From Planctomycetota bacterium (GTDB taxonomy: Bacteria > Planctomycetota > Planctomycetia > Pirellulales > PLA5), in assembly GCA_029259895.1 (NCBI GenBank), contig JAJDEG010000313.1, positions 360 to 64,359 on the forward strand: a stretch of 64,000 nt of DNA, in the 5' to 3' direction. Below the pieces are notes generated by a model. It did no database searches. It saw only the letters and a program-made list of their open reading frames with translations, and was not told the origin of the DNA. The position numbers and the translations under genes were made by a program. Positions 1 to 64,000 of this stretch are shown here, piece after piece. How positions within the stretch are numbered: the stretch's first letter is position 1; each line of letters begins with the position of its first letter.

Positions 1-258
1 GTCTCCGAACTCCGCTTCTACGTCGCTCCAGGCATCAAGGCGGCCAATCACTTCGCTATATAACTCGGCACCACCTCGATTGCCTTTGATTGTTAGAGTG
101 ACAACAACGTCTGGATCCCATTGCCGATAAAGATAAACCGACCATGACCCGTCTGGACTAACAGCCGTCGCATAAAGATCGGCGCTAGAGGAGCAGTGGT
201 TGGAAGCACACGCGACACAATTTGCGATGGTTAGTCCTACGAGAGTAAACCGAATCAT
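1..258 (-). CDS. hypothetical lipoprotein, N-terminal part (CDS runs off the left edge)
   Basis: ATG at 258-256 (minus) opens an uninterrupted frame to position 1: MIRFTLVGLTIANCVACASNHCSSS... This is a hydrophobic signal segment followed by a lipobox-like IANC. It is absent from the ORF track because no stop lies inside the window. G+C is visibly lower than in neighbouring DNA. Confidence 0.4.
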   Translation of the reverse strand, partial: MIRFTLVGLTIANCVACASNHCSSSADLYATAVSPDGSWSVYLYRQWDPDVVVTLTIKGNRGGAELYSEVIGRLDAWSDVEAEFGD

Positions 259-905
259 CGCATGACGCGGACTCCGATTCCGCGTGCCACGTACTGCCCA
301 CCTTGAATTACTTTCGATTGCTAACCGACACATAGTCGTACCTCCACATGCATTTCAAATTGCTCGGCGGGGTGGCACTGACGACGCCGTAGATTCTGCC
401 AAACGGCCGACTTCCGTCCATTCTCGCGGGGTGCCACCGGCGCTGCCAGTGAGACCCGCCGCCCCGCGATCCACCAAGACGAGCCACCGAATCGCACCGC
501 AATCAACGAAGCAAACCGTCCCGGCGCACAGCCCCTCCCGTCTTGCCCAAACAACCCTTTTTAACCGCCCGCACAGCGAGGTTTGTGAACAAACTCCCAG
601 AGAAAACGGGGGGATGCGTTAACAAACCTCCTTCCTTCCACCGCCATCCGTGGTCAAGAGCATGCGCTCACAATCTCGTTCCATTCACGGCACATCGCGT
701 TCATCGTCGCAGCGAAATCCAATCGCAAAAAAACAACGCCCAAGCCTACCCGATCCGCCGCCCGATTTCCAACGATTTTCGGCCACCCCCACGGTGGGAA
801 CCGACCTACTTCGTCAACGCATGTTGTGCGGCGGTCTCCCGACCGCCGCACCCACCCCGACCGAAGGTCTCCATCCCGCACGCCGCCGCCGAACCTGCCA
901 GCGCT

Positions 906-2057
906 TCATCGAGCGCGCCGCGCATTCTCCCCCGCACCATTCCTCCCCGTCGTCAACAACAACCGGCTAATCTTCCGCCCAGTCGTATTCAGCGGCAATT
1001 TCTCAACCTCCGCAGCCGCACACCACCGCACGCGCCGCTCGACCGTTCGGCCGTTGCCGCCATTCACTTTTCCGGCCTTGCGACCGTCCACGCACTCCGC
1101 CGCATAACACTCCAGCGTAATGCGAAACCGCGTCACACTATGCCGCATCGTCGCCAGATGCTCGCCCGGTGCCACGTTGACGGCAAACTCGTCGCGCATC
1201 GCATCGCCAATCCGCCGCCCCAGCGCCGCGCCCCGTTCGTCCCCCAACTCGATCCGCGGAAAGTCCCACAGCCCCGCCCACCGCTCCCCTTCGCCGTGCT
1301 GCATCAACAGCACGCGGCGGTCCGCCCGCCGCACGACAACCGCCGCCTGCCGCACGGCCTCAATCCGCGGCTTGACCTTCGCCCGCGGAATCACCGCTTG
1401 CAGCCCCCCGGCAAACGTCGGACACAGCATCCGCAGCGGGCAACCGTCGCAAGCCGGATCGCGCGGCGTGCAAAGCTGGCTACCCAATTCCATCAACGCC
1501 TGATTGAACTCGCCCACCGACTTGCGCGGCAGAATCTCCTCGGCAACCTGCCAAAGATGCTTCTGCCCAGCCGCATCGTGCGGATTGCCGCGAAAGGCGA
1601 CCAAACGCGACAGCAGCCGCACCGTGTTTGCTTCCAGAATCGGCTCGCGCCGGTCAAACGCAATCGACAGAATTGCCCCCGCCGTATACCGCCCAATGCC
1701 CGGCAAGCCCCGCACCGCCTCGCCATCGTCGGGAAAGCGGCCGTCGTGCTCGCTGGCGATTTGCCGCGCCGCCAGATGAAGCTGCCTGGCACGGCGATAA
1801 TAGCCCAATCCTTCCCACAGCCGCAGCACCTCGCTCTCGTCCGCCGCCGCCAAATCGCCCACAGTCGGAAACGCCACCATGAACCGCTCGAAATACGCCT
1901 CGACGGTCGCCACCTGCGTTTGCTGAAGCATGATCTCGCTAATCCACACGCGATACGGATCGCGATCGGCTCGCCAAGGAAGCGGTCGCGCCGCTCGGCG
2001 ATACCAGGCAAGCAACCGGCGAGATAGCGAAGGCGGCGGAAACGGCGGGTGCGTCAT
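906..2057 (-). CDS. mutY: A/G-specific adenine DNA glycosylase MutY
   Basis: 383-aa ORF with the HhH-GPD signature EIMLQQTQVATV ... GLPGIGRYTAGAILSIAF and the 4Fe-4S cluster loop CTPRDPACDGCPLRMLC. It has a C-terminal NUDIX-like MutY domain. Confidence 0.9.
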   Translation of the reverse strand: MTHPPFPPPSLSRRLLAWYRRAARPLPWRADRDPYRVWISEIMLQQTQVATVEAYFERFMVAFPTVGDLAAADESEVLRLWEGLGYYRRARQLHLAARQIASEHDGRFPDDGEAVRGLPGIGRYTAGAILSIAFDRREPILEANTVRLLSRLVAFRGNPHDAAGQKHLWQVAEEILPRKSVGEFNQALMELGSQLCTPRDPACDGCPLRMLCPTFAGGLQAVIPRAKVKPRIEAVRQAAVVVRRADRRVLLMQHGEGERWAGLWDFPRIELGDERGAALGRRIGDAMRDEFAVNVAPGEHLATMRHSVTRFRITLECYAAECVDGRKAGKVNGGNGRTVERRVRWCAAAEVEKLPLNTTGRKISRLLLTTGRNGAGENARRAR

Positions 2058-2125
2058 GCAACTCGGGGGGCGCGGCTAGCAGGGCGAAATCGAGACACGC
2101 CGAACGGCCGCAGGCAAGGTCCGCC

Positions 2126-2449
2126 CTACATCACCCGATCTTGCGCCCACGGATACCGCCGGCCGGTCGAGAACTCCTTGTAGGGCTGCGCCGTGGCGTC
2201 GTGCAGCGTCGCGGGATTATACGCCGCATTGACCGCGTCGAGAATCGGCCCGATCTCCGCGTCGCCATATCCCACCCCACGGATCTCAAAGAAATCGCGA
2301 TTGATGTCGAACACCTGAAACTTGTCGCTCCACACCAGCGCGCGGCGAAGCGATCGCAGCTCGTTCCGCGTGCGTTTAAGAAACTCGAGCGCAGCCGCAA
2401 CGTCGCCCGGCGTATGGTCGAACGCGGCCAAAGGCTGTGGTTCGGACAT
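2126..2449 (-). CDS. hypothetical protein (107 aa)
   Basis: ORF co-oriented with the cluster, 86 nt downstream of the VanZ-like gene. No motif recognised. Confidence 0.45.
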   Translation of the reverse strand: MSEPQPLAAFDHTPGDVAAALEFLKRTRNELRSLRRALVWSDKFQVFDINRDFFEIRGVGYGDAEIGPILDAVNAAYNPATLHDATAQPYKEFSTGRRYPWAQDRVM

Positions 2450-2535
2450 GCGTATATCCTACCATTCTCGGTCTACCGAAAGACGAACCGTAAGTCTCCC
2501 ACGACGACGGTCGCGACGTCGCTCCCATGCGACGG

Positions 2536-3990
2536 TCATTGTACTATGTCGCGTGCCGCGCGCGATTCGGTCCGATCGGCGTCTTCGCTGGACGACCCAG
2601 CACCACTAAGAACGTAGTGCCCGGCAAGCAAACCGACCGCGACGCCCGTCGTGTAGAAAAGCACATCCGTCACGTCGGGAAAATGCGGGGGAAAGAAGGT
2701 CTGAGCTAGTTCGATCGCGCAGCCGAGCATCGCGGCGAGAACGACGCAAAGCACCGAGGCGATGCGTCGCGATCGCGAACGAAACGTCGCGCGGCGTATG
2801 GCCACCGCCGCGACGACGCCCAGCGGAAGAAAAGTGATGATCTTGCCGAGCATCTGCGACACGGCGTTGAACTCCGTCCCCCAGTAAAGCTTGGAAAATG
2901 GCACGCAAAAAAAGTTTCTAAAACGCAGATCGATGCGTCGCGAATCGGTAAGCACCTCGAAAGGCTGACAGTAAATCGCAAACAAGTAAGCAACGTAAGC
3001 CAGGCAGAAACCGAGAACGGCGAACCAGAAGAAGCCGCCGCTCGCATCTCGCGCTTCCTCCGACGCCGCCTCCGACACCGCCTCGCGGCGTTTCGTCGCG
3101 CGGATCGCCATCCCCGAACCAATCGCCACGCCGACGGTCGCGACCAGCACGTCCGTAGTCGAGGTGTAGCGGGAATACACGAACACCTGCGACAGTTCGC
3201 ACATCACCACGATCGCACCGCCGCAAAGAATCGCCCACGCGCCGCGCCACCCAATTCGAGCCAACGGCCCGATCGCGCACCACGCGCCCAACGGAACGTG
3301 GAGCGCCATGTCCGTCGCCACGCCCGCCAAGGCCTCCAAGCCCCATTGCCAAGATACAAACGGCACGAACTCGATGCGGCCGAGCTTATACTTCTCCCAT
3401 ATCTCGCGCGGGTGAATCGTGATATCCAGCGGAAGCACCTGGTAGACGATCAAGCCGGCCACGTAGACTTGCAGCAGCCAAGCCAGCCGAGACGATGCGC
3501 GACGGCTCGACGTCGCCGTTCGCAGCCATCGAGCGAGCGGATTCGCCGCCATCCACGCGAGTGCGATCCCCAACGCCGCGCCCAACGACTGCGCTTGAAT
3601 GTCGTACGCCGACGCGACGCGCGTGGGAAACCACGATTGCGAAAACTCGATCGCGATCGTCACCGCTCCGCATCCGATCCAAATCGACGCACCGCCGGCT
3701 AAGTACCTCCACATTTGCGACGGGCGATCGACGACGAACGTCGCCATCGCACAGAAACCGATCGGAACGAACAACAGAACGTTTGCTACCCAATCGGCGC
3801 GCGATCCGATTCCAATCTCAAACAACGGCAGTTCCTTAAATCGCTGCACGGCATCGCCAAACGACAACGGCACCACTTCCCACGGCACCAACGACCCGTA
3901 AGCCGCAAACAGCACGAAGCACGCCGTCGCCGCGAGAAAATGCCGGCGTTGTGGAAACGCCTGCGAAAGAGGATTGCCGCGATGAGTCAT
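2536..3990 (-). CDS. multi-domain VanZ-like integral membrane protein
   Basis: 484 aa, strongly hydrophobic. A VanZ-type motif occurs three times: IEFSQSWFPTRVASAYDIQAQSLGAALG, CELSQVFVYSRYTSTTDVLVATVGVAIG, IELAQTFFPPHFPDVTDVLFYTTGVAVG. The start ATG overlaps the upstream stop (ATGA at 3987-3990). Confidence 0.6.
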   Translation of the reverse strand: MTHRGNPLSQAFPQRRHFLAATACFVLFAAYGSLVPWEVVPLSFGDAVQRFKELPLFEIGIGSRADWVANVLLFVPIGFCAMATFVVDRPSQMWRYLAGGASIWIGCGAVTIAIEFSQSWFPTRVASAYDIQAQSLGAALGIALAWMAANPLARWLRTATSSRRASSRLAWLLQVYVAGLIVYQVLPLDITIHPREIWEKYKLGRIEFVPFVSWQWGLEALAGVATDMALHVPLGAWCAIGPLARIGWRGAWAILCGGAIVVMCELSQVFVYSRYTSTTDVLVATVGVAIGSGMAIRATKRREAVSEAASEEARDASGGFFWFAVLGFCLAYVAYLFAIYCQPFEVLTDSRRIDLRFRNFFCVPFSKLYWGTEFNAVSQMLGKIITFLPLGVVAAVAIRRATFRSRSRRIASVLCVVLAAMLGCAIELAQTFFPPHFPDVTDVLFYTTGVAVGLLAGHYVLSGAGSSSEDADRTESRAARDIVQ

Positions 3991-4856
3991 GACGCGGCGG
4001 CTTGCCGTGGCGACGACAGCACGTCGGCATAAGCGCGGCGCATCGTGCCAAACGGAAACTCGGCCAACATCCGCCGTAGCCGCGATTCCGTGCGCCCGAG
4101 ATTCACGTAGTGCCGAAATGCGGCCCCGCGGCCGACGCCGCTAACGCGCGGCTGATCGGGATCGAACTCCCAAGGATGAAGATAGACGTTGGCCGGCATC
4201 CCGTCCGCGTTCAACCGGCGCACCGCCGACCGCGTAATCCAAAACGGATACAGACGAAAATACCCTCCGCCGGCGACGGGCACGTTCCAACGAGCGACGC
4301 GCATGACGCTCATCGGAATCTCCCAAAGATTCTCGGCGACTTCGTGCGGCCTCGTGTTCGCGTCGCCCATGCCGTACCGATCGCGCAGATTCGTCGGATA
4401 CACGCTCGAGTCAAATTGCATGTCCAGTTCGGCAAGAATCGGCCACGCCCAGCGCGATTGCTCGGTGATCGAAAACGAAGGTGCCCGATACCCGGTCGGC
4501 CGCTGGCCGCACGCCCGTTCGATGACGTCGATCGACCGCACGACGTCCTCGCGAAATTCGTCCGGCGTCTGCGAGTAGACGAGCCGATGCCAGTATCCGT
4601 GACTCGCGATCTCGTGCCCCGCGTCGGAGATGTCGCGCACCAAAGCCGGCTCGCGTTCGGCCACCCAACCGAGTACGAAAAAGGTCGCCTTGACGGACGC
4701 CTCATCGAGCAAGCGAAGGATGCGATGTGTATTGTCGACGACGCGCGACGGCTGGCTGTCCCACGTTTCACGGTCGACGACGCCTTCAAACCCCGACACT
4801 TGAAAGTGTTCTTCAACGTCGATCGAAAGAGAATTAATTACCATCGCTGTGCTCAT
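3987..4856 (-). CDS. polysaccharide deacetylase (NodB fold), PEP-CTERM-locus type
   Basis: 289 aa with SIDVEEHF, ATFFVLGWVAE, HEIASHGYWH, YRAPSF and LHPWEF. This pattern matches my recollection of the exosortase-locus deacetylase subfamily (TIGR03006-like). Confidence 0.88.
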   Translation of the reverse strand: MSTAMVINSLSIDVEEHFQVSGFEGVVDRETWDSQPSRVVDNTHRILRLLDEASVKATFFVLGWVAEREPALVRDISDAGHEIASHGYWHRLVYSQTPDEFREDVVRSIDVIERACGQRPTGYRAPSFSITEQSRWAWPILAELDMQFDSSVYPTNLRDRYGMGDANTRPHEVAENLWEIPMSVMRVARWNVPVAGGGYFRLYPFWITRSAVRRLNADGMPANVYLHPWEFDPDQPRVSGVGRGAAFRHYVNLGRTESRLRRMLAEFPFGTMRRAYADVLSSPRQAAAS

Positions 4857-4874
4857 TCTAGCATCGCACGCAAT

Positions 4875-5588
4875 CTACGTCGCAAGCGTAATCGCCATAC
4901 TCTTAATGTGGCAATACGCCATTCCGGCCAACTGCGCTGCCCGCCCATCCGCATCGTGGCGATCGCCGATCACGATGCATTGGCCCGGCGGCACGTCGAG
5001 GCGGCCAGCCGCCGCGACATATCCGGCAGGATCCGGCTTGAGCGGAAACGTCGTCCCTCCTTCACCGTTGGCGATCACCACGTCAAACAAGTCCGTGGCC
5101 GCCAGCGAATCCAACTTGCGTCGCGCCGGATAGTCGCTAACCAGCGCCGTGCGGCCGCCGGCGGAGCGGAACCGTGCGATCGACGATAGCAATCCCCGCC
5201 GCCGAAAGAGCTTAATCCATTTGCCCGGCCGTTCGACCATCCACCGTTGCACGACGCGGTTGACGGCTTCCTCCGAAAGCGTAAGCCGATCCGCCGTACG
5301 CCGAATCTGCCGATCGAATGCGCTTCGGCTAGCATCGCCATCGACGCTCGTATCGCCAGTATCCTCGGAAACGTTTCCGCCGCGCATCCGCTCGTGCTCG
5401 CGGCGAAATGCTTGCACGATCCGAACGTCGCGCCAGCCACTCACCGCCAATTCCATTGCCATCGCCATCCGCACGCCCAGTGCATGGTACAGCGTACCGT
5501 CCAGATCGACTAACCACGCGCGGAAGTCGACCAACGAACGCCCCGCGGCGTCCTCGGCAGACTCCTTGCTTGTGGCGAGCTCCTGCAT
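4875..5588 (-). CDS. HAD-superfamily hydrolase
   Basis: HAD motif I is LVDLDGTLYH and motif IV is VIGDRHDADG. The ORF-track start (5735) would overlap the upstream gene by 145 nt. The ATG at 5588 (MQELATS...) lies 2 nt after the FemAB-like stop, so I chose it. Confidence 0.7.
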   Translation of the reverse strand: MQELATSKESAEDAAGRSLVDFRAWLVDLDGTLYHALGVRMAMAMELAVSGWRDVRIVQAFRREHERMRGGNVSEDTGDTSVDGDASRSAFDRQIRRTADRLTLSEEAVNRVVQRWMVERPGKWIKLFRRRGLLSSIARFRSAGGRTALVSDYPARRKLDSLAATDLFDVVIANGEGGTTFPLKPDPAGYVAAAGRLDVPPGQCIVIGDRHDADGRAAQLAGMAYCHIKSMAITLAT

Positions 5589-5590
5589 CG

Positions 5591-6661
5591 TTATGGAATC
5601 CCCCGCACGATCGACGGCCCAATTAGCCGCGTGAGCCACACCGGTAATTTCCGCCACGCGGCGATCATCGCGCGATACTTCGGATTGTCCGGACGAACGT
5701 CGTCGACTTGCCCCTGTCGCACGTAATACTGCCAAACCGCCGTCTCAGGCGCCGCGCCCCATTGCTTCTTGAATCGAAACGTGTTGCTGTCGACCGTGCT
5801 GCGCCCAAAATCGAAAACCTTGCCGCCACGATCGATGGCCCGCTGAAGCAGTTCCCAGTACATCCACATATTCGCGTTGAGAACATTGTACTCGCGCAGC
5901 GAGCTGGCGCAGGGCACTTCGGTAAAGCACTCACCATGCACGAGCAGGGCCGCAGCCACCGGCCGATCGCCGAGCCGCGCGACGCAAAACTCCGCCTGCT
6001 CGGGAAACTGCGCAAGTATCTCGCGAAACAGCCGCCGCCCAAACACCGGCGTCCCCAAGTCGCGCATGTTGCGGCTGAACACGTCGTAAAAATCGCCGAG
6101 CAACTCCCCGCCACCCCAAGCGGCGGAAAGGCCCGAACTCGCCCCCTTGCGGACCTGGTTGCGAACCTTCGGCTTGAAACTCGCCCACAGCACGTCCGAG
6201 GTCGTCGGCAGCGGCAATCGCATATGGACTTTGCTCGTTCGCGTCGCCGTCAGCGCCGGATGGTCGATTCTGGTCGCCGCCTCGTGCCGTAGCTCCAAGT
6301 ACCGAACGTCCAGCGCGTCGGCCAATTCAACGGCCTTCTCGATCAGCAACCGCGCCACCGAATCGTCCGCAGCCACGACGCCCGCCGAATTGATAAACGG
6401 CAGGCTAACGAGAAAGCGGCCAAATAGCTTCGTTCGAACGAAAACGAGCGGCAGCGTGCCGACAACCTCGCTATCCCGTTCCACGACGATCAGATAGGGC
6501 GCGTGCCCCAAACCGGCCGATACGGCCGACAGCCAGCGCTGCCGATCGTCCGTCGGCTCGGCCAGTCGTGCCGCAAGTTCCGCGCTTCGCCGAACCGCAA
6601 CGCGCACACCGCTCGCGCCGGCGGCGAGAATCGTCGAGTCGTCGACGGCGTCTTGTTTCAT
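5591..6661 (-). CDS. FemAB-family (aminoacyl-tRNA-dependent transferase-like) protein, exosortase-system-associated type
   Basis: 356 aa. Size, context and overall sequence resemble the FemAB-related PEP-CTERM-associated family (TIGR03019-like, by recollection). It sits between the HAD and carbamoyltransferase genes. Confidence 0.7.
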   Translation of the reverse strand: MKQDAVDDSTILAAGASGVRVAVRRSAELAARLAEPTDDRQRWLSAVSAGLGHAPYLIVVERDSEVVGTLPLVFVRTKLFGRFLVSLPFINSAGVVAADDSVARLLIEKAVELADALDVRYLELRHEAATRIDHPALTATRTSKVHMRLPLPTTSDVLWASFKPKVRNQVRKGASSGLSAAWGGGELLGDFYDVFSRNMRDLGTPVFGRRLFREILAQFPEQAEFCVARLGDRPVAAALLVHGECFTEVPCASSLREYNVLNANMWMYWELLQRAIDRGGKVFDFGRSTVDSNTFRFKKQWGAAPETAVWQYYVRQGQVDDVRPDNPKYRAMIAAWRKLPVWLTRLIGPSIVRGIP

Positions 6662-6697
6662 AGCCGTTTGGCCCGCGGTGCGAACACGAGACCGCTT

Positions 6698-8569
6698 TCA
6701 GCTCGAGGCATGGGCCACTTGCCTTGCCGTCGCCGATGCCGATTGCTCGTTCTCGACGGCCGACACGAGAAACGGACCGATGGCCAGGTAGTCGAGACGC
6801 CCAAGCTGAAAGGCGCGGATCGCGTCTTGCGGCGTGCAGACGATCGGTTCCTCGTGCATGTTGAAACTGGTGTTGATGACGCTCGATATCCCCGTGCGGG
6901 CTTTGTATTCCGTAAGCACGCGGTAAAAGCTGGGATTCGATTCGGCCGAAACCAACTGCGGCCGCGCCGTGCCGTCGATGTGTACCGCGGCCGGACACTG
7001 CGCGCGCATCGACGCCGTGCAGTCGAACGTAATCGTCATGAACTCGGACGTAAACTCGGCACCGTCCATGCCCAAATAATTCTCGTTGCGATCCTCGTAA
7101 AGAGTCGCCGGAGCGAACGGCATGAACTCGGTCCGACCCAGCCTGTGGTTTAGCCACTGATTCACGCCCGGATCGTGAGCGGAATAGAGAATCGAGCGAT
7201 TCCCCAACGCCCGAGGACCATATTCCATGCGGCCGTTGAACCTCGCCACGACCTTCTTGTCGGCAACGAGCCGCGCAATTTCACTTTCGATATCCGCCTG
7301 ACGCTGGGCCGGCAATCCCGCGTCGCGAAGCGCTTGGGCAAGCTCCGCCTCGGAATAATCGGGGCCGAGATACGCGCTCGCCATGCGCTGCGGGCGAACG
7401 CCCAACTCGCGGCATTTGAGCATCGCCGCGCCCGTCCCACATCCGCCGTCGCCCATATTGGGATGAACGTAGATTCGACGCACGCCCGATATCGCGAGCA
7501 TGCGTTGGTTTAGCTTAACGTTGGCCGCCACGCCGCCCGAAAGCACGATCGCGTCGCTCCCCGTCGACTCCACGTAATGCGTCACGTGGCGAACGACAAC
7601 TTCTTCGAGCACGGTCTGATAGGCGGCCGCCAGGTCGATCTTTGCGAACCGAGTCGATAGGTAACGCGAAAGGTAGAGATCGCTGCTGCGGCGAAAGCGG
7701 AAATGGCCGCCGTCCCACTCGAACAAGCTGCGAAGCACGTCGCCCAGCACGCTTGCATCGCCGTAAGCCGCCAATCCGACCACTTTGCCGGCATGGCGAT
7801 CCGGACGCATGCCCAGCGCCGACGTCACGGACTCGTACAGCGTGCCGAGCGAATACGGCGTCTCGATCCCGTCGATCCGCTCGATGCCGTTGTCGTCGGC
7901 TACGCTCACCGACCCCGACAGTCCCGATCCGTAGGCATCGAGCGTCACGACGAGTGCGCGATCGAATCCGCTCGCATAGTAAGCATTGGCGACGTGTGAC
8001 GCATGGTGCTCGACGCGCTCCAGCTTCGTCTCCAAACCGAACTCGCGCAGGCCGGCGAGCAATTCCGACTCGTAACGCTGGTGATCCGCCGTCGCCGCGT
8101 CGAGCCATTGTCGAAACTGCCGGGCGTTCGTTCGATCGCCGAAAATCCCATCGCTCGATGCCAGGCGATAGTAGAGTCGCTTGTGCCAAGGTTTCTGCAT
8201 CCGTTCGTTCGGATCGCCGAGGCCGGGAATGGCTTCGTGTCGCAAGGGAACGCGCTTTGCCGCATCTCGAATCAGCTTGTGCAGCGGAATCTTTCCGCCA
8301 CGGCGATTCAACGCGTAGTCGCTCGCCACGTTCTTATGCATCAACTCGGTTTCGCGGGCGGCGTCGAAAAAGGCGTACATGACGTGGTCGACGTCGTCAG
8401 CCGTGATGCCCGCCAGACGCAGCACCATGTCCAGCGCCATGCGAGGAAAGCCGGCGTGCATCTTCTGCCGACTCAGCCGCTCCTCGGCGATAGCATGCGT
8501 GACGACGCCGTCGACCATCAGCGAAACGGTGGCATCCTTGTCGAGCGGCGATATTCCGAGAATGATCAT
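6698..8569 (-). CDS. carbamoyltransferase (NodU/CmcH family)
   Basis: N-terminus MIILGISPLDKDATVSLMVDG...ERLSRQKMHAGFP, then VEHHASHVANAYYASGF, and a C-terminal YrdC-like half. The ATG at 8569 forms an ATGA overlap with the upstream stop (8566-8569). Confidence 0.88.
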   Translation of the reverse strand: MIILGISPLDKDATVSLMVDGVVTHAIAEERLSRQKMHAGFPRMALDMVLRLAGITADDVDHVMYAFFDAARETELMHKNVASDYALNRRGGKIPLHKLIRDAAKRVPLRHEAIPGLGDPNERMQKPWHKRLYYRLASSDGIFGDRTNARQFRQWLDAATADHQRYESELLAGLREFGLETKLERVEHHASHVANAYYASGFDRALVVTLDAYGSGLSGSVSVADDNGIERIDGIETPYSLGTLYESVTSALGMRPDRHAGKVVGLAAYGDASVLGDVLRSLFEWDGGHFRFRRSSDLYLSRYLSTRFAKIDLAAAYQTVLEEVVVRHVTHYVESTGSDAIVLSGGVAANVKLNQRMLAISGVRRIYVHPNMGDGGCGTGAAMLKCRELGVRPQRMASAYLGPDYSEAELAQALRDAGLPAQRQADIESEIARLVADKKVVARFNGRMEYGPRALGNRSILYSAHDPGVNQWLNHRLGRTEFMPFAPATLYEDRNENYLGMDGAEFTSEFMTITFDCTASMRAQCPAAVHIDGTARPQLVSAESNPSFYRVLTEYKARTGISSVINTSFNMHEEPIVCTPQDAIRAFQLGRLDYLAIGPFLVSAVENEQSASATARQVAHASS

Positions 8570-9552
8570 GGAACCGAGGATTGCAGGAGGAAATCGTGGT
8601 ATTCGCGAATCGTGAAGCATCGCGCAGCGAGCCGCTCGGTACAAAAGTGTAGCACCTCGCGGAGCGTGTCCAAGAACGCATCGCGGTCGGATTCGCTACG
8701 CACATACGGCGTATTGCCCGGTTGTATCGACGGGCTGTGCAGTGTCAGGTTCAGCATTTCGTGCCCAGAACTGGCCAATACTTCGGCAAGCCGACACATG
8801 TCCGCCGCCGCGTAGCCTTCCGGCGAAAGTACGATTTTACGCAACAATCGCGTATGCCACAAAACCCCGATCGCACGCAGCCGACTCAACGAGCCAGATG
8901 ATAGCCGCCGATGGAAGGCAGCGACCTTAGATTGGTGCCCGCGCGAGAAGCCGACCGTGCAGGGAACCTCAAGCAAGCGACGCGATATACCGCTCTGTGG
9001 ATCGTCGGCATCTAGCCAAAACGGCGTCGGACCAACCTCGGCGAAACTCGGCCCCAGCCCATCCGACGAGTCGGTGTACGCAATCGCGCTCGTATCCGTG
9101 TTGAATCCCAGTTCGGCGAGGTGCGGTGCGAATCCGTAGTCGAAGCCGTATCGGCCAGCCTTATACGTCGTCGGGCGAACGCCAAATGCCGCCGCGACGG
9201 CGTCCGCCAGCACGCCAGTTTTTTCGACTTGCAGCGATCGCGGCAGGTTGCACAAGTACGTGTTACGCGGGCATATCTCCTCGACCACCGGCGGATTGAC
9301 CCAAGGGTGGACGTGCGCGCCGATCTCGCACGCCCCGCGATCGTGGAACGAACCGAGCATCGCCACGCTCTCGTCGGTCGTCGCAATCGGGTGATCCACA
9401 ACGTACGTCGGCCGCACGCCGCAAGACTCAAACACATCCTGCAAACGAGGAAGCTCAGCAACGTGCCCCACCGACCGACGATCGGAAGACACCGGAGCAT
9501 CCCAGTCGAATTCCTCCTCCGTATCGACAGTCACAATTAGGGCGAGTGTCAT
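8566..9552 (-). CDS. polysaccharide-deacetylase-like protein (WalW-like)
   Basis: 328 aa with LIVTVDTEEEFDW, RPTYVVDHP and GAHVHPWVNPP. The start forms an ATGA overlap with the upstream stop at 9549-9552. Confidence 0.6.
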   Translation of the reverse strand: MTLALIVTVDTEEEFDWDAPVSSDRRSVGHVAELPRLQDVFESCGVRPTYVVDHPIATTDESVAMLGSFHDRGACEIGAHVHPWVNPPVVEEICPRNTYLCNLPRSLQVEKTGVLADAVAAAFGVRPTTYKAGRYGFDYGFAPHLAELGFNTDTSAIAYTDSSDGLGPSFAEVGPTPFWLDADDPQSGISRRLLEVPCTVGFSRGHQSKVAAFHRRLSSGSLSRLRAIGVLWHTRLLRKIVLSPEGYAAADMCRLAEVLASSGHEMLNLTLHSPSIQPGNTPYVRSESDRDAFLDTLREVLHFCTERLAARCFTIREYHDFLLQSSVP

Positions 9553-10850
9553 GCGGTAGGAACACCTGCGTCGCGGCGACGATCGAGGCCAATTACTTCA
9601 TCGTAGACTGCGGCAACGTTTTGCATTCGACGCGAAAAGCTGTACCGCTCTTCAATCGTTGCTCGCCCCGAATGAGACAAGCGATTGCGTAGTTCCTCTC
9701 GAAGATACAGCCGGCGGATGCTCGTCGACAGCGCAGTTGCGTCGTCCGGACTTACGAGAATCCCGTTCTCTTCATTCGCGATGAGATTCGGCAAGCCCGC
9801 GATACTCGTGGCGATGACTGGCACTTCCATAGCCATCGCTTCAAGAACCACATTCGGCAATCCTTCGCGCCGACTGCTCAACACGAAGGCGTCCATCGCT
9901 TCGTACCAGCACGCCGTATCGGCGCGAAATCCAAGAAGAGAAATGCGGTCCGTTTGACCAAGTGATCGGATGAGTTCACTAAGAGGCCCGTATTCGTCAC
10001 CATCACCGATAATCGCCAGCCCGACATCGCATCCGTTGCGAACGAGCGAGTCAACCGCTCGAATGAGCAAGTCAAAACCCTTTTCGTGCGAAAGGCGCCC
10101 GACCGCGCCAATCAAGAAGCGGCCGTTCAATCCGAGAGATCGTTTGGCCTCGTCGGCGCTTCGACGTCGGCGAAACTCCGTCGTATCGATCGCATTTTCG
10201 ATGAGGACGCAACGCTCGCGACGAACCCCCAACCTCAAGCAACGTTCGAGTAAGTCCGGCGATACGCAGATCACCTTGTCGTAGCGCGGAAGGCACCAAC
10301 GGTCGACGGCGTAGTACAATGGGGTCTTGCGGGTGTGTCGCACCCAACCGTGAACCGTCGTCACCAGCTTCATGGGCCAACGGCGGCGCGCCCACAGACC
10401 GGCCAAATTACTCTTGTAGTCGTGCCCGTGCCAAATGGCTACGTTCTCCGTTTGGCAAACATTTCTCAACCTTCCGACGACCGATAGATCGAAGGGACCA
10501 CGGTCTGAAATCGAAACGATTCGCGTTTGCCGCTGCTCGGCGCGCTGGCGTATCGAATCGAACCCCGCATCGCTCGGCGGGTGCATATAGGCGCAAACGG
10601 CACGATACCCCAACTCGGGAAGAAAACTCGGCGAATTCAGAATTGTCTTGTCGGGTCCGCCGCCGGTGCCGCACACGACTCGCGTATGTAGCACGACGGG
10701 CAGGTCGCGCCGTCCTATGAGCGCGGTAGGCGCGGACGGATCCTCCGGCCACAGACGTTCGTTCTCGGGAATGGTAGTGCCGTCCACGGATGTTTTTCGC
10801 GATGCTACGAACACGTTGCCGCGGCCTGAACCGAATCGTCGCGACGACAA
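9549..10850 (-). CDS. glycosyltransferase family 4 (GT-B)
   Basis: 433 aa with GGGPDKTILN near the N-terminus and the C-terminal pattern EGLPNVVLEAMAMEVPVIATSIAGLPNLI (E-x7-E). The ORF-track start is TTG at 10850. GTG at 10814 or 10787 are alternative starts. Confidence 0.85.
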   Translation of the reverse strand: MSSRRFGSGRGNVFVASRKTSVDGTTIPENERLWPEDPSAPTALIGRRDLPVVLHTRVVCGTGGGPDKTILNSPSFLPELGYRAVCAYMHPPSDAGFDSIRQRAEQRQTRIVSISDRGPFDLSVVGRLRNVCQTENVAIWHGHDYKSNLAGLWARRRWPMKLVTTVHGWVRHTRKTPLYYAVDRWCLPRYDKVICVSPDLLERCLRLGVRRERCVLIENAIDTTEFRRRRSADEAKRSLGLNGRFLIGAVGRLSHEKGFDLLIRAVDSLVRNGCDVGLAIIGDGDEYGPLSELIRSLGQTDRISLLGFRADTACWYEAMDAFVLSSRREGLPNVVLEAMAMEVPVIATSIAGLPNLIANEENGILVSPDDATALSTSIRRLYLREELRNRLSHSGRATIEERYSFSRRMQNVAAVYDEVIGLDRRRDAGVPTA

Positions 10851-12043
10851 CTCGACGAACGATAACGAATGATGTCGGCGAACTCAGCGGCTTTTGCCGC
10901 CCAATCCTCGTTCTCGAGACGGTGTCTCGCCGCGGCCTGCGCTGCCGGAATGCCACCACCGAGCCGCTTACGGACCATCGAGGAAAACTCAACCGGCGTT
11001 TTCACTACGTCGAGACAATCCGCCCAAGGTCGCGTGGAGGGCAGGTCGCGCGCTACGACCGGAAGACCCGTGGCCATATACTCCTTGAGCTTCAGCGGCT
11101 GCATTGCGCGTGTCACTTCAGCGTCTGCATAAGGCATAATGAGCACGGACGATGCTTGCGCCAGTGCGGGCAGGGTCTCATAGCCCACGGCCGGAACGTG
11201 TACTACTCTTGGCAATTGCAACAGGCGCGGATCGGGATTGTCTCTAGGCCCGACCAATAGGATCGTGCCCTCTACCATGTCGCTTGCCAGTCGTTCGACG
11301 AACCCGACGTCCATGCGGCGGTCGATGAGGCCCCAAAACGTGATCCACGGCCGAGCCAATTCAGCCACTTCCGCTGGCGGCGGCGTGCATCCGGAACCTT
11401 GCCAATGCGATAAGTCGACGCCGTGCGTCAGTAGAGCCGCTTCGCGCCCAGCGCGGCCAATACGTTCGCGCAAGTGTTCGCTCACCGCAACGATCGCGTC
11501 GACCCTCTCGATGAGAACCTGCTCCATCGCGTCCATCGTGCGTTGATCGACTCCAGGCCAGGCGCCGAAATCATCGACGCAATAGTACACCCAACGCTCG
11601 ATCGGCAAAGCCCCGACCAAATCGGCTGTAATGGGCAACGTCGTAACGGCCGCAACCGGCTGAGGCATTTCGCGCACGATCTGCGAAAGCTTGCCGACGA
11701 GCAACCGACGGTTGAGCCATCGGTCGTGGCGTCGTCGAAACCACGGCCACATGACGGGCGACACCACCTTCAAATTTCGCGGCAAAATACGACGGTCGTC
11801 CGAACTCCGCGTCCAATGCGAAACCTTCTCCATCGCGCGGCGAATGGTCGCCCAAGTCAACCGCGGCGTTTGCGTCCCAATCGTGTTCACCCAACAGACG
11901 GGCCACATTTCGAGAAGCTCGCGCACCAGATGCTGGCAGCTACTCGGATGTCGGCCCCAGTCGTCGGCGAAGACGAGCAGCGACGCCGGCTCACCTCGGC
12001 CGTCGTCGTTCTCCGGTTTCGACGTTGTTCTATCGTCGGACAC
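10805..12043 (-). CDS. glycosyltransferase (GT-B, GT1/GT4-like)
   Basis: 412 aa with LLVFADDWGRHPSSCQHL at the N-terminus and a C-terminal Rossmann half (SVLIMPYADAEVTRAMQPLKLKEYMATGLPVVA). GTG start, with a 14-nt overlap onto the upstream gene end. Confidence 0.65.
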   Translation of the reverse strand: MSDDRTTSKPENDDGRGEPASLLVFADDWGRHPSSCQHLVRELLEMWPVCWVNTIGTQTPRLTWATIRRAMEKVSHWTRSSDDRRILPRNLKVVSPVMWPWFRRRHDRWLNRRLLVGKLSQIVREMPQPVAAVTTLPITADLVGALPIERWVYYCVDDFGAWPGVDQRTMDAMEQVLIERVDAIVAVSEHLRERIGRAGREAALLTHGVDLSHWQGSGCTPPPAEVAELARPWITFWGLIDRRMDVGFVERLASDMVEGTILLVGPRDNPDPRLLQLPRVVHVPAVGYETLPALAQASSVLIMPYADAEVTRAMQPLKLKEYMATGLPVVARDLPSTRPWADCLDVVKTPVEFSSMVRKRLGGGIPAAQAAARHRLENEDWAAKAAEFADIIRYRSSSCRRDDSVQAAATCS

Positions 12044-13211
12044 GCGCTAGCTCCTCGTAATGAGCCGCGTATGCGGACGTCATTTGCGATAGCGTAAACA
12101 TTGCTTCCGCGCGACGGCGTCCCTCTTCGCCCATCGACTGGCGAGTACCCGACGAGCCGGCCAATTCGACGAGCGCGGTCGCCAACGCCGCCGCATCGCC
12201 AGACGCGGCAAGACGGCCCGTCTCGCCGTCGATTACGACCTCCCCAACGCCGCCGACCCGCGTCGATACGATCGGCACCCGAGCCGCCATCGCCTCGATC
12301 AGTGTCACCGGTATGCCTTCGCTGATACTCGTCAGCAAAAACGCGTCCGCGGCGCCGAGCAGTCGCGGCACGTCGCGCCGCAGGCCCATCATCCGCACGC
12401 GCTCACCCACGCCCAGGCGGGCGATCTCCGCGCGAATGCCCGGCTCCTCCGGTCCTTCCCCGGCAATCAACAACATCGTGTTCGGCGCTTGCGGCAACGT
12501 CGCCGCCAGTGTCCGAATTGCCGTGCAGTGATCCTTGAGCGCATCGAGCCTTGCGACTTGCAGCACGGCAAAGTCGTTCTCCGACAATCCCAGCTCGCGG
12601 CGAACGGTCTCTCGCTCGTGCGTGTCCCCGCCAAAGAGTTCCACGTCGACGCCGTTGTACACGACCTCAATGCGCCGCGACGCAATGCCTTCATTCGCAA
12701 CGAGCGCCTGCTTCACGTGTTCGCCGACGGCAACGACCTGGTCGGTCGAACGCAAGAACAGTCGATTGAACAGCATCCGCTTGCGGCGCGGATAGTCGGG
12801 AAACCAGCGGCCGTGTTCCGTAAACAAAATCGGCGGACGGCGACGAAGAATCCCGCTCGCCAGGCAGTAGAAGAACGGCGTGTACTGATGGGCATGAACG
12901 ACCGCCACTTGTTGCTGTCGGAACCAGCCCGCCAGCCGCCCTGCACAACGACGATCGAGGCCCGCTCTTCGCTCGAACACTTCAACGTCACAGCGGTCGC
13001 GACGCAATTCCTCGCCCAACGTTCCGAGTTCGTCGAGACACGCAAACACGAAGCGAAACTTCGACGCAAGCGCCCGGGAAATATGCACCGCCAGCACTTC
13101 CGCGCCCCCGACGTTGAGCGAGTGCAAGACCTGACAGACAGTCGGTCGATCGTCGACGTCGCCAAGGCGGAGCGACGACGCATCGGATTCAACGATATCG
13201 CGGGAGATCAT
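12030..13211 (-). CDS. glycosyltransferase family 4, EpsH/exosortase-associated type
   Basis: VLHSLNVGGAEVL near the N-terminus and EGIPVTLIEAMAARVPIVSTRVGGVGEVV in the C-terminal half. The internal ATG at 13211 (MISRDIV...) avoids a 74-nt overlap with the asnB-like stop. Confidence 0.85.
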   Translation of the reverse strand: MISRDIVESDASSLRLGDVDDRPTVCQVLHSLNVGGAEVLAVHISRALASKFRFVFACLDELGTLGEELRRDRCDVEVFERRAGLDRRCAGRLAGWFRQQQVAVVHAHQYTPFFYCLASGILRRRPPILFTEHGRWFPDYPRRKRMLFNRLFLRSTDQVVAVGEHVKQALVANEGIASRRIEVVYNGVDVELFGGDTHERETVRRELGLSENDFAVLQVARLDALKDHCTAIRTLAATLPQAPNTMLLIAGEGPEEPGIRAEIARLGVGERVRMMGLRRDVPRLLGAADAFLLTSISEGIPVTLIEAMAARVPIVSTRVGGVGEVVIDGETGRLAASGDAAALATALVELAGSSGTRQSMGEEGRRRAEAMFTLSQMTSAYAAHYEELARVRR

Positions 13212-13245
13212 CACTTCGATGGTTGTGGTAAACGGCGGCTCGATG

Positions 13246-15117
13246 CTAGGCGATCCGGGCCGGCGAACGATCGCTCGTCGCACGTCCAAGTTCCGCAAAC
13301 TGCCGCTGACCCAATTCAAAGATCATCAGCGCCATCAACAAGTACGTGTGATTTCGGCCGCCCGAGAGGTGTCCCTCGACCGCCCTCCGAATACCGTCCG
13401 CGGAAAAATACGGCCGCTCCAGGCACTGCTCGTCGAGCAAAATGTCGCGAACGACGGGTGCCACTTCGCGCCGTAGCCACAGCCCGAGCCGTTCGTAGGG
13501 CTGATAACCGCGAAAACCGAGCTTCGCAAAAACGCGGCGGCGAAAAGACGCGATCGAAGTATGAAGCTTTCCCGCCCGCAGCGGCGCGCCCGTGTTTGCA
13601 TTCACAATATTCAAGAACCCCGGTCGATGCGCTCGCAACATATGACTCTGTATCTCGTCGCCCAGCTTGTGCTCGACGGGCGTGGCGAGCAGCAAGTCGA
13701 TGAGATCGTTGTCGAGGTACGGCAAGCGCGGTTCAACGACCGAGCGGAACTTGACCATCGAAAGGCTCGTCTCGCGCCGCAACCTTCCCGTCAAGAACAG
13801 ATGCCAGATTCGCTGCGGCGCCGGATCGATGTTCGCCAGCGGAGCAATCGCTTCGCGAAGCGTGTCGCGGGCCAGCGCCTGCATCTCGTTCTGTACGTTA
13901 GGCCGGAACACCGGTGTGTCGAGGCTGTCCATCAGGTAAGCACCGAGTCTTCGCTGTAGCCAGGTTTCCAACTCCTCCTGCGTCTGGATCGCCAGCGCCT
14001 CGGCGTCGATCGAGTAGTTGTACGCCTTGCGCATGTGCAACAGCTCGCCCGCGTGTCCGCGCAGCAGGGCCGTGATTCCCCATTCTCGATACAGCGGCAG
14101 CGTTGGCATGACGATGCACTGCGACAGGTACTGCCCATCGGTCAGGCGAACCATTTCCGAAAGGTGATCGCGAAAGCCTTCGAGAAAATTCGCCGACAAC
14201 ACGTAGTTGCGATACGGACTGCCGAGTTGCGACGTCATCGCACGCGACGCCCGATCGTCGAGACTACCCGGAACTCCGTAGCAAACCGACGTAACTCTCG
14301 ACGGCGATCCGTCGATGATTCCCAGGATCGTACGCGCGTCCAGACCACCGGAAAGAGCAAGACCGAGGCCCTCGTCGTCCGGCGTGCGGCGTCGCACGGC
14401 CGCGCCGAACAAATGATCGAGCCGATCCAGCAGGGCCTCGCCTCGCAATTGCGTCGCGGGGCGAGGATCTTCGAGCCGATGATACCGCTCCATCTCGAGT
14501 CGGTCCGTCTGGGCGTCGTAAGTGAACCACGCGCCGGCAGGCAACACGCGGGCATCCGTTTGCGATGTTTCGTCGCCGAAATAATGTCCGAACGTAAAGA
14601 ATTGAGAAAGTCCCTTAAGGTTAACTTCGCCCGGCGAAACACCGCCGGCGATCAGCGCCGCAATGCTCGACGCGAACGCGAAACGGCCGTCGCGGTGGAC
14701 GTAGTACAGCGGTCGCGACCCAAACCGGTCGTTTATCAACGTCAATCGGCGGCGCTCTTCGTCCCAAACGGCTGCGGTGAACGAACCGTTAAGGTTCGCC
14801 AGGAAACCGCGGCCGTTGGCAGCAAAACCGTCGAGCAGACGAGCGGCGTGGCTCGCTCCAGATCGGACGATGGCCGCATCGCTGTCGTACAACTCGCCGT
14901 CGAAAATCGCCACGAGCGTCGGTTGCCCATCGCCCTCGCGGCGTGGTGCGTCTTCCGCCTCGTCGAGCGAAACGCGCGCCATCGCGGCGCACCCGCGCTC
15001 GGCGACGTAACGTTGCTCGCCGTACCAGCGATGATGCATCATCGCCGCGACCATGCGGCCTACATCGTTCTCGGCGAGACCCGAACGTGCGTCGATAATT
15101 CCACAAATGCCAGGCAT
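13246..15117 (-). CDS. asparagine synthase (glutamine-hydrolysing) family amidotransferase, paralog 1
   Basis: 623 aa. It has an N-terminal Ntn glutaminase domain, and a PP-loop (LALSGGLDARTILG) in the synthetase domain. The N-terminus reads MPGICGIID rather than the canonical MCG. Confidence 0.85.
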   Translation of the reverse strand: MPGICGIIDARSGLAENDVGRMVAAMMHHRWYGEQRYVAERGCAAMARVSLDEAEDAPRREGDGQPTLVAIFDGELYDSDAAIVRSGASHAARLLDGFAANGRGFLANLNGSFTAAVWDEERRRLTLINDRFGSRPLYYVHRDGRFAFASSIAALIAGGVSPGEVNLKGLSQFFTFGHYFGDETSQTDARVLPAGAWFTYDAQTDRLEMERYHRLEDPRPATQLRGEALLDRLDHLFGAAVRRRTPDDEGLGLALSGGLDARTILGIIDGSPSRVTSVCYGVPGSLDDRASRAMTSQLGSPYRNYVLSANFLEGFRDHLSEMVRLTDGQYLSQCIVMPTLPLYREWGITALLRGHAGELLHMRKAYNYSIDAEALAIQTQEELETWLQRRLGAYLMDSLDTPVFRPNVQNEMQALARDTLREAIAPLANIDPAPQRIWHLFLTGRLRRETSLSMVKFRSVVEPRLPYLDNDLIDLLLATPVEHKLGDEIQSHMLRAHRPGFLNIVNANTGAPLRAGKLHTSIASFRRRVFAKLGFRGYQPYERLGLWLRREVAPVVRDILLDEQCLERPYFSADGIRRAVEGHLSGGRNHTYLLMALMIFELGQRQFAELGRATSDRSPARIA

Positions 15118-15126
15118 GAAGCAATC

Positions 15127-16599
15127 CTACGAGAACGCTCGGCGCATCGAGCTATTGGAAACCGGCGTGCCGTCGATCGTGGGGGGCGACACCGTTGTGC
15201 GCTGGGTTAGCTCCTCAATGCGGGCGCGCTCGACCCAAGCGATCTCCCAAACCCAGCCCGCCGCCAATATAGCATAGGTCAGCGCGGCGACGCAGAACCG
15301 GCGCGACCCGCGTTGTCGCCATATCTCGCCGCGATGAACCACCGCCGCGGCCGCGTAAATCAATACCAGCGGCATCAGGGGCAGGTGATAGCGGGAATGT
15401 CCGAACACGGCCGTATGCACCAGACACACATAGCCAATCGTAATCAAGCAGAACCAATGAAAGCGAACGTCGGTTGGCCGCAGCACGAACCAGCCGAAGA
15501 TGCCGCCGGCCATCGCCGCAACGTAGCTGCCGAGGATGATCGCCGCGAGCATCAATACGACCGCACGATGTTCGATTCCCCAGAAGCCCCGCTGCGCGCC
15601 GGCGATCACTTCGCGCTCGAGTTGCCAGAAGTTAAAGAATTTGATCGTCGATCTCTGCGCGGTCAGGCTAGGATGCGCAAGCGCGTAGCGAAGACCATAT
15701 CGCATCGCCAGCTTATCGCGCTGGCCTTGCGTCGCCCCTTTATCTTGCGGCTCGTTGCGGGCAAGCACGGCATACCAGGATTCGTCTCCTGAGACGGTAA
15801 TCGCGTCCCACGCGCGGTACAGCGGCGTATGCTCGTAGTTGCCCATCATGAAGTTGCGTCCGCCCATCACGTCGACGGCGACGAACGTCTTCTGTAGTCG
15901 AGAGTTTCGGATCGACCACGGCGCAAGCACGACGGCGAATGCCAGCACCGCCGAGGCAATCAACGCCACGCGGCGCAACCGCGATTGCTCTTTCAGCGCC
16001 ATCCATAAGAACGCGACCAGAAACGGCGGGAACAACCACAACACGGATCGCGTCAACGACGCCAGACCGAGCGTCGCTCCCGCGGCCAAGTACCATCCAA
16101 CGCGATCCGATCGCCACGCCGTCTGCATAAGCAGACAAAACACCATCAACAGCAGCGTGAACAGCGTTTCGGTCAGAACCAGATTCGTCGTAAACACCAG
16201 CGATGGGTAAAAGCAAACGAACGCCGCGGACCATAGGGCCGTGCGATCGTCGAACAGTCGACTCGCGAGGCGATACGTGACGACCACCGTCGCCAATCCC
16301 AGGACCGCTTGAACGATCCGCACGACCGTAAAATTATCGACGCCGAAAATCCCGTAAATCGCCGCCAGCAGCGCCGGGTATAGCGGAGGGCGTATCGACG
16401 TCAATTCGCCGGACTCCGAGGAGTACGTGCCCGTTTCCACCAACTTCACCGCGATCAGCGAGAAGTGCTGCTCGTCGACCACGTACAGCGGCTCGCCGAC
16501 ACACCAAACGACGAGCGCCGCGCGCAAGAGCGCTCCGCCAAGCAGAATTAATACGAGGTGTCGATTCACTATTGCGTCTGCGTTTACGTCGGGGGCCAA
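15127..16599 (-). CDS. GT-C fold glycosyltransferase (family 39 / ArnT-PMT-like)
   Basis: 490 aa and polytopic. The N-terminal loop DEQHFSLIAVKLVETGTYS...IRPPLYPALLAAIYGIFG is typical of ArnT/PMT-type enzymes that use polyprenyl-phosphate sugars. Start is TTG at 16599 or GTG at 16569. Confidence 0.78.
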   Translation of the reverse strand: MAPDVNADAIVNRHLVLILLGGALLRAALVVWCVGEPLYVVDEQHFSLIAVKLVETGTYSSESGELTSIRPPLYPALLAAIYGIFGVDNFTVVRIVQAVLGLATVVVTYRLASRLFDDRTALWSAAFVCFYPSLVFTTNLVLTETLFTLLLMVFCLLMQTAWRSDRVGWYLAAGATLGLASLTRSVLWLFPPFLVAFLWMALKEQSRLRRVALIASAVLAFAVVLAPWSIRNSRLQKTFVAVDVMGGRNFMMGNYEHTPLYRAWDAITVSGDESWYAVLARNEPQDKGATQGQRDKLAMRYGLRYALAHPSLTAQRSTIKFFNFWQLEREVIAGAQRGFWGIEHRAVVLMLAAIILGSYVAAMAGGIFGWFVLRPTDVRFHWFCLITIGYVCLVHTAVFGHSRYHLPLMPLVLIYAAAAVVHRGEIWRQRGSRRFCVAALTYAILAAGWVWEIAWVERARIEELTQRTTVSPPTIDGTPVSNSSMRRAFS

Positions 16600-16633
16600 G
16601 GCTCAATCGTTGCGTGCGAAATCGTCATCGTCC

Positions 16634-17692
16634 CTAAAACTTCCACAGCGGCGCGACGCGCGACGGCTCCGCACCGAACCACTCGTAGAGGATCGGGACC
16701 TCCACAAACATGCACGCCACGAATGCCAGGACGCAAATGATGAGGTAGATCATCAAACCCCGTTCGCGATACAGCCGCTCGGGCGCTTGGGCCGCACTCT
16801 CGTCCTTGAGTGCGACGTGCAAGTAGTAACTGAAGAAACCGGCCATCAGCGGCACGCAGAGAATCAACTCCAAGTGGTGGCGAACGATGAAGATGCCGAG
16901 AAACAGCGCCGTTGCCGTGGCGTAGAAGAACAAGCTCACCAGCAGCTTATTCTCATCGTAGTACCGAAAACTGTTGCGATAAGCCGCGGCCGTGGACGGA
17001 TCGCCGATCGAGCGATATTCAGAGAAGCGTTTGGCTCCCATAAAGAACGCGCCGACCATCCAATACGCGATCAGCAACGACAGCGGCGGAACTGCCGTTT
17101 GGCCCGCCGCGAACCACCCCAGTCCGAGCCGGATCGGATTGTTAACCGATTCGGATACGACGTCCAGGTACGGCAGTTCCTTCGTTCGTATCGGCGGGAC
17201 GTTGTAGACCAATCCCATGAACAGCAGAAATGCCGCGGTTACGAAGAAAGCCTCGCCAACGATCCAAGCAAGCGCCAGCCCGATCGCGCCCAGTCCGAGC
17301 CATTCCGCATACGCCCACGAAAGTCGAACCCGTCCGGACGGAATGGGCCGATTCCGTTTCACCGGATGATGTTGATCGTTCTTCGCGTCGAGCACTTCAT
17401 TGATCACGTAATTGCTCGATGCAACCAGGCACGTCGCGGCCACGCCCAACGCAATCATCACCCACGAATGCGGGCCGAATAGCGCCGGCTCGTAGAAGTA
17501 CGCCAGCACGACGCCCAGCGCCATGAAGACATTCTTGCACCAATGATCTGGTCGCGCGATCGATACGTACGCCGCGATACTTGTCCACATCGACGCATTC
17601 GCGGGCGTGCCCATCGATGACCCCGCCGGCGCGGAAGCCTGCCCAGACGTCGAGATCGAAGAAAGTTGCGCTTCTTCCAAAACCTGTTTCAT
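16634..17692 (-). CDS. UbiA-family prenyltransferase, decaprenyl-phosphate phosphoribosyltransferase-like
   Basis: Polytopic, with NYVINEVLDAKNDQHHPVKRNRPIPSGRV (N-x3-D-x3-D ... R-x-RP-x-SG). ATG at 17692 (MKQVLEE...). The ORF track starts 9 nt upstream at a GTG. Confidence 0.8.
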   Translation of the reverse strand: MKQVLEEAQLSSISTSGQASAPAGSSMGTPANASMWTSIAAYVSIARPDHWCKNVFMALGVVLAYFYEPALFGPHSWVMIALGVAATCLVASSNYVINEVLDAKNDQHHPVKRNRPIPSGRVRLSWAYAEWLGLGAIGLALAWIVGEAFFVTAAFLLFMGLVYNVPPIRTKELPYLDVVSESVNNPIRLGLGWFAAGQTAVPPLSLLIAYWMVGAFFMGAKRFSEYRSIGDPSTAAAYRNSFRYYDENKLLVSLFFYATATALFLGIFIVRHHLELILCVPLMAGFFSYYLHVALKDESAAQAPERLYRERGLMIYLIICVLAFVACMFVEVPILYEWFGAEPSRVAPLWKF

Positions 17693-17725
17693 AGCGTTCA
17701 CTCGTAGCGGTTAATGCAATTCTAC

Positions 17726-20401
17726 TTAATTGGAGCGTGTACTCGAACTTCGAAACGGAAACGATAGAGCTGCGCCAACGAGGCCGACGAGGCCACCTGC
17801 GGATTTCATTCGCTTCCGCACGCGAACGCGCTGCGAACGAAAGTCGCAAGGCTGACCAAATTCGACGGGCGCAGCGTTGCGCGGCGCAATGCTTGGTTCG
17901 CAGCTACGAAGATGCGAGTCCCACATGCCTTCGGTGAGAACGACTGCCATGGCGCGTGTGGTGGCCTGGGTCTCGAACTCCTGTAGGTCTCGCCATGCCC
18001 GATCGATCAGGCTCGTGCCGCGGTCGAACATTCGCCGAGCAGTCTCCGCGTCGACGTGTCGAGCGGCGCGGCGTAGGACGTTGGCTTTGCGAAATTCCTG
18101 CGCCGCCCATGCCTCGGTCGGATACTCCAATTCCTCGCGTCGCTCGAGGTACGGCCGCTCGTGGTCGAGCATCCATCGCGCGTACCGAACGTAACTTTCT
18201 TGAGCGTATGCGTAGTCATCGTCGATCTGGCCTGCCTCGGCCTTGACGACGAGGTAGCGGTCCAGCGCGGCAAGAAACATCGTATACGACCAGTTCTTCT
18301 CGGCATTCAACAAGTTCATGCCGGCTACGTCGTCGCGCGGATGAATCGATCGGCGAATCAACGCTTCCGCTTTCGCCAAGTACCGCTCGTCGCGCGCGAG
18401 TTGCCAGGCGTCAATAAGGACTTGGATGGAGTTCGCCGCGCCACGGCCAGGGCACTTCGTCCCGTCGTTCCAATGGGCCGAGGCGAGTCCCGTCGGTCCA
18501 TCGTCCACGAAGCCAAGCACCGTGCGGCGTCCGTCGTCCATGGCGATAACCCACTCGGCAAGACCGACAACGGCCTCGCGGGCATCATCATTTCCAGTCA
18601 CGTAGTAATAATGCAACAGGCCAGTCGCAAAGTTATGTTCGCTGCCAGGCCCGCCGCCATACGCCGCGCCGCCGGCCGGCGCATTTTCTTTCGAGTAGGT
18701 TCGGTGCGTTGACGTCGCGGCGCTGAGATAGTGGTCCGTAAACCAAAACAGACCGCCGTTATACGCCGCCCGATCTTCGACCGTGTGGTAGCGATCGATG
18801 TCCATCACGTGTTCGGCCAACGGCTCGAAGATGTCCTGCCATCGCTCGTCGCCGCTGCGCAGCCACTGGAGAATCGCGCCGTTGAGATAGTCGAACTGGT
18901 TGTTGTAGTGCGAAATCACAGGAGCAGGGCCCGTGTAGTGCAAACCCTCGTGATTCGCCCAAACGTCGCCGAAGTTGCGCCAGCCGTATTCGTCGATTGC
19001 TTCTCGACCGCTCGTTACGCTCCAAGGTCCGACAAGTGCTCGATCGGTGTAATTCTGGAAGCGGTCGTCCGCATCGTCTTCCCGCGTTGCAAACCCGTCG
19101 ATCGCTCGCGAATCCCGGACCCACGCCGGATCGGCACCGACACGATGCGGCGACAAAACGCCCTCCAGCGGCAGCGGGCATTCCGACGGCGTTGTGCTGG
19201 CGGACGTCGCGTCATAACTCAACCACACCGAATGCGTCTTTCGCTCACCGCCTTGAAGCTCGAATAGACTGCCTCCGTCGCTCCAGCGACCCGGAAACAA
19301 ACCGACCCGAATTTCCTCTTCCGATACATCGATGGCCTTGGGGAACTGCTGCCAGAAATCGGGAATCGCGACGGCAACGCGAGAATTCTCACTTTCGCAA
19401 GCCACGAGGGGTTGCGCACGCGAACCTTCGCGGCGTCCTCGGCTCGATTCCTCGATATATCCCGGCACCGTGCAAGCAGCGCGGCCGTGGCGGTCGACGT
19501 GATTGCGGCTTTGCCAGTTTTTTCCGCCGCTCGAGCCCTGGTAGATCGAGAGCAGCGCTTTTTCGCTTGCCACCGGCGAGTTCGGTTCCGTCTTCCAGCG
19601 AATCGACGGGTCGCCACCACTCGGACGCTTCAGCGTGAGATCCAGTGAACGAAAAAACCGCGAGCCGCGATCGCCCAAATCCCAAATTCCGCCGCGATGT
19701 CGAGCCGCATGCGGATTGTGAATCGCAAACCGCAGCAGCACGGCCTCGCTGGCGGCAAAGAACGAAAGCCTCGCGGTCCAACGAAGGCCGTCGCTGCCGG
19801 CCATGATCCCCGACGCACGCAACGTCGTTCGCACGCGACCCGTCGATTCGACGATTAACCGCTCGACGGAAGGAAGCTGCGTTCGGCCCTCGGCGTCGAC
19901 GAGTTGTATTTCCGCGGCATTCTCCAAGCAGCGCGCTTCGTCGGCGAATTCTACGGCACGAAACGGTCGGAAGGTTCGCGCGTCGATGTGAAACGCAGCC
20001 TTGCCCGTCTGAACGATCCACACATCGTCCGCTTTGCAAACGCGAACGCCGGCCGAGACGCTTTCGTCGACGCGCCATAGATACAACGTCGCGGTGCGCT
20101 CGGTCGTCGTCGACGGTAGCGAGTCGACGAGCAACCAGCGAATGCTGCCGTCGGACCAATGCGCCATGGGCGTCGCTTGTGCCCCGGTCGGTACCTCTCC
20201 GAAATCCACGGCTGCGGCAACGTGCTCCGCAGAAAGCAAGCCGCGCGGCAGCGGGACGCCAAACCGAACGGGCAGCGGCACGACGTCGGTGCGCGAACAC
20301 GTCGCGACCAGGGGCAAGGCGACCGTGTCCGCGGGAATCTTTACCGAGTCAACGGCAAAAGCAGCATCGACCGGGCTATTTGAAAAAGTCGTCACTTGCA
20401 A
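17726..20401 (-). CDS. large conserved-looking hypothetical protein (891 aa), possible polysaccharide lyase/hydrolase-like
   Basis: Uninterrupted 2.7-kb ORF inside the operon, with no N-terminal signal peptide. The N-terminus (FGVPLPRGLL...HWSDGSIRWLLVD) recalls the RIFT-barrel start of PcRGLX/YetA-like proteins. The middle (GGLFWFTDHY..., LHYYYVTGNDDAREA) looks like an alpha/alpha toroid. The functional call is weak. Confidence 0.6.
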   Translation of the reverse strand: MQVTTFSNSPVDAAFAVDSVKIPADTVALPLVATCSRTDVVPLPVRFGVPLPRGLLSAEHVAAAVDFGEVPTGAQATPMAHWSDGSIRWLLVDSLPSTTTERTATLYLWRVDESVSAGVRVCKADDVWIVQTGKAAFHIDARTFRPFRAVEFADEARCLENAAEIQLVDAEGRTQLPSVERLIVESTGRVRTTLRASGIMAGSDGLRWTARLSFFAASEAVLLRFAIHNPHAARHRGGIWDLGDRGSRFFRSLDLTLKRPSGGDPSIRWKTEPNSPVASEKALLSIYQGSSGGKNWQSRNHVDRHGRAACTVPGYIEESSRGRREGSRAQPLVACESENSRVAVAIPDFWQQFPKAIDVSEEEIRVGLFPGRWSDGGSLFELQGGERKTHSVWLSYDATSASTTPSECPLPLEGVLSPHRVGADPAWVRDSRAIDGFATREDDADDRFQNYTDRALVGPWSVTSGREAIDEYGWRNFGDVWANHEGLHYTGPAPVISHYNNQFDYLNGAILQWLRSGDERWQDIFEPLAEHVMDIDRYHTVEDRAAYNGGLFWFTDHYLSAATSTHRTYSKENAPAGGAAYGGGPGSEHNFATGLLHYYYVTGNDDAREAVVGLAEWVIAMDDGRRTVLGFVDDGPTGLASAHWNDGTKCPGRGAANSIQVLIDAWQLARDERYLAKAEALIRRSIHPRDDVAGMNLLNAEKNWSYTMFLAALDRYLVVKAEAGQIDDDYAYAQESYVRYARWMLDHERPYLERREELEYPTEAWAAQEFRKANVLRRAARHVDAETARRMFDRGTSLIDRAWRDLQEFETQATTRAMAVVLTEGMWDSHLRSCEPSIAPRNAAPVEFGQPCDFRSQRVRVRKRMKSAGGLVGLVGAALSFPFRSSSTRSN

Positions 20402-20435
20402 TTAGTTCGTACCGAGAACGAAAGCTTCGTTCGCC

Positions 20436-22364
20436 TTAAACGTTTTTGCCGGCCAATGCGGGCGGCGACGATAGGGGCGACGATAGGTAAGTGTCCGCCC
20501 AACGACCAAGCACCATCAACGACCACAACAGCGCGCCGTGGCGTCCCGTGCGGTTCAAGTGGGCGCGGTAGAGTCGTGCGACGGCCGGTTGGTCGATGAG
20601 ATTCGCGACTCCACTGTTCGGCGACAGCACGGCCGACTCGAACGTGTCGCGCAGCGGCCCGCGCAACCATTCGTCCACAGGAATCTCAAACCCCTGTTTT
20701 CGCCGCCGACAGACCGATGCAGGCAATCGATCGCGATAAATCTCCTTGAAGATCCACTTGCCCGAACCGTCGCGGACTTTTAGTTCCGATGGGATTTGCG
20801 CCGTGAGTTCGAGCAGTTCGTGATCGACCAGCGGCGGGCGGACTTCCAATCCGCAGGACATGCTCGCGCGATCAACTTTGGTCAAGAAATCATCAGGCAG
20901 CACCACGGCCACGTCGGCCGCGATCATCGCGGAGAGCGCATCACCCGCCGCGGCCGAGCCGTAGGCTTCGACGATCTTGCCGCCAGGATCGTGGCCGTTC
21001 AATTCGCATCGCACATCCGCCGCGAGCAGAGTTCGCCGCCAAGGATGCCGGGCGACCGACAGCGTATTGGCGTACGCCTCGCCAGCGGGAAGCGATAGGT
21101 TCGTCAACAAGGTCTTTGCCCTAAGCGGCCGCGGTAGCCAGTCGGCCTTCGGCCACGCCCGCGCGAGCGGCGCCAGCAACGTCCGGCGACTCCATTGCGG
21201 CAAACTCCTCCGCAGCCGCGCCTCGCGCAAGTCGTCTACGTATCGGCGATACCCACCGAACGCCTCGTCGCCGCCGTCCCCCGAGATCGCCACTTTTACG
21301 AATCGCCGCGCCAGCCGCGAGAGCCGCATCGTTGGAATCGCCGAGCTGTCGGCAAACGGCTCGTCGAAGTACTTCACCAGATCGTCCAAGTCGGTCGCCG
21401 CGTCGGCGCTAACCACCTCTTCCTCGTGCCGACAGCCAAAGTATTCGGCAACCTCGCGGGCATACGGCAGTTCACTGAACCCGTCTTCGCGAAAGCCAAT
21501 CGAGAACGTCGACGTTGGCTCGCCACTCTGGTCGGCGAATATCGCCACCGTCGCGCTCGAATCGAGTCCTCCACTTAGAAAAGCGCCGACTGGCACGTCC
21601 GCGATGCGATGTAAGCGCATCGTTTCGTCCAGTTTCGCCTCAATCGCCTCGGACCAATCGGCAACGGAGCGACTCGTGTCGACGGCCGGGCGATATTGCC
21701 AATATCGTTGGGCCGTCCGCGAAAGCTCGTCCGGCGTGACGACGAGTACATGCGCCGGCGGCAGTTTTTCGATTCGGCGAAAAATCGATCGCGGCGACGG
21801 AATGAATCCGAACGCCAAGTAATCCTCCAGCGCCGCGGGATCGATCGTTCGATCGATACCCGGATAAGCCAGAATCGCCTTGATCTCCGAACCGAAAACC
21901 AGTTTTTCACCGTCGCGATAGATATACAGCGGCTTGAGACCGACGCGATCGCGGGCCAACACGAGTTGCCGCCTGCGATCATCCCACAGCGCAAACGCAA
22001 ACATCCCCCGCAACCGCTCGACCATCGCCGGGCCAACCTCTTCATAGAGATGAACCAGCACCTCTGTATCGCTCTGCGTGCGAAACGTATGTCCCTTGGA
22101 AATCAATTCCCGACGCAGACCCTGGTAATTATAAATCTCCCCATTGAAGACAACCTGAATCGAGCCGTCTTCATTGCCCATCGGCTGATCGCCGGCATCG
22201 AGGTCAATGATCGACAACCGGCGGTGGCAAAGCGCAACGCGCTGCCCAACCCAGACGCCGTCCCCGTCCGGGCCTCGGTGCGCAATGGCCGCGCCCTGAC
22301 GCAAGGCGAACGCCTCGGCGTCGGCGGAGTGTCGGCTCGTCAAAGATCCAGCGATACCGCACAT
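20436..22364 (-). CDS. asnB: asparagine synthase (glutamine-hydrolysing), exosortase-system-associated amidotransferase type, paralog 2
   Basis: Canonical MCGIAG start at 22364; the ORF-track start at 22409 adds 15 aa. Also has RGPDG, HRRLSIIDL and the PP-loop FLSGGLDSSATVA. Confidence 0.9.
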   Translation of the reverse strand: MCGIAGSLTSRHSADAEAFALRQGAAIAHRGPDGDGVWVGQRVALCHRRLSIIDLDAGDQPMGNEDGSIQVVFNGEIYNYQGLRRELISKGHTFRTQSDTEVLVHLYEEVGPAMVERLRGMFAFALWDDRRRQLVLARDRVGLKPLYIYRDGEKLVFGSEIKAILAYPGIDRTIDPAALEDYLAFGFIPSPRSIFRRIEKLPPAHVLVVTPDELSRTAQRYWQYRPAVDTSRSVADWSEAIEAKLDETMRLHRIADVPVGAFLSGGLDSSATVAIFADQSGEPTSTFSIGFREDGFSELPYAREVAEYFGCRHEEEVVSADAATDLDDLVKYFDEPFADSSAIPTMRLSRLARRFVKVAISGDGGDEAFGGYRRYVDDLREARLRRSLPQWSRRTLLAPLARAWPKADWLPRPLRAKTLLTNLSLPAGEAYANTLSVARHPWRRTLLAADVRCELNGHDPGGKIVEAYGSAAAGDALSAMIAADVAVVLPDDFLTKVDRASMSCGLEVRPPLVDHELLELTAQIPSELKVRDGSGKWIFKEIYRDRLPASVCRRRKQGFEIPVDEWLRGPLRDTFESAVLSPNSGVANLIDQPAVARLYRAHLNRTGRHGALLWSLMVLGRWADTYLSSPLSSPPALAGKNV

Positions 22365-22372
22365 GGGAACGA

Positions 22373-23260
22373 TCAGACAGACCTGAGAAATGCAAACTTC
22401 GGTGAGCACAAGACGACTTGCGTCTTGACGCCATGCACTTCAAACGTCTCAAAAGGAATTGAAAACGACGCGAGAATGCGTCGCGCCGCCGCGACCGTCA
22501 TTCGTTCTCCGGCGCGCTCTGCATCGTCGAAGACAACGACGAACGAATCGCTCAGCGTATGAGGCAACAATTGAAGGACGCCGGACCTCGAATAGGGTCC
22601 GGTTGTGCTTGGGCCATCAACGAGAACTAGGTCAAACTTGCGGTTCGCAAGTTCAGCGAAGTCGTTATACCACGTGGTGCGAATCGCTTCGCCGCTGCCG
22701 TTGCACTTAAAGCGTGTCGCGGCGAGAGGTAGAAAGCGGTAATCGTGATGACGCCCGTTTCGAGTAATCTGCGGCACCATGATGTCTCGCCACGTCTCGC
22801 TTTCCTCTAGTGTTACGACTTCGACGCCAGCCTCCCTGTGGAAGTAATCGGCGAGAAGGCGGGTCGTTTGGCCCGAGCCAAGTTCGAGGATGGACTTCGG
22901 CTTGCAAATAACGAGACATTTCTCCAAAAACCATTGAAAGGACGGATTGGCCGCAGCACCGTCGAGAAGCAGCATGCGCGGTAGTCGCTGCTCGTTTACT
23001 AAGTTCGCATAGAGCGCAACGCTAGCGAGGAGGTCGTCGGCACGCGACTGAAGGCGAAATAGAATCAAAACTGCGAGAAGAACAAATCCCACAATGACGG
23101 CGACAGCAATCGGAATGATTGGACCGCGCAGGACGGGAATCGCAGTGGATGCGAAGAGAAGCGTACAGACGACCGCACCAGCGGCGATTATCATCGCTTT
23201 TCCATGCCGCTCGCGGCCCTTAACGAGGCGACAAATCAAATCATCGATTGCGTACCACAT
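22373..23260 (-). CDS. class I SAM-dependent methyltransferase-like protein with N-terminal membrane anchor
   Basis: Two N-terminal hydrophobic helices, then ILELGSGQTTRLLADYF ... FDLVLVDGPS. G+C is markedly lower than in neighbouring genes. Confidence 0.6.
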   Translation of the reverse strand: MWYAIDDLICRLVKGRERHGKAMIIAAGAVVCTLLFASTAIPVLRGPIIPIAVAVIVGFVLLAVLILFRLQSRADDLLASVALYANLVNEQRLPRMLLLDGAAANPSFQWFLEKCLVICKPKSILELGSGQTTRLLADYFHREAGVEVVTLEESETWRDIMVPQITRNGRHHDYRFLPLAATRFKCNGSGEAIRTTWYNDFAELANRKFDLVLVDGPSTTGPYSRSGVLQLLPHTLSDSFVVVFDDAERAGERMTVAAARRILASFSIPFETFEVHGVKTQVVLCSPKFAFLRSV

Positions 23261-23271
23261 TTACTTTCCAA

Positions 23272-24666
23272 CTACGGGTGAGTTGCCGTCGACGGCAATG
23301 GAATATTGGATTGTTGAATGTCGTCCCGCGAGCGTTCAAGTGTGGCATGTCGCAGAAACGCGTAGTCGCTGTCGAACCGATTACGATCCGCCGGATCCCA
23401 ATACTCCATACAATTTAGTTTATTGACCTTCACGGCCAATCCGCCGGTCCATGTTTCGCCGCGGTCAACGGCGACTTTACGAATGGCGTCGTCGAGAATT
23501 CGAGTGGCATGTTGGCACGTCATATTGTCCATGACCCACTGCCGCGGCGAAAACCGCTGGTGGTTCTGGACCATGTTGGCCAGTGCGTCCGGTAGCGCGC
23601 GTTCGGTGGCGAAGTGGCCGGTGACTTCGTTGACGTATGGGTAGCGGTAGCCGTAATTGAAGCCGTCGCGGACGAGACACGGCACATCCGAAAACATGCC
23701 TTCGATGATGGCACGATTGACACCCTCTTTTCTCGACCAAATCACGTTAACCTTAGCGCGGCGAAGAAGTCCGTTCACATGCTCGTAGGGCACGGCATCG
23801 TGGAATTCAATCTGGTCATCAACGCCGTAGTAGGCGGCTTGGGCGCGAATGTCGGCAAGCGTCAAGCCGTTGCAGTAGCCCGCCAGGAGTGTCTTGAGGC
23901 GAATTCCGCGGCGACGGAGAACGGAAAGCGCGTGAAACAGTCGATAGTGCCGCTTGTAGTTTGCCCAAGCGGCAATCATGACAACATCGGCGTCTTTTTC
24001 GACAGGGGTGTCCATTGGAAACTGACGGTAGTCGACCCACCAATTCGTGGATAGCGGCACAGAAATCAGGTTCGAGTTCGCGTTGCGGATAAACTCTGCG
24101 TCACGCGGTTCGTAAGCGAGCACGAACACCGGAAATCGATGCCGCATGTAACTCAGGATCGGGAGATTGCAGTAGCCGCTCCAATCCGGCTCGATGACGA
24201 TGTGGTACCTCTCGGCGATGCGATGCAGATCGAAACAACGCGCAAACAGCAGGAAAGCATCCGAATAGGTTACAAATAGCACTCCCTTCTCATTGTAAGA
24301 ACTGGATTTTATCACGATCGCCAGTGATTCAAGTATTCGATGTGGCTCTTTGACGATTCGTTCCATCGACGGGTTAATCGGCGCGTTTGCGACGAAATCG
24401 TCGAGAACTCGCAAGACAGCGTGGCCTTTCCCCTCGGCGGCAGCACGAGACGCACTTTGGATTGTACGTTCGGCAAGGTTCGTCGAGAACGAGCTGAGCG
24501 CTGCCCGGTGCGCTGAGCATAGGATCGCGACCGCCCGTTGCGCATGGCCGATCTTGAACAGTACCCAGGCAGCAATACCCAGCGCGAACCCCGTAGGCCG
24601 ATGCAGCCAAGTAGCATCGAATTTGAGGTATTCGCGACACCGCTGAAGTGCCATTTTCAAACGCAT
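23272..24666 (-). CDS. glycosyltransferase-like protein (GT-B C-terminal half)
   Basis: VVMIAAWANYKRHYRLF ... LKTLLAGY ... VNVIWSRKEGVNRAIIEGMFSDVPCLV. The ATG at 24666 lies 4 nt below the upstream stop (24671), whereas the ORF-track start would overlap by 95 nt. Low G+C. Confidence 0.55.
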   Translation of the reverse strand: MRLKMALQRCREYLKFDATWLHRPTGFALGIAAWVLFKIGHAQRAVAILCSAHRAALSSFSTNLAERTIQSASRAAAEGKGHAVLRVLDDFVANAPINPSMERIVKEPHRILESLAIVIKSSSYNEKGVLFVTYSDAFLLFARCFDLHRIAERYHIVIEPDWSGYCNLPILSYMRHRFPVFVLAYEPRDAEFIRNANSNLISVPLSTNWWVDYRQFPMDTPVEKDADVVMIAAWANYKRHYRLFHALSVLRRRGIRLKTLLAGYCNGLTLADIRAQAAYYGVDDQIEFHDAVPYEHVNGLLRRAKVNVIWSRKEGVNRAIIEGMFSDVPCLVRDGFNYGYRYPYVNEVTGHFATERALPDALANMVQNHQRFSPRQWVMDNMTCQHATRILDDAIRKVAVDRGETWTGGLAVKVNKLNCMEYWDPADRNRFDSDYAFLRHATLERSRDDIQQSNIPLPSTATHP

Positions 24667-24670
24667 CTCG

Positions 24671-25342
24671 TCAAACGACCGTGTTAGGGTAATTGCTCTT
24701 GGCGGTGGACGTTTCCACAGTCTGGTCGGCACTTTCGCAATGAGCATTGCCGTCGGTTCGGCCACGATGGCGAATCAACCGGCACGGCACGCCCGCCGCG
24801 ACGACGCGCGGTTCGACTGGCTTAACGACGACCGAGCCTGCGCCGATGATCGCTTCCTTGCCGACGTCGGCCATTACCACCGAACGTTCGCCGATCCAGG
24901 CGCCTTCGCCGATGGTGATTCGTGGGTAGCTTCCGGCCTGCTCGCGGATCGGAACATCCAAACGGTCGATCTCATGTTGCCGGCCACCGTTGACGATCGA
25001 AACGTGCGACGCCACGAGTACGTCGGCTCCAATCGTCGCGTCGCCAATCGAGCAATACACGCCCAAGTATACGTTTTGTCCCAGGCGAGCCGTCGGATGG
25101 GAAAACACGGTGCCAAACGAAATCACCACGCCCGATCCACACTCCGGTAGACAAAGTCGATAAAACGCCCGACGAAGGTACTCGCCACACAGTCCGGGAA
25201 TCAAGCTCATCGCCTGCGACCAGCCGCAAAACGCACGCTGCCGGCCCAGCAAAAGCGCACCTAGCCGACAAAAAAGCCACGCCGGCAAGACCAGGAGCGT
25301 GGCAATCGACTCGGCGATTGTCTTAAAGAGCTGTTTCGTCAA
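24671..25342 (-). CDS. hexapeptide-repeat (LbH) O-acetyltransferase
   Basis: 223 aa with left-handed beta-helix repeats (VYLGVYCSIGDATIGADVLVASHVSIVNGG ... ITIGEGAWIGERSVVMADVGKEAIIGAGSVV). TTG start. Confidence 0.8.
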   Translation of the reverse strand: MTKQLFKTIAESIATLLVLPAWLFCRLGALLLGRQRAFCGWSQAMSLIPGLCGEYLRRAFYRLCLPECGSGVVISFGTVFSHPTARLGQNVYLGVYCSIGDATIGADVLVASHVSIVNGGRQHEIDRLDVPIREQAGSYPRITIGEGAWIGERSVVMADVGKEAIIGAGSVVVKPVEPRVVAAGVPCRLIRHRGRTDGNAHCESADQTVETSTAKSNYPNTVV

Positions 25343-25369
25343 AGGAAGTCGCTAAATCTGCCGTTAGTG

Positions 25370-26608
25370 TCAGACGCGTTGTCCAGACGACGCCGGATGT
25401 TCGTCGTCGGACGTCGTGCAATGCGAAGCAAACGTCGAGCCATCAGCGCGGCCGCCGAACGTATCAAGCGCCTGGCGGCTCAACACATCCCAACCGAACC
25501 GCGTCGCCGCCCATTCTCGGCCAGCCTTGCCCATGTTGGTGCGAAGCTCGTCGTCCGAAAGCAGCCGGACCACGCGCTGGGCGAGCGGGCCAGGCTCGAC
25601 GCACGAAACGATCGTGCCGGTCTGTGGGAATTCACCATCGCCCAGCGACATAGTTTCGCTCGTTCCGCCGGAGTCTCCGGCCAGCACGGCCTTACCGCAG
25701 GCCTGTGCCTCGAGCAGCACCATGCCGAAGCCCTCGAAGTCGCCTCGTACGGTTCGGTTGGGCAACGCGAACAAATCGCACTGTTGGTAGCATTCGATCA
25801 GCTCGTCGTCGGCCGTCTCGCCGCGGAACTGCACGTGTTCGCCCATCCCAAGTTCCGCGACCAGTCGCTCCAGCGCCGTCCGTTCCTCGCCCTCACCCAC
25901 AATCGAATACAACACGTCGGGCACGTTGTGTCGGATTTGCGGCAGGGCGCGGATCATCATGTCGTGCCCCTTGCGCTTCTGAAGCCGGCCGGCGGTGAGC
26001 ACGACCGTTCGGCCGGTCCAGCCCAAGCGGTCGCGCGTGGCGGCGCACGTCTCGGCCGGCGTGAATCGCTCGATGTCGACGCCGGGATAGAGCAGCCGCA
26101 GCTTCGTTTCAGAGACGTGCCACTCGTCGCGAAGCAAACGCAGCGTGTTTCGACTATTGGCCACGACCATCGCCGCACCCCCGAACACCCGCAGCCGCAG
26201 CCACGCCAATTCCCGCCCCCGATAGCTAAGCTCTTCGCCATGCACGTAAACCAAAAAAGGCGTGCCGGTCGTCTGCTTCACCAACCACGCCGCAACGCCT
26301 TCGGGCCATGTGCATCCACAGTGGATCGCTCCGATCTGCTCGGCACGCACCCGGCGTCGCAATCGCCGCGCCAACCCCAAATACCGCCTCAAACCGGCGA
26401 AACTAGCGATCCCCAAGCTCGGAAAGTTCAACCGCAGTCGCTCGACGTCCAGATCGTGCGTCGCATCGAATTCCGCCGCGCCGGCATAGTCGCCCGCCAC
26501 AACGCGCACCATCTCCCGCGGCAACCGCCGATAAATCTCCCAAAACCACCGGCCACTACCGCCAGTCTGAGGTGGGAAAACTTGAGAGAGAAGCAAATAC
26601 GGTTTCAT
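25370..26608 (-). CDS. glycosyltransferase family 4
   Basis: MKPYLLLSQVFPPQTGGSGRW at the N-terminus and EGFGMVLLEAQACGKAVLAGDSGGTSE in the C-terminal half. The ATG at 26608 forms an ATGA overlap with the upstream stop (26605-26608). Confidence 0.85.
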   Translation of the reverse strand: MKPYLLLSQVFPPQTGGSGRWFWEIYRRLPREMVRVVAGDYAGAAEFDATHDLDVERLRLNFPSLGIASFAGLRRYLGLARRLRRRVRAEQIGAIHCGCTWPEGVAAWLVKQTTGTPFLVYVHGEELSYRGRELAWLRLRVFGGAAMVVANSRNTLRLLRDEWHVSETKLRLLYPGVDIERFTPAETCAATRDRLGWTGRTVVLTAGRLQKRKGHDMMIRALPQIRHNVPDVLYSIVGEGEERTALERLVAELGMGEHVQFRGETADDELIECYQQCDLFALPNRTVRGDFEGFGMVLLEAQACGKAVLAGDSGGTSETMSLGDGEFPQTGTIVSCVEPGPLAQRVVRLLSDDELRTNMGKAGREWAATRFGWDVLSRQALDTFGGRADGSTFASHCTTSDDEHPASSGQRV

Positions 26609-27642
26609 GCGCCCAACAACTCGCCATAGATTCCGCGATAAGAAGCGATGAACGTCGAACGACAAAACCAGCGTTCAGCCACGGACCTTGCGTTTTCGGA
26701 CATCGAATTCCAAGTTCTTTGCGTTTCCTCGATCGCGGCGACGAACGATTCCGCGTTGGAGCCGCACACGGCGCCCATTCGCTGCTCGGCAACCATGTCG
26801 GCCAAACCAACCTGATCCGACACGACGACTGGCCGTCCGCTGGCAAGGCTTTCGATGACCGAGTTTGGTGCCGGCTTTCCTCGATGGCGACACAAAAATG
26901 GGGCGACCGTCACGTGAGCGTTCGCGTAGAACCGGCTCATGTCGTCGAATCGGCCTACGTGGACCTCGACGTTCGGCGACGGCTGTTCCGCGAGGCGACG
27001 CTGCAATTCCTGCAACGCCGTCCCCCACGGTCGCCATGCCAAGACGAACCGCCAGTCTGGCCGCATCTTAGCCGCCGCGAGCAGCAAACCGACGCCGCGG
27101 TCGTCGAGCCAATCCGCCCGGTCCGGACTCGAGGCGAACAGCACCGTATACGGCGTATCTGGGCAGGGCGTCGGCTTGAATCGCTCCAAATCGACCGGCG
27201 GAAACACGAGCCGGACTTGCCCACGATCGATGCCCAACGCCTGCAATTCGTCGCGCGCCCCCGGCCATTCGACGGCGAACAGGTCGACCTTCGAAAGCAT
27301 ATCTTTGCCGCTGCTGCCGTTCGTTACGGCGGCCGTCAATACGGTCGGTCTCCTACGAATCGCTCGCAGATGAAACCAATCGCCAATGCTGCCGAATACG
27401 TGGTTGATGTCGAAAGCGTGTTGCATGACCGCGGTCATACCGCGAAAGAATAGTTGCAGCCGCGGGTGAAAGCCAAGGCCGTGCCGTACCGATATCGGCC
27501 ATCGCGACCGAGCATTGACGCCCCACACGGCGCTGCCCGGAAACGCCCGTCGCAAGCACGCCACTTCGCTCGCTAGGGCTTCCATTTTCGGTTCAAACGA
27601 CGTCGACCAGTACGCTATTCGCGGCAACACGTCACGATCCAT
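26605..27642 (-). CDS. glycosyltransferase (GT-B)
   Basis: 345 aa with a C-terminal Rossmann half (VHVGRFDDMSRFYANAHVTVAPF...PNSVIESLASGRPVVVSDQVG). The true ATG at 27642 overlaps the upstream methyltransferase end by 28 nt. Confidence 0.7.
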   Translation of the reverse strand: MDRDVLPRIAYWSTSFEPKMEALASEVACLRRAFPGSAVWGVNARSRWPISVRHGLGFHPRLQLFFRGMTAVMQHAFDINHVFGSIGDWFHLRAIRRRPTVLTAAVTNGSSGKDMLSKVDLFAVEWPGARDELQALGIDRGQVRLVFPPVDLERFKPTPCPDTPYTVLFASSPDRADWLDDRGVGLLLAAAKMRPDWRFVLAWRPWGTALQELQRRLAEQPSPNVEVHVGRFDDMSRFYANAHVTVAPFLCRHRGKPAPNSVIESLASGRPVVVSDQVGLADMVAEQRMGAVCGSNAESFVAAIEETQRTWNSMSENARSVAERWFCRSTFIASYRGIYGELLGA

Positions 27643-28349
27643 TCCAGCGGCGAGCCTTTGCCCAGCCGCTCAAGGACACGAATCGCGGCGCGGGCGAGCA
27701 GCCGACTGCGCGGACCAAGCAAAACTTGCGCGCGGTATTGGGCCGAAAACCGCTTCTGCACCGGCACGCACTCGACCATCCGAAATCCGTCGTCGGCCAA
27801 CTCGCGGCGAATCTCGTCCGGGTCGTTGTAGAGTTTGTCGTAGATCGGATACCCGTCGGGATTGGCCTTGCGTAGCGGCTCCGACACCACCCGATTCACT
27901 GCGTCGAACACAAACATTGCGCCCGGCCGCAGCACGCGTCGAACTTCACCGTACAGCCGCCGACGGTCGTCGCGGTGAAAGTGGCGGACGAAACGAAAAC
28001 TGTACGCGAAATCAAACGCCTCGGCGTCAAACGGCAATTCGAAAGCGTTCCCTTGAACCCACCGAACCGCCGCAGGGCACGCCGTGCGGCCTTGCTCGAT
28101 CATTGCCTCGTTATATTCCAGGCAAGTCAGCTCGCCGGCCGGCCGAACATCGCGCGTCAACCGGCCAGGGCCAGGCGCGATCTCCAGCGACTGCCGCGGG
28201 CCGACGCGAGACATGACGCGATTCACCGCACCAACCTGCCGGTCGTGCAGCAAACGCATCAACTCGCTGACGAAGCGGTTTTCGATATACCGCTGCGCAA
28301 CGCCGCTATCGCGGTACGAGTCTTGAATTTCGTGTTCGGTGGCGAGCAT
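27615..28349 (-). CDS. class I SAM-dependent methyltransferase
   Basis: 244 aa with SLEIAPGPGRLT (motif I), CLEYNEAMIE and FDFAYSFRFVRHF. Confidence 0.8.
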   Translation of the reverse strand: MLATEHEIQDSYRDSGVAQRYIENRFVSELMRLLHDRQVGAVNRVMSRVGPRQSLEIAPGPGRLTRDVRPAGELTCLEYNEAMIEQGRTACPAAVRWVQGNAFELPFDAEAFDFAYSFRFVRHFHRDDRRRLYGEVRRVLRPGAMFVFDAVNRVVSEPLRKANPDGYPIYDKLYNDPDEIRRELADDGFRMVECVPVQKRFSAQYRAQVLLGPRSRLLARAAIRVLERLGKGSPLEWIVTCCRE

Positions 28350-28394
28350 GATTGGTACTGCCGAATTCGCGCTAATCTCAGGCCGTTCGCGATT

Positions 28395-29489
28395 CTAGCC
28401 GATCACCTTCTGGTAAATGTCCATAATCTTCGATGCGTGTCTTTCGGCGCTAAACATCTCGATGGCCCGTTTTCGTCCCGCGGCACCCATCTCGGCCCGC
28501 TGTTGCGGGTTTGCGAGTAGCTCACTGACGCGATCCGCGAGCAAATCGGGACGCCGAGGCGGCACCAGGTGGCCGGTCACGCCATCCGCCATGACTTCGG
28601 GAATTCCGCCAACCGACGTGGCAACCACCGGCAAACCGGAAGCCATCGCTTCGACAATGCAACGCCCGAACGATTCTTCGTGCGAGCTGCACACGAGCAC
28701 GTCAAGCGTGCATAGTATCTCGGGAATGTCGTTTCGATGTCCAAGGAATCTTACGCGATCTTCAATGCCAAGGCTCTTTGCCGCGGAAACAATTTTCCTT
28801 TCATAACCCGTTTCGTGAACGTCGCTGCCGACGCATACGAATTCAACGTCCCGATCATGTGACGTCACCGTCGCCGCCATTTGGAGAAAGTCATCGTACC
28901 CTTTGACGGGCGATAGGTTTGCGACGATGCCGACTCGCCGCCGTCGCGTCGTTCCGGCGGTCGCAGGATTGAAATCGTTGAGAGGAATGCCGTTGTACAC
29001 GACGCGCTGATCTGCTCGCGGACATTCCTTCGAAAACGTCGATTCCATCTGTGCCTTCAGCGCGTTGCTATTGAATACGACGGCTTGCGGCTTCGGCAAA
29101 CGCCGGAACACCCAGGAAACGAGCGAAGGACCAAGTGGGAAACGGCAATGCGCGATCCACGGAATGCCGAGCGCCCACGCCGCGACGCTGACCGCTCGCG
29201 AGTGCTCCGCCGCGTTTACGTGGATGATGTCCGGCTTAACGGAGCGAAGTACGCGGAGCCACGCGCTACCGGCGCGGACGCCACCAAAACGTCGCAATTG
29301 GGACAGCCAGTCGTATCGAAGGATCCAATGCGGTACACCCATGTCCGAGAACCGGTTTACGGCCACGCCAGCATCGGGAAAAGTTGCCGCCGCGCAAACG
29401 CCTTGAGAGCTTAGTCCGCGAATTAGAGTTGCGAGGCTAGCATTGCCGCCGCCATACGCGCCGCTCGCGGATACGTGTAATGTTCTCAA
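28395..29489 (-). CDS. glycosyltransferase family 4
   Basis: 364 aa with a GGGNASL N-terminal loop and ESFGRCIVEAMASGLPVVATSVGGIPEVM (E-x7-E). Confidence 0.9.
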   Translation of the reverse strand: MRTLHVSASGAYGGGNASLATLIRGLSSQGVCAAATFPDAGVAVNRFSDMGVPHWILRYDWLSQLRRFGGVRAGSAWLRVLRSVKPDIIHVNAAEHSRAVSVAAWALGIPWIAHCRFPLGPSLVSWVFRRLPKPQAVVFNSNALKAQMESTFSKECPRADQRVVYNGIPLNDFNPATAGTTRRRRVGIVANLSPVKGYDDFLQMAATVTSHDRDVEFVCVGSDVHETGYERKIVSAAKSLGIEDRVRFLGHRNDIPEILCTLDVLVCSSHEESFGRCIVEAMASGLPVVATSVGGIPEVMADGVTGHLVPPRRPDLLADRVSELLANPQQRAEMGAAGRKRAIEMFSAERHASKIMDIYQKVIG

Positions 29490-29521
29490 CGCGTGTTCCG
29501 TAAAAAAGTCTGGAACGCCAT

Positions 29522-30205
29522 TTACATTCGGTCCAGAAGCGCTTTTGCTCGCCGTCCGCCGTGCATTAACAGCGATTCCTTAAGGCTTTGCTTTATCGAG
29601 CGATAGGTCCACTTGTGTCGTACACCAACGATCCAGCAATTCAGCTTTGCGTATCCCTCTCCGGCAGTCGCCAAGTGCTTCTCGCGAATTACGAATCGTT
29701 TGTCAAAGCATTTCTCGGTAAGGTAACCTTTGTGTTCCTCCAAAGGGTTGTCGAGTATGGCGTCTTGATAGAGGTTTCTAAGCGGAACATTGACTATCAC
29801 GTGCCTAGCAAATCGAAGTGTGCGCCGAATGACGCGAAAGCACTGCCTGCGAGACACGTGTTCGAGGACGTCACCATAGATTGCCACATCGAACGGGGCA
29901 TTATTTTCGTCGACCCACGTTTCGATGAGGGAATGGACCACATTGTCGTAGATGCCGGAATCCCGCAACGGCGTAATTGCTCGCGGATAACCTTCGATCG
30001 CGGTTAGCTGGACATCGTCGCCCAATACGTCTCGACAAATCGTTCCCATTCGCCCAACCCCAGCGCCAAAGTCAACGACAGTACGAGGCCGTATCGCAAT
30101 CAATTCGCCGCGAACGTACGGGTCAAGTAGCGGTATGCTTGATCCACGATCTCGATCATCGTCGCATGCAGGACTTGCTGGTTGATCCGACGTCACTGTA
30201 TTCAT
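29522..30205 (-). CDS. class I SAM-dependent methyltransferase
   Basis: VVDFGAGVGRMG (motif I) and FDVAIYGDVLEHV. The start ATG overlaps the wzt stop (ATGA at 30202-30205). Low G+C. Confidence 0.7.
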   Translation of the reverse strand: MNTVTSDQPASPACDDDRDRGSSIPLLDPYVRGELIAIRPRTVVDFGAGVGRMGTICRDVLGDDVQLTAIEGYPRAITPLRDSGIYDNVVHSLIETWVDENNAPFDVAIYGDVLEHVSRRQCFRVIRRTLRFARHVIVNVPLRNLYQDAILDNPLEEHKGYLTEKCFDKRFVIREKHLATAGEGYAKLNCWIVGVRHKWTYRSIKQSLKESLLMHGGRRAKALLDRM

Positions 30206-31512
30206 GGAGTCCTCTCAGGAATTGCATCGGCAAAGCTCCACTGAGCTGGTATTGCCACAACGCCCTGGCGCGTTGACGGTAGTCGATTCGTACCAAGGTA
30301 ATTCGACTCGGTCATGCGGAGCGTAAGAATTCGCTCATGTGACTCTAGTATCCCCGCCGACGAGCCTACGAAAATGTCGACGTCATAATCTGTCGCCAAC
30401 AGCGGCAAGCTTGGAATGACGCAGTGCAAAGTGCCGCAGTCGTTCGAGACCTGAAGGCCCGAATTGACTAGCGTGTGGAGCATCATGAGTCGTTGTCGTT
30501 CGAGCGTCGAAATAAAAATCGCGATTGAAATGTCACGACGCCGAAGGGAGTTTTCAAAGTCGACCTCAAAATGAACCTCACTTCCGACCGGAAACGAAGT
30601 TCCCTGCTCTCGACGTTTGTTCGTAGTCCGAACGGACTTGATAAAGGTACCGGTATTTTCACGACCTTGCGGTTCGGGCACGAATTCACCGTCACGACCA
30701 TCGCTGGGAACGTCGAGCGATCGATAATGCCGGATCGCTGCCCCGACATCAGAAGCGAAAACAAGTTCGCCTCCTCTAAGTACAATCGCTCGTTCGCATA
30801 ACGCAGCTAACGCCTGAAGGTTGTGGCTCACAAACAGGATCGTCCGGCCGCCCTGGCTAATGGACCGCATCTTTCGTGTGCATTTCTGTTGGAACGCAAT
30901 GTCACCGACGGCCAAAACTTCGTCGACTATTAAGACTTCTGGTTCAAGATGAGCCGCGACGGCAAAAGCAAGTCGGACTTGCATGCCACTGGAATACCGC
31001 TTTACGGGCGTATCTACAAATTGCTCGACCTCGGAGAAGTCGACGATTTCGTCGAACTTGCGGTCGATCTCCTGGCGGCTCATGCCGAGGATCGCGCCGT
31101 TCATGTAGATGTTTTCTCGCCCGGTCAATTCCGGGTGGAAGCCGGTGCCGACTTCGAGGAGGCTGCCGACGCGGCCGTGGAGCGCGATGCGGCCGCTCGA
31201 TGGTTCCGTGATGCGGCTGAGGACTTTTAGCAGCGTCGACTTGCCCGCCCCGTTGCGGCCGATGATGCCGACCACTTCGCCGGGCTCGACGTCGAACGAG
31301 ACATCCTTGAGCGCCCAGAGGGTGTCCCCATTTCGCCCGTCGCCCGTATCGCCCTGGTAGTCGCTGTTGAAGGCCCGACGGGCGGCACCGTGGAGGCGGC
31401 GGAAAGGGGCAGCGGCGGCCTCGGTAAGCGATTCGCGCAGCGTGCGGTAACCGTCTTGGTGTGCGCCAAGTCGGTATTGCTTCGAGAGGTTTTCGACGCG
31501 GATGGCAGGCAT
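30202..31512 (-). CDS. wzt: polysaccharide ABC exporter ATP-binding protein Wzt/TagH type with C-terminal extension
   Basis: MPAIRVENLSKQY start at 31512. Walker A is GIIGRNGAGKSTLLK, the signature is YSSGMQVRLAFA, and Walker B is VLIVDEVLAVGD. About 190 extra C-terminal residues form a beta-rich, Wzt-C-like domain. Confidence 0.9.
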   Translation of the reverse strand: MPAIRVENLSKQYRLGAHQDGYRTLRESLTEAAAAPFRRLHGAARRAFNSDYQGDTGDGRNGDTLWALKDVSFDVEPGEVVGIIGRNGAGKSTLLKVLSRITEPSSGRIALHGRVGSLLEVGTGFHPELTGRENIYMNGAILGMSRQEIDRKFDEIVDFSEVEQFVDTPVKRYSSGMQVRLAFAVAAHLEPEVLIVDEVLAVGDIAFQQKCTRKMRSISQGGRTILFVSHNLQALAALCERAIVLRGGELVFASDVGAAIRHYRSLDVPSDGRDGEFVPEPQGRENTGTFIKSVRTTNKRREQGTSFPVGSEVHFEVDFENSLRRRDISIAIFISTLERQRLMMLHTLVNSGLQVSNDCGTLHCVIPSLPLLATDYDVDIFVGSSAGILESHERILTLRMTESNYLGTNRLPSTRQGVVAIPAQWSFADAIPERTP

Positions 31513-31537
31513 GTGAACGAGGTCTGAGGGTTCGGGG

Positions 31538-32857
31538 CTACACGGAGACGGCCGTGCCGTAATGCTGCTGGTTGGCCCAATCGTATTCGGGCGTGGCGCT
31601 TTCTTGTGCGGCGTAGGCAACTTCGTTGGCGGACGCTCGCGAAGCTAGTTTCAAGTGGCCCGCACCGACTAGAGCGACGTAATAGGGGAGTTCCAGCCCG
31701 ATGAGCGTGACGAATTGGGCCGCGACCATGAAGCCGACCAGCGCCGCGACGATCATGCGACAGTAATTGGCGGCGCCGGGGGCGTAAGCGTCCAACGTGC
31801 GGGCAAGTTGCCAGCAGCGGTACATGGCGGCGAGGTAAAACGTTAGCAGCATGCCGAGGCCGACAGCGCCGACTTCTGCGCCGGTCTGAAACCAGAGCGA
31901 GTGCGCTTCTTTGCCTTCTTGGTACACGCCAAACTCTTGGACGACGAGCGGGAAGTGCCTGGGCCCGACACCAAAGACCAGGTTGTCGGACATGAGGTCG
32001 ACGCAATTACTCCACAGTTCGACGCGGCTTTCGGCAGATGCGTCGCGCTCTTTCTCATCGGCGAACGTCGTGGAAAATTCTTCACGCACGGACGGCCCTG
32101 CCATCATCAGGCCAATGGCGAGGGCAAGTGCAAGGTATCCGTAATAGATCGGACGCTTCGGGATGAGAACGAACGAGACGACCCCGGTGATGATGAGCGC
32201 CACCATACCGCCGCGCGACATGGAGAACATAATGGCGTGGGCCATCACTCCGGCCAGCGCAAAAGCGATCCAGCGACGCCAGGTTTTCGTTTCGGCGAGG
32301 CCGAGAAAAAAGGCGAAGCCCATCGCGCACACCAGGGCGATGGCGACGCAGTTGTTGTCCATGCCGCCGAAGCCTTGGTCCATCAGCCAGTTGTTGCCCT
32401 CGAGATAGCTCACGTTCGCTTCGAAAGCGACGTAGCCTTGGCTGAGCATAATCGTCCAAGCGAGTTGTTTTACCTGGGCGATGGTGTCGATGATCGTGAT
32501 ACCGACGACGAAGGGGAGAACGATCTTGAAGAGCGCCTCGACGGCGGGCCAAGCAACTTCGCGGTCGGCGGCCAATGTGGCGCTCACCGCGCTCCATATT
32601 AGGAAACCGACGAGCGAGACGACGATTAGCTTGGCGCGGCCGAAGTCCCAGCGACCGAAGCCGGCGAAAGCCCAACCGACGAGCAAGGCGATGGCAATGA
32701 TGCGGCTGTAATTGCCGACGGGAACGGACCAGTGCCAGAGAGCATCGGGCTTGATGATGGCGAAGCAGACGTAGATCAGCAATCCGTAGAACGGATTGAG
32801 TACGGCGGCCAGGCTGCCACCGTAGGTGAGCGCGTAGGTAAAGATCAGGCCTTTCAC
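31538..32857 (-). CDS. O-antigen ligase / Wzy_C family membrane protein (exosortase-associated putative O-glycosylation ligase type)
   Basis: 439 aa and polytopic. The N-terminus MKGLIFTYALTYGGSLAAVLNPFYGLLIYVCFAIIKPDALW and a large loop with SMSRGG resemble the PEP_O_lig-type family, by recollection. Confidence 0.72.
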   Translation of the reverse strand: MKGLIFTYALTYGGSLAAVLNPFYGLLIYVCFAIIKPDALWHWSVPVGNYSRIIAIALLVGWAFAGFGRWDFGRAKLIVVSLVGFLIWSAVSATLAADREVAWPAVEALFKIVLPFVVGITIIDTIAQVKQLAWTIMLSQGYVAFEANVSYLEGNNWLMDQGFGGMDNNCVAIALVCAMGFAFFLGLAETKTWRRWIAFALAGVMAHAIMFSMSRGGMVALIITGVVSFVLIPKRPIYYGYLALALAIGLMMAGPSVREEFSTTFADEKERDASAESRVELWSNCVDLMSDNLVFGVGPRHFPLVVQEFGVYQEGKEAHSLWFQTGAEVGAVGLGMLLTFYLAAMYRCWQLARTLDAYAPGAANYCRMIVAALVGFMVAAQFVTLIGLELPYYVALVGAGHLKLASRASANEVAYAAQESATPEYDWANQQHYGTAVSV

Positions 32858-32900
32858 GTGCAGTCAGACTACGTCAATCGGATGATGTCGGCGAAAGTGG

Positions 32901-33821
32901 CTAAATGATGTCGGCGAAAGTGGCTTCGACGCGGCGGAAGTACAGGCAGCCGATCGCCAGCAATGCGACGGACACGGCCATCGACACGGAAAGCGAGTAT
33001 AGGTCGAGCGGTTGGTTGAGCGTTGCCGCACGGAAGTTGGAGATTAGGCCGAACGCCGGATTGAGCGGGAGTAGGGCGAGGGTTCGCTCGCCGAGGACAT
33101 TTTCCGGCTGCATGTAGATGCAAGGCGTGGCGAACATCCAAAGCTGAACGGCGAACGGAACGACGTAGCGAAAATCGCGGTAAGCGACGGTGAGCGCGGA
33201 GAGCATGACTCCGACGCCCAGCGTGGCGATGATGAGTCCCAGGGCGAGCAGCGGCGTGAGCAATATCGAAACGCCCGGCGCAACGCCGTAATACAACATC
33301 AATACAACGAGCATTCCAAAGGCGATCACCAAGTCGACCACGCCGGCACCGATGGCGCCCAAGGGAATGAACAGCCTGGGGAAGTATACCTTGGTAACGA
33401 GGTTCTGATTTCCGACGACGCTTCCTCCAGCCTGACTAATCGCGTTGGAGAAGAATGTCCAGGGAAGTAGGCCGGCGAAGGCGAACAGAGGATAGGGGAT
33501 TTCGGTGGAAATGCCGGCAAGGCGGCCAAAAAAGATCGTGAACACAACCATCGTGGCCAGCGGCTGGAGGATGGCCCACGCCGCACCCAACACGGTTTGC
33601 TTGTAGCGGACCTTTACGTCGCGCCAGATCAGGAAGTAGAGCAGTTCGCGATAGCGCCACAGCTCGGCGACGTCGACGAACTTCCAGCCCGGCCGACGCT
33701 CGATGATCGTGACGGGAAGTTCGGACGACGCGGCGGCCGCTTCGGGCGCGGACGTCAGTCCATCGCCCGGCTGGGGCGCTTCTTCGAGCGGGGTTTCCAC
33801 GGTTTCGGTCAATATGTCCAT
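32901..33821 (-). CDS. wzm: ABC-2 type polysaccharide exporter permease Wzm/TagG type
   Basis: 306 aa with ELWRYRELLYFLIWRDVKVRYKQTVLGAAWAILQP, the classic ABC-2 permease N-terminal motif, and six predicted helices. Confidence 0.85.
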   Translation of the reverse strand: MDILTETVETPLEEAPQPGDGLTSAPEAAAASSELPVTIIERRPGWKFVDVAELWRYRELLYFLIWRDVKVRYKQTVLGAAWAILQPLATMVVFTIFFGRLAGISTEIPYPLFAFAGLLPWTFFSNAISQAGGSVVGNQNLVTKVYFPRLFIPLGAIGAGVVDLVIAFGMLVVLMLYYGVAPGVSILLTPLLALGLIIATLGVGVMLSALTVAYRDFRYVVPFAVQLWMFATPCIYMQPENVLGERTLALLPLNPAFGLISNFRAATLNQPLDLYSLSVSMAVSVALLAIGCLYFRRVEATFADII

Positions 33822-33872
33822 CGTTGGCTGAGCGGGTGTAAATGCGCTTCGCGCGTGTGTGACTTCAGTGAG

Positions 33873-35285
33873 CTAGCTATCGCTGTACGCGACGGCGGGA
33901 CGGCACGGCGACTGGCCGGCAAGAGGCTCGCTCGTTTCGCCGCGCGTCAGAGTGGAAGCGAGGATTTCACCGAGAGGGGCGAGCCGTGCTTCCCAACGGT
34001 ATTGCCGCTCGACCAGCGATCGGGCACTTCGTCCGAGTTGTTGTCGCCGCTCGGGCGAATCGAGCAAGTCGACTAGGGAATCGACCCACTCTTGCGGACT
34101 CGACGCGCAGGAAACGTGTTCCCCGTGGCGTAGTTCCAATCCGGTGAGGGCCTGTGGCGACGCGACGACGGCTTTCGCCATTGCGGCGGCCTCCAAAACC
34201 TTGTTCTGAATTCCCCGAGCGATTCGCAACGGGGCCACGACGACCGCGGCCCGCGCCAAGTAGGGGCGGACATCCGGCACATCGGCCACGACCGAAACGC
34301 CGGGCAGCTTCGCCAGCGCAATCACCGACGCACCAGGGCGGCGACCGACCAATGTCATCCGCGCGTCCGGCAGCCGACGTCGCAACTGCGGCCAGACTTG
34401 ACGGCAAAACCATTCGACGCCGTCGACGTTTGCGCGATAATCGAGCGCTCCTACGAAAACGATCTCGTTTGAATTCACCGTTGCATCATCAGAATTCAGG
34501 CCCGCGTTGAAATAATCCAAGTCGACGCCGTTTTCGATAGACCGCACGGCCGCGTCGGGAGCGTTCGATCGCAACACGCTCGCTTCGTCCTCGCTTACTA
34601 CGGTAACGGCGGCGGCACGTTGGCAGATGCGTTGTTCCAGGCGTCGCATTCGGTTGCCTTCGAGGCTAAATAGCAATCGCTTGAGTCCGCGCGCGTTCGC
34701 CGCGTAGTCGTGCCATTTCTGGCTGTCGACGTCGACCAGGTCGACGATCGCGGGGACGTTCGTTAGCCCTGGGCTGTCGAGATACGGCGTCATGCTGGAG
34801 CAAAAGACGACGACCGATTCATATTGCTCAGCACGCGACCACGCGTCGATCGATTTGCGCAGGCGGCGAGACGCGAACAATCCTTCGGTGGCGGTCCGGC
34901 CGGCAAGCATCGAACGAGCCGCGTGAGCCCAGCGCAAGGGACCGCCAACCGGTTCGATCGCGACGCGGTGGCAGAGCGAACTGAGCTTGGCCGACGTTTC
35001 GCTGGCAACCGGTTCGTCGGCAAGGCACGCCAAGTCGAGGCGCGACCGCTTGGCGAGCCACTTGACCAACTGCCACGAGCGGACGCGGTCGCCGCGATTA
35101 GGCGGGAACGGCACGCGGTGGACGAGCAACAGTACTTTGGGCTTCTCGGACACTAGAAATGATGCGATAGAAGTGGTTGGCTTTTCGACCCGCGGACAAA
35201 TAAAAATGACGCTCGGCGGCGATCGGCGTCGGTGATCGGCGGCGTCGCAACCGCCGTGGCACGATCCTCTCGTGCTCGTTCTCAA
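33873..35285 (-). CDS. glycosyltransferase, PEP-CTERM/EpsH1-system-associated sugar transferase type
   Basis: KVLLLVHRVPFPPNRGDRVRSWQL is the hallmark N-terminus of that family (TIGR03087-like, by recollection). C-terminal half has RGIQNKVLEAAAMAKAVVASPQAL. The real start may be GTG at 35153 (VSEKPKVLLL). Confidence 0.8.
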   Translation of the reverse strand: MRTSTRGSCHGGCDAADHRRRSPPSVIFICPRVEKPTTSIASFLVSEKPKVLLLVHRVPFPPNRGDRVRSWQLVKWLAKRSRLDLACLADEPVASETSAKLSSLCHRVAIEPVGGPLRWAHAARSMLAGRTATEGLFASRRLRKSIDAWSRAEQYESVVVFCSSMTPYLDSPGLTNVPAIVDLVDVDSQKWHDYAANARGLKRLLFSLEGNRMRRLEQRICQRAAAVTVVSEDEASVLRSNAPDAAVRSIENGVDLDYFNAGLNSDDATVNSNEIVFVGALDYRANVDGVEWFCRQVWPQLRRRLPDARMTLVGRRPGASVIALAKLPGVSVVADVPDVRPYLARAAVVVAPLRIARGIQNKVLEAAAMAKAVVASPQALTGLELRHGEHVSCASSPQEWVDSLVDLLDSPERRQQLGRSARSLVERQYRWEARLAPLGEILASTLTRGETSEPLAGQSPCRPAVAYSDS

Positions 35286-35300
35286 CCGGCCTTGGTGCGG

Positions 35301-36143
35301 CTAACGAGGCCGCCTCGCCGCGGTCGCCAGAGCGCCGATCTGAGCGTGACCGTTGCCGTGGGCAAGTTCATGACTCGCGTCCACTGTATGAACGGTCTCG
35401 GAGGCCGCGCTTGCGGAGATTCTCGGAGTGGCGACTTCGCGACGCACTGCCAAGAGCCGCGAGGCTTGGTAGCCGGAGAAACCCACCGCGCGAAAACACG
35501 TGCAGAGCAGCAACCGGAGGTCGATAGAAAGCGTCGCGCTTTGGACGTACTCGAGATCGAGGACGAGCTTGCGGCGAACGCTGTCCAAGTCGGAGTCGGC
35601 GGGTAGATTGATCTGCGCCAGCCCAGTGATGCCGGGAAGAACCGCGAGCCGATGCATGTAGTTGGGTATTTCCTTCGCCAGCGAATGAGTGAATTCGGGG
35701 CGCTCGGGGCGCGGTCCGACGAGGGCCATGTCGCCGCGCAATACGTTCCAAAGTTGCGGCAACTCGTCGAGATGAGCCTTCCGTATGATCCGTCCGATGC
35801 GCGTCAGCCTAGGGTCGTCGGTAAGTGCCCAGATGGGACCGGTTTGGGCCTCCGCTTCTTGCACCATGGTTCGAAATTTGTACATCGTGAACAAACGCCC
35901 GTTGCGTCCAACGCGAACCTGGTGAAATATCGCCGGCCCGCGCGACGTGGAACGAACGATCACGATCAATACGACCATGATCGGCAACGTGGTGACCAGC
36001 AGCACGGAGGCCAATGCTCGTTCGACGATCGACTTCCAGCGGAAAAAGGAGCCGACGGGAACGTCGACCGCTTCGTCCGTGACGCGAACGTCTTGCGCGA
36101 TACGTTTCGTTGCTATGCGTTTCTCTTTAGTTGCCATTCTCAT
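35301..36143 (-). CDS. polyprenyl-phosphate glycosyl-1-phosphate transferase (bacterial sugar transferase, WbaP/EpsB C-terminal type)
   Basis: One N-terminal helix, then RGPAIFHQVRVGRNGRLFTMYKFRTM ... DELPQLWNVLRGDMALVGPRPERP. Confidence 0.9.
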   Translation of the reverse strand: MRMATKEKRIATKRIAQDVRVTDEAVDVPVGSFFRWKSIVERALASVLLVTTLPIMVVLIVIVRSTSRGPAIFHQVRVGRNGRLFTMYKFRTMVQEAEAQTGPIWALTDDPRLTRIGRIIRKAHLDELPQLWNVLRGDMALVGPRPERPEFTHSLAKEIPNYMHRLAVLPGITGLAQINLPADSDLDSVRRKLVLDLEYVQSATLSIDLRLLLCTCFRAVGFSGYQASRLLAVRREVATPRISASAASETVHTVDASHELAHGNGHAQIGALATAARRPR

Positions 36144-36202
36144 GAAAATTAGACCTCAGGCCGCAAAATCAATGTTTCCAAACCGCGGTCAAAAGCATTT
36201 GC

Positions 36203-36871
36203 TCATTCTCTTGTGGACGCAAGCACGTTTTGGATTTCCGGTACGAACACTTCCAAAAAATCTCGACATGGATCGGACTCTGGTGGCTGGGAATCGGGAA
36301 CGGCGCCCGCCACTTGAATCTTGTAGAGCCACGGCTCGCCGCTGAACTCAAAACGGGCCGACTCGGCGGCGATCCAGCCCTCTCCGGTACTCCACCCGTA
36401 ATAGACGCGAAGGTTTTCTTCGGCCAGCGATCTGCCTCGAAACTTCGACACCCAGAACTTATTGGGCACGTCGGACGCGGCGTTCAGCGTAGCGACTTCT
36501 TTACTTCCGACGATCTCGTAGTCGCGACTGGAATAGCAGATCTCTGGCGTATGGACCGCGATCGGACCTGCCGGGCCGAGCAACAGTGCGACGGTTACCG
36601 ACGCGCCCGTCTCGACGTTGATGTAACTTCGTTTGAGGGAACCGTCGCACCGGAGGATTTCCTGAACCTCGGCATCCAAATCGCCCGAGGAATCCATCTG
36701 CCAGGGGCCGATGCGCGCTGGCACGTCATCGAGTCGCTCGCCAAAGGCGACGACATCGGTGTGAGTACCCCAGCGCCGCGAAAGATGGCCGTGCAGCACT
36801 CCGGAGAGTACCGTGGCGACCAGAATCGCGACGACCGTTACGGGAATTCGTTGCTGTCGGAGGAAGTTCAT
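36203..36871 (-). CDS. epsI: EpsI-family exosortase-associated protein
   Basis: 222 aa with an N-terminal anchor helix, HTPEICY and YYGWS motifs, and the size typical of EpsI (DUF3485). Confidence 0.8.
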   Translation of the reverse strand: MNFLRQQRIPVTVVAILVATVLSGVLHGHLSRRWGTHTDVVAFGERLDDVPARIGPWQMDSSGDLDAEVQEILRCDGSLKRSYINVETGASVTVALLLGPAGPIAVHTPEICYSSRDYEIVGSKEVATLNAASDVPNKFWVSKFRGRSLAEENLRVYYGWSTGEGWIAAESARFEFSGEPWLYKIQVAGAVPDSQPPESDPCRDFLEVFVPEIQNVLASTRE

Positions 36872-36875
36872 GATT

Positions 36876-39800
36876 CTACAAGGACTCTTCGAGCATGGAC
36901 TTGAGCGCGAGGTCGCCGGCGGTCAGTACTTGTTTGTCGAGGCCGTTTAGCTTGGACTTCTCAAACGCCGCACGGGCGTCGTCCTGGCGGCCGGCTTTCG
37001 CATATGCGGCAGCCAAGTGAAACGGGTAGCGCGGGTCTACGGCTTCGGAATTCACTGCTTCTTCGAGACACGCAACCGCGGCATCGAAATCGCCCGCCAT
37101 CAGGTGAATCGTTCCTTGCGTGTCGAGCAATGCCGGCTTGCGTCCCGCGACTGCGATGGCTCGTTCGATGTATCGCAATGCGTCTTGTTGCCGCTGCGGC
37201 TGCTCCGCCAAGAGCGTTGCGAGATTGTTGAGCGCCAATAAGTGCTTGGGCGAAAGTTTGACGACGGCTTCAAACAAGTCGATCGCGTCGGCCGGGCGGC
37301 CATGAATGGTTCGCAGCACGGCGGCTGAAAATAGCAATTCGGCGTCCGCGGAGTGATCCTTAATCGCTTGCGCGATGAACGGCTCGGCGCGGGCGAGATC
37401 GTCCGCCGTCGGTTTGCCGGACGCCAGCGCGGATGCAAGAAATTGCGCCGGGCGCGGCGACGGGTCGGTCTTCGCGGCGGCCTCGCAAACCGTGGCGACT
37501 TCGTCGAAACGGCCCTGGGCAACGAGGCACTGAACCAAGGGGACGTAAGCGCGAGGCACCCGCGGCCACAAACGGCGATACCACCGTTCGGCGGCATCGT
37601 GCAGCGCAACGGTCATGTACAAGTTTCCGACGTCGAGCGTCCATTGGTCTTTCTCGGCGTCCTTGGCAATTTCACCAAGACGCCCATCGGCGAGCGGCTC
37701 GACGAACGACTCGATCCGATCGCCGCGGCCCTGCAACTTCATCAAGCGCACGCGCAGCGCCAGGGCGCGGCCGGTGGGATAATTCTCGGCCTTCTTCAGC
37801 AACGCCTCGAGCCGATCCACGCAGAACTGCGCGTCCTTTAAGAATTGCTCACGGCGTTCATCGCCCACGACCAGCGACGCGTTCTCCGCTTCATCGCGGG
37901 AATGCCGTAAGACGAAATCGGCACAGAGGCTCAGGTGCGATTCGGTCGGCTCGGCGACGTCGATCAACGTCCACAATTCGTCGCGCGCCGCCGAGAGTTT
38001 CGTCGCGTCGGCAAGCAGGCGGGCTTCGCTTTCGTAGACACCGGCCAACAGCAGGCGGTCGGCCGCGGCCGCTGAGGCGCTTCCGACGACGCGGCCTTCG
38101 AGTATTTTTCTCGCTTCGGCGTGTTGTTCGATCCGACGTTGTTTGTCGCCGCCGCGACGCACGAGAAGGACCGCCCGCAGGCGATCGTCGGCCGGCAGCG
38201 GCGCGCCGTCGGCCGTGGCTTGCCGCAATAGTTCTTGAGCTTCGTCCCAGGCGCCGTCGCCGTCGCGCAGCGCAAGCAGCGTGGCGAGGGCCTGTCGCGA
38301 GCGGACGTTGTCGGGCGCGATCTCGACGATCTTCCGCAACGTTTGCTCGGCCGCATCCACGTCGTCGTGCAATTGCAGGGCCGCCAGACGCGTCAGGATC
38401 GCGGCGTCCTTGGGGGCGAGTTCGCTCGCCTGCCGGTAATGCGTCACGGCTTCCGAACGTTTGCCGAGCATCTCGTATCCCTGCGCGAGCACAAACGCCT
38501 TTTGCACCGGCTCCAACGGAACTCGTTTCGTCAGTTCTTCCAGCGTCTTCTCCGCCTTCGCCAAATCGCGACCGCGGACGTGATACATGAAGACCGCGTT
38601 CCATGGGCTAACTTCGTTGGGCGCAAGCTCGACCGCCTTCTCCAACGACTTGATGGCTTCCGATCGTCGGTCGTTGAGTTGCAACAACTCCGCCAACCAG
38701 ATGCGCCGCATGGCGTCGTTCGGGCGTTCGGCGATCGAGGCACGCGCCAAATCCAGTGCCCGTTCGCGCTGATCCTGCCGCACGGCGACGGCGAGCGCCA
38801 ACGACTCGAGCTGTACCGACGAGAACGCTCCCCGGCCCAATTCATCGAGGACTTGTTGCGCCTCGGCAAATCGATTCTGGCGATACAGCAAGCCGGTCAG
38901 GCGTTCGTACGTAGCGATGCGTCGGTCGCCGGCGTCGACGGCCGAAGTGTAAATCGTAATGGCGCGGGGTACGTCGCCGCGGGCCTCGGCGATCTGCCCC
39001 GAAAGAACCATCGCCGGAGTCCAGCGCGGGCGGTCCTCTAGAATCTTGGCGACCAATCCTTCGGCTTCGGCGAGTTCCCGCGGCGATCGGCGGGCGGGAT
39101 CGCCCAGCATATGCGCGGCGCGATAGAAACGCCAACCGTGACCGGCCTCGCCTTCGGCTTTTCGCAAAGGTTCGTCGAGCCGGGCCAACTCCTGCCAGTC
39201 GCGTGCGTCGAATGCGAGTTCGGCGCTGCGGCGAAGGATGCGGAGGTTCGTCGGATCGGCGGCGAGCAATGCCGCCAACCGCTTGCGCCCTTCGGCGAGA
39301 TCGCCGGATTCGAGCGCCAACTGCATCTGACGATACAACAGTGGTTTGCGAATGGGCGACGGTGCATCGACGATCGCCTGCGCGAGGATTGTTTCCGCGT
39401 CGGCAAACTGCTTGCGCATCGCCAGCAAATTGACGCGAGCAACGGCCGTCTCGGCGGCGTTTTGTTCGAGGCCGACGAATTGTCGCAGCGCACGATCGGC
39501 GTCGGCGGGATACTTCAATCGCTCGTACACAAATACCAATCGATGCCAGTACTGCTTTTCGGATGCATGTTCCTTTTCGCCGGCGCGAAGTAGCGCTTCC
39601 GCTATGCGGCGGTCGGCGTCGTTTGCCTGGACGAAGAGATAATCGACTTCGAGCAAGCGAACGGCCCAGGACGTGGGAAGAGATTGTTTGGCGGTAGCCA
39701 ACGTGTCGCGAAACGCATTCCAGTCGCGGTGTTCGGCCGCGGGCGTGCGAAGTTGCTCTTCCAGCTGAGCCTGGCCGAGGGCGAGCCACAGTTGCGGCGG

Positions 39801-41348
39801 CGCTTCGGCATGCAGCGTCGCGCGTCGATAGCTGGCAATCGCGCGATCGAGTTCACCGCCCCGCTTCCATGCCTCTCCGGCTAGCAGGTTGAATTCCCAG
39901 GGCTTCGTCGAGCGTCGAGCAAGTTCTTCATACTCCGCTGCCGCGAGTTCCCAGTTTTCGAGTGCCGTGTACGCCTGGGCCAGCAACGCTCGACACCGAT
40001 CGAGGTCTGGATTCTGCGCCGCGCTGCTCCCCAGGGATCCGGATGTCGCCATCGCACTTTCGAGCAATGGCACGACTCCGGCCGGATCGTTGTTGGCGAG
40101 CAGCCATTGGGCTTCGAATCGAGCGAGTGAAAACCGCGTGCGGATTCGCCCAGCGGTCGTTTGACGGATCGACGCCTCGTCGGCACGCGTTCGCAATCGT
40201 TCGAGCGCTTTCTTCGCGCGATCTAGCTCGCGCGCCGCGATGTGCGTTTCAAACAACTCGACGTTGATGGCTTCGCTCGATTTTCCGGCGCGATCGAGCC
40301 CCGTATTCCATGTGTCGACGGCGGCCGCGGTCGAGCCCAAAGCCTTGTGAGCGTGGCCCAGCCAGAAGTATCCAGCTTCCTCCGTCGGCGCGACGTCGAC
40401 TAACTCTTGGAACAGCTTCAGAGCGCGCTGCGGATCGGCGCCGGGCGACCCCACAGCGAGGAAGTGCCGGCCGGAGAACAGGAGCACTTTCGGATCGCGC
40501 GGACCGAGCTTGAGCGCCCGCTCGATATCTTCGTCGACGCCCGGCAGGGCGAACATATTGCGATATTGAGCACGCGTCAAATAGGAGTCGGCCCGATCGG
40601 GGGCACCGGCGACCATTTTTTCGATGACCTCGTCGGCGAGCCGGACCGCTTCATCGCTCGATTTGCCGAGCTGCCCCGCCTTCGCGCGGTAGATAAGCGC
40701 CAAGCGCGCTGCGACGTCAACTTCGCTCGGCCGGGCAGCGTTAGCCTTCTCGAGCTTGTCCTTGGCCTGCATCGCGGAGTCGACGCTCTCACTCACCTGA
40801 GCTTCGTCGGCGGCCACGAGCGCGACAACGCGCTGGGGGCTGAAGTCGCCGTCGCCGTCTTTGTCGAGGAGCTTTTCGGCCTCGATGACCGCCGCAGCGT
40901 GATTGCCCGTCTCGAACAATAGCTCCGCCAAGCGACGGCGAAGTGAAACGTCGTCGGGCGCGGCGCCGATAGCGCGATAGTAAAGCCGTGTGGCGGTTTG
41001 AAGCTGTTGGCGCTGTGTCAAATCGTGATCGAATACGCGGGCCGCGCGGACGTGGACCTGGTCCTCTTCCGGATTGAGCGTTAGATACTGCTGCAGATAG
41101 GCGACCGCCGCGCCCCACTCCTCTTGTTCTTCCAACTGAGCGGCGCGGTCGAGCAACGAGTCGGCGAGGCGTTCAACCTGGTAGTTGCGCCAGAAGTAAG
41201 CCGATAGTCCCAGTCCAGCCACGAGTAGAATCGACACGACGAGCAACAGAACGTTCAGTTCGCGGCGCGTCGCGGGGCGCACTCGAGCCGCGGTCGACGG
41301 GTCTGCATCGCGGGCAACGTCGGGAGGTATCGTTGGATTGACGATCAT
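36876..41348 (-). CDS. giant membrane-anchored TPR-repeat protein (PrsT-like but about 1.6x longer)
   Basis: 1490 aa with one N-terminal TM helix (LNVLLLVVSILLVAGLGLSAYFW), then TPR-like repeats throughout. Confidence 0.85.
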   Translation of the reverse strand: MIVNPTIPPDVARDADPSTAARVRPATRRELNVLLLVVSILLVAGLGLSAYFWRNYQVERLADSLLDRAAQLEEQEEWGAAVAYLQQYLTLNPEEDQVHVRAARVFDHDLTQRQQLQTATRLYYRAIGAAPDDVSLRRRLAELLFETGNHAAAVIEAEKLLDKDGDGDFSPQRVVALVAADEAQVSESVDSAMQAKDKLEKANAARPSEVDVAARLALIYRAKAGQLGKSSDEAVRLADEVIEKMVAGAPDRADSYLTRAQYRNMFALPGVDEDIERALKLGPRDPKVLLFSGRHFLAVGSPGADPQRALKLFQELVDVAPTEEAGYFWLGHAHKALGSTAAAVDTWNTGLDRAGKSSEAINVELFETHIAARELDRAKKALERLRTRADEASIRQTTAGRIRTRFSLARFEAQWLLANNDPAGVVPLLESAMATSGSLGSSAAQNPDLDRCRALLAQAYTALENWELAAAEYEELARRSTKPWEFNLLAGEAWKRGGELDRAIASYRRATLHAEAPPQLWLALGQAQLEEQLRTPAAEHRDWNAFRDTLATAKQSLPTSWAVRLLEVDYLFVQANDADRRIAEALLRAGEKEHASEKQYWHRLVFVYERLKYPADADRALRQFVGLEQNAAETAVARVNLLAMRKQFADAETILAQAIVDAPSPIRKPLLYRQMQLALESGDLAEGRKRLAALLAADPTNLRILRRSAELAFDARDWQELARLDEPLRKAEGEAGHGWRFYRAAHMLGDPARRSPRELAEAEGLVAKILEDRPRWTPAMVLSGQIAEARGDVPRAITIYTSAVDAGDRRIATYERLTGLLYRQNRFAEAQQVLDELGRGAFSSVQLESLALAVAVRQDQRERALDLARASIAERPNDAMRRIWLAELLQLNDRRSEAIKSLEKAVELAPNEVSPWNAVFMYHVRGRDLAKAEKTLEELTKRVPLEPVQKAFVLAQGYEMLGKRSEAVTHYRQASELAPKDAAILTRLAALQLHDDVDAAEQTLRKIVEIAPDNVRSRQALATLLALRDGDGAWDEAQELLRQATADGAPLPADDRLRAVLLVRRGGDKQRRIEQHAEARKILEGRVVGSASAAAADRLLLAGVYESEARLLADATKLSAARDELWTLIDVAEPTESHLSLCADFVLRHSRDEAENASLVVGDERREQFLKDAQFCVDRLEALLKKAENYPTGRALALRVRLMKLQGRGDRIESFVEPLADGRLGEIAKDAEKDQWTLDVGNLYMTVALHDAAERWYRRLWPRVPRAYVPLVQCLVAQGRFDEVATVCEAAAKTDPSPRPAQFLASALASGKPTADDLARAEPFIAQAIKDHSADAELLFSAAVLRTIHGRPADAIDLFEAVVKLSPKHLLALNNLATLLAEQPQRQQDALRYIERAIAVAGRKPALLDTQGTIHLMAGDFDAAVACLEEAVNSEAVDPRYPFHLAAAYAKAGRQDDARAAFEKSKLNGLDKQVLTAGDLALKSMLEESL

Positions 41349-41362
41349 GTTATCGATACGCT

Positions 41363-41384
41363 GGCGGCGGCTGATTGCCGCCGC
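41363..41384. other. GC-only hairpin in the 113-nt spacer between the autokinase and the TPR gene
   Basis: GGCGGCGGC-tgatt-GCCGCCGC gives an 8-bp all-G:C stem. No U-tract follows on the transcribed (minus) strand, so it is not a canonical terminator. Confidence 0.4.
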
Positions 41385-41461
41385 GGAAATACATTTTTTT
41401 CAGGGAGAGAATCGAGGTTTCTGCGAACGTCGACCGAGGCGAAGGGCGGACAGAAATAAAA

Positions 41462-43720
41462 TCAGCCGGGTTCCCCGAGGTATGCATAGTTACCGTAGGT
41501 CGAGGTGTACTGCCGCGCGGAGGCACCGCTTAGCACGGCGCCCATGAGATTTACGCCTGCCATCGTCAAGCGTTCTGACGCCAAACGGACCTGTCGCGAC
41601 CGGCTCACGTCGCGCAGGGCGCACAAGAGCGTGCCGTCGGCCGATTTAGCGACAACGAGCGATTCGCTGGCGCACAGGATCGGCGGCGTGTCGACGACGA
41701 TGTAATCGTAAACCTCGCGCAGTTGATGGAAGAGCTTGGGAATGGTGCCGTTGCCGAGGTAGTTGTGCGGGCTGGCGGCGGCGCGGCCGGCGGGGAGCAG
41801 GTGCACGCCCTCGGCGACTTCCTCAACGACGGCGTCGGCGATCTCGCATTTGCCCTGCAATACGTCGGCCAGTCCCGGTTCGAGGCGCGCATCGAATATT
41901 TCGTGCAGATTCGGCGACCGCAGGTCGGCATCGATGATCAGCACTCTCTTGCCGGTTGCGCGGGCGAAACTGATCGCCAACTGCGAGACGAGGCTCGTCT
42001 TGCCCTCACCGCTGACGGCGCTCGTGACGGCGAAGAGGCGATGGGTACCGGTTCTTTCCGAGAGCAGCAAGCCCGTCCGCAATGCATCGACGCTTTCTTG
42101 GAATAGTCCCAGATCGCGGCGAATCTTGCGACGCGACGCCGTGCCGCCGGACATAACCGGCCGTGTGGGCAACCGCGCGATCTCGCCGACGATCGTCAAT
42201 GTCGCTTCGTTCGAAAGTTGGTCCGCGTCGCTGACGCGAAGCGATATCTTCTCCCAACCGACGACGGCGAAGAACGGCAGCACGAAAGCGGCGCCGCAGA
42301 ACAACAAGAGTTGCTTGACGGGCCACGCCTCGATCGGCGCCGGGGGAACGGTCGCCAAGGTTTCAACGTAGACCTTTTCGAGGTCGTGCGTCTCGGTTTC
42401 AATTTGAAGCTTGCGCGCGGCGATCAAGTTGAAGACACCCGTCACGCGTTCCAGGTCGGCATAACTGAAACTAAGCCTGGCACTCGCATCTCCGCTGAGC
42501 GTCAACTTTTTCACGTATTCGTCGTAGCGGCGTTTCAGCAGGGCGTGTTCCGCGTCGAGCGCAACCAGACGCTGCTGCCACGGAATCGTCTCCTGGCCAC
42601 GATCGGTTTTCTTGGCCAAGGAATGCTGCAGCTTTAGTTGCGCTCGCACCTCGTCCTGCAGCGTCACCAGATCCTTTTCCGCGTTGGCGATTAAGGCAGC
42701 GTAGTCTTTGTAACTCGAACTTTGCTTGCCGTGGCGCGATTTCTTTTCGATGTCGTCGAGTTGCATGCGCATCGCCGAAAGCGCGCGGCTGTACTCGCGC
42801 ACGTCGGGATGAAGTTTTACCTCGGCTTCGAGCACGTCGCCTGGAATCTCGGCCGGCTCGTCCGGCGGCGGCTCCCCGTATGCCGCAATTTGGGCCTGAA
42901 GGACTTCGCGTTCGGCCTCGACCTCGATCATCCGTTGGTGCAGCGAATACACGGGCGACAGGACGCCGTCGGTGCCCGCGGCATCTCCTTTACCGGCGCC
43001 CGTCCCGATAATGCCGCGCTGCTCTTCGAGGATGGATTCTTGCTTTGAAGCGATCGTCGCTTCGTGTTCCTTCGTGATTTTTGTCAGCCTACTCAACAGA
43101 TCCTTACGGCGATCCGTTTCCTTGGCGTTAAGATGTTTTAGATAGACTCTTAGTATCCCGTTGACGATCGTCACCGCGTCTTCCGCGTTTTCGCCCACGT
43201 ATTCGATTCGATAAAGTTCAGACTGCCCTTCGGCGGTAGCAGTTAACTTCTTCTTCAAGTATTCCAGGCGATCGACCTGCCGCTGAATCTCGGGAACTTT
43301 GGCGATCTCGGGATCCGCCAGCGCGGGCCCCAGCACGACCTCACTGGTGATCGAACGAAGTTGCGTTTGCGCGAAGCGGGGCGATGTGTTGGGCGAAGTT
43401 GGCAGCAGCACGCCGCCGCGATCCGGAATGCTAATCTGCGCGGCGGCGCGATACTTCGGCGTCCAGGAAGACCAAACGATTGCCGCCGCGACGGCCGCAC
43501 ACGCAAGCCCGGCGGGTACGGCGATCCGCCACCACTGCTGAAACGACTTGAAGATGAAGCCGAGCGTAATATTCGCGCCCGTTTGCGCCGGAGGCTTCGG
43601 CGGCGCTCCAAATTGAATCGGCGGCGGGCGCAACGCCGGCGGCGGGCCGACGGGGTGCGGCAGGAGCGCGGAATCGGGCGTCGAGGTGGGCAGGCTCATG
43701 ATGATGCTTTCGGCCGACAC
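41462..43720 (-). CDS. polysaccharide co-polymerase / tyrosine autokinase (Wzc-like; chain-length determinant fused to BY-kinase)
   Basis: 752 aa with two TM helices flanking a coiled-coil periplasmic domain. Walker A is SAVSGEGKTSL, Walker A-prime is IIDADLRSP, and Walker B is YIVVDTPP. The C-terminal tail is Tyr-rich (ARQYTSTYGNYAYLGEPG). Confidence 0.9.
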   Translation of the reverse strand: MSAESIIMSLPTSTPDSALLPHPVGPPPALRPPPIQFGAPPKPPAQTGANITLGFIFKSFQQWWRIAVPAGLACAAVAAAIVWSSWTPKYRAAAQISIPDRGGVLLPTSPNTSPRFAQTQLRSITSEVVLGPALADPEIAKVPEIQRQVDRLEYLKKKLTATAEGQSELYRIEYVGENAEDAVTIVNGILRVYLKHLNAKETDRRKDLLSRLTKITKEHEATIASKQESILEEQRGIIGTGAGKGDAAGTDGVLSPVYSLHQRMIEVEAEREVLQAQIAAYGEPPPDEPAEIPGDVLEAEVKLHPDVREYSRALSAMRMQLDDIEKKSRHGKQSSSYKDYAALIANAEKDLVTLQDEVRAQLKLQHSLAKKTDRGQETIPWQQRLVALDAEHALLKRRYDEYVKKLTLSGDASARLSFSYADLERVTGVFNLIAARKLQIETETHDLEKVYVETLATVPPAPIEAWPVKQLLLFCGAAFVLPFFAVVGWEKISLRVSDADQLSNEATLTIVGEIARLPTRPVMSGGTASRRKIRRDLGLFQESVDALRTGLLLSERTGTHRLFAVTSAVSGEGKTSLVSQLAISFARATGKRVLIIDADLRSPNLHEIFDARLEPGLADVLQGKCEIADAVVEEVAEGVHLLPAGRAAASPHNYLGNGTIPKLFHQLREVYDYIVVDTPPILCASESLVVAKSADGTLLCALRDVSRSRQVRLASERLTMAGVNLMGAVLSGASARQYTSTYGNYAYLGEPG

Positions 43721-43772
43721 GTGAGTGCGGCAAATCCGACTTCTTTTACGAACCGTCGTGGGCGTGGCGACG

Positions 43773-44819
43773 TCATGCGGGTGCGACGCGCTCCGTCGCG
43801 GTTTTCGACAACTGACGGACGTTTACGATTTCAACTTCTCGAAACAGGCGGGTAAGGTAAACCAAAAATAGCCAAAACAACGCCGCGGCGAACGGGATCA
43901 TCACCCAACCGGCAAAATCGTGCGTGAACTTATGTGCCGCTTCGCCGGAGACGAATCGCTGCAAAAGCGCCGTGGCGACGATCCGCGTCGAGTTGGCGAT
44001 CAACGTGATCGGCACCGCGCTGGCCAACAGCATCAACTTCTCCCACCACGCTCGGCGGGTGAACAGAACGTAGGCGAACGCCAACGCGAAGATGCCGACG
44101 AATATACGCAGGCCGGAGCAAGCTTGTGCGACCTCGAGCCGTTGATCGCCCAACAAGATCACGTTGCCCTCGGCGAGGGCCGGTTGTCCGAGCATTTGCA
44201 ACGCGGCCGTGCTGATCTTCGTCGCCGCGCCTTGCAGCGGTTGACTCAAGAACAATTCCGCGGAATACGGCAACGGAAACATGAACCACAGAAAGATGAT
44301 CGCCGGCATTGCCCAACGCGTGCAAGCCGGGCCGAAAAGCAGCAGCGCGACGCCAGTAAACCACAACGGGAGCGTCCATCCGTCAACCGCCTCGATATAA
44401 ACAAATGCGGCGGCCCAACGAATCGCCAGCGCCGCAAAAATAAACGCCCAACCCCAATGCGACGATCGCATCTGGTCGTGCGGAAACTCTCCGCGTCGCG
44501 CCCACAAAAACCAACCGGCAATGGGCAAGACCAGGTAGCCGTGCGAATAGTCCGGGATCGTTTCCCATGCGTTTACGGTCTCGGCGAGCGTCGGCCAATA
44601 CGACCACAACGCCGCGACGAGAATGGCGGCCGCCGCAGCAACGAATTGCCAACTCGTCCAACGATAGACAATCGCCGGGGCGTCGACCCGAGGCTTCTCG
44701 CGCCCTGCTTCGCCCTTGGCAGCGGCTGCAGCAGCCGTCGGCGTAAAGGACCGCGTTCTTTTTTTTGTGGCTCGCGTCAAGCTTCGATCGAACTTCGTTC
44801 TTGAATCGGTCGACGACAT
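43773..44819 (-). CDS. exosortase (EpsH/Xrt family)
   Basis: PDYSHGYLVLPIAGWFLW, the catalytic-Cys motif AQACSGLRIF, the Arg motif NSTRIVA and the His motif HDFAGW. About 55 N-terminal cytoplasmic residues contain an A8 run. Confidence 0.92.
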   Translation of the reverse strand: MSSTDSRTKFDRSLTRATKKRTRSFTPTAAAAAAKGEAGREKPRVDAPAIVYRWTSWQFVAAAAAILVAALWSYWPTLAETVNAWETIPDYSHGYLVLPIAGWFLWARRGEFPHDQMRSSHWGWAFIFAALAIRWAAAFVYIEAVDGWTLPLWFTGVALLLFGPACTRWAMPAIIFLWFMFPLPYSAELFLSQPLQGAATKISTAALQMLGQPALAEGNVILLGDQRLEVAQACSGLRIFVGIFALAFAYVLFTRRAWWEKLMLLASAVPITLIANSTRIVATALLQRFVSGEAAHKFTHDFAGWVMIPFAAALFWLFLVYLTRLFREVEIVNVRQLSKTATERVAPA

Positions 44820-45608
44820 CGACCAGAGCGGTCGGCGCGCACTCCGTTCTTGTCGGTTGCGGCTAACCGAAGCGTCGGTGAGTGTGATCTTCTAATGCGT
44901 AGCAGTCTTGGACGCGCCGCGATCGACTTCGTCACTAGCGATCTCGGTCCCTGGCAAACACGCCGGGGACAACGCGCAAAACGCAAAGTGAAATGCGTAT
45001 CGCGCGAACCAAAAGCGACGTCGCGGCAACCGTCGCAACGAGCAGCGTCCAACCAATCGGCCACCACCGCCCAAGCGACAACGTTGACGTTTATCGTAGT
45101 CGATGGCCCCTCAGCGTCAAGCGATTGCACCTTTCGCCGCGCAAAATCTCGCCCGATTCCGACAGCCGAATCGCATTCCTTGACGGACGTGAGGGTCGTG
45201 CGGGTCGCGCCGCCGTTCGAGCAGCGCGGGTGGAGCGAATTATTCGCGTCGCGTCGCTTGCATTACGCGATTGTCGCGACTAGTATCAACGTCAGTTGGC
45301 GTTCGGCGCATAGACGGCGTCGCCATCGCCCCGAGCGGCCGTCCGATGGCGGGCGAAAACGAATCGGTTTGCGGCTTGTGAAGCGTTTTCTTTGGCTTCG
45401 CGGCGCGGAAACCGAGGGGAACGGAGTGCGTTCGCACGTCGCCTTCTTCGCTCGATACGGCACCGACCTCGCCGCCCTATCGCAAGGCTCCGCCGCAATA
45501 TTTCCGCACAGGCTTGCGCACGTTTCGCCCACACGGTGGACCATTCGCGGCCGGCGGTCTGCCGCGACGCTTGAATTCTCGAGTTTGCAGCTTTTGGCAG
45601 CTTTGACT
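44820..45608. promoter_or_regulatory. long divergent intergenic/control region between the exosortase and the sigma-like gene
   Basis: About 790 bp with no credible coding signal. The in-frame translation is Arg-rich nonsense and G+C is lower. Direct repeat GCAGCTTT at 45587-45594 and 45597-45604 (10-bp period) lies just before the probable sigma start. Confidence 0.4.
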
Positions 45609-46697
45609 GTGGCACCAAAGAAGACACCGAAGAAGACAACGAAGAAGAAGGCGAAAGCAGCGTCGCGCTCGCCCGCTTCCAAGCGAATGGCTTCAACGCC
45701 AATCACCGTGCCGGCGGCCGCCAAGCGCGTCCGCAAACGTGCCGCGGCGGTGTCCGAAAACGGCAAGCCCGCTCGCGCCGCCACGCCAGAGCCTACCGAC
45801 GGCGACTCGCAATCGACGGCCAAGGCCAAGAAAACCCCGAAAAGCAACGGCGTCGCGAAGAAAGTCCGCGCCAGCACGAACGGACGCCAGACCTCCGGAC
45901 GCCAAGCCTCGAAGAAGACCAAAACGCCCACCAAATCGAAGCCAACCGCCCGCAAAACAGCCGCCCGCAAAACAGCCGCCCGAATGCCCGAATCCCGAAT
46001 CCCGAATCCCGAATCCCGCTCCCACACGCCCGCGTCAGACCGCCTCCTCGTCGACCGTGCCCTAACCGGCCAGAGCGGTGCCTGGGATGCCCTCTACGAA
46101 CGCTGCCATCAGCCCCTGCTGGCCGCCATCCGCGCGATCATCGCCAACAGGGCCGCAGACCCGAATCTCATCGACGAACTGGCCGCCCGGGTCTGGTACG
46201 CGGTCGTCCGCGACGAGGGAAAGCTCCTCAATCGCTTCGACCCCAGCCGGGCCTGCTCGCTGACCACCTATTTGGCACTGCTAGCCAAAGACGAAGCGTC
46301 GCGCCTCTTCCGCTCCGAACGCCGCCGCCGCCGCCGAGAAACGGCCGTAGCCACCTCCGACCGCAAAACGCCCAAAAAATCCACAGCCGCCCAAACATCG
46401 GCCCGCATCACGCTCGCCGAGTTCGCCGCAACGCTAACCCCTGCCGAGAAAACGTTTTACGAAGAAATCGTAGTCCCCACCGGCCAAGCCAAAAACGGCA
46501 ACGGCAGCCAGAACGGCACAGACAAAGCCAGCAGCACGGGCGATGCTAACGGCACGGGCGATGCTAGCGGCACGGACAAAGCCAACGGCACCGAAAAATC
46601 CAACGGCACAGCCCACTCCAAAGGCCGCTCTCAAGCCAACGAGTGGCAACTAAACCACCGCGTCCGGCGAAAGCTGGAAAGATTCTTAACCGGCTGA
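45609..46697 (+). CDS. ECF-type sigma-70 family protein with Lys/Ala/Pro/Thr-rich N-terminal domain
   Basis: Region-2-like segment: WDALYERCHQPLLAAIRAII...LIDELAARVWYAVVRDEGKLLNRFDPSRACSLTTYLALLAKDEASRLFRSERRRR. Region-4-like end: EWQLNHRVRRKLERFL. The start is uncertain: GTG 45609 (MAPKKTPKKTTKKKAKAA...), ATG 45687 or ATG 45984. The ORF-track start at 44850 is not credible. Confidence 0.55.
   Translation: MAPKKTPKKTTKKKAKAASRSPASKRMASTPITVPAAAKRVRKRAAAVSENGKPARAATPEPTDGDSQSTAKAKKTPKSNGVAKKVRASTNGRQTSGRQASKKTKTPTKSKPTARKTAARKTAARMPESRIPNPESRSHTPASDRLLVDRALTGQSGAWDALYERCHQPLLAAIRAIIANRAADPNLIDELAARVWYAVVRDEGKLLNRFDPSRACSLTTYLALLAKDEASRLFRSERRRRRRETAVATSDRKTPKKSTAAQTSARITLAEFAATLTPAEKTFYEEIVVPTGQAKNGNGSQNGTDKASSTGDANGTGDASGTDKANGTEKSNGTAHSKGRSQANEWQLNHRVRRKLERFLTG
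45946..46018 (+). repeat. compound microsatellite: 15-mer CCGCCCGCAAAACAG x2.5, then heptamer CCCGAAT x5.6
   Basis: The 15-mer lies at 45946-45960 and 45961-45975, with a partial copy at 45976-45983. One heptamer lies at 45979-45985, then a single G, then four perfect contiguous heptamers at 45987-46014 plus CCCG to 46018. Confidence 0.95.
46538..46609 (+). repeat. 18-nt in-frame tandem repeat x4 (encodes GDANGT/GDASGT/DKANGT/EKSNGT)
   Basis: gggcgatgctaacggcac / gggcgatgctagcggcac / ggacaaagccaacggcac / cgaaaaatccaacggcac, read directly. It lies inside the sigma-like CDS between the region 2 and region 4 segments. Confidence 0.85.
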
Positions 46698-46706
46698 ACC
46701 GCCCCA

Positions 46707-46727
46707 GTAGGGTGGGCTATGCCCACC
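46707..46727 (+). repeat. REP-like palindromic element, copy A
   Basis: GTAGGGTGGGCtatGCCCACC, a perfect 7-bp stem with a 3-nt loop, 10 nt after the sigma-gene stop. It translates as VGIAHPT on the opposite strand. Confidence 0.8.
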
Positions 46728-47024
46728 GTCGGTTCCATTCTCATCCCGGTTCGCCCCGCCGCAGCGCTCGGTTTCCCGTTCACCGAACCACGGGAAGCGG
46801 CCAACTTGGCAATTCTTCGGCGGCTTTTGCTCGGCAGGGTACACCCCACCCGACTCGGCTCCAAGCCCCCGAACCCAGCCCATCAAGCAAATTCCAAAAA
46901 CAACGAATTTAACCCCGCAAAAAACGCGAGTAATGCTCACAAATTCCCTCTTCCGAGCGGTCCCATCAACCGCTCCGGGCACCAACCCCCCTCTCCATTG
47001 CTGCTTCGCCGTGTGAGCACGATA

Positions 47025-47056
47025 CTCCAGGTTCCAGCAACTCCAGATTCCAGCAA
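47025..47056 (+). repeat. 16-nt tandem duplication CTCCAG(G/A)TTCCAGCAA x2
   Basis: Read directly at 47025-47040 and 47041-47056, with one mismatch. Confidence 0.8.
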
Positions 47057-47196
47057 AATCAGTCACAATGCGAAAACTCCCGGCCCCGCGAACTTGGTCC
47101 CGCGCTCCGAACCCCGCCCCCCTCACGCACAACCTACCAAATCCCCAGCCCAATTTCCACCAAAAAACAAGCCAATCCTCGCCATCTCCTAGCCAC

Positions 47197-47219
47197 GTAG
47201 CGTAGGCTGTGCCCGCCAC
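47197..47219 (+). repeat. REP-like palindromic element, degenerate copy B
   Basis: GTAGCGTAGGCtgtGCCCGCCAC, in the same orientation as copy A, with the stem degraded by 2 mismatches. Confidence 0.55.
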
Positions 47220-47331
47220 GGCGTCCTAGCAAAAGTCACTCGGATTCGCCAAATCCCTCGACATTCTGCGCCCTACAAGCAAGAATCAGCCGCCCTGGTC
47301 TAAGGATAAAATTGGTCGAAATGGAATCAAA

Positions 47332-47352
47332 GGTGGGCACAGCCCACCCTAC
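47332..47352 (-). repeat. REP-like palindromic element, copy C (inverted relative to A)
   Basis: GGTGGGCacaGCCCACCCTAC. Its reverse complement GTAGGGTGGGCtgtGCCCACC differs from copy A by one loop base. The flanks also match (CCCCAG..GTAG upstream, GATTCCATT downstream). Confidence 0.8.
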
Positions 47353-47530
47353 TTGGCTTGGCTGGGGAGAATCTTCGGGACCGACATTTTCGACGAGCCT
47401 GAGATTTTGCGATATTCCGGCCGTCAGCCTGTCAGGATCGCGGCGTTTGCGGCACATAACGAACAGAAGCCATTGTGGATTGGCTGAAATACCGAATCTT
47501 GACTCCTGGTGCTCTTAGGATTTATCGACC

Positions 47531-48430
47531 ATGAAGAAACTATCTTTTGCTTTGGCCCTTTTGATTGCAGCCGTGGCTGGCAAACCGGCCTCTGCGGCAC
47601 TGACATTCACAAATTCGATCGTGAACGGGTTCAATACGTATCAGGATCAGTCGTTTGACCTGATCGCCGACAACGGCGACGGCGTGTTTAGCGTCGGCGA
47701 TGTGCTTTACGGTTTTGCTGTTTTAGACGACCGTACGTTCCCGCCATCTGGTGGTTTGGTTGTGGACTCAACCTACATGGTTTTCTCGCAGCAAGTATCG
47801 GCGATCGGTGTGCCAACCATTTTGGGTACTACGGTATCCTTTGCACCAACGACGGTAGCTGGCTTAACGTTGAGCAGCCTTACGGGAGGGGCTTCAACGG
47901 ACCCTGGGGCTATTTTCGCAATTTTTGAAAAACCTGCAGGCTTTGGCGACCTTATTAACAATGGTGCCGGCGTTCCCGCAAATATTGCGACGATCATTGG
48001 CGGAAGCTTCACGGCCAGCGCTGGCTTTGGTACGGCGACTAGCGAAGCGGACGATTTCTTCACGGCAGTGGTGATTAATCCGGGGGCGTTTACGTTGGCA
48101 ACCGTGCTTTCGAACGGCGAGCAAGTTGGCTCTTTCACGGCGGGTTTGACGATCCTTGAGCAGCCTGGGTTGCCATCTGTGATTTTCAACGAGCTTGTTG
48201 TCGCTATTAATCCAGGTTCTGCGGGTTCGTTGCACGAACTGTCCATCAGCGAAGGTGGGATCTCGGGCGTTGGAAATGCTCCAACTTCTCCCTCGCCGTA
48301 CTCCTACGGTGACCAGTTGAAGGCGACGATTCACGCGACCGTCATTCCGGAACCGACTTCCATGTTGGCATGGATGGGTTTGGCGTGCTGCTCGTTGCTC
48401 GTCGTCCGTCGACGCCGCAAGTCGGCCTAG
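47531..48430 (+). CDS. PEP-CTERM sorting-domain protein (exosortase substrate)
   Basis: Signal peptide MKKLSFALALLIAAVAGKPASA. C-terminal VIPEPTSMLAWMGLACCSLLVVRRRRKSA comprises the PEP motif, a TM helix and an Arg cluster. Confidence 0.92.
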   Translation: MKKLSFALALLIAAVAGKPASAALTFTNSIVNGFNTYQDQSFDLIADNGDGVFSVGDVLYGFAVLDDRTFPPSGGLVVDSTYMVFSQQVSAIGVPTILGTTVSFAPTTVAGLTLSSLTGGASTDPGAIFAIFEKPAGFGDLINNGAGVPANIATIIGGSFTASAGFGTATSEADDFFTAVVINPGAFTLATVLSNGEQVGSFTAGLTILEQPGLPSVIFNELVVAINPGSAGSLHELSISEGGISGVGNAPTSPSPYSYGDQLKATIHATVIPEPTSMLAWMGLACCSLLVVRRRRKSA

Positions 48431-48453
48431 TCGATTTCGACATGAACTAAAAG

Positions 48454-48492
48454 AAAAAGCCGGCACCGAGATCATCGGTGCCGGCTTTTTTC
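48454..48492. terminator. bidirectional rho-independent terminator
   Basis: AAAAAGCCGGCACCGA-gatca-TCGGTGCCGGCTTTTTT: an 11-bp perfect stem (48459-48469 / 48475-48485) with an A-run on one side and a T-run on the other. It sits between convergent genes (stops at 48430 and 48497). Confidence 0.88.
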
Positions 48493-48496
48493 GTTT

Positions 48497-49324
48497 CTAC
48501 GTGACGGGCACACGACCCTGTTGGCGTTCGTCTCGAGCGGCAAGTGAGTCTTTGGCCGGTCGAACGGCGCGCAGCTCGACGGCTTGGCAGAACGTTGTCG
48601 TCTGAATTTCTTGCGAGACTCGTTGATCGCCGGCGGCGCGCGTTGCATCGGCCCAGTCGCTTTCTAGCCACATGCGGATGGACGAGACGACGCCGTCCCA
48701 GACGAACATGATTGGCACGACGGGGACAAGCCAGCACAGTGCCGCGCGCCTCAGTCGGTCTTTGAACGTAACCGCCGGCGTCAGCGGTAGGCAGAGTCCA
48801 GGTACTAGGGAACCGAACGCGAACAAACACGATGCGATGTTGCGGCGTAGCGGTTCAAACACGAGCATTGCGCCGGCGGATTCGACGAGCGTTTTGACGA
48901 CCGCCGCGCGCTGAGCGGCCGGCACGTGGTGTAGCGTGGCAGACAAGCAGAGCAGCGTTCGCGGTGGCCATGCGACGGGTTCGATGAAGTCATATTCTGC
49001 GCGATGCGTTACAACCCGGTCGCCGTACTTTCGTTTTAGTTCGGCGAACGCCTGCTCGTCAGGATATCGGTCGGAACACCAGAGTTCGATGTTGGGATCT
49101 GTGACGGTCGCAGCCAGTCGTTTCGTGATGGGCGCAGTGCCGGCCCCTAGTTCGACGACGCGGTCGTAGTCTCCTGTGGCGAGCTGCTTGCGAACTTCTT
49201 CGGCGACCCAGTCGTAGTAGCCGCGAAATGGGCGTGAATTGCCGCATTCAAGGATTTCCCGCAGCGTGACCCGCAGGCTTTCGGGCAGCCATTCCTGGTC
49301 CATGAACTCAAATAGATGCGGCAT
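48497..49324 (-). CDS. class I SAM-dependent methyltransferase with two C-terminal hydrophobic helices
   Basis: ATG at 49324 (MPHLFEFMDQEW...). Motif I is VVELGAGTAPITKRL. C-terminal segments IASCLFAFGSLVPGLCLPL and AALCWLVPVVPIMFVWDGVVSSI look membrane-spanning. Last gene of the operon. Confidence 0.75.
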   Translation of the reverse strand: MPHLFEFMDQEWLPESLRVTLREILECGNSRPFRGYYDWVAEEVRKQLATGDYDRVVELGAGTAPITKRLAATVTDPNIELWCSDRYPDEQAFAELKRKYGDRVVTHRAEYDFIEPVAWPPRTLLCLSATLHHVPAAQRAAVVKTLVESAGAMLVFEPLRRNIASCLFAFGSLVPGLCLPLTPAVTFKDRLRRAALCWLVPVVPIMFVWDGVVSSIRMWLESDWADATRAAGDQRVSQEIQTTTFCQAVELRAVRPAKDSLAARDERQQGRVPVT

Positions 49325-49356
49325 GCTTATCGTTCTCCGACGCGACGGATGGTCGC

Positions 49357-50469
49357 TTAGGCGTGGCTTGCGGCGAACGGGGTGTCCGCCGTTACGTGTC
49401 GTTGGCGCTTCACGAATACGCACTTCGCTTTGTCCTGGCGAGCGGCCCGCGATTGGGGAGCTTGCGCGTAGCCGAAGCGGATGACGGCGGCGATACGATG
49501 TTCGCTAATGACCCGCGCCGCGTCGTGCATCCGTCGAAACAGCCCGCGGCCGCGGCCGCCGATCTTCGGTAGTCGGGCAGGTTCACTGCCGCTGCAAAGC
49601 CAACCGTCGAGGACCGGAAGCGACATCATCGGTTGAGCCGCAAGGCCGGACGCAGTTAGCGTTAGCCAGTTGCGCTCAAAGGCTCGGCCAATGGCGACAT
49701 CGTTGTGGTGCGAGTCGCCGTTGGCTGCGATGATGCAGACGCCGGATGAGCCCGCGAGCAGTTTCAACGCTCGATTGCGAAAGCTTCGCAACACGCCGCC
49801 GTATCGTACGATTGGGTCGGGGAGATAGCGGAGCATCTTCAAGCCGAACCGATCGAACGCATTCAGGCCAAGCGATCCAAGCGGCAGGCCTTCTTCCGCG
49901 CGTGCGTCGGGCGGGAGGTCAAAGCGGATGTTTTCGAGGAACGCCTGACGCATCGAGCGAATGCCGAACATCATGGCGTCGGCCTCGCCAACAATGCGGG
50001 CAATTTCGCCAAGCTGGCTGCGGTCCGTGATCCAGTGCGTGTGGATGCCGTTTTCGCGGTCGGCGGCGGATTCGCGCTGTAGTTCGCCGAGAATCGGAAA
50101 ATTCTCTGCGGGCTGCCCGTCGTAGAAATTGCGATTCGTGTGCCGGCGGACGATCGCGTCGTCGATTACGCCCGCTTCGTCGATGCCGTTGGCGAGCGTT
50201 AGTCGGGCGAGCGAATCGCCTTCGCCCTGTTCGACCGTGAGCGGCCAGTGGTTGTGCCGCGCCGTGCGGACCATATTCTCAATCGCCGCGCCACAGGCGA
50301 TGCGAGCCATCCGCTGCCCAGCGTTCATCGGCGACTGGTCGCGCGTTTCGTCGACTTCGACGTCGATGCTCCTCGACGCTTCGTCGACGACGAACCGCCA
50401 CGGCTGCGTGTTGTCGCCGGAGGGGGCGAGTATCGCCGCGTCGAGTAGTGTTTCAAGTGCGGGGTTCAT
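49357..50469 (-). CDS. tandem (two-lobed) nitroreductase-family protein, Acg/Rv1355c-C-terminal-like
   Basis: ATG at 50469 (MNPALETLLDAAILAPSGDNTQPWRF...). The second half starts with IVRRHTNRNFYDGQP. The 670-aa ORF-track version has an Arg-rich N-terminus, a high-GC artefact that overlaps the ThiF gene out of frame. Confidence 0.8.
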   Translation of the reverse strand: MNPALETLLDAAILAPSGDNTQPWRFVVDEASRSIDVEVDETRDQSPMNAGQRMARIACGAAIENMVRTARHNHWPLTVEQGEGDSLARLTLANGIDEAGVIDDAIVRRHTNRNFYDGQPAENFPILGELQRESAADRENGIHTHWITDRSQLGEIARIVGEADAMMFGIRSMRQAFLENIRFDLPPDARAEEGLPLGSLGLNAFDRFGLKMLRYLPDPIVRYGGVLRSFRNRALKLLAGSSGVCIIAANGDSHHNDVAIGRAFERNWLTLTASGLAAQPMMSLPVLDGWLCSGSEPARLPKIGGRGRGLFRRMHDAARVISEHRIAAVIRFGYAQAPQSRAARQDKAKCVFVKRQRHVTADTPFAASHA

Positions 50470-50495
50470 GGTTACGCTTACGAAAGCAGTCGCCG

Positions 50496-51509
50496 CTAGT
50501 CCAGGCCGCCAAGGGTGCCGCCGAGGGCCCGTGCTTTTTGGTGGAGCACTTTTCTCTTGAGCCGTTGCATCGGGTGGCGGTTGCCGAAGGCGAGGCGGCC
50601 TTGGCGGAGCTTTCCGCGGTAGGCGTCGAATTGGGCGTAGTTGGGCGCCGCGCGGACGTGGCCGCGGCCCAATAGAACCTTGATCGTTTCCGCGCCGGCC
50701 ATGCCGCTGGCAAGTTGGCAGGCGATGCTGGCCGATGGGCCTTGGCGTTTCTCCAGGCTGACTTGCGACAGGTCGAGGTAGCCCAGGTGCGTCGCGCGCG
50801 GCGTGAGGCCGACGGCGAAGGCGATCAACTGGTCGAGTTGCGGTTGGCCGTCGCGGAGGTCGAAGTATTGGTCGAACGTCATGCCGCGCGGGTCGAACGA
50901 CAGCCAGCCAGCGCTGAAACCGATCGGCCCGGCGGTGATCGCCCACAGACCGCGCTCGAAGGCCGCGCGAAACAACAGCCGGCGGGCGGCGATGGAGAAG
51001 AAATCGACGCCGTCGATGAAGATGTCCGCGCCGCGAAAGAACTCGTCGACGTTGTGCGTGTCGACAACGTCGTGGATGACTTCGATATCGGCGTCGGGAT
51101 TGATGAGCCGAGCTTGTTCGGCCATGACTTCGGCCTTGCCGCGGCCGAGTGTGGCCGTGTTGGCACCGGCCTGACGATTGAAATTGGCGACCTCGAACGT
51201 GTCGGGATCGGCAATGGTAAAGCGGCCGATGCCGAGCCGGGCGAGTGTGAGCAGGTGAACGCCGCCGACTCCGCCCATGCCGGCGATGGCGACGCGGGCG
51301 TTGCGAAGAATTTCTTGTTCGTCCCGCGAGATCAAACCCAGATTGCGTGCGAAAGCTTCTTCGTAGGACCACGGCGAAGTCTCGACGCGAGTCGGCGCGA
51401 CCGCGGTCGCCAGCGCAGGCTCCGACAATTGGCCGGACGCCGCGTGAATGGCCTTGGCCTCGGCGGCGATGCTCGCGTCGGTCGTGTGCGGATGCGCGGT
51501 GGTCGACAT
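50496..51509 (-). CDS. ThiF/MoeB/HesA-family (E1-like) adenylyltransferase, Rv1355c-N-terminal-like
   Basis: ATG at 51509 (MSTTAHPH...). ATP loop VAIAGMGGVGG, then ANFNRQ and IDGVD. Only one Cys in 337 aa, so no CxxC zinc site. The start overlaps the HlyD stop by 1 nt (TAATG). Confidence 0.85.
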   Translation of the reverse strand: MSTTAHPHTTDASIAAEAKAIHAASGQLSEPALATAVAPTRVETSPWSYEEAFARNLGLISRDEQEILRNARVAIAGMGGVGGVHLLTLARLGIGRFTIADPDTFEVANFNRQAGANTATLGRGKAEVMAEQARLINPDADIEVIHDVVDTHNVDEFFRGADIFIDGVDFFSIAARRLLFRAAFERGLWAITAGPIGFSAGWLSFDPRGMTFDQYFDLRDGQPQLDQLIAFAVGLTPRATHLGYLDLSQVSLEKRQGPSASIACQLASGMAGAETIKVLLGRGHVRAAPNYAQFDAYRGKLRQGRLAFGNRHPMQRLKRKVLHQKARALGGTLGGLD

Positions 51510-52567
51510 TACGAACCTTGGTCCTGTGGTAGAGGCGCTGCGAGGATCACGTCGACGCGGAGGCCGACGACGAGGCCGCTGGCTGGTGACTGGTTTTGCG
51601 GGAGCGTGAGGTCGATCCAGATTTCGCGGGTTTTTATGTCGAGCCGTTCGCCGGGTTGGTCGTTGGTGAATTGCTTGCGAGTCATCTGCGGGCTGAGGCG
51701 GACGACCTTGCCCTCCAGTTCTCGTCCGGGAAGGCCGTCGGCGGCGACTTGCACCTTCATGCCAACGCGGACGCGAGGGGCGTCGTATTCTTCGATGAAG
51801 GCTCGCACGCGCAGGCTGCTGGTGTCGGCGATCGTGATGGGTGGTTTGGCGCTGGTGGGGCCGGTTAGTTCGCCGACTTCGGCGCTTAAGTCCAGGACTT
51901 GCGCCGGCGTGGGAGCGCGAAGCGTGCAGCGGTCGAGGTTGATTTGGGCCAGTTCGAGTTCGGCTTCGGAGGCGCGGATGCGGGCGCGGGCCAGGCGGAC
52001 TTCGTCGGCGCGGGGCGGCGAATCGAGCAGCGCAAATCGCGCTTGCGCGGCTTCGTATTCGGCCGTGGCCGTTTCGAGCATGGATTGCTGATCGTCGGCC
52101 TGCTGCTGAGCGACGGCGCTTTCGCGGCGAAGGCGTTCGATCCGCTCCCACGAACGCTGGGCCTGCTTCAGGCGTGCGAGGCGGCTGCGAACTTCCGCGG
52201 CGGCTTGCTGGCGTTCTTGCGTGTGCGCGCCGTTTTCCAGTTGTTCGAGCTGCGAGCGGGCCATTTCGAGTTGGGCCGCCGCTAGCTCGACTTGCTGGCG
52301 ATGCTCGCGATCGTCGAGCCGCAGAAGCACGTCGTCTTGGGCGACGGTTTGGCCGACGTGGACCAGGACTTCGAGGATGCGGCCGGCGAGTTGCGGGCGG
52401 AGATCGACGTTCTCGGTGACGCCTTCGACGATGCCGGGGGCGAAGATGCGATCGCCGACGGCCGGCCTTTCGCCGGTCGGCGGGGCGATGGTCGCGCGCG
52501 AATCGATCAGCACGCCGAGTGCGACGACCGACGTGAGCGCTGCGACAATCAATACGAACCGAAGCAT
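51509..52567 (-). CDS. HlyD/DevB-type periplasmic adaptor (membrane fusion protein)
   Basis: N-terminal anchor MLRFVLIVAALTSVVALGVLI, a lipoyl-like segment (AGRILEVLVHVGQTVAQDDVLLRLD), a long coiled coil, then LRAPTPAQVLDLSAEVGE. Confidence 0.85.
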   Translation of the reverse strand: MLRFVLIVAALTSVVALGVLIDSRATIAPPTGERPAVGDRIFAPGIVEGVTENVDLRPQLAGRILEVLVHVGQTVAQDDVLLRLDDREHRQQVELAAAQLEMARSQLEQLENGAHTQERQQAAAEVRSRLARLKQAQRSWERIERLRRESAVAQQQADDQQSMLETATAEYEAAQARFALLDSPPRADEVRLARARIRASEAELELAQINLDRCTLRAPTPAQVLDLSAEVGELTGPTSAKPPITIADTSSLRVRAFIEEYDAPRVRVGMKVQVAADGLPGRELEGKVVRLSPQMTRKQFTNDQPGERLDIKTREIWIDLTLPQNQSPASGLVVGLRVDVILAAPLPQDQGS

Positions 52568-52572
52568 CGTCG

Positions 52573-53403
52573 TTACCCCAAGGAAAGGATAGGTTGCAGT
52601 TCGGAGTCTCGCCGCGTGGCCGGTTCGGCGGCGTTTGACTCGGATAGGGTCGAATCGGCCGCGGTGGAATCTGCGGCGGTGGAATCGTCGTTATCTGGCC
52701 GATCCGCCGGCTGCTCGCCAGAGCAGAGGCAGCCGTTTTCGAGCGTGAGCACCCGGTCGGCGAAGGATTGGATGCGCGGATCGTGGGTGACGACGATCAC
52801 CGTGGCGCCAGTCCGAGCGGTGAGATCGCGGAGCAGTTGCATCGCCGCGTGGCCGTGCTGGCCGTCGAGCGAAGCGGTCGGTTCGTCGGCGAGGATGAGG
52901 TCGGGATTGGTGACGAGTGCGCGGGCGAGCGCGACGCGCTGGCATTGGCCGACGCTGAGCTTGCGAACGTTCTTGTTTCGGTGATCGGCCAGCGCGACGG
53001 CGTCGAGCAGTTCGGCGGCGCGGCGACGGGCGGCGGCTTCCGGAACGCCTTGCAAGGTGAGCGGCACGCAGACGTTTTCTTGTGCCGTGAGTCCGCGGAT
53101 GAGGTGGAAGCGTTGGAAGATGAAACCCATGTGGCGCAGTCGAAGCTGCGACGCGGCGTGGGGATCGAGACGACGCACGTCGTGGCCGAGCACTTCGACG
53201 CGGCCCTGGTCGGGGCTGAGGACGCAGCCGAGAATCGAAAGCAGCGTGGTCTTGCCGCTGCCCGACGGTCCGACGAGAAACACCCATTCGCCGCGATCGA
53301 CGGTGAACGTGATGTCGCGGAGAACGGGCGTGATGGTTGTGCCGCGGCCGTACGCTTTGGAGAGCGCATCGACGAGGATCGGCGTTGGCGCGTTGTGCGG
53401 CAT
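52573..53403 (-). CDS. ABC transporter ATP-binding protein (MacB/LolD/DevA type)
   Basis: ATG at 53403 (MPHNAPTPILV...). Walker A is LVGPSGSGKTTLLSILG, the signature is LSVGQCQRVALARAL, and Walker B is LILADEPTASLD. The acidic C-terminal tail carries an STAADSTAADST repeat. Confidence 0.9.
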   Translation of the reverse strand: MPHNAPTPILVDALSKAYGRGTTITPVLRDITFTVDRGEWVFLVGPSGSGKTTLLSILGCVLSPDQGRVEVLGHDVRRLDPHAASQLRLRHMGFIFQRFHLIRGLTAQENVCVPLTLQGVPEAAARRRAAELLDAVALADHRNKNVRKLSVGQCQRVALARALVTNPDLILADEPTASLDGQHGHAAMQLLRDLTARTGATVIVVTHDPRIQSFADRVLTLENGCLCSGEQPADRPDNDDSTAADSTAADSTLSESNAAEPATRRDSELQPILSLG

Positions 53404-53426
53404 GGTGGACCGGAGCGTCTTTGCGA

Positions 53427-54551
53427 TCAGGATTGCAGGACCATTGCCGGATCGACGCGGCGGATACGGAGATAGGGCGCGGCGGCCGCGGCGAGGCAAA
53501 TGATGAGTACGAGCGTGACGCTGCCGAACGACAGCCACCAGGGGACGACGATCGGCGCGCGCGGGTTGCTCATCAGCGATTGGCTGGCAAAGACCACCAT
53601 CAGGCCGACGAGCGAACCGACGAGCGCCATGGCGACGGCTTGAGACGAAAGGATCGTGAATATCTGGCGGTCCGTCGCGCCGATGGCCTTGAGCGCGGCG
53701 TATTCGGTAATTCGATCGAGTACCGAGGCGTACAACGTTTGGGCGACAATGACGAGGCCGACGGCCAGACCGAGAAGCGTGGCCGCGCCGAAGCTAATGC
53801 CCAGGCCGGTTCGTTTTAGCCAGTAGTCGATCGACCAACCGGCGTATTCGTCGCGCGTGCAGGCTTCGACCTCGGGCAGGCACTGCTTGATGTCTCGGCA
53901 GACGTCGGCGGCGTTTGCACCGGGGACGAGCGTGACGACGAAATAGGAGCACTTGTCGGCCGGCTTTTGCAGGTAGCCAGCGGCCCGTTCGAGCGTGGTG
54001 AAGACGTAGGGCGTGACCAGGAATCCGAGGATGCCTTCGCTTTGCGCCACGATGCGCGCCCTTTGCCCGCCGATCTCGCGGAGGTCGCCCACCTGCGGGT
54101 GTCCGATCTTGTCGGCGTCGCAGACGTCGATGATGACGCCGTCAGGCTTGCGGATATCGTCGGATCGTCCTTCGACGATTCGCCAGGCGTTGCCGAGGAG
54201 CGATGCCGGGTCGCTGCCGACGACGAGGACCGGTTCAAAGCCGCCGTCGGGAAGCGTCATCACGCTGTGGCCGATGATGTACGGTTCCGCCTGGGCGACG
54301 CCGGGGACGGCCCGAACGCGGTGGACCCAGCGGCGGGGAATGTCGCGGGGAAAATCGACGTTGTGCATGTGGCGGTGGCCGACCCAAACGTCGGCCTCGC
54401 CGTTGTCGACGAGCAGGCTGGCCTTGCGAATAAGCCCGACGAACAGACCGCCTTGGACGTTGACCAAGACGACGGCGAAGACGACGCCGACGAGCGCCGT
54501 AAGCAGCTTGCCGCGGTCTTCGAGCAGCGTCTTGAGGGCGAGGGTCCACAT
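53427..54551 (-). CDS. FtsX-fold ABC exporter permease, DevC-like
   Basis: 374 aa. N-terminus MWTLALKTLLEDRGKLLTALVGVVFAVVLVNVQGGLF, a periplasmic domain of about 220 aa, and three C-terminal helices. This architecture matches DevC/MacB type VII ABC exporters. Confidence 0.85.
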   Translation of the reverse strand: MWTLALKTLLEDRGKLLTALVGVVFAVVLVNVQGGLFVGLIRKASLLVDNGEADVWVGHRHMHNVDFPRDIPRRWVHRVRAVPGVAQAEPYIIGHSVMTLPDGGFEPVLVVGSDPASLLGNAWRIVEGRSDDIRKPDGVIIDVCDADKIGHPQVGDLREIGGQRARIVAQSEGILGFLVTPYVFTTLERAAGYLQKPADKCSYFVVTLVPGANAADVCRDIKQCLPEVEACTRDEYAGWSIDYWLKRTGLGISFGAATLLGLAVGLVIVAQTLYASVLDRITEYAALKAIGATDRQIFTILSSQAVAMALVGSLVGLMVVFASQSLMSNPRAPIVVPWWLSFGSVTLVLIICLAAAAAPYLRIRRVDPAMVLQS

Positions 54552-54573
54552 AATGTCGAAATTGTCATCACGA

Positions 54574-55347
54574 TCAGAGAGTCGGCTCCATCGACGTTAC
54601 GTCGATGGATAGCGAGTCGAAAGCATGTTGATCGACGAGAGCGAGCTTTCCCTCGCTGCTGGCGACAATCGCGAAGTACTCGCGGTCGGACGGAGACATC
54701 GGACGGGGCCGCACCACGTCCGCAGGCAGTGGCTCGCCGAAGAACAACTCGTAGTTCGGAGGTTGCTCGCGGTCGACGTACGCGAAGTCGAGGCAAAGAG
54801 CTTCAGCCAACTTATTGCAGACGGAAGGATACTTTCGGACATCGCCGATCGGCTGAAACGCCATGTAGCGGCGATAGAAGCGGGCGTGTCGCGGATGGAC
54901 GGCGACCAACAGTTGGTCGACGCCGCGAAAACGGGCGCTTTGCACCATCAGCCGGCAAAGCTCAACGAATACGGGGAAGTAACGGCCTGGGTCGCGACGC
55001 CGATCGGCCAGGCAGGAAACCTCGGCGATCGTACCGCCGGCAGCGCGTAGATCCTCGATTTCGCCAGGGTAGATGACCTCCATCGGCAGTCCGAGGTTGC
55101 TGTCGACGATCAGGCTTACCGTGCAGATGACCTCGCCATCGAGGCGGGCGATGAACACGTCGCTGGTCGGGAGAAGCTGATAGGGCGTAACCCTCATTTC
55201 GTAAGGGTTGGGCGGACACAGACCGACGCGCGTATACGCTTGGTGGGTCAGCCCAAAGGCGGCGGCGCGTTCGGCTCGGGTGGCGGCGATCTTATAGTCG
55301 ATCGGCACTCCGGCAACGCTGTTTCGCAAATTCGACAGCAAACTCAT
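54574..55347 (-). CDS. FeeM-like long-chain N-acyl amino acid synthase (GNAT/autoinducer-synthase fold)
   Basis: 257 aa. AAAFGLTHQAYTRVGL...MRVTPYQLLPTSDVFIARLDGEVICTVSLIVDSNLGLPMEVIYPGEIEDLRAAGGTIAEVSCLA matches my recollection of the FeeM/NAS core (DS..GLPM, E..LR, AEV..LA). First gene of the operon. Confidence 0.6.
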   Translation of the reverse strand: MSLLSNLRNSVAGVPIDYKIAATRAERAAAFGLTHQAYTRVGLCPPNPYEMRVTPYQLLPTSDVFIARLDGEVICTVSLIVDSNLGLPMEVIYPGEIEDLRAAGGTIAEVSCLADRRRDPGRYFPVFVELCRLMVQSARFRGVDQLLVAVHPRHARFYRRYMAFQPIGDVRKYPSVCNKLAEALCLDFAYVDREQPPNYELFFGEPLPADVVRPRPMSPSDREYFAIVASSEGKLALVDQHAFDSLSIDVTSMEPTL

Positions 55348-55683
55348 TTCCCACCGCGGAGTGCGTCATGGCTGGTTGGGGATCGCGCATTGCCGAAACC
55401 TCTAAAACCCTACGGCGCTTAGCCTTAGGCGTCAAAAAAACGCGGGCGGTTCGATATCTAAAAGGGAATTTGGGCCGGGCGGGGCCGAGCGACCGCAACA
55501 CCTCGGACGAAGTTCGTCATCGGCGGCACGCCGCGACGGCATTAACGAACGTGCGGATTCTGCGACCATTTTGCGGGTTTGCAACGCGAAAACGCGCCGG
55601 CCTCGCCGATAGGCTCGACGCGCGCAGCTCGGGAAAAGGGAGTAGGGGTGTGCGGAACGAAAGCAGTGACGGGGCGCGTTGGA

Positions 55684-57150
55684 CTACTCCGTGGGAGGGA
55701 GCCTTTGGACGACTTCTTTGGCCGTGGCGGTATCTCCCAGGTCGCCGGTCACGAAATTCACGCGCAGTACCGCAATGACGTAGTCGTAAATGGCGAGTTG
55801 ATAGTCGCGGGCGGTGACGGCGTGGCGCGTTTCGGCGTCGAGGACTTCGGTGTTCGTGCCGACGCCTTGGCCGTAGCGGAGCCGCGACACGCGCAAGCTC
55901 TCCGCCGCCTGCTCGACCGCCTCGCGCGTGACCTCGATGCGGCTGTGTGCTTCGCGCGTGGCGAGCCACGCTTGGCGAACTTCGAGTGCGATTTGCAGCT
56001 TTTGATCTTCGTGGAGCGCGAGGATGCGGTCCGCGGAGAGTGAGTCGGCCTCGGCCGCGTAGCGCTTGCGGCCGGCGTCGAACACGTTGTACTGAAGCAC
56101 CACGCCGGCGGCGGCGATGCCTTCGGGCGTCTGAAAGTCGTTTTCCGTGAACGCATAGGAGCCGCGCAGTTCGATCTGCGGCGCGTGGGCGGCCCGGGTC
56201 GCGTCGGCCAAGTGGCGAAGCGACGCGGACTGCGCCGCGAGCGACGCGAGTTCGGGGCGGTTGTTCCACGCGCGGTCGGTAAGGCGATCGACTTGCTCGC
56301 GAAGCGGCACGAGCGGCAACTCTTCGAGCCGGACCGGCGCGTCCAGTGGGCGGGCAAGATGGCGGTTGAACTTGGCGCACGACTGATCGAGGTGGCTTTG
56401 GGCTTGGATCTCGCGGTGACGGGCTTGGGCTCGGGCGACTTGAGCCGCGAGCAGGTCGGTCTGCGGCACCATTTCGTGCTCGAACATCTGAGCGACGTCG
56501 CGTTCGTGAGCGAGCATGTTTTGAAGGCTCTGGCTGGCGACCGCCGAGATTTGCCGAGCGCGAAGCACGCCGACGTAGGCCTCGGCGACGGCCATTTTCA
56601 CCGCAAGTTCCGTCCGCTCGGCCTCGGCATGTTCGGACGAGACGCGCGCTTCGGCAGCGCCGACTTGATGCGTGATGCGGCCGCTCGTGTAGAGCGGCAG
56701 CGACGCAGTGGCGCCGGCGGCGAAATTGTCGCGTTGCGAATAGGGGAACGTCAGCGGTCCGCCGAAGCCGGGAGCGACGAATTGGAACGACGGCTCGCTA
56801 TCGCGAACGGTGTAGCCCGTTTCCACGAAAAGCTGCGGCCAGCGATCGGCCGACGCGGCGGACGTCCGCATTTGCGCGGCGGAGATCGCCTGCCGGCTGG
56901 CGTCGAGGCGATGGTCGACCCCCAGCGCGTGCGACCACGCCTGGGCCAACGTTTCCGCGCGAGTTGACGACGCGGAAACTAGGCCGATGGCGAGCGATAG
57001 CGCAATATGGGCAACGACGATTCGCAATTCCGCCTCGACGAGACTTGCGGCTGCTAGCAATGGCGGCATCGCACAATTGGGCAGAGTTCGCGCAGCCGCT
57101 TGAGAAACTTCGGCGCTGGTTGCGGCGGGCGGTGAGGAATTGTGAGGCAC
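55684..57150 (-). CDS. TolC-family outer-membrane efflux protein
   Basis: About 460-490 aa with two OEP-type repeats. The N-terminus after the signal peptide is ETLAQAWSHALGVDHRLDASRQAISAAQ. The ORF-track start is GTG at 57150. ATG at 57069 (MPPLLAAAS...) is more likely. Confidence 0.85.
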   Translation of the reverse strand: MPHNSSPPAATSAEVSQAAARTLPNCAMPPLLAAASLVEAELRIVVAHIALSLAIGLVSASSTRAETLAQAWSHALGVDHRLDASRQAISAAQMRTSAASADRWPQLFVETGYTVRDSEPSFQFVAPGFGGPLTFPYSQRDNFAAGATASLPLYTSGRITHQVGAAEARVSSEHAEAERTELAVKMAVAEAYVGVLRARQISAVASQSLQNMLAHERDVAQMFEHEMVPQTDLLAAQVARAQARHREIQAQSHLDQSCAKFNRHLARPLDAPVRLEELPLVPLREQVDRLTDRAWNNRPELASLAAQSASLRHLADATRAAHAPQIELRGSYAFTENDFQTPEGIAAAGVVLQYNVFDAGRKRYAAEADSLSADRILALHEDQKLQIALEVRQAWLATREAHSRIEVTREAVEQAAESLRVSRLRYGQGVGTNTEVLDAETRHAVTARDYQLAIYDYVIAVLRVNFVTGDLGDTATAKEVVQRLPPTE

Positions 57151-57249
57151 CCGGCCGGAATACTCGGCAGCGTTTCGCTAGATTGCCCAATTACCTAGAG
57201 CGGCCCGTGCAGGGCAATGGGGCGGCGGCGCGGTGAGATGGCAGTCGGA

Positions 57250-58596
57250 TTACCGAGGCGAGAGCTGGGCCTCACTTAGCAAGATTTCCGCGACGACAGC
57301 GTTGCCGGCGGCCGTCCAATGGGCGTCGTCCGGAAAGTAGACCAACTCGCCTCGATTGGCCGCCGCGACCAGGCCCGGCGTGAGGTCGACGTAGTCGATT
57401 TCGTGCGACGCGCACCAGCGGACGAGCAGCCCGTTGAGGTCGCTGGCACGCCACTCGCCGATGGTCGAACCGTCGACCGGCACGACGAGGTCGCGATAAA
57501 CGCGCCATTTCGTCGGCACGAAGACTAAAACGATGCGAATATCGTGCGCGCGCGTTTCTTTCGCCGCGGCGAGCCATAGCGACTGCGTCTTGGCAAGCGT
57601 CGCTCGCTCGGCCGGAGGCAGTGGTTCGCAGCGGTAGCCAAAGTACATGGTCTGGCCGTCTCGATCGCCGACATTTCGGAGTCGGCCTGCCCGCGATCGC
57701 GCGATTGCCGGGTTCCGCGGCGTCGTCGTCGACCAGTTGGCGAAGGCCAGCGCCGCATTGCGGACGAAGCTGCGGCGGAAGAACCCGTGTTCGCGGCGGA
57801 GCCAGCCGTCCCAATCGGCGCGGATTCCGTCGTAGGCCGCAGCGTTGGCGAGGTCGTTGCCTTCGTAGAACATCCAGACGACCGTCTTCGGCTGTGCGCC
57901 AAAACCAAATCGACGCATGGCCGCCCATTGTTGCTGAGGGCCGTAGCCGCCGTGGGCGAGATTCAGCACGGGCCGGGCAAGACTTCTCGACAGCCGAGCA
58001 ACGACCGTCTCCTCGAACGGCACGAGCACCGCCTCGGCGTACGAATCGCCAAGGACGACAACGTCGGCCGATTCTATTTGGACGTCGCCAGGCGCACCGT
58101 TGCGGAAGCCATTGGCGTCCCAGGCGACGTCGACGGCGTACTTCCGGTCGGTTTCAATGTCGAGGCGGTCGACGAGGTCGCCCGGCACTTCGCCGGAAAA
58201 ATGCTCGTGGGGAACGTGGATGCCGATCAGCTCGCGATCGAGGCGGTAGCGGGGATTGTAAAGCGTCGAGACGCCGTCGGTCGCCAGCACGGTTCGGTAA
58301 TCGAGCCAACCAAAGAGAACGGGAATCTCGCAGAGTGCCACGCCAAGCAGCGTCGAAAGGGCAGCAGCCGCCAGACGAAATTTGCGGACCCGGCGTTCGG
58401 CCGGCTCGTTGGTAGCTAGGACGTAAGCCAAACCGAGGACGCCAAGCGAAACGAGAACCAGGAGCACAAATCGACCCATCGGAAGCCGTCCAGCAACGCC
58501 AGCGGGGTCCGGATTTCGCAGAATGCCCCAGCACCAGACGGCAGCAAGGGCAGCGAAAACCGCGGCAAAAGTAGCTCTCGGACGGGGTGCGGGCAT
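57250..58596 (-). CDS. membrane-anchored SGNH/AlgJ-AlgX-like O-acyl(acetyl)transferase or esterase
   Basis: ATG at 58596 (MPAPRPRATF...), followed by three N-terminal helices. Motifs VVVLGDSYAEA, VFVPTKWRVY and FPDDAHWTAAGN (the D-x-H-W seen in AlgJ-type enzymes). Confidence 0.6.
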   Translation of the reverse strand: MPAPRPRATFAAVFAALAAVWCWGILRNPDPAGVAGRLPMGRFVLLVLVSLGVLGLAYVLATNEPAERRVRKFRLAAAALSTLLGVALCEIPVLFGWLDYRTVLATDGVSTLYNPRYRLDRELIGIHVPHEHFSGEVPGDLVDRLDIETDRKYAVDVAWDANGFRNGAPGDVQIESADVVVLGDSYAEAVLVPFEETVVARLSRSLARPVLNLAHGGYGPQQQWAAMRRFGFGAQPKTVVWMFYEGNDLANAAAYDGIRADWDGWLRREHGFFRRSFVRNAALAFANWSTTTPRNPAIARSRAGRLRNVGDRDGQTMYFGYRCEPLPPAERATLAKTQSLWLAAAKETRAHDIRIVLVFVPTKWRVYRDLVVPVDGSTIGEWRASDLNGLLVRWCASHEIDYVDLTPGLVAAANRGELVYFPDDAHWTAAGNAVVAEILLSEAQLSPR

Positions 58597-58940
58597 GAAT
58601 TCTACCGTAATCTCCGCCCGGCGCGACGTACAGGCGGTCGGTTTCCGCGAGCAGGACTTTTGCAATTCCGTCGGCAATTCTAGGCTCTGACGCGGGCAGA
58701 ACCCTGCCTCCTAGCGGTTAGCTAAATATCCCCAGAAACCAGGGGTTTGGCCGTCTCTAAACTTCTAGGGTGTCAGGACTTACGGCGCGGCGGCCTAAAG
58801 CAAGTAGATAGGCCGGCCGTGGCTGTGCGCGATTCGTGGGGACTTGCTAGCGACGGACATTCGTCGCGGCTTGAAATTCGTTCGCGGATTCGGCAACTAG
58901 ATTTGCTTACTTATGCAGTGGAATCAGGAGTTTTGAAGCT

Positions 58941-59942
58941 ATGATGCGCGTGATAACAAGGGCGGTTGCCGTCTTGGTTTTGGCTTTGTGTTCGTCGCCG
59001 ACGTTTGCGGCGATCACGGTCAATGGCGAGATGTCGGACTGGGGCGTGAACGGCGGTTTGACCGGCAATACGATCTCGTTTTCCGGGGCGTCGGGTGTGA
59101 CGAATTCGGCGACGTTCTTGCCGGACCCCGATCCCGTGCCGACGTCGACCGTGAACAATTTCTTGGGAATGGGGTCGACGCTGTTCTATCAACACGAGGA
59201 TCGCGTTGGAAGCGGCGGTTTCGTGGGTCCGCATTACGGCGGTCAGGATTACGACGTCGAGTTCTTGGGCGCTCTGAGATCGGGTAGCGACTTGCTTATT
59301 GGCATTGTTTCCGGCCAGCGCCCGGATAACGGTTTCAACAATTACAGCCCGGGCGACATTCGCTTGACGATCAACGGAATGCTATTCGGCATTGAAGTCG
59401 GCGGAACCGGCGGCGGTACCGGCCTGTTGACCGAAGGCGGCCCTGGTTCGACGTACAAGCTGTACTCGAACGGCCACACGAGAGGCGCGCAAGATTCGGA
59501 CGGTACTGTCTACGGGGCGGACCCGCCGGGAACGTTGCTCCCCAGTCAGACGGCCGGCTCGATTTGGAAGCCGGATAACTGGGTCGACGTGGCGTTCGAT
59601 CCGGGTGACGATACGCAGTTTCAGATTCTCGCTGGCGATTTCGTTGGAACCAGCGACTACGCCTTCTCGCGAGACTCAGTTGGAACGCACCACTCGTTCA
59701 TCGAAGCGAAGATCGACTTGAACCTGATCATGGCATACTTGGGATTGGACAACCTTGGGGATTTGGACGTGCAGTCGGTCGAGTGGTCGCCGTCGTGCCG
59801 TAACGACGTCCTGTTCGTCGAACTCGAAACGGAAACCGGTCCGAACGACGTCGTTCCGGAACCGGCCAGCATCTTGATCTGGTCGCTCGTTTCCGCGGCT
59901 GCGGTCTTTTCGTATCGTAGGAAGTCGCAGCGACGATCGTAG
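58941..59942 (+). CDS. PEP-CTERM sorting-domain protein
   Basis: AGGAG at 58926-58930 lies 10 nt before the ATG. Signal peptide MMRVITRAVAVLVLALCSSPTFA. C-terminus VVPEPASILIWSLVSAAAVFSYRRKSQRRS. Confidence 0.9.
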   Translation: MMRVITRAVAVLVLALCSSPTFAAITVNGEMSDWGVNGGLTGNTISFSGASGVTNSATFLPDPDPVPTSTVNNFLGMGSTLFYQHEDRVGSGGFVGPHYGGQDYDVEFLGALRSGSDLLIGIVSGQRPDNGFNNYSPGDIRLTINGMLFGIEVGGTGGGTGLLTEGGPGSTYKLYSNGHTRGAQDSDGTVYGADPPGTLLPSQTAGSIWKPDNWVDVAFDPGDDTQFQILAGDFVGTSDYAFSRDSVGTHHSFIEAKIDLNLIMAYLGLDNLGDLDVQSVEWSPSCRNDVLFVELETETGPNDVVPEPASILIWSLVSAAAVFSYRRKSQRRS

Positions 59943-59956
59943 TCCGCCCGCGGGTC

Positions 59957-61642
59957 ATGAGCATTGTAATGCGAGACGTATGGGGCCGGTCCTCGGCCCC
60001 TTTTTGTTGCGCGGTGATCGCGGTAACGCTAGGGTTCGCGTTCGCCGGCCTGCCGCAATGCGCAGTTGGTGAAACGCGCATCGGCACCAATTTCACCGGG
60101 GCTCGATTCGGATTAGACGGGAACACGTTCATTCCGCCGGACACCATGGGAGCAGTTGGTGCGGCGAGCGTTGTCGAACTAATCAACGGCCGGTTCGCGG
60201 TGTACGACAAGGTCGACGGCAGCGTCCTGGCTAGCAAGTCGATCGATCAATTCTGGATTGATGCCGGCGTATCGCCGGTCGGATTCGCGTTCGATCCGCG
60301 GGTCGCGTACGACGCGGCGGAAGATCGTTGGCTCGCCGTGGCCGTCGACAATCAAGGCCAGACGAATAACTTCCTGGTGGCGGCTTCGACGACGGACGAT
60401 CCTTTGGACGCCTGGCGGGCGTTTGCGATTGCGAGCGACCCCTTCGATCCGGGCAATCCCAACGAAGTGCCGAAGTGGGCAGATTTTCCGACGCTGGGAT
60501 TCGACTCGCAGCGAATCTACGTCGGCGCGGATATGCTCAGCGTCTCGGATCGCTTGTTCCAGTCCGCGACCGTGTTGTTCATTCCGAAGATGGACCTGCT
60601 GGGCAACGAACCGACCATCGAGCGGAGCAGCTTACACGAGGACGCGACAAACTTAGGAAAATCGTTGCAGTTTTCCGTCGTGCAGGACGCCGACGCCTCC
60701 GTTTCGATTTCACTGGCCGTACCTCGCGTCGGGGCGGACGAGTTGATTTCGAGTCGCGTAACCGGTACGGTCGAGAATCCATTGTTGTCGAGCATGACGC
60801 TGCTTCCGATCGACCAACTGCCCGGTCCGCTACCCGCCCAGCAGCCCGCAATCGGCGGAGATCAAAAGCGACGCATTCACACGGGCACTGACCGATTCGC
60901 CAGCAGCGTCGTTCAACAGGGCGGCAGAGTGTGGGCCGTGGCATCGATCAGCGAGAATCTGAGGTCGGCCGTCCGATGGTTTGCCATCGATCCCGCGACG
61001 CAGGTCGTTTTGGATACAGGGATCGTCAGCGACGACGAGCTATCGTTCTACTACCCTTCGATCGCCGTCAATGAGTTTGGCGACGTCGTGATTGGCTTTA
61101 GCGGATCGAGCGCTAACCAACCTGTTAGCACGTATGCGGCCGTAGGAACTTTCGAGGATGGCGTTACTCAATTCGACGCCCCGATCCTTCTAAAAGCCGG
61201 CGTCGACGACTACGAACGTCTCGACAGCCGCGGCCGAAATCGCTGGGGCGACTACAGCGCCACTGTGGTCGATCCCGACGACCCGCGGAGTTTTTGGACT
61301 TTTCAGCAGTTCGTTTCCGGCGACGACGAGTGGGCGATTCAGATTACGCAGATACTGGTCGGCCAGTCGCCGCCGATGCCCGGCGATGCGAACGGGGATG
61401 GTGTCGTGGATCGGGCCGACGCGCGGCTGATGGCGATGAATTATGGCCGTGAGACGGGGGCCGTATTTGCCGACGGAGACTTCGACGGCGACGGTGCCGT
61501 GACGATGTTCGACGCGGCGATCTTGCATACGCATCTTACCGCCGCGTCTTCCGCGGCCGCCGTGCCGGAGCCAGGCGCTTTCGCACAGGTTTGCGGCGTC
61601 TTGGTGATGCTGGCGCTGGGACGTTGGCGACGACGACGGTGA
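59957..61642 (+). CDS. PEP-CTERM sorting-domain protein with dockerin-like EF-hand repeats
   Basis: 561 aa with a signal peptide and an N-terminal domain of about 470 aa of unknown function. Then GDANGDGVVDRADARLMAMNYG / DGDFDGDGAVTMFDAAIL, then AVPEPGAFAQVCGVLVMLALGRWRRRR. Confidence 0.87.
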   Translation: MSIVMRDVWGRSSAPFCCAVIAVTLGFAFAGLPQCAVGETRIGTNFTGARFGLDGNTFIPPDTMGAVGAASVVELINGRFAVYDKVDGSVLASKSIDQFWIDAGVSPVGFAFDPRVAYDAAEDRWLAVAVDNQGQTNNFLVAASTTDDPLDAWRAFAIASDPFDPGNPNEVPKWADFPTLGFDSQRIYVGADMLSVSDRLFQSATVLFIPKMDLLGNEPTIERSSLHEDATNLGKSLQFSVVQDADASVSISLAVPRVGADELISSRVTGTVENPLLSSMTLLPIDQLPGPLPAQQPAIGGDQKRRIHTGTDRFASSVVQQGGRVWAVASISENLRSAVRWFAIDPATQVVLDTGIVSDDELSFYYPSIAVNEFGDVVIGFSGSSANQPVSTYAAVGTFEDGVTQFDAPILLKAGVDDYERLDSRGRNRWGDYSATVVDPDDPRSFWTFQQFVSGDDEWAIQITQILVGQSPPMPGDANGDGVVDRADARLMAMNYGRETGAVFADGDFDGDGAVTMFDAAILHTHLTAASSAAAVPEPGAFAQVCGVLVMLALGRWRRRR

Positions 61643-61809
61643 CGACGACGATAGCGGTGACGGTGTGTCCTTGTTCACCGTGAACAGGAATCTCAGATCG
61701 GTCGGATCAGCCACGCGAGTCGGTCGGTCAAGGCGCTTCGAGAATGGAACGATTGGGTTTATCGCATTGGGGTTGAAAGCGAGGTGGGCGGTTCGTGCGA
61801 GATCGCGAA

Positions 61810-62265
61810 CTAAGCGTCTGTCGTCGCGGTGGAAAGAACCTGGCGAAGTTCCATGAGCAACTTGCCTAGGGCGTTCTTGCCGCTGCCGTCGCCGCCATCG
61901 CCCCAATAAGAATCGCTCTTCGCGTGTTCGACCAATTCTGCATCGCCGGTGCCAATGAGAAGTCGCCGCAGTTTTTCGTGCTGTGTGAATTTGGCGAACA
62001 ACGCCGAACGCATGACGTCGTCCTTGACTTGCTCCCAATCGGTTCGCAACGGGCGATGGCGGTCGCGCCCCATTTGCGCGGCGACGGTCGGCGACAGTAC
62101 GGCGCGAATCTCATCGGCATGATGCGTGCCCGCAAACTTTTGGCCTTGGAAATAGTGTTCCGAAGTGGGCCACGTAATGCCTCCAACCTCGATCGGGTAT
62201 GGAGCGAAGTTTGAGAATTCGCCGAAGGGGTCGCTGACCCGATAGAAGTGAATGAGCTGAGACAT
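61810..62265 (-). CDS. NADAR-domain protein (YbiA/DUF1768-like)
   Basis: 151 aa with FSNFAPYPIEVGGITWPTSEHYFQGQKF ... SDSYWGDGGDGSGKNALGKLLMELR. Confidence 0.85.
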   Translation of the reverse strand: MSQLIHFYRVSDPFGEFSNFAPYPIEVGGITWPTSEHYFQGQKFAGTHHADEIRAVLSPTVAAQMGRDRHRPLRTDWEQVKDDVMRSALFAKFTQHEKLRRLLIGTGDAELVEHAKSDSYWGDGGDGSGKNALGKLLMELRQVLSTATTDA

Positions 62266-62301
62266 CGAGGAGTTCTAAGTTCTGCGGTGACGAGTTGCGA
62301 G

Positions 62302-64000
62302 TCACTCCACGGCGATAACTAGCCGGTGGGCGTGCTGCTCGACGTTTCCTGCCGCGTCTTCGGCGTGGGCTTCGATGACGAGTTCGCCAGGCGCGACGTT
62401 TTCGAGTGTGACTTCCCATTGATGGAAGTTGTAGTCGACGTCGCGAGCCTCAACGCCGTTGACCACCACGCGCTTGGTGCGGACGTTGTCGGTGGTCGTG
62501 CCGCGGACGATCAGACGGTTGCCATTCCGCTTGGCTGCGACGCCGCGCGCCGGGTACGTAACGATCGTTGCCGGCGGTGCGTCGTCGATGGGATCGAGCA
62601 GCTTGGGAAACGCCGCGTCCCGCACTTCGGCGACGCGTGAATTCTCTCCGGTGAGCGGCGGTTCGCTGCGGAAGTCGCTCGACTCGCCGGGAAAGTCGCC
62701 AGCGGCCGTGCTGACGATCTTGGCGTGGCGGCCGGGGCCGAAATGGTCGTGCAGATAGACCGGTACGCTGCTGGGCGTCTTGGGTTTGACGACCGCACCA
62801 CCGCCGCGGTCGACCAACGCCTTTTGGCGGCGGCCTTCGTGGCGCTCGACGCGGACATCGCGAAAATGCGACTCGGCGCGGCCGCTGGGGTTGTTGTCGC
62901 TGATCTGGATCAGCGGAATGCCGTCGCCGCGGACGTCGGTGAACTTCAACCCATCGACCGTAATCGAGCCGTGCTGCGTGCTATCGTCGTCCTGCCCGCG
63001 GTTGAACGGTTCGCTACTGGTCGAGGCGATGTGCAGATTGCGATAGACGTGGTTCTCGAACTCTGGGCGATAGATGCCGTACACCGCGTTGTCGATCTTC
63101 ACGTTTTCGATCCACATCGCCGGCACTTGCGGCCGCAGCGCGTAATGAACCTGCCAGATGCGGAGGTTTTTAATCACGTGCGGATGGCGGAGGTCCGGCG
63201 CGGCGCGGTCCGTGCCGGCCACGACCATGCCGTACAAACCTTCGCTGTGGGCCTCGTTGTCCTCGAAGCGATAAATGGGAATCGTGCGGATGTCGACCTT
63301 CTCGTACTCGCCGGTGGCGGAGCGGACGCTGAGGTTGCTGTCGAAGTTGCTCCGTTTTTGGCTGTCGTAGCGGAAGCCATATTCGTCGTTCTCGCACGAG
63401 GTGTTGCGGACGAACGTGTTGCGGCCGTTCGCCCACCAGAAGGCCGCGCCGTCGTTGGGATCGAACGGCAAGACCTGCTTGGGAAGCCGCTTGCCCGCAA
63501 AGGCGTTCACGCCGAGATTGCGATCGAACACGGCGTGCGTCTCGGTGCCGTCTTCGAGGAAAAAACCGTGGCCGACCGAGCCGTAGCCGACGCAATCCCG
63601 CACCACCATGTAGTCTGTGCCGTGGACGGTGACCCAGCGGTTGTGCGAATCGACAATCGCCGCGCCGAGCACCTGACTGCCGCGGTTGCTGTCTTCGAGC
63701 AAGTGGAAGTGGATCGCGTAGCGCCCCAGCACGCCTTCCTTCCCCAGATGCGCAAACCGGGCGTAGCTGATCCCGCCCTGACTGAAGCAATGATAGACCG
63801 TGTGGCCGCGGACGCCCTGGGGGTCGGCGCTTTCGACGATTACATTGCGGGAGAGGTTGGCGACTTCGCTACGGAAGTCGCCCGTGCCGAAGTGGCGATG
63901 TTCGAGCGGCGCATCGAGCGTGATGCGGCGGCCGTCGATGGCGGCGATGCGGCGCGGTTCGGTGTTGCGAAGACTGGGGTCGTCGCGGTACTGCCCGCCG
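62302..64000 (-). CDS. G8-domain / right-handed parallel beta-helix protein (CEMIP/TMEM2-like), N-terminus outside the window
   Basis: The listed start at 63732 is a GTG, and the frame stays open upstream to position 64000 (I translated ...RNVIVESADPQGVRGHTVYH...GKEGVLGRYAIHFH by hand). GRYAIHFH plus repeated beta-helix turns (WVTVHGT, GHGFFLEDG, NTFVRN). Confidence 0.75.
   Translation of the reverse strand, partial: GGQYRDDPSLRNTEPRRIAAIDGRRITLDAPLEHRHFGTGDFRSEVANLSRNVIVESADPQGVRGHTVYHCFSQGGISYARFAHLGKEGVLGRYAIHFHLLEDSNRGSQVLGAAIVDSHNRWVTVHGTDYMVVRDCVGYGSVGHGFFLEDGTETHAVFDRNLGVNAFAGKRLPKQVLPFDPNDGAAFWWANGRNTFVRNTSCENDEYGFRYDSQKRSNFDSNLSVRSATGEYEKVDIRTIPIYRFEDNEAHSEGLYGMVVAGTDRAAPDLRHPHVIKNLRIWQVHYALRPQVPAMWIENVKIDNAVYGIYRPEFENHVYRNLHIASTSSEPFNRGQDDDSTQHGSITVDGLKFTDVRGDGIPLIQISDNNPSGRAESHFRDVRVERHEGRRQKALVDRGGGAVVKPKTPSSVPVYLHDHFGPGRHAKIVSTAAGDFPGESSDFRSEPPLTGENSRVAEVRDAAFPKLLDPIDDAPPATIVTYPARGVAAKRNGNRLIVRGTTTDNVRTKRVVVNGVEARDVDYNFHQWEVTLENVAPGELVIEAHAEDAAGNVEQHAHRLVIAVE

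Follow-up and report, generated by a model that had tools for sequence, protein, structure and literature searches.

A translated CCCGAAT heptamer array in an exosortase-linked, ECF-like sigma-factor gene of a Pirellulales planctomycete

The opa genes, which carry a pentamer repeat, are an intragenic SSR contingency locus. The cyanobacteria Calothrix and Nostoc have STRR sequences, heptamers in tandem that are scattered over the genome and are in part intragenic; for the class of G-rich heptamers we know of no in vivo function. The STRR sequences are mentioned in the study that described (GGGANTN)n heptamers in Xanthomonas and GGGGA(C/T)T heptamers in Nostoc (Rehm et al. 2015, PLoS One, PMC4692102). 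Members of this class prefer about four units, with the G-rich strand antisense and within about 50 bp upstream of an open reading frame; most are intergenic, and the intragenic share is 7-11% in Xanthomonas (PMC4692102). They lie mostly by housekeeping genes, and phase variation was judged unlikely by their describers (PMC4692102). The heptanucleotide of Neisseria pglE is intragenic, lying near the 5' end of the coding sequence of a gene with a link to surface glycans, and a change of one unit there truncates the product (PMC7157529).

The array considered here lies in a window of 64 kb (64,000 nucleotides, the whole stretch of DNA that was analysed) from a Pirellulales planctomycete, a lineage outside the study of Rehm et al. 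2015 (PMC4692102). It is located in a sigma-factor gene, which was linked to the exosortase/EPS cluster in the window and in many relatives. The features of the locus are:

43773-44819, minus strand: exosortase gene, divergent from the sigma gene, at the head of a minus-strand EPS cluster (906-44819)
45609-46697, plus strand: coding sequence of the ECF-like sigma factor (from the open reading frame, domain matches and structure prediction)
45946-45982, plus strand: 15-mer CCGCCCGCAAAACAG, 2.5 copies, in frame, encoding ARKTA repeats (TRF)
45979-45985, plus strand: first CCCGAAT unit, run together with the 3' end of the preceding 15-mer repeat (sequence and TRF)
45984-45986, plus strand: in-frame ATG, made by a single G at 45986
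45987-46014, plus strand: (CCCGAAT)4, followed by CCCG to 46018, translated as PESRIPNPES(R)
46015-46037, plus strand: degenerate heptamer-phased tail CCCGCTC CCACACG CCCGCGT, completing the linker up to the conserved core
46038-46697, plus strand: conserved family core DRLLVDRAL...RRKLERFLTG (orthologue comparison)
46512-46609, plus strand: in-frame 18-nt repeat, 5.4 copies, in the disordered insert of the sigma-4-like region (TRF)

The tract is real and far beyond chance. TRF reported it over 45979-46018 with period 7, 5.6 copies and 96% matches; it is the sole period-7 array in the 64-kb window, and its perfect period-7 run of 25 positions compares with a mean of 8.5 and a largest value of 12 in 200 Markov-1 simulations of the window. 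A first-pass annotation had described one unit, a lone G, four perfect units and a partial one, with an in-frame 15-mer repeated 2.5 times upstream; sequence and TRF confirmed this layout, including the 15-mer at 45946-45982. The lone G does create the in-frame ATG at 45984-45986, as had been stated, and a start codon at this site is present in the window only, in none of the orthologues. Heptamer phasing, in degenerate form, runs on to the first conserved codon at 46038. The ARKTA repeats are part of a basic patch preceding the array, and KRAKRA-type basic patches occupy this place in the orthologues. On the minus strand, which is the template strand, the tract reads (GGGATTC)n. The Rfam scan of 44700-48200 (E<=1) returned no RNA family, and the promoter/terminator scan gave nothing informative close to the tract.

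By its sequence, the array fits a widespread C3N4/G3N4 heptamer class and is not specific to the sigma locus. GGGATTC conforms to GGGANTN: it opens with a G3 tract and has A and T at positions 4 and 6. Arrays of (CCCGAAT)>=3 turned up in many phyla, in at least 120 genome stretches, frequently with related heptamers interspersed, among them CCCGATT (= GGGAATC), CCCGACT and CCCCAAT. The likeness to the repeats of Rehm et al. extends to the G3 heptamer itself, the apparently dispersed occurrence, the mixed arrays, the number of about four units, the antisense G-rich strand and the conservation of orthologous sites in related genomes (PMC4692102). Four perfect units are present in the window, and 3, 4, 4 and 4 in orthologues. 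The window copy, the only one of the class in the 64 kb, differs from the described repeats in being intragenic and translated, and in its loop, ATTC not AATC; it has the preferred orientation, and intergenic placement is a tendency of the class and no requirement. Other planctomycete copies obey the rule of intergenic placement upstream of an open reading frame, and at other loci of sibling MAGs (L020, L041 and L053) CCCGAAT arrays were found 7-35 nt upstream of an ATG. As calling arrays genic or intergenic by open frames is unreliable in GC-rich genomes, open reading frame starts within 80 nt were counted instead and individual examples looked at: 57 of 106 arrays had such a start on the C-rich-sense side and 31 on the other side. 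An array of (CCCGAAT)3 in an acidobacterial Ser/Thr kinase is translated as PNPESRIP in a loop, so that such arrays are tolerable in coding sequence. Compared by description, the cyanobacterial STRR differ from the window repeat in unit sequence and lineage. A literature search with the heptamer strings returned primer noise only.

The sigma protein begins with a disordered, Lys-rich N-terminal extension; the heptamer linker, the sigma-2 domain and a C-terminus with a split sigma-4-like part follow in that order. The array thus lies in a disordered, proline-rich linker with the Lys-rich extension on one side and sigma-2 on the other. In the predicted structure, pLDDT was low for the N-terminal residues covering the array (mean 53, residues 1-10) and above 90 for the core. 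The model indicates that a sigma-70 region 2 domain is present: the predicted sigma-2 fold matched region 2 of sigmaE with a TM of 0.71-0.76 and an rmsd of 2.6-2.8 A, and the top 24 Foldseek matches to the AF2 model were sigma factors, one of them an RpoC-containing RNA-polymerase model. Sequence profiles were weaker, with a Pfam Sigma70_r2 score of 19.2 bits against a cut-off of 24, and NCBIfam ECF matches below curated cut-offs; PF04542 is present in several homologues. No region-4 match to the protein was found in Pfam or NCBIfam, and the AF2 model has helices at 144-163 and 217-236 parted by a disordered insert of about 50 aa. The family profile had no match among PDB sequences; the sigma similarity came from the fold search. 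Like E. coli sigmaE and M. tuberculosis SigK (ECF group 4), the protein has the region 2 fold, and its predicted C-terminal helices may resemble region 4. It differs from them in its sub-cut-off matches, the lack of a region-4 match, the split sigma-4-like part, the long basic N-terminal extension and the specific link to exosortase genes; no anti-sigma factor was identified for it, and full-length ECF structures aligned with it loosely (rmsd 12-19 A). The NCBI gene call P0001 had no record on exact look-up; P0038 is the sequence of the window protein with a different start call. TRF found four slippage-type repeats in the gene besides the heptamers, all in frame (12-mer x3, 15-mer x2, 15-mer x2.5 and 18-mer x5.4). 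The 18-mer, at 46512-46609, is a second slippage-type repeat of the sigma gene.

The tract is translated and lies inside the coding sequence, where the frame reads ...ARKTAARKTAARMPESRIPNPESRSHTPAS-DRLLVDRAL.... GC3 in the sigma frame was 0.74-0.79 over 45609-45983, with a flat profile further 5', and 6 orthologues behaved alike. The coding sequence probably starts at GTG 45609 or ATG 45687, with ATG 45984 as a possible start; in L001-L006 the nearest starts are 29-63 codons upstream. All in-frame ATG, GTG and TTG codons are at or upstream of 45984, in agreement with the earlier claim that the tract is 3' of every candidate start. It had also been placed upstream of the sigma region-2 segment, and it does precede the conserved sigma-2 domain, by 6 codons. 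As 7 and 3 share no common factor, the array encodes the same cyclic heptapeptide, PESRIPN, whichever frame it is read in, and therefore only its total length modulo 3 matters. When unit numbers were simulated, n=1, 4 and 7 were in frame, n=3 and 6 led to a stop at 46063, and n=2, 5 and 8 to a stop at 46547. The prediction that a one-unit change shifts the frame was thus borne out (n=3 stopping at 46063, n=5 at 46547), and the TAA at 46063-46065 belongs to the frame reached after loss of one unit. Judged from the sequence, one unit gained or lost would truncate the protein and destroy the sigma domains.

Heptamer-phased arrays persist at the same linker position in 6 related Pirellulales lineages, where every copy is in frame and unit numbers and sequences vary among lineages. 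These arrays have 3, 4, 4 and 4 (degenerate) CCCGAAT units and/or about 4-13 CCYGACC units. In the closest relative, L001, the array is decayed, with 3 variant units, each with an amino-acid change. The array is absent from a seventh close lineage (L007-9) and from about 80 distant relatives, and is hence dispensable. The shared PESRIPNP codons were 100% identical between lineages, against only 45-55% for codons of the conserved core, a pattern which points to homogenisation or constraint at the level of the DNA rather than the peptide. All 11 assemblies of 7 close lineages were in frame, and a single tract length was present across 4 samples of one population, as seen in consensus assemblies, in which rare variants are invisible. 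The first-pass annotation had called for a comparison of orthologous loci: unit numbers do differ between lineages, while coexisting ON and OFF alleles were not found.

We lean towards reading the tract as a slippage-born, tolerated microsatellite, a point at which a regulator gene is vulnerable to mutation and not a demonstrated programmed switch. The array would have arisen in an ancestor of a Pirellulales sub-clade, and replication slippage may have maintained it by gaining, losing and homogenising units, with decay by point mutation in some lineages. It would be translated as a presumably neutral filler peptide, tolerated because the linker, as we propose, plays no structural part. Slips of a single unit would produce null alleles, with stops at 46063 or 46547, which are apparently purged or compensated, not used; the extra G specific to the window may be a trace of such compensation. 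Against neutrality, a neutral microsatellite of 3-5 units is unlikely to keep its unit in lineages that have turned over about half of their synonymous sites, and since the unit does persist, the DNA is possibly under selection of some kind, for its mutability or its structure. The place of the array, directly in front of the functional domains of a presumed surface-polysaccharide regulator, is also the classic one for a contingency repeat. That selection keeps the array as a regulatory device in the coding leader of the sigma gene of these free-living Pirellulales, whether it switches the gene ON and OFF by slippage, slows it through a G-quadruplex on the template strand or does both, nevertheless seems unlikely to us.

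Formation of a G-quadruplex by the template (GGGATTC)n, or of an i-motif or C-rich RNA element by the sense strand, is a rather unlikely explanation. Such a structure would modulate transcription elongation, R-loop formation or translation of the sigma gene, and selection would then act on the periodicity of the C-tracts and not on the peptide. The template strand has 8 G-runs over 45979-46031, and only 5 canonical G4 motifs occur in 64 kb, the tract being the longest. The 7-nt-phased C-tract is the common element of orthologues with different units (CCCGAAT and CCYGACC), and a canonical sense-strand (C3+N1-7)x4 motif was found in 6 of the 6 array-bearing orthologous lineages compared with about 3 of 80 distant relatives. 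Perfect units cluster at 3-4, in line with the class's reported preference for four, and the G-rich antisense strand just upstream of a functional start is likewise what the class prefers. A related sequence of another unit, (GGGAATC)3GGG, forms a G4 in vitro with a T1/2 of 50.4 °C in K+ (PMC4692102). The G4Hunter score of the tract was an unexceptional 1.44, however, with 53 regions of the GC-rich window reaching 1.2, and we lowered our estimate because G4Hunter did not single out the tract. With the gquad option of ViennaRNA, a G4 entered the MFE structure by only about 1 kcal/mol. In addition, L007-9 lack any such motif, and the C-tracts are also simply the proline codons of a Pro-rich linker.

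We consider it unlikely that slipped-strand mispairing by one unit is frequent enough to switch the sigma factor from full length to a truncated form and back, and hence the exosortase/EPS programme. As in an SSR contingency locus, the unit is not divisible by 3 and is inside the coding sequence, here in frame at n=4 and just upstream of sigma-2, so that a change of one unit in either direction leads to the stops given above. The differences in unit number between lineages mean that slippage has occurred, and perfect units were kept in several lineages despite a codon turnover of about 50%, as if mutability were selected; the conserved sigma-exosortase linkage would also suit a switch. The heptanucleotide of Neisseria pglE is a precedent, sharing the 5' position in the coding sequence, truncation by one unit and the surface-glycan link (PMC7157529). 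The window tract differs from it in that no ON/OFF polymorphism was observed, in its shortness (4 contiguous perfect units) and in its repeat family, found mostly at non-surface genes, and its organism is free-living and environmental, unlike those with the Neisseria contingency loci. Only these 4 units are contiguous and perfect (5.6 with the interrupted and partial ones). The ON state of all 11 assemblies and the constant length in the 4 samples also weigh against switching. The ON and OFF length polymorphism of a contingency locus did not appear in the consensus assemblies examined: no OFF allele or length variant was detected in the 11 assemblies or the protein database, where low-frequency slippage would escape, and the frameshifted product of a one-unit gain had no homologue among 5.8 billion proteins. 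Protein cluster look-up gave no in-frame length variants of the sigma protein either. The gene is intact where the array is decayed (L001) or absent (L007-9), and the association of the repeat class with housekeeping genes and the judgement of its describers (PMC4692102) argue in the same direction. A literature search on phase variation in Planctomycetes returned nothing relevant.

A conserved short linear motif in PESRIPNPES (serving, for example, in docking or proteolytic control), to which the DNA repeat would be incidental, is very unlikely, although PESR(I/F)PNP(ES) recurs in P0003, P0005, P0006 and the window. This reading was rejected on the codon pattern, as no synonymous changes were found in PESRIPNP when core codons were only 45-55% identical. 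All differences seen are amino-acid replacements (I to F, P to L, I to T and P to F). Moreover, L004 has PDPRPLT repeats instead, L007-9 are without the motif, and the unrelated kinase loop has the same peptide purely through the same DNA repeat. That the tract is an untranslated 5'-UTR element, with the true start downstream of 46018, is suggested by the sibling-genome arrays typically lying 7-35 nt upstream of an ATG, but is highly improbable and was rejected, as there is no in-frame ATG, GTG or TTG between array and invariant core in the window or any orthologue, the GC3 coding signal reaches more than 100 codons upstream, and at least 36-47 residues are needed before the core in distant relatives.

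Even as a merely tolerated microsatellite, the tract extends the heptamer class beyond Xanthomonas and Nostoc to Planctomycetota, Acidobacteriota, Bacteroidota and others, and indicates that proteins can take up heptamer repeats as disordered filler. The locus also draws attention to a family of sigma factors, so far uncharacterised, with a link to exosortase genes. If the array were a regulatory device after all, Planctomycetota would have their first case of a sigma factor, and of an EPS/exosortase programme, under contingency-type control, and a function could be assigned to one member of the enigmatic C3N4 heptamer class. Should this minority reading be true, the repeat would offer a simple handle on within-population variation in EPS and biofilm in planctomycetes.

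We lean towards reading the CCCGAAT tract as a product of slippage that belongs to a known and widespread class of heptamer repeats and has become embedded in a disordered linker within an ECF-like sigma factor linked to exosortase genes. The anatomy described in the first-pass annotation (heptamer units, an ATG made by an extra G, an adjoining 15-mer) was recovered in the sequence and by Tandem Repeats Finder, which gave a period of 7, 5.6 copies and 96% matches. The tract was the sole period-7 array in the 64-kb window, and its perfect period-7 run covered 25 positions, compared with a mean of 8.5 and a maximum of 12 in 200 Markov-1 simulations. Degenerate heptamer phasing (CCCGCTC CCACACG CCCGCGT) goes on until conservation begins with the codon at 46038, and the sigma frame around the tract reads ...ARKTAARKTAARMPESRIPNPESRSHTPAS-DRLLVDRALTGQSGAWDALYERCH....

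Repeats and motifs at the sigma locus
45613-45648, plus strand: in-frame 12-mer, 3 copies, N-terminal extension
45881-45910, plus strand: in-frame 15-mer, 2 copies, N-terminal extension
45946-45982, plus strand: in-frame 15-mer, 2.5 copies (Tandem Repeats Finder), directly upstream of the heptamers
45979-45985, plus strand: CCCGAAT unit 1 (sequence)
45986, plus strand: single G, yielding the in-frame ATG 45984-45986
45987-46014, plus strand: (CCCGAAT)4, then CCCG to 46018
45979-46031, minus (template) strand: 8 G-runs, canonical G4 motif
46512-46609, plus strand: in-frame 18-nt repeat (NGTDKA-like), 5.4 copies, inside a low-complexity insert (region 46400-46640)
46707-46733, 47198-47220 and 47329-47351: REP-like palindromes in the gene-poor stretch after the sigma gene

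In the six array-bearing lineages, C-tracts in 7-nt phase fill the alignment between a KRAKRA-type basic patch and the DRxL anchor. Across 89 family loci, a census confined linker arrays to a sub-clade with 66-74% core identity by tblastn, and none was present in the approximately 80 relatives at 32-55% identity.

Linker arrays at orthologous sigma loci
L006: (CCCGAAT)4 + CCCG
L005: (CCCGAAT)3 + CCCG, then ~4 CCCCGAC/CCCTGAC units
L002, L003, L210: CCCGAAT CCCGATT (CCCGAAT)2, then ~5 CCYGACC units
L004: ~13 GACCCCY units, peptide PDPRPLT x4
L001 (closest relative): decayed, CTCGAAT CCCGAAC CCCGAAT TTCGAAT
L007-L009: no array

Heptamer repeats of this kind, GGGAATC with heterogeneous (GGGANTN)n in Xanthomonas and GGGGA(C/T)T in Nostoc, are dispersed and mainly intergenic, favour positions ≤50 bp ahead of ORFs, the G-rich strand being antisense, and keep their position in 83% of cases between Xcc and Xac; phase variation was deemed an unlikely role by their describers (Rehm et al. 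2015, PMC4692102). The minus-strand unit of the window tract, GGGATTC, fits (GGGANTN), and the tract would thus be a further member of this class in a new lineage, although its position is intragenic and therefore unusual. With one genome scanned per species, (CCCGAAT)3 was found in at least 120 genome stretches, the hosts among the matches listed including Lysobacterales/Xanthomonas/Stenotrophomonas, Acidobacteriota, Planctomycetota, Bacteroidota and Nostoc. The flanks of the listed arrays mix related heptamers (CCCCAAT, CCCGACT, CCCGAGT, CCCGGAT, CCCGATT, CACGAAT and others). An ORF start (≥100 aa) lay within 80 nt on the C-rich-sense side in 57 of 106 listed arrays and on the other side in 31, a crude measure. 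The MAGs holding sigma orthologues L001 and L005 have extra CCCGAAT arrays (L020; L041 and L053), each 7-35 nt before an ATG, the C-rich strand being the sense strand; the array in L041, for example, precedes a PepF-like gene. Many contigs start or end in such arrays (L014, L019, L025, L048, L062, L074, L096, L101, L120), L062 showing as many as 19 units. Short-read assembly apparently breaks off at the longer arrays of the class, and their true lengths and numbers are therefore under-counted in MAGs. A Ser/Thr kinase ORF in an Acidobacteriota MAG (L038, 6184-6204, CAVOWJ010000005.1) holds an in-frame (CCCGAAT)3, which is translated to PNPESRIP; the loop carrying it is flanked by ...IYGIGEEAL and FLVMELVEG. 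Arrays can thus be absorbed into proteins, here a folded one.

A template-strand G-quadruplex or C-rich element seems an unlikely basis for the tract. In vitro, (GGGAATC)3GGG forms a G4 with a T1/2 of 50.4 C in K+ (PMC4692102). The window has only five canonical (G3+N1-7)x4 motifs, of which the tract is the longest, and a same-strand motif was kept in all six array-bearing orthologous lineages, compared with about 3 of 80 distant relatives. Its G4Hunter score of 1.44 is unexceptional, however, as 53 regions of this 61% GC window reach ≥1.2; ViennaRNA with the G-quadruplex option favours the G4 by only ~1 kcal/mol, and the C-tracts are equally proline codons.

A programmed phase-variation switch, as proposed in the first-pass annotation, is judged quite improbable. 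The predicted frameshift on gain or loss of one unit was reproduced with simulated unit numbers: n=1, 4 and 7 gave full-length protein, n=3 and 6 a stop at 46063, and n=2, 5 and 8 a stop at 46547. All 11 assemblies of seven close lineages were ON (frame intact), in a survey of few consensus sequences where rare slippage would not show. One population (SRR22840551, SRR22840552, SRR22840554 and one more sample) carried an identical array each time, its samples differing solely in start-codon call. The protein cluster of the window's sigma factor has one member, and the 177-aa product of the frame with one more unit had no match among 5.8 billion proteins. The suggested comparison of orthologous loci revealed varying unit number and sequence but no OFF (frameshifted) allele, the frame being kept in every array copy at the sigma locus. 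The annotation was thus right on anatomy, by sequence and frame simulation, and its switch is unsupported.

Core codons for identical residues agreed in 45-55% of cases when the window was compared with L002, L004, L005 or L006 (77% for L001), whereas the common PESRIPNP codons were 100% identical and all existing differences alter the amino acid. Because of this disparity, constraint or homogenisation would appear to act on the DNA and not on the peptide, and a functional peptide motif is very unlikely. Since 7 and 3 share no factor, the array encodes one and the same cyclic heptapeptide whichever frame is read; protein-level selection on the array sees total length modulo 3 only.

That the tract is untranslated, with the start downstream, is scarcely credible, since the stretch from the array to the conserved core has no in-frame ATG, GTG or TTG in the window or any orthologue. 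Conservation begins at DRxL(I/V)DRAL, 6 codons past the tract (alignment of 22 homologues). The nearest possible starts lie 62 (L001), 41 (L002), 40 (L004), 29 (L005) and 63 (L006) codons upstream of the core, every one upstream of the array; the ATG at -18, made by the extra G, exists in the window only. GC3 in the sigma frame was 0.74-0.79 over 45609-45983, 0.75-0.80 in the core and a flat 0.63 upstream of 45609, a pattern seen again in six orthologues. Alignment, start survey and GC3 thus agree with the annotated position of the tract, after the candidate starts and before sigma region 2. Because the starts all lie upstream and GC3 is so distributed, the gene has an N-terminal extension, lysine-rich and some 100-140 residues long, and the array sits within the linker joining it to sigma-2. 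Translation probably starts no further upstream than 45609, and the NCBI call P0001 (600 aa), which runs far upstream (44850-45608) of the region with coding-type GC3, appears over-extended. The extension (45609-45983) is rich in lysine, alanine and proline, resembling a histone H1 tail, and is partly made of the in-frame 12-mer and 15-mer repeats; extensions of the orthologues are similar in composition, rich in K and NG, and unalignable.

Pfam Sigma70_r2 matched the protein below threshold (19.2 bits against 24), NCBIfam gave weak generic ECF matches, and the family profile had no match among PDB sequences. The AlphaFold2 model (37 homologues) had a mean pLDDT of 77.6, with the core >90. The best 24 Foldseek matches were sigma factors, save one RpoC-containing RNA-polymerase model, and E. 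coli sigmaE region 2 superposed with a TM of 0.71-0.76 and an rmsd of 2.6-2.8 A; on these grounds the protein is predicted to be a divergent ECF-like sigma factor. In the model, a disordered insert of ~50 residues (pLDDT <50) splits the sigma-4-like C-terminus; orthologues have inserts at the equivalent place, differing in length and sequence. Against the curated Pfam and NCBIfam models the family has no match above cut-off, and it looks like an exosortase-associated ECF-like sigma family, apparently undescribed.

An exosortase gene (Pfam E=9e-60) lies divergent from the sigma gene and leads a co-directional minus-strand cluster (906-44819), which encodes a tyrosine-autokinase-like protein, a TPR protein, GT1/GT4 glycosyltransferases, Wzy_C, two AsnB-type amidotransferases and a carbamoyltransferase. 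The pairing was kept in all close orthologues, and 38 of the 90 family loci, distant ones included, had an exosortase, divergent or co-directional, beside the sigma core, many remaining loci being on contigs too short to tell. The linkage reaches well past the close clade (L130-L209). Control of the exosortase cluster by the sigma factor, as first proposed, is plausible from this arrangement. A gene-poor, C-rich stretch of ~830 nt separates the sigma stop codon from the next ORF at 47531. It holds REP-like palindromes, GTAGGGTGGGC-N3-GCCCACC(CTAC), as two good copies and one degenerate; the first, 10 nt past the stop, could be a terminator hairpin. The 299-aa ORF (47531-48430) had no Pfam match. 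At orthologous loci the sigma gene is followed by a conserved ~310-355 aa gene, also without a Pfam match, which could encode a sigma partner such as an anti-sigma factor; similarity of the 299-aa ORF to it is marginal (24% identity, E=4e-8).

Under the tolerated-repeat account, the array would have been born by slippage, embedded in the disordered sigma linker and translated as a filler peptide, drifting in unit number and sequence and tolerated while the frame holds. The unexpectedly high conservation of units at the DNA level is the feature this account explains worst, and because of it the sigma locus still deserves a read-level check. On this reading, the tract is a mutational weak point rather than a demonstrated device.

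Follow-up and report, generated by a model that had tools for sequence, protein, structure and literature searches.

A seven-gene planctomycetal operon with a probable role in the biosynthesis and export of an N-acyl amino acid lipid

Gene content, borders and surroundings of the operon

The window, i.e. the whole stretch of 64,000 nucleotides analysed here, originates from a Planctomycetota bacterium. [quoted passage not shown] According to the open reading frames and the sequence, the junctions measure 22, 23, 5, -1 (TAATG), 26 and 32 nt. The gapless operon proposed in an earlier sequence-only reading was reproduced exactly in gene order, in these junctions and in the gap of 336 nt between a TolC-like gene and the NAS gene. 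Domain searches also agree with its gene identifications (FeeM, FtsX/MacB_PCD, ABC_tran, HlyD, ThiF, nitroreductase and OEP), and independently called proteins in public collections agree with four gene boundaries (257, 337, 370 and 275 aa).

A hairpin terminator had been expected at the end of the unit and was found at 48454..48490 (no strand assigned). It is a bidirectional intrinsic terminator with a stem of 16 pairs, nine of them G-C, a loop of 5 nt and an A-run and a T-run on either side, and it is common to the operon and a convergent PEP-CTERM gene. In a hairpin scan it was the sole strong terminator, with none comparable inside the operon. At the other end, when the 336-nt gap was aligned with the sequence preceding the NAS gene of L001, the closest relative, a single well conserved block of about 70 nt emerged (55348..55420, minus strand), immediately 5' of the NAS start codon. 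This block matched none of the Rfam families searched and is a candidate for the operon promoter or 5' leader.

The locus is surrounded by genes for PEP-CTERM proteins, the substrates of exosortases. The convergent gene mentioned above (47531..48430, plus strand) encodes the C-terminus VIPEPTSMLAWMGLACCSLLVVRRRRKSA, and two further genes on the upstream flank, at 58941..59942 and 59957..61642 (both plus strand), encode PEP-CTERM tails, the latter together with a dockerin domain (Dockerin_1, 31 bits). An exosortase of the EpsH family (43773..44819, minus strand; PF09721, 202.7 bits; TIGR02602, 147 bits with a cut-off of 105.55) lies 3678 nt from the operon end and opens a downstream block of genes for a tyrosine kinase, a PrsT-like TPR protein and EPS functions. 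Hence, the tails at three genes and the exosortase models bear out the flanking PEP-CTERM genes and the exosortase 3.7 kb away that had been reported before. An exosortase is also found at a distance of 3-9 kb in seven related loci (L001, L002, L003, L011, L020, L033 and L035). In L033, L035, L037, L039 and L040 the methyltransferase-like gene is likewise followed by a convergent gene (318-354 aa), and among these five similarity to the PEP-CTERM protein of the window was detected in L039 alone (28%).

Predicted biosynthetic proteins

The NAS (54574..55347) belongs to the FeeM family and takes the place of OxzA, TyzA or NasY. It scores 159.5 bits on PF21926, far above the gathering threshold of 27, and its single sequence match in the PDB is FeeM (2G0B). 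The assignment as FeeM-like NAS is therefore maintained, but the protein falls outside the exosortase-associated family TIGR03694 (13.2 bits, cut-off 111.95), which had also been named as a model for it.

The ThiF-like protein (50496..51509) is an ATP-dependent cyclase candidate for the role of TyzB or the N-terminal part of OxzB. Its scores are 158.6 bits on PF00899, 417 bits on NF006077 (PRK08223, cut-off 266) and 351 bits on NF011424, a model of a ThiF-NTR fusion. Since it reaches merely 55 bits on the model of the Rv1355c/TrzS family, the protein is nearer to the TyzB/OxzB side. NF006077 itself is named just "hypothetical protein"; we infer that the PRK08223 family is equivalent to TyzB. 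In a PDB search the best solved homologue was TcdA, by which an oxazolone is formed on tRNA.

The NTR (49357..50469) corresponds to TyzC or the C-terminal part of OxzB and is a flavin-dependent oxidase by family. It aligns with the C-terminal domain of both NF011424 and NF005901 and scores 135 bits on the Acg family model NF047509, under the cut-off of 199. The claim that it is a single-chain, two-lobed nitroreductase agrees with the fold of its AF2 model (pLDDT 93.2): the top match in the PDB is 2YMV, a single-chain homologue of Acg, and it spans the entire model (E 2.8e-13, TM 0.66/0.74). This is in keeping with TyzC, which has been described as a monomeric, Acg-like NTR with 372 residues (PMC10404671).

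NF011424 and NF005901 are fusions of ThiF and NTR domains, and the curated model NF011425 (989 aa) unites NAS, ThiF and NTR domains in a single chain. Each of the three proteins from the window aligns to its counterpart in these models, the NAS to the N-terminal domain of NF011425. At the level of sequence these fusions are a Rosetta-stone link among NAS, ThiF and NTR. They also bear on a different assignment, in which ThiF and NTR, independent of the NAS, would be a module of RiPP type or for sulfur transfer (a TOMM-like azoline oxidase or a MoeB/ThiF-like function) and a peptide would be the cargo of the ABC system. Azole RiPP pathways do pair ThiF-like proteins with nitroreductase-fold dehydrogenases, and the ATPase matches bacteriocin-export models (e.g. 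TIGR03608, 176.7 bits, under the cut-off of 254.85). However, neither a YcaO gene nor a precursor peptide is present, the scores on the equivalog models of ThiF and MoeB fall far short (83 of 275 and 62 of 377 bits), tri-domain fusions are known and the NAS gene adjoins in most loci. We regard such a module as extremely improbable.

An intermolecular reaction of the ThiF-like protein is hardly more attractive. The E1-like enzyme would adenylate the N-acyl amino acid for ligation to another nucleophile, be it a carrier protein, a peptide or an amine, and redox and methyl tailoring would lead to a novel lipid class by an undescribed pathway. This would be in line with the E1-like proteins ThiF, MoeB and MccB among the PDB matches, which activate carboxylates for intermolecular transfer, and with the uncharacterised state of the methyltransferase-like family. 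It conflicts with the membership of the protein in a curated model family fused to NTR and NAS domains and with the intramolecular cyclisation to an oxazolone by all characterised members of this grouping (PMC10404671, PMC12856293, bioRxiv 10.1101/2020.06.11.147165). Furthermore, the list of open reading frames contains no ubiquitin-like, ThiS-like, carrier or precursor-peptide gene in the operon. Ligation is thus improbable. The originally proposed sequence of acylation, adenylation, redox chemistry, methylation and export comes close to demonstrated chemistry; in the characterised systems, adenylation is followed by intramolecular cyclisation and not by ligation.

The last gene (48497..49324) encodes a protein of an unannotated family without a match in Pfam. 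Its AF2 model (pLDDT 92.4) has a class I SAM-methyltransferase fold, and Foldseek gave a probability of 1.0 for SAM methyltransferases such as BelI, CysG, DnrK and CmoA. The family retains the ELGAGTA, D85, D112 and HH motifs. Two hydrophobic segments (residues ~163-185 and ~194-216) confirm the two helices described earlier, but these are not a C-terminal tail; in the model both are an insertion between β5 and β6 of the Rossmann core. A member of the family is located near a FeeM gene in all five contexts examined; in three of these it stands, as in the window, immediately 3' of the NTR gene. In L042, genes for a glycosyltransferase and for an acyltransferase take its place, and in L001 it has shrunk to a remnant of 74 aa. 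The fold is also home to non-methylating enzymes, and CmoA, RdmB and TamK are among the fold matches.

The probable export pump and conservation of gene order

Three genes between NAS and ThiF encode an ABC pump. The MacB-type, DevC-like permease (53427..54551) consists of FtsX and MacB_PCD domains, with four transmembrane helices (residues 12-42, 248-279, 297-328 and 332-364) and a periplasmic domain. The ATPase (52573..53403; ABC_tran, 121 bits) resembles DevA, MacB and LolD and ends in a low-complexity acidic tail of Ser, Thr and Ala. The adaptor or membrane-fusion protein (51509..52567) has HlyD_3 and HlyD_D23 domains, a hydrophobic N-terminal anchor (residues 1-25) and a score of 104.9 bits on TIGR01730, over the cut-off of 94.9. 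A DevBCA-type exporter had been assigned to these genes, and the identities of permease, ATPase and adaptor hold. However, DevC (TIGR01185), although the top NCBIfam model of the permease, is reached with 111 of 290 bits, DevA (TIGR02982) with 220.6 of 295.8 and DevB (TIGR02971) with 107.5 of 129. All three scores are under the curated cut-offs; therefore, "DevBCA-type" denotes the nearest family and not membership in it.

A TolC-like outer-membrane factor is encoded at 55684..57069 (minus strand; PF02321 OEP, 169 bits; TIGR01844, 123 bits with a cut-off of 225), the open reading frame running on to a GTG at 57150. The gene probably belongs to another transcription unit. TolC does precede the operon as claimed, but this linkage is not conserved: a homologue is nearby in two of 15 related loci, and the region upstream of NAS in L001 is without TolC. 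It is possible that the TolC-like protein is the exit duct for the pump.

The contiguous order NAS-permease-ATPase-adaptor-ThiF(-NTR) is found in nine of 15 Planctomycetota loci, and a rearranged version in two more. L039 and L042 have the pump as well. The Planctomycetota loci with the pump between NAS and ThiF span several orders. None of 17 loci outside this phylum has the pump arrangement; they keep NAS, ThiF and NTR only. Synteny of all seven genes was found in L033, where the complete order is followed by exosortase, tyrosine kinase and TPR genes. In the pump-bearing loci L003 and L004 no NAS was found within 10 kb.

This distribution also bears on whether the pump exports a lipid at all. 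It might serve general efflux or self-protection, or be a Lol/MacB-like machine of the PEP-CTERM/EPS envelope system which is merely placed in the operon. The scores under the three Dev cut-offs, the scores of the ATPase on the MacB, LolD and FtsE models, which come close to its DevA score, and the envelope/EPS genes around the operon would be compatible with this, as would the mainly intracellular oxazolones of mycobacteria (PMC12856293). Against it, in 9-11 of 15 Planctomycetota loci the pump genes lie between NAS and ThiF, on the same strand as these and almost without spacers. Furthermore, the pump is kept with NAS, ThiF and NTR in loci such as L006, L009, L015 and L042, where no exosortase was found within 10 kb. 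The published Stieleria cluster likewise couples NAS genes to efflux pumps, of RND type. A function apart from lipid export is consequently unlikely.

Proposed pathway and related systems

We consider it likely that the seven genes are a biosynthesis and export operon for an N-acyl amino acid lipid of the acyl-oxazolone or N-acyl-2,3-dehydro-amino-acid class (tyrazolone or stieleriacine type). This reading joins the domain identities, gene order and conservation described above with chemistry transferred from homologous systems that have been characterised; the substrate, methylation site and exported species are predictions. The FeeM-family synthase would N-acylate an amino acid, probably an aromatic one (Tyr or Phe), using fatty acyl-ACP or acyl-CoA as donor. 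The ThiF-like enzyme would then adenylate the free carboxylate with ATP, and attack of the amide oxygen would close a 5(4H)-oxazolone ring. By analogy, the Acg-like flavoenzyme would install a Cα/Cβ double bond with O2, the order of this and the ThiF step being uncertain. Hydrolysis of the ring would release the free N-acyl-dehydro-amino acid. The last protein, with its methyltransferase fold and hydrophobic lid, is predicted from its model to tailor the lipid at the membrane by methylation. Finally, the MacB/DevCAB-like pump would pick up the lipid at the inner membrane or in the periplasm and, with an outer-membrane factor that may be the upstream TolC-like protein, secrete it through the outer membrane.

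The sequence-only reading knew of no described pathway with this combination. That statement is outdated: the acyl-oxazolone route has been published for OxzAB, TyzACB and TrzAS, and Stieleria adds methyltransferase, efflux and PEP-CTERM/EPS genes. OxzA/OxzB from Pseudoalteromonas rubra and other Proteobacteria share the N-acyltransferase, ThiF and nitroreductase domains and the NAS-first order with the window and yield tyrazolones and phenazolones in an ATP-dependent manner (bioRxiv 10.1101/2020.06.11.147165). OxzB is one di-domain protein, whereas ThiF and NTR are separate genes in the window; transporter and methyltransferase are not mentioned for oxzAB (bioRxiv 10.1101/2020.06.11.147165). 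In the reconstituted TyzACB system of Mycobacterium tuberculosis (Rv2336-Rv2338c), TyzB (318 aa) and TyzC (372 aa) are separate like their counterparts of 337 and 370 aa in the window (PMC10404671). TyzACB and the characterised TrzAS (Rv1356c-Rv1355c) are actinobacterial and lack a methyltransferase, and mycobacterial oxazolones are mainly cell-associated (PMC10404671, PMC12856293). The lipid-transporter gene mmpL9 adjoins the M. tuberculosis cluster, a likeness to the window pump, but this MmpL (RND) transporter lies outside the operon with an unproven link to the pathway, whereas the window pump lies inside.

The candidate clusters for stieleriacines (N-acyl dehydrotyrosines) in Stieleria maiorica Mal15 and S. 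neptunia Enr13 are from the same phylum and, like the window, contain a FeeM-type NAS, a ThiF-like protein (annotated TcdA), a nitroreductase/oxidoreductase and a methyltransferase, with a PEP-CTERM gene in or beside the cluster and EPS and secretion genes adjoining (PMC7293339; PMC12479983). Tripartite-pump genes adjoin NAS genes in both. However, the Stieleria pumps are of RND type (CzcA-like plus adaptor) beside extra NAS copies, in contrast to the MacB/DevCAB-type ABC pump between NAS and ThiF, and the Stieleria methyltransferases are SfmM2-, DnrK- or UbiE-like, while that of the window falls in an unannotated family. By published annotation, the Stieleria clusters also differ from the compact seven-gene operon with its one NAS. 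In S. neptunia, deletion of the in-cluster nasY2 did not lower stieleriacines; therefore, gene clustering is no guarantee of the product. Planctomycetes have so far yielded no oxazolone (PMC12479983).

For the pump, the heterocyst glycolipid exporter DevBCA-HgdD (TolC) and MacAB-TolC resemble the window in their separate ATPase, four-helix FtsX-type permease, periplasmic domain and adaptor, as well as in a predicted lipid cargo and a required outer-membrane factor (PMC5985334, PMC8277102). The window differs in its gene order (C-A-B instead of B-C-A in Dev), in embedding the pump in a biosynthetic operon and in the predicted cargo, an N-acyl amino acid derivative rather than the glycolipid of DevBCA (PMC5985334, PMC8277102).

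The pathway of NAS, ThiF and nitroreductase is thus already known, its core chemistry having been solved between 2020 and 2025. The ABC export pump inside the operon, in contrast, appears to be without earlier description, as does the conserved, nameless methyltransferase-like gene.

Gene organisation and setting of the operon

Eight genes lie on one strand from a TolC-like gene to a methyltransferase-like gene, as delimited by an ORF listing and by direct reading of the minus strand. [quoted passage not shown] The junctions of 22, 23, 5, -1, 26 and 32 nt and the 336-nt gap after TolC are exactly those of the sequence-only reading, and four gene boundaries in the operon match, residue for residue, proteins called independently in a public collection. 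A terminator at 48454-48490 with 16 pairs, nine of them G-C, and with A and T runs on its flanks is the sole strong one across the 9-kb stretch. A scan of the whole window against Rfam gave zero matches, and a search for sigma-70 promoters remained at background (1 site vs 1.2 expected).

The closest public relative is locus L001 from a PLA5 MAG, in which six full-length operon proteins are 59-88% identical. A block of about 70 nt directly 5' of the NAS start codon (55348-55420, minus strand) is conserved with L001, and the rest of the 336-nt TolC-NAS gap is not. The block has neither an Rfam match nor a sigma-70 consensus, and it may be an operon-specific promoter or leader. Its conservation argues that the operon is probably transcribed from a promoter of its own, independently of TolC.

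The PEP-CTERM genes and the nearby exosortase that had been noticed around the operon were both recovered. PEP-CTERM tails close three neighbouring plus-strand genes, and a solid exosortase call at 43773-44819 is followed by a tyrosine autokinase and then by a PrsT-like TPR protein of 1490 aa. The gene upstream of TolC (57250-58677, minus strand) encodes an AlgX-like SGNH protein, possibly a polysaccharide O-acetyltransferase. Farther out, at 61810-63732 (minus strand), a NADAR-domain protein and a CEMIP-type beta-helix protein are encoded; like the SGNH gene, they fit a surface-polysaccharide locus. From the PEP-CTERM, exosortase, kinase, TPR and AlgX-like neighbours, the entire window is an exopolysaccharide/PEP-CTERM locus of a Planctomycetota genome.

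The interval that separates the exosortase from the convergent PEP-CTERM genes contains a long plus-strand ORF (44850-46697), which runs against the direction of the operon. It is conserved mainly at about 45900-46697, corresponding to the C-terminal ~265 residues, with 60% identity in L001 and 35% in L009, another Planctomycetota locus; the N-terminal ~350 residues look over-extended. The conserved C-terminal part has weak similarity to sigma-70 region 2 and ECF sigma factors, and the product may be a regulator of the locus. No locus contains a homologue of the minus-strand ORF that overlaps this gene (45263-46027); the plus-strand ORF is the conserved one of the two, and the minus-strand ORF is probably spurious.

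Synthase, ThiF-like enzyme and nitroreductase

Searches against Pfam and NCBIfam confirmed every domain that had been named from the sequence alone. NAS scores 159.5 bits against the Pfam FeeM model PF21926 (GA 27) and covers profile positions 1-158 of 158; FeeM (2G0B) is its sole sequence match in the PDB. Membership in TIGR03694, the PEP-CTERM/exosortase system-associated acyltransferase family, had also been considered and does not hold (13.2 bits, E 0.043, cut-off 111.95). Despite this, the gene is physically linked to the exosortase locus.

The ThiF-like protein passes the equivalog model NF006077 (PRK08223) with 417 bits (cut-off 266), and its best solved homologue is TcdA, an enzyme that generates an oxazolone on tRNA. 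Two curated models, NF011424 (679 aa) and NF005901 (Rv1355c family, 722 aa), describe ThiF-nitroreductase fusions. The score of 351 bits on the OxzB-like NF011424, as against 55 bits on the Rv1355c/TrzS model, suggests the tyrazolone/phenazolone side for the window protein and not the tryptazolone side. A third model, NF011425, is a curated 989-aa fusion with FeeM-like, ThiF and nitroreductase domains in one chain. NAS, ThiF and NTR of the window match its positions 31-199, 305-583 and 619-803, respectively. Since such single-chain fusions exist, the three proteins should act together by the Rosetta-stone argument.

The structural model of NTR (AF2, pLDDT 93.2) has an Acg homologue, 2YMV, as its top PDB match (E 2.8e-13, TM 0.66/0.74). 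This is the only match over the full length, and ordinary NTR subunits cover about half of the model, as expected of a monomer whose two lobes imitate an NTR dimer. The protein lies below the cut-off of the Acg-like family model NF047509 (135.3 vs 199 bits). The matches to 2YMV and TcdA fit the published descriptions of the Tyz and Oxz enzymes.

These enzymes have been characterised. [quoted passage not shown] In Mycobacterium tuberculosis, TyzA acylates Tyr or Phe, TyzC, a monomeric Acg-like nitroreductase-superfamily protein of 372 residues, desaturates N-acyl-Tyr with O2, and TyzB, a ThiF homologue of 318 residues, drives the cyclisation with ATP (PMC10404671). TrzA and TrzS (Rv1356c/Rv1355c) of the same organism yield tryptazolones, and the order of cyclisation and desaturation differs between Tyz and Trz (PMC12856293). 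[quoted passage not shown] The operon has this gene arrangement, with ThiF and NTR adjacent at 26 nt and NAS in the same operon. In planctomycetes of the genus Stieleria, the cluster to which stieleriacines, which are N-acyl-dehydrotyrosines, were assigned comprises NAS genes, a methyltransferase, a ThiF-like gene and an oxidoreductase, with a PEP-CTERM gene inside and EPS genes upstream (PMC7293339). Deletion of the in-cluster nasY2 left stieleriacines unreduced in S. neptunia, and NAS, ThiF and nitroreductase have been recognised as a route to N-acyl-dehydrotyrosines that three phyla share (PMC12479983, 2025). The proposal that the operon represents an undescribed pathway must therefore be given up, because the class of NAS, ThiF and NTR is already published (OxzAB, TyzACB, TrzAS, Stieleria).

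The pump, the conserved core and the last gene

The assignment of permease, ATPase and adaptor as DevBCA-type subunits could not be upheld. All three score below the respective cut-offs, namely 111.2 vs 290.35 bits for DevC (TIGR01185), 220.6 vs 295.8 for DevA (TIGR02982) and 107.5 vs 129 for DevB (TIGR02971), with the Dev models still top-scoring for permease and ATPase. The proteins have the features of a MacB-superfamily (type VII) tripartite pump. The permease matches PF02687 (70.8 bits) and PF12704 (40.6 bits) and shares the topology of MacB, with four TM helices plus a periplasmic domain; the ATPase matches ABC_tran (121 bits), and the adaptor matches HlyD_3, HlyD_D23 and TIGR01730 (104.9 bits, cut-off 94.9). 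Judged from these profiles, the most fitting description of the pump is a tripartite ABC pump of the MacB superfamily, with DevCAB as the nearest curated relatives. The ATPase ends in a low-complexity tail of about 45 residues (52573-52720, minus strand; DNDDSTAADSTAADSTLSESNAAEP) that holds a short tandem STAAD repeat. This tail is not conserved, and tblastn matches in related loci stop at residue ~224-238.

For comparison, a scan with the ThiF protein at one genome per species yielded 32 loci, 15 from Planctomycetota and 17 from other phyla, in which homologues of the window proteins were placed by tblastn. Permease, ATPase and adaptor lie directly upstream of ThiF on the same strand in 9/15 Planctomycetota loci (L001-L004, L006, L009, L011, L015 and L020) and in 0/17 of the others. 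The pump is there in rearranged form in two further Planctomycetota loci (L008, L010; 0/17 in other phyla) and is missing from three (L005, L007, L012); L013 is ambiguous, with a DevB fragment at the contig edge. It is missing from all 17 loci of other phyla, which retain only NAS, ThiF and/or NTR. In seven Planctomycetota loci the gene immediately before the permease, in the same orientation, is NAS; for L003 and L004 a sensitive search found none upstream of the pump.

An exosortase lies 3-9 kb away in 5/15 Planctomycetota loci and was seen in none of the other 17. Since one or few exosortase genes are expected per multi-megabase genome, these five adjacencies are far above chance, with loci that are not phylogenetically independent. 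The TolC-like protein (PF02321, 169 bits in two stretches; TIGR01844, 123 bits, cut-off 225) had been noted upstream of the operon. Its adjacency is not conserved: a homologue is near 2/15 Planctomycetota loci and was seen near none of the other 17, and in L001 a DUF1571 gene takes its place.

Three more loci were added through look-ups of exact protein sequences. One of them, L033 on a 566-kb scaffold, has all seven genes in identical order, which bears out the expected synteny in a related genome. After its operon follow two convergent genes, the exosortase, a Wzz/AAA_31 kinase and a giant TPR protein, a layout that equals the window gene for gene. Locus L039 encodes the pump, FabH, two NAS, a short NTR, ThiF, NTR and a methyltransferase-like protein. 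In L042, from a Planctomycetota MAG (GCA_963767535.1, 4.78-Mb contig), an EryCIII-like glycosyltransferase and a 2-oxoacid-dehydrogenase-type acyltransferase (11086-13262) come after NAS, pump, ThiF and NTR, and the methyltransferase-like gene is absent from that place. These tailoring genes suggest glycosylated or further acylated variants of the lipid. Over all these loci, the core conserved in Planctomycetota is NAS, pump, ThiF and NTR, with variation at the tailoring end.

The product of the last gene matches no Pfam model at threshold. The ornithine-lipid N-methyltransferase OlsG was rejected as its identity, with 21 bits at a cut-off of 350 and a match confined to the SAM motif. A word-indexed search detected 156 homologues, and a family profile run against 1.84 billion representatives found 76 at E <= 1e-30 and 1016 at E <= 1e-10; distant members give only sub-threshold scores to Methyltransf_25/23/12. 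Against PDB sequences the profile produced marginal matches alone (E 0.01 or worse). Residues E58, A61, G62, D85 and D112 are invariant in 44 homologues, and the alignment contains invariant ELGAGTA, D85, D112, S-x3-HH and EP elements as well as several Trp and Arg in the hydrophobic region. The AF2 model (pLDDT 92.4) has a Rossmann-like arrangement of seven strands, a glycine-rich SAM motif, and acidic residues that follow beta2 and beta4, as in class I SAM methyltransferases, and Foldseek matches it to many of these with probability 1.0 at moderate TM scores of 0.4-0.57. The matches include the non-methylating CmoA, RdmB and TamK.

Two hydrophobic helices had been placed at the C-terminus of this protein. 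In the model, the corresponding segments (~163-185 and ~194-216, Kyte-Doolittle peaks near 2.0) lie instead between beta5 and beta6, the usual position of the substrate-binding lid. Hence, we infer from the model a putative membrane-dipping or lipid-binding cap and not a C-terminal anchor.

In 5/5 contexts examined, a FeeM gene lies no more than a few kb from the last gene, and in four of them ThiF and NTR accompany it. As in the window, it directly follows NTR in L033, L037 and L039. In L035 (ERZ25039533 contig_32601, 1-10753) it closes a different lipid-tailoring set of FeeM, a ketosynthase, two AMP-binding proteins, an NAD-dependent reductase and an FAD oxidase; this set has neither ThiF nor NTR, and a NusG-like gene and an exosortase follow. 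Consequently, the link of the family to NAS/exosortase loci is broader than its link to oxazolone formation. In L001 the gene is degraded. Overall, it recurs in NAS clusters as a dispensable accessory. The family is not named in the Stieleria papers (PMC7293339, PMC12479983).

After the methyltransferase-like gene, the window contains a convergent pair, 46719-47192 (plus strand) and 47531-48430 (plus strand, PEP-CTERM, 299 aa). Convergent genes for proteins of 318-354 aa and 125-163 aa also directly follow it in L033, L035, L037 and L039, and L040 has a lone one of 354 aa. The arrangement is conserved and the sequences are hardly similar: among related loci the PEP-CTERM protein shows similarity in L039 only (28%), and the small protein is without a family match.

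Proposed mechanism and significance

Domain identities, gene order and conservation were observed directly, the chemistry is carried over from characterised homologues, and substrate, methylation site and export are inferred. We consider the core of the following model likely to be correct. NAS would make an N-acyl amino acid, probably an aromatic one. The ThiF-like enzyme would adenylate its carboxylate and close the oxazolone ring, and the Acg-like flavoenzyme would desaturate C-alpha/C-beta, in either order relative to the ThiF step. Hydrolysis may yield the dehydro acid. The last protein, a predicted methyltransferase, would methylate the lipid, and the pump would expel it. MacB-type pumps are thought to load their substrates from the periplasmic side (review PMC5985334); presumably, the lipid would thus first have to reach the outer leaflet. 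Caveats for the model are that oxazolones have yet to be seen in planctomycetes (PMC12479983), that those of mycobacteria are mostly cell-associated (PMC10404671, PMC12856293), and the nasY2 result in S. neptunia given above.

In Stieleria, 'putative transporters' were suggested to export the product (PMC7293339). These are RND pumps with adaptors adjoining the NAS genes (PMC7293339 supplement), in contrast to the MacB-superfamily ABC pump between NAS and ThiF in the window. In the literature searched, an ABC pump in this position is not described as a conserved feature of Planctomycetota, nothing links DevBCA/MacB pumps to N-acyl amino acid or oxazolone clusters, and the methyltransferase-fold family of the last gene is not described either.

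A far-reaching alternative, which we regard as very improbable, is that the pump exports the acyl-oxazolone (azlactone) in its reactive form. Delivered to the periplasm or surface, the azlactone would serve as an activated lipid donor and acylate amines of exosortase-processed PEP-CTERM proteins or of EPS, giving them a lipid anchor, and the methyltransferase-fold membrane protein would tune or cap its reactivity. This would account for the conserved placement beside exosortase and PEP-CTERM genes and, if true, would give a chemical basis to the long-noted, unexplained NAS-exosortase link.

The biochemical side of acyl-oxazolones and N-acyl-dehydro-amino acids is established. The M. tuberculosis work named the destination of acyl-oxazolone lipids as the next step (PMC10404671), and the planctomycete work left export and some methylation steps unassigned (PMC12479983). 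Our results are useful for the question of where the lipid goes and why NAS genes follow exosortase loci; they would not surprise a specialist. The last-gene family, for which Pfam has no model, offers a concrete candidate for a tailoring step still unassigned in clusters of the stieleriacine type. The seven-gene unit is a clean package for heterologous expression, and since exosortase adjacency recurs, the link of NAS to exosortases can be tested. In Planctomycetota, the conservation of a compact operon in which synthase and cyclase genes enclose a dedicated tripartite ABC pump is an argument for a product that ends up outside the cell.
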